Shown here: positions 1 to 34,225 of the stretch, one piece after another
How the letters are laid out: every line of letters starts with the position of its first letter
How positions within the stretch are numbered: position 1 is the first letter of the stretch
Assembly: GCA_050010755.1 (NCBI GenBank)
Contig: JBEKKK010000007.1
Coordinates: forward strand, 1-34,225
Reading direction: 5' to 3'
Length of the DNA stretch: 34,225 bases
Origin: Candidatus Bathyarchaeia archaeon
GTDB taxonomy: Archaea; Thermoproteota; Bathyarchaeia; Bathyarchaeales; Bathycorpusculaceae
Program-made: the position numbers and the translations under genes
The notes under the pieces: generated by a model
Told to the model about the DNA's origin: nothing
Databases searched by the model: none
The model's input: the letters and a program-made list of their open reading frames with translations, nothing else

Positions 1-380
1 ACCGACGAGAGACTAGGAACTTTGACCCAAGCAACCAACCTGCCCGTGGCACTATTGAAAAATTCAATCTCATGATTCAGCTTGTTGCCAGAACCATCAG
101 CAAAGGCAATATCATTGCCGTTTGATTGTGCATGAGTTATCAGATTCGAATCGGTGATGCTGATGAGCACAGGGAAGTTTGTGAGATTTGCCGAGACCAT
201 TGCATGATTTATTGTTATGCTCTTGCGATATTGCCAATTTGTGTTCCACCAGGCTCCTCCTCCACGGACATAATTGATATTAAAGGCGACTGTGAGAGAA
301 CAAACTAGCAGCAGCGCGATAATTGCTAAAACAGAGAACTTTTTAGATCTTCCAGATAAATAATTACCATTAGAGGCCAA
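1..380 (-). CDS. DUF2341-domain secreted protein, N-terminal part (runs off the window edge)
   Basis: My translation from TTG at 380: signal-like hydrophobic stretch, then WWNTNWQYRKSITINH...NFPVLISITD...NGNDIAF...KLNHEIE...LVAWVKVP, the typical DUF2341 pattern. No stop before position 1. Confidence 0.8.
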   Translation of the reverse strand, partial: MASNGNYLSGRSKKFSVLAIIALLLVCSLTVAFNINYVRGGGAWWNTNWQYRKSITINHAMVSANLTNFPVLISITDSNLITHAQSNGNDIAFADGSGNKLNHEIEFFNSATGRLVAWVKVPSLSS

Positions 381-591
381 TATTATCCCCTTTCCCCTCT
401 TAATTTGCACGTATACATTTGTGCGACTCTGAAGTATTTAAAACTTCAGGAACAAACTTTCTTAGCAATTAGACGCTTCTTGCTTAGCGATGAGTTAGGG
501 TTGAATCGAAAATTCGCACGCGGATGCCAATTTAACCAGAGTGGACGACATAAACCAGCGCCCGCTTCAACGCAAGCGAGCCATTCCGGCC

Positions 592-1209
592 TCATTGTTT
601 TCTTGACAACAGCACGCGGTATCCGCTTTCCCTTGCGAGCACCTCAAAGTTTCCGAAAGCTTCCTCAAAAATCGTGCGCAATCTCTTGCCTCCAACCTTG
701 GATTTTACCACCATCTGGAAAACACCCCCGCAGGCCATGTGCTGCGGCGCTTCAATTATAATCGCTTTAACGGTCTCCATACCCGCACTCACTGGGGGGT
801 TTGATAGTATGCAATCGAAAATCATGTCTTTCACAGGCGAGTAAAGGCAACCGTTCCTGACCTCCGCATTATTGATCATGTTTTTCTCAACGTTTTGTTT
901 GGCAAGCCAAACTGCACGTCTGTTGACGTCAGTCAAAAACACGTATAAGCGCTGGTTAAGGGCTGCTGCCGCGATTCCAACGGCGCCGTAGCCGCAGCCG
1001 ATGTCCAAGGCGCAGCCCTTCTTTGGCAGTATCATGGATTCTATTAGTAGCCGAGTGCCCAGGTCAACCCGCTGTTTTGAGAACACGCCTGAAGCTGTTA
1101 GAAACTCGAAGGGTCTTCCACGCAGGTAAGTGCGTATCAGACCGTACCTTGGCTTCGATTTTGGATTCGCCGCAAAGTAGTGCTCAATGTTTTCGGCGCT
1201 TTTAGCCAT
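592..1209 (-). CDS. Class I SAM-dependent methyltransferase (RsmC/MJ0882-like)
   Basis: EHYF N-terminus, GVFS..VD.GTRLL, motif I LDIGCGYG, SNPP motif. ATG at 1209 overlaps the cbf5 stop. Confidence 0.9.
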   Translation of the reverse strand: MAKSAENIEHYFAANPKSKPRYGLIRTYLRGRPFEFLTASGVFSKQRVDLGTRLLIESMILPKKGCALDIGCGYGAVGIAAAALNQRLYVFLTDVNRRAVWLAKQNVEKNMINNAEVRNGCLYSPVKDMIFDCILSNPPVSAGMETVKAIIIEAPQHMACGGVFQMVVKSKVGGKRLRTIFEEAFGNFEVLARESGYRVLLSRKQ

Positions 1210-2233
1210 TCCTTTCTCTGCCGCTCCTCCAACGCTTGGGGTAGGTGCCCCTGGGCATGAGCACTCGCATCGTCTTGGCGACCACACCGTGTTCCATGTT
1301 CAGGCATTCATCTGAGTTGGTTAGAGCTTTTGCCAGTGCGACGGCCTCGCCTTTTAGGGACATGACGGCAACCATCGAGTCTCTTTGAATTCCCGTTTCG
1401 AGCGACAGAATTCCCGGAGCAGTGAGGCTTGCGCCGTGACAAACGGCGTCGACGGCGGAGTCTCTTATGCATATTTTCGGAACCAATCCCAGAGCGTGTT
1501 CCATCGGCTGGACGAACCGCTTCAACAGCTTTTCGTCCTTCTTTTCTTGCCACTCCATAAACCAGTACGCCATGTCGTGCAAGATTACGCTATCATCTTC
1601 GACGAAGGGCCCTGCCCTCGTTCTTCGCAGCTCTTGCATGTGAGCTCCGCATCCCAGAACCTCTCCCACGTCGAAACACAGTTTGCGAATATACGTGCCG
1701 CCCTCGCATCCAACCTTGAAAAGGACGTTGCGCCCCTCCATTTCAAGAAAATCCAGATAGTAAATGCGTCTCGTGCGCAACTGTCGCTTGACGGAAGACC
1801 GCAGTGGTGGGCGCTGATAGATCAAGTCTTCAAATTCGCCCAGAACCTTCTTAACACGTTCTGTCGCGACATCTGCGTGGAGCCTCATAACGCCTATGTA
1901 TTCTTTCCCGCTGTAAAGCAGTGCCTGAACGACTCTCGTACCTTCTTCAAGCGTGATTGGTAGAACGCCGGTCACCTTGGGATTTCTCTGGCCTTACCAG
2001 GCCTCTAGAGTCCCGCCGTGACCAACATGCTCAAGCTTGAGAATGCGTTTAACCCAAGCGGCCACCTCATGACTCGTTGGGCCAGAGGTCTTGTCCAAGT
2101 TGATTACACCGTATTTCAGGTAATCCACCGCTGATCTATCCTCAGGTTTGCATCCGAAGCTCGGGTCAGTCTTGTCCTCAGCCTTCACCAACAGCTTGCG
2201 TTCAGTCTGCCACGGAGCAGCAGTCCTCGGCAT
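1202..2233 (-). CDS. cbf5: H/ACA RNA-guided pseudouridine synthase Cbf5 (TruB family), two exons: 2233-2005 and 1983-1202
   Basis: Exon 1 has GVINLDK..GPTSHEV..GHGGTL. Exon 2 has PKVTGVLP, YQRPP, GTYIRKL, LRR and a PUA domain. Removing 21 nt restores catalytic GTLDPKVTG. Confidence 0.95.
1984..2004 (-). other. 21-nt bulge-helix-bulge pre-mRNA intron in cbf5
   Basis: mRNA reads GGGA CUCU AG|A GGCC UGGUAA GGCC AGAG AA|A UCCC: 4-bp central helix CUCU/AGAG, two 3-nt bulges and flanking stems. In-frame UAA in the loop. Confidence 0.93.
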
Positions 2234-2280
2234 GACAACACATCACTTCCCTAGAATAGACAGAATCCAAGTATAAGAGT

Positions 2281-2465
2281 TTAAACACCCAATCCTGCGT
2301 TTATACCCCAGAATCTCTTGGGTCGCCTGAACAGCATTATGCCATCTTTCTCAGTTATGTATTTGAATCCGACAGAAAGAGCTTGTTTCGCCTCTTCCAC
2401 CATAATAGCTGTGGTCACCTCGAACTCATCGTCTTCAAAGTGTATCATGCTAATGTAGCGCGCGC
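2281..2465 (-). pseudogene. C-terminal remnant of an archaeal tyrosine integrase
   Basis: Translates RYISMIHFEDDEFEVTTAIMVEEAKQALSVGFKYITEKDGIMLFRRPKRF*. This resembles, from memory, the catalytic Tyr plus C-terminal tail of Bathyarchaeia-type integrases. No upstream HxxR domain. Confidence 0.55.
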
Positions 2466-2567
2466 CTTTTTTAAACGAGTAACACTTCAGGGTTGCAGTT
2501 GATCCGATACGTTTGGCGCCAGTTTTTAACGCAAACTGAATTAATTTTGGAGTAGAGCCAGCGCGAG

Positions 2568-2732
2568 CAACATGGAAATTTACGCTTACACATTACAAAG
2601 CAACATTACAATAGACGTAAAGAAAAAAAAGGGAGGGGGCACAGCTCGCTCCTTTTTGCCAACATGGCCACATATGCGTTTCCATTATGTGACTCCATTA
2701 CATCTGATGTGTGTGAAAAAAGGGGAGGGGGG
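2568..2732 (+). repeat. Dispersed intergenic repeat, pair 1 (type A 2568-2640; type B 2660-2732)
   Basis: CAACATGG...ATTACA(A/T)nnGAYGT...AAAAA GGG. The type A unit is nearly identical to the reverse complement of 24664-24741. Confidence 0.9.
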
Positions 2733-2842
2733 CGAACACCGCGCAGGTTGCAGTCTTCTGAATCGCTCCGCAACAAGAGCCAAAACCAGAGAAAACCGCT
2801 GCAAAAAACAGCAGATAGAAATTGTGGAACGGACATATGCAA

Positions 2843-5140
2843 TTAGGTTGTCAGTTTGATTTGTCTCTGTCCTCTGACCTCGTCATAAACTGTTCTCACA
2901 GAATAGCCGAATGGGCTGAACATGTTGGCAGCCGAAGCGTAAAGAAGAAGCAGGTACTTCTTGACGTCCGAGTCCGTGTTCTTCTCTATCAACTCCTCCG
3001 CGACGACTCTTCTCTCGTACCGCTTGTTCTCGGCGCTGGTGAAGAGGAACCTCACGTTCTTGCCGCCCGCGATGTCAACTCCTTCTTTCAACAGCTGCTT
3101 GGCCGCTATGACCTGGCTCACCATCTGCCTATAGCTGCCAGGATCCTTGGACAAGTGCTTCGTGATTATCATGTCCCAGACTGGAATCTCTCCGGCAAGC
3201 AGCTTCTGTCTGTAATCTTTCAGAATCTTCAAGGCGTCAGGAATCTTTTCGAGGAACTGCCCCGAGTTTCTGGCCTCCGCCAGCACTTCCAGCATTCTTG
3301 TCTGAGCACTGCTTATGAACGGAGGCGTGTCTCTCCTCCGCACCTCTAAACCTCTAACTTTAATCTTGCCCGTCTCCATAGCCCCATAGTAACGGTTCAA
3401 CACTCCCACGTTCGGATGCAACCTAGAAGGAAGAAAAACAATCCACCTGTAGCGACCCTCGAAGTTCAGCGGAATATTCGTCTCCTCGCTTATCTCTCTG
3501 CACAGCCCTCGGTACTCTTCATTCGTGGCGTCTTTTTTCTTGAGCCAGAGAGAATCAACTATACCATGAATAATCCTGAAACCCCTCTCCTCGGCAATCC
3601 TGGAAGCCTTCAAGAAGGCCTCTCTTCCGAAAGCACAAACGCCTATGTGACCGTCAACAGTGCCAAACCGTGCATTCCTATAACCCAAGTACCCAAAACA
3701 CGTGACCAGAATCCATTTCAAAGCCGTCTGACGATTATCATAAACCTCTCTCAGCCTCTCATCCTTCGCCTCCAACATCAACCTCTTGTACTCGAGCCTT
3801 TTCTTGACAACGGGCTCCAAAGCCTTAGGAACAATGCCCCTCTTCTTCTCGCAGATGTTGTAGCCGAGCTCGGGAATACGGATCTTTGAGTCAGGACAAC
3901 ACTTGCACAACACGGTTTCGGCGGAGATGTTATTGTTAACCATCACCGTCGGATACATGGAAGAAAAGTCGACTTCGCCAACGTCATCGTGAACACCCAC
4001 CTCCGGCTCGTACACGAAGCCTCCCCGATCCCCGACAAGCAGCTCAAGAGCGGACTTGAAGGCTTCAGGAATGCTCTTGTTCCTAGGAATCAGAACGTCA
4101 TTCTTCATCGCTTGATAGAATTGAATAGACGACATGCTCGAACCTATCGACGAACGCGCCGCCGTGTGCAGCGAAACCCTACAAGTCCTCGCAATCTCAA
4201 ACAATCCATCCAACCCGCACTCGGCCAGAATAAAAGTGTTCCTCTCGTCAACATGAACCCTCCCGTACAACCGTCTCATCGGAGCCCTGTAAAAAGTGCG
4301 ACCATAAGAAAAGAAAGTTCTTCCGCGAACATTCCTAACAACAAGAGGCACATCATCCCTGCCCAAAACAAGCCTATCCACAACACCGCTGATAATCGCC
4401 CTGCGAACAAGATAGAAGAAGAGAAACGAATCGCCGCCCCTCGTAACAAGAATGTCAGGATCAAGCTCCTTAACAGTTTGCACGAGTTGAAGCAGCTTGT
4501 CTTTCTCATCGCCCGAATCGATGATCTCTTCCCTGCCTCCCTGGACAACCGTGACTTTGCTTATGGGATCACTCATCTTGGCAATCCTACCCTGTTTAGC
4601 GATTTCCACGCCTATCTTCGAGATTCTCAAAGGCGGAACCGCGTAGTCCAAACTGTCAGCACAATCGAGCAGAGTATACCTCAACTGGGCATCTTCAGAC
4701 TCTATCTCAACCATCGCAAGAGGAAAAACGTCACGATAAAAAAAGTACAGCTGGTCGTACTTCAAATCACAGTTGAAGACGTTATAACGCAAGAATCTTC
4801 CAAACTTCAAAACTCTCCGAGTGAACGACGGCGATCCCCTGCAATCCTTCAAGACCACTTCAAGAACCCGAGACTGTTCAGAGTCGGTTGCCTTCGCATA
4901 TCGCCGAACAAAATCCCACGACACAACCGCCTCATCGCAAGAAAACTGTGCACTAAGCCTCTCCAAACTGTCTTCTTTCCCAGAAATGTAGATTTTAGGC
5001 TCGAAACTGTCTGTTAACCGAAGACGGTTTCCGTTTTCAGTTATGATCCAGACAGCGAACTGTCCAAGCGCAGAAGGATACGCGTCGAGTATCCAACCCC
5101 TGACCCTGTCAGGGTTGTGAAAGCTTCTGCTTGATTGCAA
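2843..5140 (-). CDS. polB2: Family B DNA polymerase, PolB2 (Dpo2-like) clade
   Basis: Motif A DFSSMYP, motif B RQTALKWILVTCFGYLG, altered motif C HGIVDS, KVRGLEVRRRD and degenerate exonuclease motifs. Confidence 0.92.
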   Translation of the reverse strand: MQSSRSFHNPDRVRGWILDAYPSALGQFAVWIITENGNRLRLTDSFEPKIYISGKEDSLERLSAQFSCDEAVVSWDFVRRYAKATDSEQSRVLEVVLKDCRGSPSFTRRVLKFGRFLRYNVFNCDLKYDQLYFFYRDVFPLAMVEIESEDAQLRYTLLDCADSLDYAVPPLRISKIGVEIAKQGRIAKMSDPISKVTVVQGGREEIIDSGDEKDKLLQLVQTVKELDPDILVTRGGDSFLFFYLVRRAIISGVVDRLVLGRDDVPLVVRNVRGRTFFSYGRTFYRAPMRRLYGRVHVDERNTFILAECGLDGLFEIARTCRVSLHTAARSSIGSSMSSIQFYQAMKNDVLIPRNKSIPEAFKSALELLVGDRGGFVYEPEVGVHDDVGEVDFSSMYPTVMVNNNISAETVLCKCCPDSKIRIPELGYNICEKKRGIVPKALEPVVKKRLEYKRLMLEAKDERLREVYDNRQTALKWILVTCFGYLGYRNARFGTVDGHIGVCAFGREAFLKASRIAEERGFRIIHGIVDSLWLKKKDATNEEYRGLCREISEETNIPLNFEGRYRWIVFLPSRLHPNVGVLNRYYGAMETGKIKVRGLEVRRRDTPPFISSAQTRMLEVLAEARNSGQFLEKIPDALKILKDYRQKLLAGEIPVWDMIITKHLSKDPGSYRQMVSQVIAAKQLLKEGVDIAGGKNVRFLFTSAENKRYERRVVAEELIEKNTDSDVKKYLLLLYASAANMFSPFGYSVRTVYDEVRGQRQIKLTT

Positions 5141-5378
5141 CGAGTTCCTTCTCCAGACGCATCAGCCTCTTCTGCTGCTCCAACAGCATGGACATCACCA
5201 TCGGCTCAAACACCTCTGGCCGCGTTGCGCTGCTTCCCGCCGAAGCGTGATTCCTGCACGCGTCGCTCATCTGTTCAAACGCATCTCTATCATCGGTGCG
5301 CAGAGCCTTAACGAAGCCGTTCCAACTCTGAATCTCCGCGTCCAAAGCAAGCCGGTACGATTCAACCGTCTTCCCCAT
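5109..5378 (-). CDS. Small helical PolB2-associated protein (arCOG07300-like)
   Basis: MGKTVESYR...W..F.KALR..DR.AF... sequence, overlapping the polB2 start; the known gene partner of PolB2. Confidence 0.75.
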   Translation of the reverse strand: MGKTVESYRLALDAEIQSWNGFVKALRTDDRDAFEQMSDACRNHASAGSSATRPEVFEPMVMSMLLEQQKRLMRLEKELVAIKQKLSQP

Positions 5379-6118
5379 CACTGACCACCTCTCACGAAAT
5401 CGTTCAAGGTCAGGTTCTCAGACGGAAAATCAACACATCCCAGCTTGAATGACGGATGCTTTCCAAGAGCAAACTGTTTTCCGAAGGGATAGGAAGGTTT
5501 CCTCGTTATCGATATTGTGACGTTCGATCTCGCGCACGCGACGGATTGCAAGAAAGCATTACGTCTGGAATAGTAGTGCGGAAGACAAGCTGCCAAAACG
5601 ATTGTACCTGTCTTTCTAGAAAACTCGGAAATGTAAGCGGCCACTTGGATGAAAACCTCTTTACTTTCTTCGGGAGGAATGTCCTTATCCAAATAAAGTC
5701 CCTGAAAATCCGATATGACTACGAGTTTCGCATCGTATTTTCTGGTTGCCTCTTCCAGACCGTCGAGGATTAATGAAGTTATCTGGTGCATCGTGAACGC
5801 TCTTGATACGAAGATTCGTCGCAGAACGTCTCTAGGCCTAAGATGGTGCAGCCTAGCCAATCGTGACACTTTGTAGAGCCTGAACGTGTTTCCTCCGTCC
5901 ACGAAAACGACGCCTGATTCAAGCCCGCCTAACTGGAACGGCAGTTGGGCCCTGACCGCAAGAAGCAACAACAGAGTCAAGACATGAGGAAGGCCGTAGA
6001 TGACTGCAAAGTCACCTGCAACGAAGCCGGAGAACAGACTGTCTATGTTCCGCATGTTGAACGGCAACAGAGCTGGGGTTAAACCCGACTGAACGATGGT
6101 ACTTTGTGCCAAAACCAT
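5378..6118 (-). CDS. Inactive RadA/RecA-like ATPase-fold protein
   Basis: VVFVDGGNTF, IFVSRAFT.HQ and LVVISD Walker-B-like motifs. Walker A is degenerate (IYGLPHVLTL). Confidence 0.8.
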   Translation of the reverse strand: MVLAQSTIVQSGLTPALLPFNMRNIDSLFSGFVAGDFAVIYGLPHVLTLLLLLAVRAQLPFQLGGLESGVVFVDGGNTFRLYKVSRLARLHHLRPRDVLRRIFVSRAFTMHQITSLILDGLEEATRKYDAKLVVISDFQGLYLDKDIPPEESKEVFIQVAAYISEFSRKTGTIVLAACLPHYYSRRNAFLQSVACARSNVTISITRKPSYPFGKQFALGKHPSFKLGCVDFPSENLTLNDFVRGGQ

Positions 6119-6741
6119 TCACTTCCTCAAATCAACAGAGAGTTAAGACAGCGTTTCTATGAACTTTTAACGGTTAGCTCGAAAAGTAGAACGCCGACGG
6201 TGGAGAGTGGAGTTAAAGTGAAACGCTTGAGGTGCGCAGGCTAGTCAAATAATCTGGGAACGCGTGGTTTAAGATGCTGAGAAGATTACAGAAGAGAAGC
6301 GTTGAATTTGGGCACGGTTTTTGATGCGAGAAAAAAAGTTTTTCCAGAACAAGGCTGGACGGAGACTGCGTTTTGCGAACGAAGCTGCCAGCAGGCTCTG
6401 TTCAAACTCAAAACTCACTCATAACATCATGCAAACTCACTGCACAAGTGCCCATCTGCAGGAAGAATTCAGGACTAACCCGCCTAACGATGCGAAGACG
6501 CAGTAACGGCTTCGCTCCAACCCGCGCTCACAACCGCTAAAACCCCTCCAGACTCATCAACACGCGCACAGGAGCCGAGATGATTGCCGTCAACACCAAC
6601 AGACCACGTCAAACACTCCATGCCAATTCACTAGTTTCAAAACAAGCTCATGCAACACTTTCCCCAATTATTTAATCCACCCGCGCATGCTGAGAAAAAA
6701 CATTTTTACCTCGATTAGGTTACTTAGCGCACGTTGCATTC

Positions 6742-7026
6742 TCAGCCAAAAGAAGGTTTCACGGGTTGAGCCATCGCTTCCAGTTTGCCAGCCGACTTCA
6801 GCGCTTCCGTTACCTCTTCGTCGGAGGCTCCACGTTTGATGCCTATGCTATCTTGCAAGGGTTCGATGTGGTTAACGTTGGACCTGCGTCTCCTCACACC
6901 TGTCACTTCCTTCGGACCGGTGATTAACACGAAACTCTTGTCCGCCAAGTCGACTACAACACATTTCCTTCCTGCTTCACGGCCTGAAAGTTTCACGCAG
7001 ATTCTTCCAACCTCTATCGCGGACAC
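6742..7026 (-). CDS. rpl14e: 50S ribosomal protein L14e
   Basis: [25 protein letters not shown]...GP...TGVRRRR.N..HIEP. GTG start at 7026 with GGAGG upstream. Confidence 0.95.
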
Positions 7027-7071
7027 TCCGAAACCTCCCTGAAAAGACTGATAGAACAATCGTCTAAGAGA

Positions 7072-7080
7072 TATTTATAA
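7072..7080 (-). promoter_or_regulatory. TATA box of rpl14e (TTATAAATA), also the attL core
   Basis: Lies 46 bp upstream of the rpl14e start; duplicated at 15905-15913. Confidence 0.75.
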
Positions 7081-7180
7081 TATCGGGTCGTTTTTCCGAT
7101 ATTTCAAAATGGCTCATTTAAACCACAACAATCCTATAGGACAAATTAGCTTAAAAGGAATAGTGGAGGACTGTTCTATT

Positions 7181-7915
7181 CTACCACTTATTCACATAAT
7201 CGAAAGAATGTTCTGGAAAATCTTCGCTTTCACATTCTTGGTTCATCTTATGACAGAAATCAGTCATGTCCTTTACGAAGTCGTTGTATTTCTCTCTGAA
7301 CGCCTCAAAACTGGCTTCGATTCCTTTAGCTATCGGCTCTTTCGTAGATATCATTATCTCATGAGCGAAAACTTCGGTAATCCTCAAGTTTCTTTTGTGT
7401 ATTTCCCAGAACGATTCAAATCGCTTCATGATGAGAAAAAGGTCGCGGTAACTCTTGTCTGATTTGTCAATTTCCTTCTCGATATTGAACATAGTTTGGT
7501 CGATTTCTTGTTGATTTGAGTATTGTAATGAGAACAGTTCTAGTTGGCTCTTGATGTCGTTTGTGTAATGGTTTCTCAGACTATCCATAATTTCTCTTAT
7601 GCTGTAAGTGAATCTCCTAAAACTCTCGACCAAATCCTTGAAGTGAGTGGCGTTTTTTCGGGAAACTGAATCTCTCTTTCTTTCAAGTCTTGCACGTCTT
7701 ATTCTTTCACGGATAGTATGAGCAAAAATCATTATCGGTATGGAGAAAAAAAGGGCAATGAGAACAATCAAAGAAAAATAAAACCACCACAACGGAAGAT
7801 TTCCGCTATTACTGAGTAAACTCGTAACAGCTACGAGAATTGGGACCATAACTCCTATGACTACGGCAAACTCTGTTATTCTTGGACTTTTCTTTTCCTC
7901 TTTTTGTTCAAACAA
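7181..7915 (-). CDS. Hypothetical membrane protein (two N-terminal TM helices plus helical domain)
   Basis: 244-aa ORF with two hydrophobic segments; element cargo. Confidence 0.7.
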   Translation of the reverse strand: MFEQKEEKKSPRITEFAVVIGVMVPILVAVTSLLSNSGNLPLWWFYFSLIVLIALFFSIPIMIFAHTIRERIRRARLERKRDSVSRKNATHFKDLVESFRRFTYSIREIMDSLRNHYTNDIKSQLELFSLQYSNQQEIDQTMFNIEKEIDKSDKSYRDLFLIMKRFESFWEIHKRNLRITEVFAHEIMISTKEPIAKGIEASFEAFREKYNDFVKDMTDFCHKMNQECESEDFPEHSFDYVNKW

Positions 7916-8036
7916 TGTCCGTCATCAGCTATTCTCATCGGTTCACCTATAACTTTTCCGCAAAATCAGAAGTCTAGCCATGAAAGGACTGATAGAAGAA
8001 TCCTCTAGGTCTTTTCTTTCTAAATGAAAAATTCTT

Positions 8037-8546
8037 ATGCAAGCTATTACTATTCAAGTGAAGGGCAATCTCTTGGAAATATACGGTAAAGTGGGGTTAG
8101 ACAAAAATACAACTCTCCTTTGGATGTTTAGACATCGTAGTGCTGTCGGTGCTGATTTTGAAGTTAAAGCTGTTTTGCCTTACGCTAAATCAGACAAAAT
8201 AAGAAAACAAATTGGCATAGCCAAAATTTCGATAGATGGTCGGAAAAATGCGGTGTTACATGATATTCTTGTTAACTCTCCCTATCGGCGTAGAGGTGTC
8301 GGAAGCAAAATCTTGAAGTTTGTCGTCGATTACCTTCAAGACGGAGATGCTGAAATAATTAAAGGTGATACAAGAGGTATAGATGACCAACAGATAACGA
8401 TTAAATTCTTTTTGAGAAATGGTTTCACTATGGATGCAGAAAATTCGGAATTTAGTCTTATCCTGAACAAACCGACGTATTCGCAACTTGGCAATTTGTA
8501 TGAAGGAATTGAATACATAAAGGGAAACGAATATCGTACGTTTTGA
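8037..8546 (+). CDS. GNAT family N-acetyltransferase
   Basis: HDILVNSPYRRRGVGSKIL acetyl-CoA motif A; KFFLRNGF motif B. Confidence 0.8.
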   Translation: MQAITIQVKGNLLEIYGKVGLDKNTTLLWMFRHRSAVGADFEVKAVLPYAKSDKIRKQIGIAKISIDGRKNAVLHDILVNSPYRRRGVGSKILKFVVDYLQDGDAEIIKGDTRGIDDQQITIKFFLRNGFTMDAENSEFSLILNKPTYSQLGNLYEGIEYIKGNEYRTF

Positions 8547-8576
8547 CAAGAAAGAAAGAGAACTAGAGGGTCAAAA

Positions 8577-8708
8577 ATGAGTGAAAGGAAGACAACTTTC
8601 AAAAAATCAAGAGAAGGAAGACTTTGTCCAAAATGCAAAGACTATAACATGGATGAAGAAGGGTACTGTTCGTATTGCAGGGAGAAAACAGGAACAAGTG
8701 TAACCTAA
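8577..8708 (+). CDS. Micro zinc-finger protein (43 aa)
   Basis: MSERKTTFKKSREGRLCPKCKDYNMDEEGYCSYCREKTGTSVT*, with GAGGG upstream. Confidence 0.6.
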   Translation: MSERKTTFKKSREGRLCPKCKDYNMDEEGYCSYCREKTGTSVT

Positions 8709-8781
8709 TTTCTTCAAGTATTTTGGAAAAAATTGCCCATTAAAGAAAGAGCGGAATATCAGAAAAAGAGAAGTAACGAGG

Positions 8782-9426
8782 TTATCCATTTTTGTCTTCA
8801 AACTTCAGGGAACAGATTACAGCCCTAATGTCCTTTCTTTGAATAGTGTAGTCGTCTAAGGCTTTGCGAGTAGCCCAGAGAAATTGCGAGCAATTGCTCT
8901 CACCGAAATCGAAAGTCACAGGTCCATTGAAGGTCTGAACGACAAGACTGTTCTTGTATCCAAATGAACCGTAACTCTCAAATCGCGGTCCTTCAATTCC
9001 GACAACTTCACTCCAAAGAGCTTCCCAATATTGCCCGTAAAGTTCATACTTGATAAGTTTTTTGTCGGTTACGACAAAGTATTTATTTGCAAGCAAGCCC
9101 TTGAAGCGAAACGAGAAATAAATGAATTCATCTGGTTCTATTTTGTCGTCAATCTCTGATAGCTCATTCTTCAGACTTTCTTGTTGAAATCTCATTTTCC
9201 TTTGTATCTGTTTCAAATGCTCAACGTCTTTCGTTACGATTTCTCCACATGCTGTGCAAAACCATGAACCGTCAGCCATTTGGCCACCACATTTTGAGCA
9301 TATAATCCGCTTTCTAGACGAACCATCTTCAGTGAGGATAAGGTTAGCCCCACAATATTGGCATTTCATTGTTTCACGAGAAACCATCGCTCCGCAATTT
9401 GAGCATTTTATTGGTATAACTGTCAT
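8782..9426 (-). CDS. Double zinc-ribbon protein with a C-terminal PH-like domain
   Basis: Four CxxC pairs (CSNC, CQYC, CSKC, CTAC); YFVVTDKKLI...WSEV resembles bacterial PH domains. Confidence 0.7.
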   Translation of the reverse strand: MTVIPIKCSNCGAMVSRETMKCQYCGANLILTEDGSSRKRIICSKCGGQMADGSWFCTACGEIVTKDVEHLKQIQRKMRFQQESLKNELSEIDDKIEPDEFIYFSFRFKGLLANKYFVVTDKKLIKYELYGQYWEALWSEVVGIEGPRFESYGSFGYKNSLVVQTFNGPVTFDFGESNCSQFLWATRKALDDYTIQRKDIRAVICSLKFEDKNG

Positions 9427-9880
9427 AGAAATCCTCTGCTTTAGATGTAGAATACGAAAAAGCCTCTTAACAATTTCTGTTTTGAATAGTGCCAAATTCA
9501 AAAACGGTCATATCCATAAGAATAAGAGAGGGCTATCGAAGTATGTCCGAGATGGTCTAAAGAGGGTGGGGGACATTCATTAAGCTAGGTTTAGCATAAT
9601 AGACTTGAATTAGGCTCGTTTGGTATTGAAATAGCAACTATTACGATAACTGAAGCTAGACCTAGAGTTTTTGGCTAATGGTTGAAAATCAAACTCAAGA
9701 ATTTATATGGTAACTAGCTGAATAGAGCCTAAATTAGGCTTATTTGATAGATGGTTTTAGTTTCGATACGTGGTTCGTCGTGTCCTCATACAAATACCGA
9801 CGAAAATCTCCATCGAAGCAACAAATCACAGAAAGTTAAACTATGGGCTAAACTTCGCACTTGCTTCGTAAGATTTGAGT

Positions 9881-9971
9881 GATTTTTGAATTTATCCAGC
9901 TTGAAAAGTTGCTTGGGGCGACCCCTTGCAACGAAAGATAAATCACAAGCGATTTTTGGAATTTATCAGCT
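9881..9971. repeat. Two imperfect 21-bp direct repeats flanking a GC hairpin
   Basis: GATTTTTGAATTTATCCAGCT (9881) and GATTTTTGGAATTTATCAGCT (9951); GTTGC-TT-GGGG-CGA-CCCC-TT-GCAAC at 9908-9932. Confidence 0.7.
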
Positions 9972-10195
9972 AGGTCTGGCTCTAGGGGTAAATTGCTCTA
10001 GCTGTTGGCATGAAATCTTTGGCTTAACTGAGAGCGTGTGAGCGTGTTCAAGTTACCAGAATCAGCTAACACTTTTTGAAATGAATAGTCTACTGATGTT
10101 AAGCTAGTCTCATAACAGAGAGCATAGACCTGTTTTATAGATGCTATTTACCTGAAGGAACAGTCTCTCTATCAATTGCTAGAGCTAGCAGGAGT

Positions 10196-10276
10196 CTAAT
10201 ACTCTCTAATACTCTCTCTAATACTACTCATCTGAAATACTCTCCTCTAATGCTTTCTCTCTAGAATACATTCTCT
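10196..10276. repeat. Degenerate tandem repeats of CTAATACTCT (iteron-like)
   Basis: About 6 imperfect copies visible in the sequence. Confidence 0.7.
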
Positions 10277-10821
10277 TTGTTCAGATGTAGTTATGTATTG
10301 AAGTGTGTGTTTTGGGAGCCTTTAGAGAGAAAGATTTCGGACACTATGTTTCGCACTTTCGGGTTTGTCGATTTGGCTACTCGTGTTTCAGAGATGTCGG
10401 AGATTTCATTAGCTCGTAGATGACCTAAAAAACATGGCACAGTCGAGCTTCGAGACGACACATCGAGACCCATGTGACTCAGTTTATCAGTCCATAGTGT
10501 TTCTTGCCTAGCAAAAGGCGATAGGAGAGACAGAGTTTCAGCTAAGTTAGTGAGAGTCAAATAAGCCTTTAATGTGCTACTCATATCTGTCTCGCCTAGT
10601 GTTTCTGTTGTGTATTAAGACGCTAGACAGCTATAAATAAGTTTCTTTAACAGATTAATTTAGAGCCTAATTATTAATATCAGGCTAATATCCAGCATGG
10701 ACGTTGTCGCCGTAAGTTAATAGTTCTATTTAAGTCTTCTGGTTGAAAAGGCGAGACGGTCATTTTCGAGATAAGCCATAACTCATTCAAATGACCAAAC
10801 ATGAGCTTGGTTACTCATTAT

Positions 10822-10977
10822 TGAGTAGCTACTCATATTTAAATATTGCGGTTGGGCTTATCGGTCTTTAAGTAGTTGCTTAAAATCTTCCGTTACCTAT
10901 CTATATAGAAATCAGAAAAAAGTAAATACAATAAAAACTTTTATATAGTAGATGCTAGTTCTATATAGACTATATAG
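10822..10977 (+). promoter_or_regulatory. Promoter/operator region of the element's main operon
   Basis: Palindrome TGAGTAGCTACTCA (10822-10835); TATA TTTTATATAG (10939-10948); CTATATAG palindromes at 10901, 10961 and 10970. Confidence 0.55.
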
Positions 10978-10986
10978 GTGAAATGT

Positions 10987-11358
10987 ATGCCAACAGAAGG
11001 TTATCAAACCGTAACAATTACGCAAAAGAATTACGATGTATTAGAGTATCTTTCGATTAAATCTAAGGCTAGTCGGTCTCAAATTCTTAACGAGTTTCTA
11101 GAGCAAGTCGAAAAAGTTGTCTATCCGCTAGGTGATTGTGGTTCTCATATTAACTATCTGTTTCAAGCGGAAAATGGCGACATGATAATTTGTCGTTTTT
11201 CAGCTATGACTTTCAGTAAGCATTTTGACCACGCCGAGCTAGACAAAAACGGAGCTAATGAAATGTTAGACGATAAGCTAGAAAAATTGAGTTGCGACGA
11301 ATTGGCTAACAAACTCAGTAAGGCAAAAGCTGAAGCTAAAAAGAAGGAATCTAAATGA
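10987..11358 (+). CDS. Ribbon-helix-helix (CopG-like) DNA-binding protein
   Basis: YQTVTIT..NYDVLEYLS.....SRSQILNEFLE fits an RHH pattern; GGTGA SD before ATG 10987. Confidence 0.65.
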   Translation: MPTEGYQTVTITQKNYDVLEYLSIKSKASRSQILNEFLEQVEKVVYPLGDCGSHINYLFQAENGDMIICRFSAMTFSKHFDHAELDKNGANEMLDDKLEKLSCDELANKLSKAKAEAKKKESK

Positions 11359-12017
11359 GCAACGAAGAAAACTCAGAAGAAAATGAAAACCAAAAGAAAC
11401 CTGAGTCTCGCATTAAAATCGAGATTGAAAGAAGCAAGGAACTCGAAGGTTTAGCTTCTCGTAATATTGAGCTTGAGCGAGCTAATGCCGAGCTTGAACA
11501 AAAAGCTGGCGAACCTGATTATCAGAAAATTCTCGAAGAACAAGCTGTTCAAAAATTTACTGAAGAGTGCAACAAATACGGATTAGACCCGACAACAACA
11601 AAACCCGAAGTCTTGAAAGCTGTTAAGGAAATCAAACAAATCGAAGAAATGACTAGCCCTAAAGCTCCTAAAGGCGGTGAGACCGCTAATTTCTACGATT
11701 TAGGCAATTCGGGCAGAAAAGAGCCTATTAGCGGTGAAGCTCTGGATGCGATAAACGTGCATAGTGATACTGTTTCGGTTGACTTGTGTAAGTGGTCATC
11801 TGAATCTGCCATGGTCAAGGGTATTAAGGCTATAGCGTCCAACAGCGAAGACAGACGACAAAAAGAAGCAAAAAAATTGCTCTCTTTACTTGCGAAGAAA
11901 CTAATCAACGAGCCTAGCTCAGAGTTTGAGTATAACGGAAAACTCAGCGATTTACAGAAAGTGAATAAGAAGAATCGGAAAGGCGAATTTGTGAGGGCTG
12001 ATAAAAATGAGTCATGA
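11355..12017 (+). CDS. Hypothetical charged coiled-coil protein
   Basis: 220-aa ORF; ATGA-type overlap with neighbours. Confidence 0.7.
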   Translation: MSNEENSEENENQKKPESRIKIEIERSKELEGLASRNIELERANAELEQKAGEPDYQKILEEQAVQKFTEECNKYGLDPTTTKPEVLKAVKEIKQIEEMTSPKAPKGGETANFYDLGNSGRKEPISGEALDAINVHSDTVSVDLCKWSSESAMVKGIKAIASNSEDRRQKEAKKLLSLLAKKLINEPSSEFEYNGKLSDLQKVNKKNRKGEFVRADKNES

Positions 12018-12552
12018 AATAGAACGAAGATTTAAAGAGAGAGAAAGCAATTACAGCGAGCAAATTAAGTTCGATTTCAAAACCCGAGAGTTTTACATAG
12101 CTCGAACTTATCCACACAGCGAAGATGTTAAGCGTTTACCGTTGAGTCAATGGGGTTTAGAAAAGTCTGCCAAAACGAGCCTGATAATTTGCAGGCAGAT
12201 GGAAAGCGAAAGTTTCGAGCAACCCGTTTCAGTTGTTTTCTATCGAATAGACCTAGAATATTCGATAAAAGAAGATGCTCCGTATTGGTTTTTGGTCTCA
12301 GATACGAGCAAGAATCCCGATGACCATCTCGAAAGAGTTTGGCAAACTGTAAGTCTCAAGAACGTGGATAGCGGTCAAGGCATGGGCTGTCCTATTCCAA
12401 ACAGCTTATACAAACCCGAATATCCGTTTCTCAAAATCACAAAATCTAAAGCTGTCAAAATTTCGAGTGAAGAACTAGAAGAGTTATGTCATAGCGGTAA
12501 AGTTCTCGGAATTTTCAACATGGATTTGACAAACCGAATAACTTCCTCATAG
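12007..12552 (+). CDS. Hypothetical protein
   Basis: 181-aa ORF overlapping the upstream gene within the operon. Confidence 0.65.
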   Translation: MSHEIERRFKERESNYSEQIKFDFKTREFYIARTYPHSEDVKRLPLSQWGLEKSAKTSLIICRQMESESFEQPVSVVFYRIDLEYSIKEDAPYWFLVSDTSKNPDDHLERVWQTVSLKNVDSGQGMGCPIPNSLYKPEYPFLKITKSKAVKISSEELEELCHSGKVLGIFNMDLTNRITSS

Positions 12553-12560
12553 GTGATACA

Positions 12561-13070
12561 ATGCCGAAATGGAATAGAACGAGAGAAGACGAAAACCATC
12601 TCAAAAGGAGAATTCAGTTAGTTAGGCAAGGGTTTAATCATGACCAAATAGACCAGCAATTCAGTAATGAGAAAGAAGAAAATCTAACACTTGCCCAAGT
12701 GAGAGAAAAAGAGAGACAATTAGAATTAGGTTTTGAAGAGCTAGAAAATCAAAAGAAACTCTTCGAGACTTATGTTCAAGAAACTTCATTGACTCTAGAT
12801 AACTTAGAAGCTCAAATCAAAACCAAAAAACAAATCATTGACGAAACTAATCTTAATGTTTCTCTGAGAAAGCTCAACTTTTTTATGAAAGAAGCTCAAA
12901 AGGATTTTGAAGATTCGACACTCGTTTGTTTTCTTTATCTCGAAAATGGGAAATGGGTAACTAAATATTTTCCGATTAAGGAGAATCAACAAACCGTAAT
13001 TCTCGAATGTTGCGACAAGCTGAGAATACAGGCTCTTGAGGAACAAGAAAAGAAGAAAGGAGATTCCTAG
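12561..13070 (+). CDS. Hypothetical coiled-coil protein
   Basis: 169 aa, GGTGA SD, heptad-rich centre. Confidence 0.65.
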   Translation: MPKWNRTREDENHLKRRIQLVRQGFNHDQIDQQFSNEKEENLTLAQVREKERQLELGFEELENQKKLFETYVQETSLTLDNLEAQIKTKKQIIDETNLNVSLRKLNFFMKEAQKDFEDSTLVCFLYLENGKWVTKYFPIKENQQTVILECCDKLRIQALEEQEKKKGDS

Positions 13071-13072
13071 TC

Positions 13073-13444
13073 ATGGCTGGAAGCATGGCTGTTCGAATGT
13101 CGTGTATTTTTTCTTGTGCAGTTTTTACTAAAGATTCTGCACGAGATGACCACTTCCACGACATTCAGCAATCACATCACCAAACCCAAAAAACCCACAA
13201 AAAGGATAGGTGTCTCGATTTGGCAACAGTCGAGAGGGTTTCGACATTCCCTAACACACGCCTATCCTTCAAAATAAAAGGCGATATAGGATTCAGAATT
13301 GAGCAAATTTATCAATGTCGTGTTTTGACGTTAAACGGTCTGTTTGAAACTTATCATAACGAAGAGAACGCTAGAAAATATTTGTCGAAAAAATATCTGA
13401 AGAAACATCAACGGAAGAAACACGAACCCTTCATTTTCAGGTGA
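13073..13444 (+). CDS. Hypothetical protein, possible C2H2-like finger
   Basis: CIFSC..F........HFHD...H; abuts the flanking ORFs. Confidence 0.5.
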   Translation: MAGSMAVRMSCIFSCAVFTKDSARDDHFHDIQQSHHQTQKTHKKDRCLDLATVERVSTFPNTRLSFKIKGDIGFRIEQIYQCRVLTLNGLFETYHNEENARKYLSKKYLKKHQRKKHEPFIFR

Positions 13445-13659
13445 TAATTACGGGTCATAAGCCAATCCAAAAACGATTTTGTCTTTATTGTGGTGAAGAA
13501 ATTCTGAGAAATTCATATGAAAGTACAGGAGAATGGAGAAGAAAATCGTTTTGTAATGATTATTGCTGTTTTAGGTTTCACATTCTACCTTACTCGGATA
13601 TTCGGAAAAGTGGAGAAACCACACCCGAGCAACGAAAGGAGATGTTAAAGAATGACTGA
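13441..13659 (+). CDS. Small zinc-finger protein (TRASH/MYM-like)
   Basis: CLYCG...FCNDYC; GTGA overlap with the upstream ORF. Confidence 0.65.
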   Translation: MIITGHKPIQKRFCLYCGEEILRNSYESTGEWRRKSFCNDYCCFRFHILPYSDIRKSGETTPEQRKEMLKND

Positions 13660-13789
13660 GAAAGAACTATGTGACTTATGCGGTAAGCGTACTGCCGTTC
13701 TAAAGTGCATGATTTGTAATAAGAATTTCTGTCTTCGTTGCATGGAGTCTCATAGAGAAACGTGCTTAATCGGTTGGGATTGGACATGA
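13652..13789 (+). CDS. B-box-like micro zinc-finger protein (45 aa)
   Basis: MTEKELCDLCGKRTAVLKCMICNKNFCLRCMESHRETCLIGWDWT*; AGGAG upstream. Confidence 0.7.
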   Translation: MTEKELCDLCGKRTAVLKCMICNKNFCLRCMESHRETCLIGWDWT

Positions 13790-13890
13790 AGCTAACTTAC
13801 TGTTCCAACTGTAAGAAGCGAACTAAAACGCTTCAATCTGGTCTATGTTCTGAATGTTTCCATCTAAAAACAGAATTGACAATCGAATAA
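13786..13890 (+). CDS. Micro zinc-finger protein (34 aa)
   Basis: MKLTYCSNCKKRTKTLQSGLCSECFHLKTELTIE*; ATGA overlap. Confidence 0.65.
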   Translation: MKLTYCSNCKKRTKTLQSGLCSECFHLKTELTIE

Positions 13891-13900
13891 GGTGTCAAAA

Positions 13901-14155
13901 ATGTGTCCTAGGGCTAGTTATTATCGCAAAAATAAGGAAAAACTATTAGATAATCAGAGAAAAAAGCGAAGACTCACTCACACTTGCATGACTTTTAGGC
14001 TCATGATGTCGGGAAGAGTGAAAAGAGATAGTATCTGGTGTGACGAGCATCTTAGAAACTGTGAAGAGTGTCAAACATGGTATCACAATTTTAAGAAAGA
14101 AGAAAAACCTGAAGTTTTTGAAGGTGGTAATTTTTGGCACGAGACCACACAGTAA
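13901..14155 (+). CDS. Small protein with an HxxxCxxC (zf-HC2-like) motif
   Basis: HLRNCEECQ; AGGTG SD before ATG 13901. Confidence 0.6.
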   Translation: MCPRASYYRKNKEKLLDNQRKKRRLTHTCMTFRLMMSGRVKRDSIWCDEHLRNCEECQTWYHNFKKEEKPEVFEGGNFWHETTQ

Positions 14156-14383
14156 TTTTAGAAGAGACTGAGGAAGAGAAGAAACGAAAGAAAAGACAAA
14201 CTGATCTAGATAAGATTTTTTATGATACTATGACGATTGAATCGGATAATCAAGCATCACAAAAAAATCAAGGTCAATAGCTAGGATAAAAACTCGATGA
14301 CCATCGCTTAAAAAGCATGAGAGAGCATCCTATTTTCAGAAATTTTAACCAATTAGTGACTAGACAAAAAAAGAAAGGAAAAG

Positions 14384-14497
14384 TTAGCCTAATTGGTGAC
14401 TTTCTATGTGGCTTAATCTTGCGTTTGTCGTGTCTAGTTTTTCATTAATCAGCTTTAGCAACTTGATTATTTCGTTAAGTTGTTGCTCGGCAGTCAT
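14384..14497 (-). CDS. Small coiled-coil protein (37 aa)
   Basis: GGTGA SD, then MTAEQQLNEIIKLLKLINEKLDTTNARLSHIESHQLG*. Confidence 0.5.
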   Translation of the reverse strand: MTAEQQLNEIIKLLKLINEKLDTTNARLSHIESHQLG

Positions 14498-14663
14498 GCT
14501 AATCACCTGCATTTCTTTATCTGGGTATGTGTGAAAATGACCTTCTCTTTTTGGATAGGCTTGAAACATTCCATTTCAGGATATTTTCCGTCAATGCGTT
14601 TAGCAGGAAATTCACAAGTCTGAGATTTATCGCAGTTAGAACAAATCTTCCTAACCATGTCAA

Positions 14664-15854
14664 TCACCTGAAAACGAAAGGCTCTTTCATGCCTAGTTGT
14701 TTCTTGATTAGTTCGAGTTTCTTCTCTAGGTCTAGTTTCAGGTTAGCTATTTCTTGCATGGTGCTAGCGTTTTGACTCTTTTGAAGCTCTTCAACCCGCT
14801 TTAGTGCTTGTTCAAGCCTTGTTTGTGTGGCTAGCCTATCGCTTTCCGCTTGTGCAAGAGCATTTTCTAAAGATTCAATTCTAACCGCTTGTTCAACCTT
14901 GGCTTTTCCAGAAACGTCACCATTAAGAGCAAAATCCTTGTAACACTCTCTAAAAATGCGTTCACATTCACTATCTAAACTCGTCTTGTAAGTTATGTTT
15001 GAAGCACTCGTTTTTTTCGATGTGATGACTTTAGCAACGGTTTCGTCTTTCTTGCTCAGAGTATCGTAAAGGAATTTTCTGAGTGTGTGAAAATGCACTT
15101 GCTTACCATAGGTTTCGATTTGGCTTTTCTTCAAAAGTGCTTTTAGCCAATCGTTAAGGTTATCGTTATCCGCCTTATTCCAGAGAGTCTTTGGCAAGTC
15201 TCCTTTCTTTCTGAGCGTTTCGAGATAATCCGCTAGGTTACTTAGGGCTTCAGGGGTCAAGAATGAACGTGGTTGAACGCTTGTTTTTTGCCGAGTTTTT
15301 CCTATGAATGCCATAAAATCCAAGTGTTCATTTTTTGCTTGTCTTACTAGCTGGCTAATTCTTTCTGTCTCTAGGTTTAGGAAGTCTTGACTCGAATAGC
15401 CTAGAGAAACAGCTACAGAGAGCCATGTCTTTTCAAAAGGCGAACCGTAATAGTAGCATTTTCTCAGGATTTCCTGATTGAAGATGAATTCGTTTTCTGG
15501 AATTTGGATAGGGTCGAATCCTTTGGTTACGCCTGAGATTCTTTCGCAATTTTGGGAATAGAAAGCTAGAATTGAAGTTGTTTGGGTTCGGCAATAGTTG
15601 ATTTTGAAATTACGCTCTTCTTTCAGATAGTTATAGAATTTCAAAAGCGTGTTTCTCGCTTCCCTTCTCCAATCTGAAAGCGTGTCAAACGATTTTCTTG
15701 CTTCGACATAATCCGCTCTAAGCTGTTCGGGAGTCTTTCCTATCCATTTACAAAAGTAACCCAAGTATCGTATGTTCAGCTTTCGAGTATAGGCTCTCCC
15801 TGTCGTGAAATACTTAGCCATAGCTTCACTAAGTTCTCGTTGACTTCTCTCCAT
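14664..15854 (-). CDS. Tyrosine recombinase/integrase with atypical active-site residues and a C-terminal coiled coil
   Basis: SAM-like N-domain (FCKWIGKTPEQL), RQKT, HTLRK (HxxR) and distal Tyr in NITY. True start probably ATG 15854 (AAGGGAG SD); the longer ORF crosses attR into host DNA. Confidence 0.85.
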   Translation of the reverse strand: MERSQRELSEAMAKYFTTGRAYTRKLNIRYLGYFCKWIGKTPEQLRADYVEARKSFDTLSDWRREARNTLLKFYNYLKEERNFKINYCRTQTTSILAFYSQNCERISGVTKGFDPIQIPENEFIFNQEILRKCYYYGSPFEKTWLSVAVSLGYSSQDFLNLETERISQLVRQAKNEHLDFMAFIGKTRQKTSVQPRSFLTPEALSNLADYLETLRKKGDLPKTLWNKADNDNLNDWLKALLKKSQIETYGKQVHFHTLRKFLYDTLSKKDETVAKVITSKKTSASNITYKTSLDSECERIFRECYKDFALNGDVSGKAKVEQAVRIESLENALAQAESDRLATQTRLEQALKRVEELQKSQNASTMQEIANLKLDLEKKLELIKKQLGMKEPFVFR

Positions 15855-15880
15855 TTCTCCCTTATGAATCGATAGTTCAT

Positions 15881-15913
15881 ATTTTCGGGGTTTTGACCCG
15901 ATATTATTTATAA
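15881..15913. other. attR: recombinase binding arms plus TATTTATAA core
   Basis: ATTTTCGG-N9-CCGATATT mirrors the left end AATATCGG-N9-CCGATATT (7079-7103); core duplicated. Confidence 0.8.
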
Positions 15914-16067
15914 CTTCACTTGCGAGAACAGTCAGCATGGCTGCTCCGAACCCGACGTAGCCGGCCGCATTCAGGGTTGTGAGAGAAAACTCATCCAAGC
16001 GTCGGTGTTTGAAGTGAATGTTTGGCAGAACTCTTATTCTAGGGAGACGCCAAGATTGTTGTAGAGG

Positions 16068-16619
16068 ATGCTTCGGTTGGTCGCCCAGGAAAGGCAAGTT
16101 TTGCCTCGGTCGCAGGAGAGCCTGGCAAAAACGGTCGGGGTCATCTCTGACACGCATGTTCCTGACCGTGCGAGAAGAATCCCTGAAAAGGTCTTCAAGG
16201 TTTTTGAGAACGTAGATTTCATCGTTCACGCTGGCGACCTGGTGGAGTTCTCCATTGTTGACGAGTTAGAGAGACTTGCCCCAGTCCTTGTTGTGTGCGG
16301 AAACATGGACGGACCCGATGTCAGGGGCAAGCTGCCGAGGATCGATTCATTGAAAGTTTTTGATTGGAGGATAGGAGTGACGCATAACCCTAGAGCACAT
16401 CTGGGGACTGGAAGAATGCGTGAAATCGCAGGAGAGAACGGCTTTAACGTGCTGATATACGGTCACACGCACAGTTCCAACATAAAATGGGAAAGAAACA
16501 TTCTTTTCATAAACCCTGGAAGCCCAACAAACCCGTCTCCGCCATTCTTGGCTAAACCCTCCGTGGCCCTGCTGAGAGTGACAAAAGAGAAAATAATCCC
16601 CCAAATCATCCACATCTGA
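16068..16619 (+). CDS. Metallophosphoesterase (YfcE/MJ0936/Vps29 family)
   Basis: SDTH, HAGD, GNMD, GHTH and NPGS motifs. Confidence 0.92.
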   Translation: MLRLVAQERQVLPRSQESLAKTVGVISDTHVPDRARRIPEKVFKVFENVDFIVHAGDLVEFSIVDELERLAPVLVVCGNMDGPDVRGKLPRIDSLKVFDWRIGVTHNPRAHLGTGRMREIAGENGFNVLIYGHTHSSNIKWERNILFINPGSPTNPSPPFLAKPSVALLRVTKEKIIPQIIHI

Positions 16620-16797
16620 GAATTCACGATATTTAGACATGTACAGGTTCAGAAGCAGATAATGCAGCAACCCTGAAAAGGACTGTTTTCTTTCACTTTA
16701 ACTCGTCTCTCTCCTCTTCCAAGAAGTGTTGTTTCTTCAACGGTTTTAAAAGTTAGAAAACTCCAACCATGTTTTCTATAGTTGGAGGTTCAAGTGT

Positions 16798-16935
16798 ATG
16801 GAACATTGCAGAAACCCTTGGCACAGGGAGTGCAAAGGAAACGACATTGAATTATACATACTTTTCAGAGGAGAGAGGCTGCCAATCTGCAAGCGATGTT
16901 GGACCAGGCTTGCCGACAAAGATGTAGAGTGGTGA
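16798..16935 (+). CDS. Small Cys-rich putative zinc-binding protein (45 aa)
   Basis: MEHCRNPWHRECKGNDIELYILFRGERLPICKRCWTRLADKDVEW*; GGAGG SD and TTTTAAAA TATA at 16744. Confidence 0.7.
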   Translation: MEHCRNPWHRECKGNDIELYILFRGERLPICKRCWTRLADKDVEW

Positions 16936-16940
16936 GGAAG

Positions 16941-17177
16941 ATGGACAGTTTCAACACGAACTGCGCAAGGTCGTTCCTGGGAAAGAACGTTAACCTTCAC
17001 ATGAAGGATGGTTCCGTAATCGTAAATGTTCACCTGGGTGAGATCCTGAGAGGAGAGTTCAAAAAACAGAAGTTCATAACATGCATTGCTTTCGAGAACA
17101 GAAGCGTGTTCAAGATACCATTGAAAAGCATCGCCTGGGCTGAGCTGCTAAACTTAAACCTGATAATAGGCGGATGA
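16941..17177 (+). CDS. Small protein, possibly Sm/LSm-like fold
   Basis: FLGKNVNLHMKDGSVIVNV...KIPLKSIAW resembles Sm1/Sm2 patterns. Confidence 0.55.
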   Translation: MDSFNTNCARSFLGKNVNLHMKDGSVIVNVHLGEILRGEFKKQKFITCIAFENRSVFKIPLKSIAWAELLNLNLIIGG

Positions 17178-17326
17178 CAGAGCCCTCCGCTAACATTGTT
17201 CAGATTGAGCTGGGACACTTTTGAGGCCGAGCTGCGCAGGTTAGCCTCCGCAGCGTGATTTGCTGTTAAAAGAATATGAGTTGTTGCGGAAAAGCCAAAT
17301 TAGAGAGGGTTCAGTCTGAATGTATC

Positions 17327-17713
17327 ATGCGTTGCTCACACTGTGGAGTTTGCTGCGAGAAAACCGAGATGTTGTTATCGAAGGCGGATATCAGACTGTT
17401 AGAGAGCGCGAGGCACGAGAGAGGAGAGTTTGTACGTGTCAATCGACAGGGCTTTGCTCAGTTGCGGAACAGGCGAGGGCACTGCGTTTTCTATCAGACT
17501 GATGAAGGTCGATGCGGAGTTTACAGGTACAGGCCGTTGGGATGCCGGATCTACCCAGTCATCTACAGCGTGAAGGAAGGAGTCGTCGTAGACGATCTTT
17601 GTCCACTTGCCGAAACTGTTTCCCAAGCGGAAATCGACTCCAAGGCGGAGAGACTTATGAGGCTCCTGAGAAGAATTGACAGCGAGGCTGAGAAGCTTAG
17701 GACACGTGAATGA
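17327..17713 (+). CDS. YkgJ family cysteine-cluster protein
   Basis: CSHCGVCC...CVFY...C.VY..RP..CRIYP. Confidence 0.88.
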   Translation: MRCSHCGVCCEKTEMLLSKADIRLLESARHERGEFVRVNRQGFAQLRNRRGHCVFYQTDEGRCGVYRYRPLGCRIYPVIYSVKEGVVVDDLCPLAETVSQAEIDSKAERLMRLLRRIDSEAEKLRTRE

Positions 17714-17792
17714 GCTAGCCGACTTGAGGTTGACATTAATCTAGCAAACAATCTTAAATAAACCTCGGCAGATCCTCTGAATGGTGAAAAAA

Positions 17793-18791
17793 ATGCCGTG
17801 CACAGTTGTAGCCGGAGGATTCTGGGGAGACGAGGGAAAAGGAAAGATAATCTCGTACCTCGCCCTCAAGGATGGGTTGGATTTATGTGTGAGAACAGGT
17901 TCCGTGAACGCTGCGCACACGATTTGGTTTGAAAGCAAACGGTATGCTTTGCACATGGTACCAGGAGGATTTGTGAACCCGAAGTGCCGCTTGCTCATCG
18001 CAGCGGGAGCAAACGTTCAAGTTGCCCAGCTTCTTCGAGAAGTTGAACAGACTGGCGTCAAAAATCGCCTAGGCGTGGACAGCCAAGCCTCAGTAATCGA
18101 GGAGAAACATTCGGCCCAAGACAAAGCCAGCGAACACCTCAGAGGTTTGGGCACGACTGGTTGGGGTGTGGGACCGGCGATTGAGGAGCGGGTTCGAAGA
18201 ACAGCGAAACTCGCGAAAGACATTCCAGAGCTCGCATCTTATCTCGCTGACGTTGCGTTGGAGACGAATCGAGCAATAGACTCGGGCAAACAAGTTTTGT
18301 TGGAGGGAACGCAGGGAGTGCTGCTCTCGCTGTTCCATGGAAGTTACCCCTACGTGACAGGCAGGGACACGAGCGCATCGGCAATATGTTCTGAGGTGGG
18401 TGTCGGCCCTACGAGAGTGGATGAAGTCGTGCTCGTCTTCAAGTCGTTCGTCACACGCGTCGGCACCGGCCCGTTACCCGAGGAAATTTCGAAGGAAGAA
18501 GCGATTAAAAGGGGATGGTTCGAAACCGCTGCGGGAACTGGTCGTGACAGACGTTCCGCGCCCTTCAGCTTTGAGCTCGCCAGAAGGGCCGCAATGGTTA
18601 ATGGTGCGACCCAATTAGCGGTCACGAAGCTTGACTGTCTGTTCCCCGAGTGCCAAGGTTTAAGAGAGTACGACCGGTTGCCGTCGGAGGCGAAACGGTT
18701 CATAGAGAAAATCGAGAACGAAACGAAGATTCCCGTGAGTCTCATCGGCACAGGTACAGACGCGCAGGATTTAATTGACAGAAGAGGATAG
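17793..18791 (+). CDS. purA: Adenylosuccinate synthetase (short archaeal type)
   Basis: GGFWGDEGKGK, NAAH, GTTGWGVGP, EGTQG, YPYVT, TRVG, TKLD. Confidence 0.96.
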   Translation: MPCTVVAGGFWGDEGKGKIISYLALKDGLDLCVRTGSVNAAHTIWFESKRYALHMVPGGFVNPKCRLLIAAGANVQVAQLLREVEQTGVKNRLGVDSQASVIEEKHSAQDKASEHLRGLGTTGWGVGPAIEERVRRTAKLAKDIPELASYLADVALETNRAIDSGKQVLLEGTQGVLLSLFHGSYPYVTGRDTSASAICSEVGVGPTRVDEVVLVFKSFVTRVGTGPLPEEISKEEAIKRGWFETAAGTGRDRRSAPFSFELARRAAMVNGATQLAVTKLDCLFPECQGLREYDRLPSEAKRFIEKIENETKIPVSLIGTGTDAQDLIDRRG

Positions 18792-18816
18792 CTCGCTGGA
18801 GAGACTTGCGCTAGAG

Positions 18817-19383
18817 TCAATAGGGTATAATCGTGTCCGTCGTCTTCTTGTACAGATACCACCAGAAGTAAACCGTCACAACAAGAATTGCGAGTATCAG
18901 GAACTCGTATGGAGCGTACAGCGCGGCGATATTGTTGGCGAAGTGAAGGCTGACGGCAATCAAATAGAACGCCGTGGGCTTCTTGTTCGCTATTCCGTAG
19001 CCGATTATTGAGGTGCTGGCCGCGTGGAAGAAGAGACCGGGCAGTCTAACGATGAAAGGGACTCGCAGTATCAGAACGTATTCGAGGAACTCGACAATTC
19101 CGAAGCCAAGTCCGACCAAAAAGCCTAAGGTCATTATGGACTTCTTGGTTTCACCGTGACGGTAGAACAGCGGGTAGGCTTTTCCGAATTCCTCGATTGT
19201 CGGAGCGAGGACGGCGATTGTGAGCACAGAAGCATAAGCCGGGTTTAACGGCAATGCGAAGAAGCTTTCGAAGAAACTGGCCAGCGGAATGCTGACTATA
19301 ATTCCAGAGGAGAAAAAGAAGAGTTTCTCCTTCAAGCTCGGTTTGTGAAAGGGAACCGTGCAGCTGCGCTCGGACATGGACAT
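18817..19383 (-). CDS. PrsW family intramembrane metalloprotease
   Basis: APTIEEFGK, GLGFGIVE, FFH and LHFANN motifs; start uncertain. Confidence 0.85.
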   Translation of the reverse strand: MSMSERSCTVPFHKPSLKEKLFFFSSGIIVSIPLASFFESFFALPLNPAYASVLTIAVLAPTIEEFGKAYPLFYRHGETKKSIMTLGFLVGLGFGIVEFLEYVLILRVPFIVRLPGLFFHAASTSIIGYGIANKKPTAFYLIAVSLHFANNIAALYAPYEFLILAILVVTVYFWWYLYKKTTDTIIPY

Positions 19384-19553
19384 CGGAAGGAACATGGATT
19401 TCTGATTATTTAAGCCTGACATGCTGCGCACTAGGCCGCAGTGCGCGGACGAAAAGACTCCTGTTTGTGCAGTTTCAGCTTTGTTTGAATTTGCGTTGAA
19501 CTTGGAAACTCTTAAGAGCGAGCTTCAATTTGTCTAGCTGCACGGTGGGTTGG

Positions 19554-20696
19554 ATGGTTTCGTCGCCTGGAAGACACGCTTCGTCTATTGTTGCCTTGAT
19601 GTTTGTGGCTGGACTGATTCTCGGAGGAATCGTGACTGCCTTCGTTCTTTACGGACAGATTAGCGTCTTGAACACGAAGCTATCAAACGTCGAGAACCAG
19701 ATTTCGAGCTTGAACGTGAACCAGACGGCGTACTATCAGAATTTCAACGTCTATATGAATCAGACGGATTACTCTGTGATTTACGATGAGGTAAAAGATT
19801 CCGTTGTCGTGATCACTGGGACGGCGAACGGTGGAACGATTGAGGGGTCGGGCTTTGTTTACAATTTGACAGGATCCATGGTTGTGGTGACGAACAATCA
19901 CGTCGTGTCCGGAGCAACGGGGGTAAGCGTGACTTTTTCGGATGGGAACGGGTACGCTGCAAGAGTCAACGGGATGGATCCTTATTCTGATCTGGCGGTT
20001 CTAACATTGCCGACTGCCCCCCAGTCGGAGTTTAAGCCGCTCGTGGTCTTGAGTTCTTCGTCGTTGAAAGTTGGGGACGAGGTAATTGCAATAGGCAACC
20101 CGTACGGGTTGACCGGTTCAATGACAACCGGCATTGTGAGTGCGCTTGGAAGGACTATCACAGAGTCGAACACTCCGGGCGGCTACGCAATTGCAGACAT
20201 TATCCAGACGAGCACACCGATAAACCCTGGAAACTCTGGGGGACCTCTTCTGACGCTGAACGGCACCGTGGTCGGAATTACAACGGCGATAGTCACGAAC
20301 TCACAGGGCCTGGGATTCGCGGTGCCCTCGGAAACCATAGTAAAAGAGGTACCCATCTTAGCGGCAGTTGGAAGCTTCAATTTGCACTCGTACTTGGGCG
20401 TGGAAGGTTCGGACATGGATTATGACACGGCCCAGAGCATGAAAGTGAGCGTTACGTACGGCTGGCTTATCGGCTCGGTGATCGCTGGCGGCCCCGCCTC
20501 CCAAGCAAAACCAACAGCCGTCCATACGAACGACATAATCATAGCCCTTAACGCAACGCGCGTAATAAACGGTGACGCCTTGATGAGCTGGATAGAACAA
20601 AACACGGTGCCAGGAGACACCATCATGCTAACCGTGGTCAGAGCAAGCCAAACACTACAGCTGACAGTCAAGCTTGGAACGAGGCCACCTCCCTAA
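19554..20696 (+). CDS. HtrA/DegP-like trypsin serine protease with PDZ domain
   Basis: TNNHVV, SDLAVL, INPGNSGGPL; N-terminal TM and C-terminal PDZ. Confidence 0.93.
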   Translation: MVSSPGRHASSIVALMFVAGLILGGIVTAFVLYGQISVLNTKLSNVENQISSLNVNQTAYYQNFNVYMNQTDYSVIYDEVKDSVVVITGTANGGTIEGSGFVYNLTGSMVVVTNNHVVSGATGVSVTFSDGNGYAARVNGMDPYSDLAVLTLPTAPQSEFKPLVVLSSSSLKVGDEVIAIGNPYGLTGSMTTGIVSALGRTITESNTPGGYAIADIIQTSTPINPGNSGGPLLTLNGTVVGITTAIVTNSQGLGFAVPSETIVKEVPILAAVGSFNLHSYLGVEGSDMDYDTAQSMKVSVTYGWLIGSVIAGGPASQAKPTAVHTNDIIIALNATRVINGDALMSWIEQNTVPGDTIMLTVVRASQTLQLTVKLGTRPPP

Positions 20697-20819
20697 ACAT
20701 CCGGCTTTAGTTTTCGACATTGTTTCCGTTTTCGCCTGGATCGTAACAGAGAAATATAATATCACAGAACTGCTCTGTATTTCGAAATTCTCGAACGCTT
20801 ATCAATTTGGAGAGGCGGG

Positions 20820-21230
20820 TCAATGCACTGTTTTCTCGGATTCGTTCACCTTGCCAAAGACAAAGAAGGCGATAATTGAGTAAACAGGGTAGAACCATTC
20901 GACCGCAATCCAATAGTCAGTTGACAGGGTCAAGTGCAGTTTTAGAACGAGAAATATGTCATCAAGGCTGATCAGTGCGATAACGAAGAGGTAGGAAAGA
21001 AAAACCAGTACGGTTACCAGATTGAGTCTCAAGCCACCCTTCACTTTGCCGTAGAGCAAGAAAACCAGGATTGAGACGAGCACGTATAGGACGTCGAGGG
21101 GCTTCCAGAAGACTGTTCCAAAAATTGTGTCCAGATTTCCTATGGATCCTACCAAGTGTGAATCTCCAAAAGTGAGCAGAACAAGGAGCACACCAAAAGC
21201 AAGTGCTGTGATTTCGGTTTTCAAACCCAT
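20820..21230 (-). CDS. Hypothetical membrane protein
   Basis: 136 aa, about 4 TM segments. Confidence 0.7.
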   Translation of the reverse strand: MGLKTEITALAFGVLLVLLTFGDSHLVGSIGNLDTIFGTVFWKPLDVLYVLVSILVFLLYGKVKGGLRLNLVTVLVFLSYLFVIALISLDDIFLVLKLHLTLSTDYWIAVEWFYPVYSIIAFFVFGKVNESEKTVH

Positions 21231-21374
21231 GTTTTCAGTAACCTGAGCATAAATGCATTACGACAGTGCTGTTAAGCCTTTTGTGCTACCCGGAACGTTA
21301 TGATGTCATTTATCGCGGGTCAAAAGTGCAAATCTCGCAGGAATTTTGAGCTTGTTAATTTGATTGTGTCGGGT

Positions 21375-22343
21375 TCAGTTGGTGTCGGCGAGGGTTTTTG
21401 CTGCTTGCTTTACTGCTTGTCTGCTCGTGTAAGTGAGTTTCCATCCGGTTTTGACGAGTTTGTCTATTGAGAGCTGCATTGTTTTCACGTCGCCCTTCCA
21501 TCCTCTACCGCCGTCGACTCCGCCTGTGAACTTAAATTTGACGTGCGGTGTTTTCATTATTGTTGCGACGGTTTTTGCTATTTGGGTGACGGTGACCTTG
21601 TCGTCGGACCCGACGTTGAATACCTCCACTGCTCGTTCGGTTTTGGAGAAGGTTTCGGTTAGGTGCATGGTTGCTTCGACGCAGTCTGTTACATAAAGGT
21701 AGGATTTTTCCTGTTTTCCGTCGCCGAGTATTGTGAGTTCGTGGGGGTTTGCCCTGATTTTTTTGATAAAGTCGACTATGACTCCGTGGCTGGATCTTGG
21801 GCCTATTATGTTTGCGAAGCGGAGGATGAGCGCTCGGTGGTTGAACGTGTGCGCGTAGCTTGCGATCAGGGCTTCGCAGGCGAGTTTTGAAGCACCGTAG
21901 GTGGAGATGGGAAGGAGCGGCCCGTAGTCTTCGGGTGTCGGAACCTTTTCTGCCTCTCCGTAGACGGTGGACGTTGAGGCGAAGATTAAGGTTTTTGGTT
22001 TTTCACTCTTTCTCACGGCTTCGAGAAGGTTGAACGTTGCAAGGATGTTTTCTTCAAAATGCGTTCTCGGATCAGTTTCGCCGAGTTTCACCTCGGGGTT
22101 TGCTGCCAGATGGAAAATTGTGTCCGACGCATCTATGAGTCGCCCGAGCTTCTTAGGTTTTTTCAAGTCCTCTTTGATTATCTTTAATTGAGGGTTGTCC
22201 CGCACGCGCTGCAGGTTTTCTGTTTTTCCGTTTGAAAAGTTGTCGAGAACGGTTACCCTGTGCCCTTCTTTCAGCAGTTCCTCAGTCAGATGGCTGCCTA
22301 TGAAACCCGCCCCGCCCGTAACGACCATTGTGTGTTCAACCAA
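21375..22343 (-). CDS. NAD-dependent epimerase/dehydratase (GalE-like)
   Basis: [23 protein letters not shown]. Confidence 0.92.
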
Positions 22344-22551
22344 TGCTTTTCACACCTCGTTCCAACCAGTCGTTGGGCCACTTTACGAGAAGGATGTGAA
22401 CGTGTAAGTATTTAGAATTTGTCTCGCCATCCATGCTGTTCCCTCGCTGTCGGTAACCGTCTCTTTTTGGGTGTGGAGGCTGAAAGGTTGCTACAGGATA
22501 AACTGGTTGGGTTTTTCGGCTGCAGTTCCTGGAGGATGAAAATCTGATGGG

Positions 22552-22749
22552 TTATGCAGATCCTCTGGCTTCGCATTGTTCCTGTTCGTCGGGTAAAAAT
22601 GGCATCATGGTGATGTACCCCTGTTCCTCCTTTGCCGTTTTCGAGTGGGTTTCTTCTTTGCGAGTGCCGACCCACATGATTGTCCAGCCTATTATCCAGA
22701 GGAACAATGCGAGGGGTAGTAATAATAGTTTGATTAGTCGGTTGCGCAC
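22552..22749 (-). CDS. Small single-TM membrane protein
   Basis: LLLLPLALFLWIIGW hydrophobic segment followed by a charged tail. Confidence 0.55.
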   Translation of the reverse strand: MRNRLIKLLLLPLALFLWIIGWTIMWVGTRKEETHSKTAKEEQGYITMMPFLPDEQEQCEARGSA

Positions 22750-22997
22750 TTTAGTATTTCACTTGTCGTTTCTAGGTCGACGATTGTGTCGTGTTTTGGA
22801 GGGGTTATAGCTTTTATGAAGTCATGATAAGTATTGGGGTCGGTTTTTGTCTTGTGTTGTACATTTTGATGGGGTTTTAAGTGTTGTCGGGTTGTTTTTA
22901 GGTGTGGGTACGTCTTGTCATGTGTATTTGTGTTGGCAGTGTAGACAATAAGATTTATTAAGACTTCAGACGACCCTGTTTGTTTTAGTGAAAAGTT

Positions 22998-23456
22998 ATG
23001 GCCATGCGAAGAGCAACAACAGGAACCGTTCTTGCGTTAGCCGTCATCGGTCTCGTGATGAGCGCAATGGGCGCACTCGTTACAACCCGCACAGTCAGCA
23101 ACTCTGGCAACATCGCTGTCGTCACGTCTCCTACGGTACAGTTGGGCGTGTATTCTGACAGCGGCTGCACAGCAACACTTTCGAGCATTCCGTGGGGAAC
23201 CCTGACTCCGGGCAACACGGCAACATCAACGATGTTTGTGAGGAACGAGGGCAACGTGGCCGTCACGCTGAGCATTCAAGCGGGCAATTGGAACCCAGCG
23301 TCGGCTTCAAGCTACTTCAGCCTCGGTTGGAATTGCACCGGGTACGTGCTGCAGCCCAGCCAAGTGGTTAAGGCCTTGTTGACACTCAATGTCTCATCGA
23401 GCATAAGTGGCATCACGAGCTTCAGTTTCGACATAACCATCACGGGCACCCAGTAG
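22998..23456 (+). CDS. Secreted beta-sandwich protein (possible fibre/pilin-like subunit)
   Basis: Signal peptide, Ser/Thr-rich, WGTLTPG...NEGNV...FSFDITITG; TATA TTTATTAA at ~22954. Confidence 0.7.
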   Translation: MAMRRATTGTVLALAVIGLVMSAMGALVTTRTVSNSGNIAVVTSPTVQLGVYSDSGCTATLSSIPWGTLTPGNTATSTMFVRNEGNVAVTLSIQAGNWNPASASSYFSLGWNCTGYVLQPSQVVKALLTLNVSSSISGITSFSFDITITGTQ

Positions 23457-23586
23457 TCTCACAACAGCCTCCCGCGGTAGCGAAGCGATTCGAATTCGAA
23501 AAGCAGATGGAATCAAGGGCTCAGATCGCCCCTCCCCTGTTTCTTGTAAACGCTCACGTTTCTTCCAAAATTACTTCTATTTGCGT

Positions 23587-24249
23587 TCATGTCTTCTTTG
23601 AGGTTGTAGCATTGTACTCTCTTAAGACTGCAGTCACTGCGAAGACCACTGTAAGAGCGACCAAGCTCAGGACTATCGGCGTCAGGCTGATGCCCCACGG
23701 TGTGTAGTTCAGGAGTAGGCCAACGATGGGAACGAGGGCGAGACTCATGCCGATGCTCAGGGCTGTGCGTTCGATGATGTCCAAGTCTTTTTCGGTTGTT
23801 TTTATCGGGAGATGTTTTGGAAAAAGGGCTTTCATGAACGTGTAGCCTGGCAGCCAGAGGACGAAGATTATGCCCAGAACGTACCTTATGTAGACCAGTG
23901 GGTAGGCGGTTTCGGGTATGGTGAACACGGCCGTGAGGGTTGCGAGTGTTAGGGCTATGGTTGTCCAGAACCATAGGGCCGCCGATGTTTTAATGTAGGC
24001 CGAGACTGTGAGTGTTTGCTCAGGATGCGGCGCTATGTGAAGTTTTCCCTGTTCTTGCAGGTTGAGGATGGTTCTGAGGATTGCCTCGCTTTGCAGTTCG
24101 TAGGCTTTCCTCTCGTCGAGCATTTCCCGGTTTTCGCCGTAGTATGCTTGCCTCACGAGTTCAACGAGTTGGCTCACGGTTTCAGGCTTTTTCTCGGCGG
24201 CGGTTTGGAGTATAGTCTGTTCGAGAGTTGTTTGGGTTTCGGTGGTCAA
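23587..24249 (-). CDS. DUF1616-family membrane protein
   Basis: RYVLGIIFVLWLPGY..KALFP...ERTALSIGMSLALVPIVGLLLNYTPWGI. Confidence 0.85.
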   Translation of the reverse strand: MTTETQTTLEQTILQTAAEKKPETVSQLVELVRQAYYGENREMLDERKAYELQSEAILRTILNLQEQGKLHIAPHPEQTLTVSAYIKTSAALWFWTTIALTLATLTAVFTIPETAYPLVYIRYVLGIIFVLWLPGYTFMKALFPKHLPIKTTEKDLDIIERTALSIGMSLALVPIVGLLLNYTPWGISLTPIVLSLVALTVVFAVTAVLREYNATTSKKT

Positions 24250-24474
24250 GTTCGCATGGCCTCAGAAACATTACTGTTCATGGCGCAGGAATATAAGGGT
24301 GTAACATGAAAGTGGGAGGCTATTCTTTCTGATTTGATTTGACTACGAGGGGAGTTTCGTGGGCGTGGCATCGTTAACGTTAGTTATGAGATTCTCTGGG
24401 ATTACGAGTTTGCCTTCGCCAGCCATGATGCGTGGCCCATTGATCAGAGGCTGCGGCTTGCACGTCGACGGTGC

Positions 24475-24741
24475 CACTCCCTCTTTTTCACACACATCAG
24501 ATGTAATGGATCCGCGTAAAGGATCCACGTGTGTGTCCATGTCGGGCGGTGACGCGTGTTTCCGAAAATGACAGAAAATGTTGTTTACATGATTCTAGTG
24601 TCTGTCTTCCCTCTCTGTGTCTGGGTTTGACATGCCGCCGGAGTGGACGATTTCAAATGTTGACTGTGTCCCCCTCCCCTTTTTTTCTTTACGTCTGTTG
24701 TAATGTTGCTTTGTAATGTGTAAGCGTAAATTTCCATGTTG
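24475..24741 (-). repeat. Dispersed intergenic repeat, pair 2 (type A 24664-24741; type B 24475-24544)
   Basis: Reverse complement matches 2568-2645 with about 2 mismatches and 1 indel. The type B unit shares TCCATTACATCTGATGTGTGTGAAAAA with 2694-2720. Confidence 0.9.
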
Positions 24742-24831
24742 ATGCGTGTGCAATTCCTGAATTTGGTAAGCTCGTGGAATCTTTAACCGTTCAGAAGTGC
24801 ATTCAGAAAGCGCTCTGGTGGTTGGGCTCGG

Positions 24832-25056
24832 TTATGCGTTTCTGAGGATATTGATTATCGTTAGGGCTACTGTTGCGAGGAACATGATGGAGAAGAAGAT
24901 GGCGACGTTTCTGAGTCGTTTTCTGTTTATTTTGAAGTTTATTTTTCCGTAGTAGGGTGACATGAGTTCAGACGTGATAAGCAGTACTGTGGCCATCACG
25001 GCGAATAGGATGCTTAGGTCGTTTATCGCTTGCGTGCTGTTTATTTGGAGGATCAT
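24832..25056 (-). CDS. Small 2-TM membrane protein
   Basis: LLITSELMSPYYG...KRLR; ATGA overlap with the upstream gene. Confidence 0.75.
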   Translation of the reverse strand: MILQINSTQAINDLSILFAVMATVLLITSELMSPYYGKINFKINRKRLRNVAIFFSIMFLATVALTIINILRNA

Positions 25057-25880
25057 GGTGATGGTGGCTCCGTTTTTTGCAGTTGGAATTCTATTGTTGT
25101 TTCTGTTCCGTTTTGGTTTGTTTGTTGTTTCGTTATTGTGACGAGTTGGCCTGTGGCTTTTGCTAGGGCGCAGGCTATTGCTGATGTGAGGGGTGAGCCT
25201 ATGCTGTTAAGATGTTGATCTTTCGTGAGGGTTCGGTACGGTGTGGTGGCTATTGTGACGTTTAGGTGCGTGGTTTCGGTGCCGTCTTGTGCATTTTTGG
25301 AGTTTAACGATTGTGAGGTTGTGGGGCCTTCTATTTCGAGTTTGGTGGCTATTTCGAGGTTTTCGATGAGTAGGTTGGGGAGGTTTTGTTGGAGGTATTC
25401 GAGGTTGGCGAGTGTGAAGTTTGTTGCGAGGGTTTGTTCGAAGAGTTTGACGAGGTCTGCTCCTGGCGGCGTCAGCAGGAGTCCTTCTGGATCTGCGATT
25501 AGCAGTGTGTCGGTTTGTGTTTGATCAGGCGTGGGATAAGTTGTGCCTTTCTGTTTGGGGATGAAGATTTTGGTGTCTTGGAGGTTTTTGAGGTATTTGG
25601 GGGGCAGGTAAACTGGGCTTCCTTCATAGCCGAAGGCTTTGATGGTTTCGTTGAGGGTTTCTAATGTGGGGGTGACGGATGCGTCCAAAATTTTGGTCGG
25701 CGTGTAATCTTGATCCTGAATGTAAAGCAGTATAGCGCCCCAGAAGGTTAAGCCTAAGCCTATGAACGCTGGAATTTCAGAGTTCTCAACGATTGACGCG
25801 ATCAGTGCAGCTACGCCGAGAACCACCATTGTGATACCTATGGATTGAGGGGTTATTTTCTTCATCCTGTTTTCCTTCAT
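25053..25880 (-). CDS. Conserved-looking archaeal membrane protein
   Basis: Two N-terminal TMs, YLPP, PPG and GSPLTSAIACALAK; GGAG SD. Confidence 0.75.
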   Translation of the reverse strand: MKENRMKKITPQSIGITMVVLGVAALIASIVENSEIPAFIGLGLTFWGAILLYIQDQDYTPTKILDASVTPTLETLNETIKAFGYEGSPVYLPPKYLKNLQDTKIFIPKQKGTTYPTPDQTQTDTLLIADPEGLLLTPPGADLVKLFEQTLATNFTLANLEYLQQNLPNLLIENLEIATKLEIEGPTTSQSLNSKNAQDGTETTHLNVTIATTPYRTLTKDQHLNSIGSPLTSAIACALAKATGQLVTITKQQTNQNGTETTIEFQLQKTEPPSP

Positions 25881-26031
25881 TCTCCTTTATTGTTTTATCG
25901 TTTTCGTAACTGAGCTTGACGCGCGCATGTTTGATTTTTGTTTATTTTTTGTTGGTTCGACTAGTTGAACCTTATGTCCGTGCGCGAAACGTTGTATCCT
26001 TGTGACTGAATTCCGTACGGAAGCGTAGAAT

Positions 26032-27654
26032 TCATATTTTCCAGGTTTGTATTGGAACATCGTTCCGGCTGACTATTTGCCTTTTTATGAAGCCGACGTC
26101 CTCGAGTTCTGTGAGCCTTGCTTCAACCTGTTCTGCCGTTAAGGTTCGACCCTTGCTGCTCTTCTGGAGTGATGCACAGATCTGCGTGAACGTAACTGGT
26201 TGTTTTGTTGTTTCGATTGTTTTGACGATTTCCGCGTCGAACGCGTTCAGCTTTGAAGCGGCTGACAGGCTGATTTTTCTCCGTTTTCTGGCTTCAATTA
26301 GGTAGAGAAAGATTATGGCGATCAGGATGGCCACTGTTACCGCTCCTAACGCCGTGCTGTACTCTGAGATGATGACGGTGATATCGGATGATGGCTGGGT
26401 CTGTTTCCAGTAGTTCATCGTCATATTAGCTAGGTTGACTAGTTGTTGTCCGACTGCCTGCAGCTGATTCTGAGTAACGTTGTAGATGGAAAGTGTTAGT
26501 TCCACGTATTTTAGTTGAATTGTTTGGCCTTGTATGACGGGCAGGGAAGTGTTCCATGTAATCACCGCTTGGAATTCGCTTGGGAGGGACGAATGGTAGA
26601 CGTAGTAGTATGCGCCTATGATTTTCGTGCGGTTGATTTGAGTCCATGCTGAGCGGGAGAGGGCGTATGGGATGAGTTTGGATGGGTCGGAGGCCATTTG
26701 GAGTCCTACTTGTATTTGAAGTGTAGACTGGTTTGCTGGGGCGTAGTAATAATTGAGGGATAGGTCTAGGAAAGGCGGGTGGGGAGTCTCATTAGTTGGG
26801 TCTTCGTAATTGAATGTTAAATTGTACTGATTCAACGTGGGCATCCATGAGCTGTTAGATTGTCGATTTGACAGAGTAGTAGTGACGATTAAAGGTCTCC
26901 TCGCGTCGACGACGAAGTGTTGCGTTTCTGGAACTTTGACTGCCGTCAGAAGACTGGCTATGAGAATTATCGCGACAATTTTTGTCACGTCCATTCGTGA
27001 AAGTTTTGCTGGCAACGGGCTGAGTATTCGGCCGCATTCTTTGCAGTAGTTCCTTCCGGTTTGAGGGTGAGGAGTGCTGCAAATCATAGATTTTTTGGAG
27101 ATTATTCGTGTTTGGTAGATTTTCCTAGATATGAGGATGATGAAGATTGCGGCCATAACTGTAAGTGCGAAGGTTGATGTTATGGTGGAAGGCGGGGGAT
27201 AAAGGAAGAGTAGGAAAAAAATGGGGAAGGCTAGTTGTTTTAGAGTTTCTGAGTTGAACAAGATGAGAGTGAGGCCGGATGCGAAAATTGGAAGTGCAAG
27301 AACGTGGTATCCGTACGGTGTGAGTGCGTAAGAGCCGCGCCAGTATAATAGCAGAGCCACGAGTGATAGTGAGATGCCGGCGAGTGGGGCTAAGGGTTTG
27401 ATGTTCTTAGATTGGCGGGTTGTGTCGAGCGCCATGACGTTTCTTAGCATGTGCCTCTTGCTGTAAACGAGGTACGCTATGATGAAGGGTATGACAGCAA
27501 CATAATAGGAACTTTCATTCCGTAATGCACTAGTGAAAATTAGGTCTATATCAGAATGGAAAACCGCGAATACGACCGCGATTAGGATGGCACTTTTCAG
27601 TCCGAGGGATATGCGCGTCTGCGTGTTGGGCATGTTCTGGGGCCTTTTGTTCAT
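26032..27654 (-). CDS. Exosortase/archaeosortase-family homologue apparently lacking the catalytic core
   Basis: Exosortase-type N-terminal TMs (IPFIIAYLVYSKR; LLFLYPPP), then a Cys knuckle, an extracellular EpsI-like domain and a C-terminal wHTH-like tail. No CSG or N..R motif. Confidence 0.65.
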   Translation of the reverse strand: MNKRPQNMPNTQTRISLGLKSAILIAVVFAVFHSDIDLIFTSALRNESSYYVAVIPFIIAYLVYSKRHMLRNVMALDTTRQSKNIKPLAPLAGISLSLVALLLYWRGSYALTPYGYHVLALPIFASGLTLILFNSETLKQLAFPIFFLLFLYPPPSTITSTFALTVMAAIFIILISRKIYQTRIISKKSMICSTPHPQTGRNYCKECGRILSPLPAKLSRMDVTKIVAIILIASLLTAVKVPETQHFVVDARRPLIVTTTLSNRQSNSSWMPTLNQYNLTFNYEDPTNETPHPPFLDLSLNYYYAPANQSTLQIQVGLQMASDPSKLIPYALSRSAWTQINRTKIIGAYYYVYHSSLPSEFQAVITWNTSLPVIQGQTIQLKYVELTLSIYNVTQNQLQAVGQQLVNLANMTMNYWKQTQPSSDITVIISEYSTALGAVTVAILIAIIFLYLIEARKRRKISLSAASKLNAFDAEIVKTIETTKQPVTFTQICASLQKSSKGRTLTAEQVEARLTELEDVGFIKRQIVSRNDVPIQTWKI

Positions 27655-27835
27655 TTTACATTACGATTCTGAATAGTGAGAAGCTTTCAAAGACCGCTAG
27701 TGTGGTTATTGAACTTTTGCCCGCTGCTCAGAATCTGAAAAAGTTTTTCAGACTGTTTTTTTCGATCTTTGGCAGTTTTTGCAGTTTGTGGGCGAGTGTT
27801 GGCGAAGGGTTCCTATCAATTGTTTAGAGATTGAG

Positions 27836-28792
27836 TTAGACTATTTTGCTCTTTTTTCTTCTGGTCAAGAGGGTAACGGGTAAAGACGCGGCGAGCAGAC
27901 CGATTGCAAGCAACGGGTATTCTGGGATGGTCACGTTTACGGTGTAGTTTGCGGAGCTTGCGTTTTGTGGTGGGTTGCTGCTGTCTGTTGCGTTGGCGTA
28001 TATTATGTATGTTCCAGTTTGTTGCGCGGTGAAGGTCATCGTTTGGTTGGTGGTATTTGCTGTGTCGTTGACGTACCAAGTGTAGCTATACGGTTGGATT
28101 CCTCCTTGAGCGTTGGCGGCGAAGTAAGCTGTGGCTCCCTGGTCCATTTGGTATGTGTTGTCTCCTATCAGAGTTGCACTACCTGTTACGGTTGCATTCA
28201 CGGTTAGAGGCTGCGGCATTGTGGCTTCGATAATGCTGTCTTGGAATGATCCTGAGCTTTGTGGGAACACTATTACAGCCACGGATTGGCCTGGGCTTGG
28301 AACGAAGCCTGTGCCGTACTCGTACGAAGCGTTTACGAGGGCAGTTTCGTTGGGGTCAAGGGACTGGAAGTTGGTGGACGTGTTGTTGACGAAGTTCCAG
28401 ATTGCGTCTTGTGTCTCGGTGAAGTTTGCCAGCTTGTTGTTAAGGATGTAGTTCACCTTGTCCCACTGGATGTCCGAGTAGTTGCCGGGTGGCGGGTTGA
28501 GGCTCGAGTACAACAATGCCACGAAGGTCTCATTCCTGGTCATGGTGATATTATGATCAATGCACCAACCTGAGTAAGGGCCGTTGGTCACGTCGTAGCC
28601 GCCTGGAACGTTGCTGAGCGTCGTCACGAAGTAGCTTGTAGTATCATTCTGAACAATTACGTCAACAGGGTTTGGGGGTAGATTTAATGTGGGCCCTTGC
28701 GCCACCACAGGAGCTGCGATTATCAAAATTGCCATTGTGAAAACCAATATCGTTTCTAGGATTCTCACGTTTTTCTTAGTCAATTTAACCAT
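27836..28792 (-). CDS. Surface protein: thioester (TQXA/TED)-like domain, PKD-like domain and PEF-CTERM-like anchor
   Basis: Signal peptide; GWCID, TQDAIWNF and FQDSII; PYSYTWYVN; IPEYP + TM + RRKK. Confidence 0.75.
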   Translation of the reverse strand: MVKLTKKNVRILETILVFTMAILIIAAPVVAQGPTLNLPPNPVDVIVQNDTTSYFVTTLSNVPGGYDVTNGPYSGWCIDHNITMTRNETFVALLYSSLNPPPGNYSDIQWDKVNYILNNKLANFTETQDAIWNFVNNTSTNFQSLDPNETALVNASYEYGTGFVPSPGQSVAVIVFPQSSGSFQDSIIEATMPQPLTVNATVTGSATLIGDNTYQMDQGATAYFAANAQGGIQPYSYTWYVNDTANTTNQTMTFTAQQTGTYIIYANATDSSNPPQNASSANYTVNVTIPEYPLLAIGLLAASLPVTLLTRRKKSKIV

Positions 28793-29051
28793 TTCATCCT
28801 TCCTTATGTAGCTGAATGAGTCGAAAGAGTGAATTAATATGTCTTGTGAATCTATCGTAAGAATTAATAAGCCTTGCTCCTTCTGAACGGACAGGGAACG
28901 GGAGTCGAGTCAAGTTACAGAGAGAACGGCGCGCGTGCCTGTTGACTCAGCCTTAAGTGTGCATTATTTTGTTTAGGCTTTAGTCTGTTTTAAGCCCCGG
29001 TTTGTGCTTGCCCCGCATTAAGAATAAGAAGGGCAGGATTCGCCTCTTCGA

Positions 29052-29202
29052 CCCCCGCCTTTTTTTCTTTACATCAGATGTAATGTTGCTTTGTAATGTG
29101 TAAGCGTATATGTGTCCATGTTGAATTTTGACCCCCGTCTGTGCGTTCGTGAGGTTAGTTGTAATGTTGCTTTGTAATGTTGCTTTGTATATTTTCATGT
29201 TG
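29052..29202 (-). repeat. Dispersed intergenic repeat, pair 3 (29052-29123; 29155-29202)
   Basis: ACGCTTACACATTACAAAGCAACATTACA is identical to type A. 13-bp periodic TGTAATGTTGCTT and a perfect dyad TTACATC-A-GATGTAA. Confidence 0.88.
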
Positions 29203-29238
29203 TTGTGGGGCGTGCGAGTTTCGCGTGCGCGGAGGGTG

Positions 29239-31020
29239 TCAGGAGTATTGTTCTCCGAGATGCCGTGCAACCATAGATAGATCGTTCATGTTTACTACGC
29301 CGTCTCCGTTGACGTCGGCTGCTGGGTTCCAGTTTGGGCTGCCTGGTGATGATCCGAATGCGCGTGCGACGATTGATATGTCATGCATGTTGACGGCGCC
29401 GTCTTGAGTGGTGTCCCACGGTGGGTCTTCGAATATTCGACAGTAGTCTATGTAGACTGTTGTGGGTCCGGCGCCGTAGACTTCGGCGAGTCCGAAGCGA
29501 ACTTGGTCCACGCCGCCCACGGCGGTTGTGTTCAAGTTTTGGATGGAGCAGGTTAGCTCTCCGTCGACGAAGAGTTCGGCGGTGCCGTTTGCGGCGCCTT
29601 CGGTTAGGTAGAGTTGAACGGTGTGCCAAGTGTCGAGTGTAGGGCTGAAGTTTGAGTAAGTGCTCGTCCAGCCGGTGGCGTTCATGATCATCAGGTTCCA
29701 CAGGTCTACGCCGTTGGTGCGGCGCCATCCTGCATAGGCGACGCTGCTGCCGTTGGCGGTGAAGGCAATGAGGTAGAAGCGGTCATCGTTCTTGGTGATT
29801 CCTGATTGAGACACGTAGAAGTAGCCGCTGGCATAAAGCTGGGGAGAAACTGGCATGGACTCGTAGCAGTAGGCTCCTTCGAAGCCGCCCGTGCCGTTAG
29901 AAGTGAACTGGGCACTGTAGTTGCCCTCGTATGACAGAGTGTTTAGGACGGTTGCCGTTTCACCAGATGTCACGTAGGTTCCGTTCCATGCGGAAAAGCT
30001 GCCCGATTTGAAACTGTCCTCAAAGTGATTTCCAGTAGTAGGAGTTGTGACCGCAATTGCAGATTGCTGTGCGAACACTATTAGGAAGGGGAATAGATCG
30101 GGCAACAGGATTGATTGTATCTGGCTGAGGGTGGGGGCAGGCCAGTTTCCAGCTTCGAGGAGGTAGGATGTTGAATTGCCTGAAACGTATGCTTGGGAAG
30201 CTACGTCTCCACCAAGACCTAGTTGTCCGTATCCGAACACGTTGACTCCGCGCGATGCCGCTACTGTCTTGACATCCTTTGCTATCGTGTCATGATATTG
30301 CGACGTGGCAGGAGTCATTTTTGCGTATACTGACGGCTTGCCAAAGGCCATTCCTCCGCCGTAATGGTAATTGAGTTGAAACTTCGGCTTGTACGTTTGA
30401 AAAGCATTGATCAAAACCTGGCTTTCAGGTTCACTCCCAGGGCTTGGCCCTTCATAGTGCATGTCGGTTACGTTGCTACTGCTATCCATTCCACCCCAGC
30501 CAACTGGCATGTTCCTGTTCAAGTCAACTCCATACAAGTTGGCGTCTGTGCCCTGAACGTACCCGTACAAATCCATGTTCTTCCTTTTGATTCCGTATGA
30601 GTCAATGTTTTCGATGATTATTATAATCAAGTTATTCTGGAGAATGCTGTCGGCAATTGCGGGGTCTGTCCGATTCAGAATCCACTGAGCCATGTAATAG
30701 CCCACGATTGCGCCCTGAGGTTCGTCTCCGTGCGTATCCATTGTGAACATCACTTTCCCTCCGTTTGGATTGCCGATTTCGAACATTGGAATATCGGTTC
30801 CTTGGAAGGATTTACCGATGCTCTGGTAAGTCATCAGTGTAGGGTATTCGCTCATCAAGTTGAAGTAGTCCTGCAACAGAGCTTCCCTCGTCGGATAGCC
30901 TGAAGGAAGCGAGGCTGTAACGGCCGGAAACAGACCACCAGCTAGCAAAACGGAAAGAACAATGCATATTCCGACTTTGGTTGGGTTTGGAATTCTGCAG
31001 AAAGCCGTGTTGGATTTCAT
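29239..31020 (-). CDS. Secreted M14 zinc carboxypeptidase with LamG/ConA-like and dockerin domains
   Basis: HGDE, DLNRN, SEPE, NYH and LLE motifs; duplicated Ca-loops DTTQDGAVNMHD/DVNGDGVVNMND; start ATG 31020 with AGGAG. Confidence 0.88.
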   Translation of the reverse strand: MKSNTAFCRIPNPTKVGICIVLSVLLAGGLFPAVTASLPSGYPTREALLQDYFNLMSEYPTLMTYQSIGKSFQGTDIPMFEIGNPNGGKVMFTMDTHGDEPQGAIVGYYMAQWILNRTDPAIADSILQNNLIIIIIENIDSYGIKRKNMDLYGYVQGTDANLYGVDLNRNMPVGWGGMDSSSNVTDMHYEGPSPGSEPESQVLINAFQTYKPKFQLNYHYGGGMAFGKPSVYAKMTPATSQYHDTIAKDVKTVAASRGVNVFGYGQLGLGGDVASQAYVSGNSTSYLLEAGNWPAPTLSQIQSILLPDLFPFLIVFAQQSAIAVTTPTTGNHFEDSFKSGSFSAWNGTYVTSGETATVLNTLSYEGNYSAQFTSNGTGGFEGAYCYESMPVSPQLYASGYFYVSQSGITKNDDRFYLIAFTANGSSVAYAGWRRTNGVDLWNLMIMNATGWTSTYSNFSPTLDTWHTVQLYLTEGAANGTAELFVDGELTCSIQNLNTTAVGGVDQVRFGLAEVYGAGPTTVYIDYCRIFEDPPWDTTQDGAVNMHDISIVARAFGSSPGSPNWNPAADVNGDGVVNMNDLSMVARHLGEQYS

Positions 31021-31144
31021 TCTCCTTGCACCATTATGGGAAAAAGGAAGATAAAAATGTTCCTTGTTTACAGTCGCATACGTAGAAACATAAGTCTCAA
31101 GCATTAGAATATGTACACGCGAGCTTTGCAATCCACTTCGCATA

Positions 31145-31888
31145 TCATGCTTGCAGGTCGTTCTTTGCTGTTTCTGATGTTTTTGCTTGAGGTTCAAGGT
31201 CGATTACTGTTGTTCCGGCGAATTTGTCGAAGTATCTGATGAACCTTTTGTCTTTGAGACCGAATCCAATGAGCAAGTCGAAGGGCAATACTGGAAGTAT
31301 CTTGCCAAAGTTCCTTACTGCGGCGTGATCGTATGAAGGCTTTTTGCCGTCTGTTCTAACGACCATCAGCCGCACGATTCGCTTTCCCAGACTTTGACCC
31401 GCAAATCCTTCAAGCAGGGTGCAGTATACCCAAAAAATTACAAGGAATAGTATGAGGTCGTTAATAGTTACGCCGAGTCCGCTTCCGGTTAGAAGACTTG
31501 CCGAGACTCCAGGTATCACAAAGACAGCGAGAATCAGGGCAAAATCGATTAAGAATGCGAAGGCACGTTTATTGAAGTTTGCAAGGTGGCTCATAGGATT
31601 TTTTCGTAAACCGTCGGCGTTGGTGACCCATGTTTCGAGATCTCTGAGGAGCTCTATTGCGTGCTCGCCGGTTCTGGTCAGTTTGTATTTGCCTGTCGGT
31701 GACTGCTCTATGAAACCACTCAGGTTCCTTATGTGAAAACTCAATTTTCCAGTGTCAATGTCGAGCGCAGTCATAATGTCCGTGAAGGAAAGTTCACCTT
31801 TTCCATCCAACGCCGAAAGAATCTGTCTCCTCAGAGGATGGGACAATACTGCTAACGCTCTCGTTACCTCATCTTGGTCGACAGCCAT
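31145..31888 (-). CDS. ArsR-like wHTH fused to an RDD domain
   Basis: LSHPLRRQIL...SFTDIM...KLSFHI; KRAFAFLID...GQSLGK...D..AGT.V. Confidence 0.85.
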   Translation of the reverse strand: MAVDQDEVTRALAVLSHPLRRQILSALDGKGELSFTDIMTALDIDTGKLSFHIRNLSGFIEQSPTGKYKLTRTGEHAIELLRDLETWVTNADGLRKNPMSHLANFNKRAFAFLIDFALILAVFVIPGVSASLLTGSGLGVTINDLILFLVIFWVYCTLLEGFAGQSLGKRIVRLMVVRTDGKKPSYDHAAVRNFGKILPVLPFDLLIGFGLKDKRFIRYFDKFAGTTVIDLEPQAKTSETAKNDLQA

Positions 31889-32400
31889 ATGCTAAACCAG
31901 TATTCAATTTCGAAAGGAAAAGCCCTTGGCGAGAACCTAGCGCTTCCTTGGAATTAACGGTTTCGCTTACCTCTGATTTTTCATGAAAACGCATTTCGTA
32001 GGTTAGCTTGAAGATTTTTGACGATGGAACCCCTTGGACCAGCATTAATGCATATCAATCGAGATGGGCGAGAGACGTTGAACCCATCCATACTACCTGT
32101 TTAGCGCAGACACTGCAACTATCATGGAATGTAAGCCGCTTAAAGATACAAACTGCTGTTTGCTGGTTCAGTTTTGATTTCGGCTGGAATCTGCGCGCGC
32201 ATCGTCCGCCGCTTTTGCGAAACCAGGCCCGACGAGCAATACAGATTAGAACAATCATGGTGTTTGCAACGTAATCAATGGATTTTTGACCCAGAAAATG
32301 AGGTTTGTTTACTGCGCTTTGCTATCTGCTCAGATCCAATTCTCAACAAGGCGTAATAGCCGTCGAAATGAATGTCTACAAAACCTTGGTGGAGCGCGAA

Positions 32401-33825
32401 ATGAAAAGGATGAATAAACACTTAACGAAATTTGCTGTTTTTCCCCTGATATTAGTCACTTTGATATTTTGCATATTCCCAGCCTATGGAGCGACCTCTG
32501 CGAGTGTCACGGTCAATACTAGCAAGACAATAGGAACAAACAAGCTATCATTAGGCTTTCAAACCGATGGCACTTGGAGTTACTTCCTGAAATCAAATGT
32601 TGAACAGCTTGTCGAGAACGCCAGTTTCGTTTTGGTCCGTTTTCTGAGCACTGTAGTTGAACCATGCACGAGTTGGAATGATGCATCTGAGACGGGAACC
32701 TTCAACTGGGCAAAGGTAGATTCTTTGGTCAAAGCAATCTTCAGCGTCGGGGCCAAGCCATTTGTCACAATATCCAGAGTCAAAGATGGAGGCGGCGGCC
32801 TAGTAACCCCTCCTGGAATGGCAACCAACCCTGCCACTGGGTTACCTTATCCGGCCAGCTACGCGGCGTATGCAGTTCAATGGGTCAACCACTTCAAGTC
32901 TTTGGGCCTTCCAGTGGTCTACTACGAGATAGTGAATGAGCCGTATGCCTACTTTGGGTGGACCCCATCAACGACTAAGCTTGGTTACTACATGCAACTC
33001 TTCAACGCTGTTGCTGCGGCTATGCGCCAGGCGAACTCGAACCTGAGCCTGAGCTTTGACTTCATATGCCGCCAGCAGGTCTTGGATTATTGGCTAGCAA
33101 ACGGCGGCGCCGCGCTCGACAGACTGGACTTTCACGCTTATGACGTTAGTTGTGTCAATCCCTATCCTAGTGATGCAACAGTTCTCTCGGATGCAGAGAC
33201 TCAATTCTTCGGGCAGTGGCCTTATGGTTACAGCATCACTCAGGCTCAACAGAGATATTATCAGGTAAGAGGAAAAATGCTGCCGTTAGTAAACAGCGAG
33301 AGCAATTTCAACGGTGCATGTTCGACAGGCACGGATCCTAGAATTCAACAAATGAGCGGGGCAGTGTGGCTCGCACTCGTTCTCCGCATGGATATCTTGG
33401 ACGGCGTGAGCTACAATATATACTATTGTCTGAGCGCAAGCGCTTCTTGGAACGAGAAAGAACCCACTCATGGCTACGGTTTCGGAATGATAAACGCGGA
33501 CAACTGCCAGCCCTGGTACCCATACTACGTTCAAAAACTTATCGGCAACGGTCTCGCTGTGGGCGACCAAATCGTAAACGTGACGAGCACATCTTCCAGT
33601 ATCAGAGCACTCAGCTGGATACACGCAGGAAAAACGTATCTGCTGATAATATCCGAGACTACAGCGACAACAACTTTGAACCTTCAAGGCCTACAAGGCA
33701 CACTCAGCTTTTCAAAGATTGACAATACAATATCATTTACCTCTTCCCGAGTTCAAACCGGAACAGTTGCGTCCTCAGCTTCTCTGACCCTTAACGGATA
33801 CACAGTAATGCTACTGCATAACTAG
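32401..33825 (+). CDS. Secreted clan GH-A glycoside hydrolase (GH39-like)
   Basis: FNWAKVD, YYEIVNEP acid/base, DFHAY, NSESN nucleophile and a C-terminal beta domain; start uncertain. Confidence 0.8.
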   Translation: MKRMNKHLTKFAVFPLILVTLIFCIFPAYGATSASVTVNTSKTIGTNKLSLGFQTDGTWSYFLKSNVEQLVENASFVLVRFLSTVVEPCTSWNDASETGTFNWAKVDSLVKAIFSVGAKPFVTISRVKDGGGGLVTPPGMATNPATGLPYPASYAAYAVQWVNHFKSLGLPVVYYEIVNEPYAYFGWTPSTTKLGYYMQLFNAVAAAMRQANSNLSLSFDFICRQQVLDYWLANGGAALDRLDFHAYDVSCVNPYPSDATVLSDAETQFFGQWPYGYSITQAQQRYYQVRGKMLPLVNSESNFNGACSTGTDPRIQQMSGAVWLALVLRMDILDGVSYNIYYCLSASASWNEKEPTHGYGFGMINADNCQPWYPYYVQKLIGNGLAVGDQIVNVTSTSSSIRALSWIHAGKTYLLIISETTATTTLNLQGLQGTLSFSKIDNTISFTSSRVQTGTVASSASLTLNGYTVMLLHN

Positions 33826-34085
33826 AAACTTTTCACGGCGGTCGCTTTGTTGATTTCCGGCAACGCACTCAGCGTAGCTTTCCTCACTTTCACTGTCCAC
33901 AACATTTCCAACCGTTTTCACGCGAATTATAGTTAGTCTTGAACGCAATCAGCCTCGTGAATATTGTTGTAACCTTAATGCATTGGCGCTCACAACTTTA
34001 CTAATGGCATTGATATTATTCGCTGTCAGCCCTAAGAGAAAACAAAAAAAAGACTTCGGCTCATGCGCCTGAGCTTTCAACAGGG

Positions 34086-34225
34086 CTATGGATAAGTCTC
34101 TTGTGTTCCGAGGGTGTAGAATGTTGATGGGCTGTTTTGGTTGGCGTATTCGGTGCTGATCCAGCCGCTGCTTCTGGCGATGCTTGACACTCTTACCTCG
34201 TCAATCAGCCCGTTGAACAGTCTCG
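34086..34225 (-). CDS. C-terminus of a LamG/DUF2341-type protein (partial)
   Basis: FNGLIDEVRVSSIARSSGWISTEYANQNSPSTFYTLG*. Confidence 0.8.
   Translation of the reverse strand, partial: RLFNGLIDEVRVSSIARSSGWISTEYANQNSPSTFYTLGTQETYP

Follow-up and report, generated by a model that had tools for sequence, protein, structure and literature searches.

We wanted to investigate what kind of sequence lies in three intergenic places of one contig of a Candidatus Bathyarchaeia archaeon, where units of about 70 bp stand next to each other. The window is this entire contig (C7, 34,225 nt). It belongs to a genome (G000) of 2.19 Mb in 8 contigs, with 47.7% GC and 93% completeness. The neighbouring genes in the window are archaeal (Cbf5, a family-B polymerase, an archaeosortase-like protein). 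For one protein of the window the closest named relatives were from Bathyarchaeia MAGs, and DNA of the window occurs in peat and wetland metagenomes.

The initial annotation had described six related units in three intergenic pairs, and we found all of them at their places in the window. It had described them over 27 kb of the window and had named the absence of further copies as a result that would refute its reading. We performed an iterated nhmmer search over the whole genome, seeded with one unit, and detected 79 copies, 66 of them near full length. They form 48 intergenic clusters (24 single, 17 double, 7 triple), so the units are real but their scope is genome-wide. Similarly, the units of a tandem "pair" are indeed adjacent, but what had been called pairs are same-strand arrays in which the spacers belong to a homologous linker family. 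The same orientation of units was observed in all 24 multi-unit clusters, with at most 3 units per array. The median pairwise identity among units was 74%. Copies identical over up to 73 nt were found on four contigs, and the two-unit block at locus 2 was 94% identical to C3:126040-126315, the flanks of these two loci being unrelated. The gene context of the unit loci was assessed with crude longest-ORF calls. According to these calls, the gene upstream of the units was co-oriented with them at 35 of the 48 loci (binomial p = 0.002) and intervals between divergent genes held just 5 of the 48. Bunching of the arrays into islands was rejected (neighbour-gap P = 0.20, 0.17 and 0.056 for 5, 10 and 20 kb, respectively). 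Metagenome contigs from four DNA runs, aligned to 20000-34225, broke at the arrays, and the joints listed had sides of 18-41 nt. These joints derive from other repeat copies and are therefore uninformative on mobility. As a lead only, since a gap in contig coverage proves nothing, contigs of run X5 covered 20000-29082 at a depth of ~190 and nothing past the 29.1 kb array; in 29500-34225 the relatives showed scattered non-syntenic matches alone.

Alignment of the units confirmed the anatomy claimed for them earlier, namely a CAACATGG head, TTAC repeats, a dyad, an A-tract and a G-tract. The head is followed by three 13-nt sub-repeats, AAAG, A7-9 and GGGGAGGGG. Each sub-repeat starts with ATTAC (..ATTAC..GCAAC), and the third one is the dyad TTACRT-CTG-AYGTAA. 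The most conserved stretch of the family, (GC)AACATTAC, adjoins this dyad. The word AACATTAC was present 6 times in the window, compared with 0.95 expected, and 0 of 100 shuffles reached 6. The units fall into subtypes A, B, C and D (Table 1), and hybrid units exist, in which the 5' part of one subtype is joined to the 3' part of another. The lengths of the A-run and the G-run vary among units. The array spacers (95-129 nt) form one homologous linker family, as judged from the alignment of 23 linkers; they are non-coding, with no ORF. Linkers begin with CACCGTTCA..GAAATC and end with an AT-rich box and TTTTCGGAACAC..GCACG. At many loci the last unit is followed by a semi-conserved tail, of which approximately the first 40 nt are recognizable as such; a single-seed nhmmer search for the tail module matched itself alone. 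We consider the units best explained as a lineage-specific, multi-copy, non-coding modular repeat family, composed of modules D, A, B and C together with a linker and a tail.

Table 1. Coordinates and sequence features of the repeat units, of the window loci and of the integrase-associated junctions. Positions without a contig name refer to the window.
Feature	Position	Strand	Remarks
Subtype A			TTTACGC...GACGTAAAG
Subtype B			ACACACRTGGATCC...GATGTGTGTG; outer stem ACACA..GTGTGTG
Subtype C			CTTACAT...GATGTAAAG
Subtype D			divergent, ends ..ACATTACAACTAACCTCACAAACGCAGAGCCGGGGGG
Leader module, locus 1	2458..2567	+	starts GCGCGCGCC, exactly where homology to genus mates ends
Unit type A, locus 1	2568..2638	+	nhmmer, model 1-71, 61.5 bits; TTTACGC...GACGTAAAG, A8, GGGAGGGG
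Att-core word in locus-1 type A unit	2602-2609		AACATTAC
Short linker (21 nt), locus 1	2639..2659	+	gap between successive nhmmer matches
Unit type B, locus 1	2660..2730	+	nhmmer, model 1-71, 53.8 bits; ACACA..GTGTGTG outer stem
Tail module, locus 1	2731..2848	+	ends at stop codon of converging PolB gene (2843)
Unit type A, locus 2	24671..24741	-	copies identical over 62-73 nt on C1, C2, C3
Linker (126 nt, L3 subtype), locus 2	24545..24670	-	homologous to linkers of other arrays
Unit type B, locus 2	24474..24544	-	nhmmer
Unit D-type, locus 3	about 29129..29204	-	..ACATTACAACTAACCTCACGAACGCACAGACGGGGG; form conserved across genus
Hybrid unit, locus 3	29051..29123	-	5' part B-like/A-like, 3' part C-type
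D-prime / hairpin / D module	C1:127990-128150, 195983-196118, 1290690-1290830, 1376218-1376385; C3:16295-16395		
Paralogous ~370-aa genes	C1:204308-205420; both ends of contig C2		
Units without 3' part	C1:196125; C8:11844; C4:1798		run into unrelated DNA
Metagenome locus L030			~10.4 kb element; both junctions in units, shared core AATTACAGAT
Metagenome locus L028			~9.2 kb element; unit split inside dyad, core ATCTGATG, integrase at other end
Metagenome locus L029			integrase-side junction laid out as in G000 elements

A "D-prime / hairpin / D" module was also seen on C1 and C3. Its hairpin is of GNRA type (GCC-GTAA-GGC, in one copy GCC-GCAA-GGC) and is followed by AAGCCTGTTTT. The module is 70-81% identical to copies in two sister species (G001 and G002) and is the best structured-RNA candidate of the family.

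Further, we compared the three window loci with one another. The type A units of loci 1 and 2 had been noted as nearly identical, and 2568-2639 was 97% complementary to the inverted 24670-24741 over 72 nt. The distance of the pairs from the 3' ends of genes, given before as 35-110 bp, was 112, 90 and 36 nt by the crude ORF calls. The shortest one is that of the hybrid unit, which begins 36 nt past the stop of an M14-peptidase/dockerin gene. The pairs are not uniform, the distal unit of the third pair (29146-29202 within 29129..29204) being of the divergent D-type. Over 44-49 nt, this D-type unit shares 85-90% identity with the G001 and G002 copies.

An integrase remnant had also been proposed beside the repeats, at 2281-2457. 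We obtained no Pfam or NCBIfam support for it, and the sequence is conserved at unit-free cbf5 loci of relatives. Since the ORF is conserved beside cbf5 in the five relatives compared at this locus, and no unit was found there within ~1.2 kb, it is not linked to the repeats. This short ORF (minus strand; MIHFEDDEFEV...LFRRPKRF) shows 78-86% DNA identity in the relatives. In one of them, G004, its counterpart extends upstream into ..LLRHKRVENTMKY, which we presume to be similar to the catalytic-tyrosine end of a recombinase. The cbf5 gene itself (1202-2233, minus strand) is present as two ORFs, one with the DKCLD domain (1994-2233) and one with TruB and PUA (1202-1975). They are ~20 nt apart and apparently in different frames. 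In all five relatives, too, each part gives a match of its own. Possible causes are a frameshift, a small intron or a split that has been conserved.

The lead to a function came from truncated units. Units without the 5' part were found 70-100 nt upstream of, and divergent from, three paralogous genes of ~370 aa (Table 1). Identity is 97% between the two C2 copies of this gene and 72% between these and the C1 copy. Other units had lost the 3' part; they lay ~9.3 kb from those that retain it, or at contig ends that match. Contig C8 encodes at its end the last 24 residues of the ~370-aa integrase. Taken together, the paired truncated units and the integrase genes point to three insertions of ~9.3 kb, each splitting one unit. 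The junctions of the C1 element were compared with an intact unit of 72 nt (C2:8413). The first 40 nt of this unit are found in attL and its last 40 nt in attR, with an 8-nt overlap, TACAACAT. The shared cores of the other two elements are TGCAACATTA and ATGCAACATTAC. Each of the three elements splits a unit at a core of 8-12 nt, and both junctions were seen in all three. Beside the core, the element ends form an inverted repeat (TAAACCGACA / TGTCGGTTTA). A fourth integrase paralogue, 35% identical, is located on C3 and abuts a partial D unit. Integrase elements occupy 3-4 of the 48 unit loci in the genome, and at least 44 are free.

The C1 element was missing from five relatives, in all of which its right flank is syntenic backbone. 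Their DNA matches restart 100 nt past the right junction, and their left and right flanks are not adjacent. We saw no excised circle or empty site for the ~9.3 kb elements and therefore infer their activity from junction anatomy alone. The split-unit junctions of several independent elements show by sequence that units are chromosomal attachment sites (attB) of tyrosine-integrase elements, and recombination would take place within the 8-12-nt core. Of the candidate roles named in the initial annotation, that of recombination sites was borne out in this form.

The C1 element (G000:C1:196165-205484) encodes a homologue of HK97 gp10 / tail-completion protein (PHROG 5, E = 1e-12). The rest consists mostly of unassignable ORFs, with weak PHROG matches for two others. 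Between this element and its two paralogues, similarity is limited to the integrase and to ~70 nt at the left end. The C1 element may be a satellite or a remnant, as its size is insufficient for a tailed virus.

Recognition of the integrase at the sequence level was weak (Pfam Phage_integrase, E = 9e-4; NCBIfam XerA, E = 7e-4), and its profile gave 0 matches at E ≤ 1 against PDB by sequence. We obtained an AF2 model with 33 homologues (pLDDT 87) and used it in Foldseek. It matched XerA, the integron integrase (IntI), lambda Int, Cre and XerH with E down to 1e-8. There were 46 matches at E ≤ 1e-3, and among the matches listed (36) all were tyrosine recombinases. The predicted structure suggests that the end gene of the elements folds as a tyrosine recombinase. 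The integrase family carried on these integrative elements of ~9-10 kb is best explained as a group of Bathyarchaeia-specific tyrosine recombinases. A search of viral contigs found no relative of it.

We then looked at metagenome loci carrying relatives of the integrase. Units stood beside the integrase in 6 of 80 such loci, and the other 74 were without units. Three of the six represent the same organism; the remaining three are other contigs, with integrases 58-62% identical. Both junctions were visible in two of these three foreign contigs (L030 and L028, Table 1). No recognisable unit was adjacent to the integrase homologues of three relatives (G001, G004, G021), and an exact-pattern scan of genome contigs gave 0 records outside the own genome.

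The window also contains a low-GC island of ~8.8 kb (7081-15904; 37-38% GC versus 47% for the genome), the flanks of which (6732-7080 and from 15905 on) adjoin each other in G002 and G003. A 521-aa ORF of the island (14664-16229, minus strand) is 26-28% identical to the unit-targeting integrases. The idea that units flank this island was rejected, as there are no flanking units; the island represents an integrated element of its own.

The attB role needs just 8-12 nt and the dyad, and most loci are free of elements, so it cannot be the whole story. It leaves the A-run, the G-run, the 13-nt sub-repeats, the linkers and the tail without explanation. We think it most likely that the family is a self-homogenising, position-labile intergenic repeat, analogous to BIME or BOX mosaics, which was exploited secondarily as attB. 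The repeats would pre-date the integrase elements, and the elements would exploit them as other integrases do tRNA genes, presumably because the family offers many conserved dyad-bearing copies in harmless intergenic positions. The units may also have a role in transcription. In reverse orientation, their C-rich tract and T7-9 run were found within 80 nt of the stop codon for 15 of 24 converging genes. Archaeal transcription terminates at oligo-T, and this tract, as read from the letters, could act as an oligo-T terminator for the converging genes. That the whole is a modular repeat family in which core and dyad serve as attB of ~9-10 kb tyrosine-recombinase elements seems to us reasonably probable.

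The distribution among relatives was assessed with a 45-nt core. All 4 genus mates compared had a related core, as did 1 of 20 additional genomes from the same family. In genomes from other families of the order it was found in 0 of 16, apart from a marginal match in G040 (E = 0.003) to the linker part of the query. At the locus-1 site, upstream of cbf5, five relatives had no unit, and G004 had none at the site orthologous to locus 2. The homology of four or five relatives ends at window position 2457 or earlier (2350-2397). It stops 110 nt before locus 1 and restarts in G003 at 2849, 6 nt past the tail. Within the genome the copies are kept similar, and between species their positions are not conserved.

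[quoted passage not shown] In G003 a stretch at another locus, directly followed by cas1 and cas2, shares 79% identity with the module; other relatives have just 66%-identical paralogues. It may be a mobile replication module. Movement of this module via the units was rejected, as no units flank the G003 copy.

A rival to be taken seriously, although we consider it rather unlikely, is that the units are a multi-copy family of small-RNA genes and that the integrases target them for the reason that leads others to tRNA, tmRNA or 4.5S RNA genes. Each unit would be transcribed with the help of an AT-rich box, which lies at about -30 in the linker before it, or else on the opposite strand, and discrete RNAs would start at CAACAUGG or on that opposite strand. 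Structured RNA genes are common integrase targets according to the available parts of PMC8371274 and PMC12540744. By eye, every linker ends in an AT-rich box and TTTTCGGAAC, 20-33 nt before the unit, as this proposal would have it. Compensatory changes in the outer stem speak for it as well. Within each subtype, the 5' sub-repeat can pair with the 3' arm of the dyad. In the resulting 5'/3' stem of 66 units, 66.5% of the cells were paired versus 59.9% in shuffles, and there were 52 double-change cells versus 17.7 in shuffles (0 of 500 shuffles reached the observed value), with the caveat that a control slid by +2 was also high and that hybrids break the stem. The covariation may reflect only three founder subtypes. 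A local hairpin of 6 bp was paired in 87.9% of the cells and showed almost no covariation. The folds of four representative units differed between the strands. On the forward strand they were like shuffles (z = -0.17, -1.38, -0.09, -1.22), whereas on the reverse strand they were more stable than shuffles (z = -2.66, -2.21, -3.31, -2.63), which would suit an RNA. The locus-2 type B unit had a forward RNA fold of -20 kcal/mol (z = -1.38, versus -2.21 on the reverse strand). RNA genes are also favoured by the conservation of the D-type unit, which shows 92-96% identity between species over 45-53 nt, compared with 71-89% for the neighbouring orthologous DNA.

Several results argue against them. 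RNAalifold gave no consensus structure for the units on either strand, or for the linkers. Rfam gave 0 matches at the gathering score in the window and 0 at E ≤ 1 in three array loci. The inner stems are out of register between subtypes, the two homopolymer runs differ in length from unit to unit, and the positions of the units are not shared by the species.

The following alternative turns the relation between repeats and integrase around, and we find it distinctly unlikely. According to it, the units are attL/attR scars and the unit-linker blocks are extremely reduced, non-autonomous elements that the integrase left behind or moved in trans, similar to the accretion of CIMEs beside ICEs. Direct repetition of att-bearing units in all arrays is what it would predict. 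Hybrid units that join 5' and 3' parts of different subtypes fit it too, and so does the recurrence of one nearly identical two-unit block between unrelated flanks. The junctions themselves do not agree with it. Element ends share with the units only the 8-12-nt core, and the linkers are unlike element ends. Integration of a circle via the core should place the 3' part first, then the linker and then the 5' part, which is a permuted unit. Single copies instead consist of a linker, a whole unit and a tail. The subtype switch in B/C hybrids is at the second ATTAC and not at the element core. Moreover, the arrays lack a common primary attB, as only 1 of 48 has a tRNA gene within 300 nt. For the same reason scars at tRNA genes were rejected; the tRNAs were those called by ARAGORN (22, intron-bearing genes possibly being missed). 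We give an equally low chance to a joint system in which repeats and integrase elements propagate themselves, the recombinase acting in trans to reshuffle unit-linker blocks and copy them, as miniature non-autonomous integrative elements, into new intergenic places. If true, mobile elements would seed and maintain their own landing pads, which would be a recombinase-driven counterpart of MITEs undescribed in archaea.

A match to a MITE had been named earlier as a result that would refute the interpretation. Such a match exists for the D-type unit in the two sister species, but not in this genome. In the sister species the D-type unit is contained in an element of 340-346 nt, with at least 4 copies in G001 and at least 9 in G002. 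The element has terminal inverted repeats of 35-40 nt that match an IS of the present genome (C2:77965-79085; 1.12 kb, 27-nt terminal inverted repeats, a 348-aa DDE_Tnp_1/DUF772 transposase). As its terminal repeats are those of a DDE_Tnp_1/DUF772 IS, the D-type unit is cargo of an IS5-type MITE in G001 and G002. A ~70-nt remnant of the IS at G000:C2:55462-55532 consists of the two ends only.

From this one could propose that the arrays, like the elements of the sister species, are MITEs which a DDE transposase mobilises in trans, and the terminal repeats shared between the G001/G002 element and the G000 IS would support it. We regard it as very improbable. In agreement with the initial annotation, no convincing terminal inverted repeats were seen around the three window loci or the C3 array. 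Profiles of the 5' and 3' MITE flanks matched IS ends in G000 and never array flanks (E ≤ 0.1). The D-unit-bearing MITE was not found in G003, G004 or G021.

The motif GCGCGCG/CGCGCGC is the outermost part of the IS5-type terminal repeats (GCGCGCTGGCTTGTCCC). It forms 406 merged sites in the genome, 256 of them outside crude ORF calls, the genome being ~14% intergenic. Examples in the window are 2458-2466 and 28927-28935, and the motif is present at several homology breakpoints. It was near 12 of 48 arrays compared with 5.8 expected at random, because of its general intergenic bias.

Finally, an array of binding sites for a host DNA-binding protein, suggested by ATTAC..GCAAC three times at a 13-nt period followed by dyad, A-run and G-run, a layout of dyad, A-rich spacer and G-string which would resemble that of archaeal origin-recognition boxes (ORB), is barely credible, since the sequence is unlike the ORB consensus, 79 dispersed copies are not origins and the dyad is lost in some variants of the sister species.

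Some of the other identities considered at the outset can be judged from the arrays themselves. The exclusion of a CRISPR array holds, as the 71-nt units are divergent, the spacers are homologous to one another and no array exceeds three units. Cassette sites had been proposed too; the short arrays and non-coding linkers do not suit them, and housekeeping genes lie between the C2 arrays, aRF1, RFC, SHMT and endonuclease V among them. Arrays as boundaries of mobile cassettes were rejected, 25 of the 30 ORFs between the C2 arrays having housekeeping or metabolic Pfam matches.

We prefer the reading of a modular intergenic repeat exploited as attB, and we compared it with what is described for other systems. 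In the available part of PMC8371274, tRNA genes are the main targets of archaeal tyrosine recombinases, and single intergenic or coding sites are exceptions. The terms "repeated sequence" and "MITE" are absent from that part, and intergenic attB appear there as single-copy cases alone. A survey of Bathyarchaeia viruses (PMC10541130) mentions integrases, and attachment sites are not mentioned in its accessible part. Within the accessible parts of the literature we found no archaeal integrases that target dispersed repeats; supplementary att-site tables may exist.

An integrase clade that targets a repeat of 79 copies has dozens of equivalent, harmless insertion sites per genome. Repeat targeting explains assembly breaks and synteny breakpoints in abundant peat Bathyarchaeia. 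It also provides a defined pair of recombinase and target, an 8-12-nt core beside a dyad, of which natural variants use two crossover points, and the repeat family is a marker for mobile-element traffic in uncultured archaea.

In streptococci, CIME/ICE accretion leaves tandem att sites with non-autonomous DNA between them and the integrase acting in trans. Here the "elements" would be ~115 nt long, and the junction geometry expected of site-specific insertion was not seen. As in integrons with their attC, hairpin-forming sites of tyrosine recombinases stand in direct repeat. Unlike in integrons, no intI-attI platform adjoins the arrays, there are at most 3 units and no ORF is present in the 95-129-nt linkers; where a unit stands beside an integrase, it is the junction of a 9 kb element and not an array head. 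The D-type unit of G001 and G002, in a 340-nt element with terminal repeats of a DDE IS, is like IS5-derived MITEs; the G000 arrays are without such ends, and in G001 and G002 the unit is cargo, not terminus. BOX of Streptococcus pneumoniae has the form boxA-boxB(n)-boxC and about 100 copies per genome. Like the present family, it is a modular non-coding repeat in which internal modules vary in number between a head and a tail that are more constant. The two families are unrelated in sequence and belong to different domains of life, and BOX is not known as an integrase target.

REP/BIME elements are targeted by the insertion sequences IS1397, ISKpn1 and IS621. They resemble our family in being many short hairpin-forming intergenic repeats, mosaics with linker types, mostly placed after genes and used as landing pads, and to this extent the earlier label "REP-like" holds as an analogy. 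The label goes too far in other respects. The present units of 71 nt have internal 13-nt direct repeats, they are arranged on the same strand instead of alternating, and no Y1/RAYT transposase was found (PF01797: 0 in this 93%-complete genome, with a control detecting it in 6 of 14 known genomes). Instead of an IS transposase, the exploiting enzyme here is a tyrosine recombinase, encoded on a 9 kb element. In the case of tRNA-gene attB, the target is a gene and not a 79-copy intergenic repeat, and the element described here rebuilds no whole functional target beyond the core. In both cases, the integrase gene is at one end of a 9-10 kb element with a short identical core, and the sequence targeted is conserved, bears a dyad and belongs to a family with many copies.
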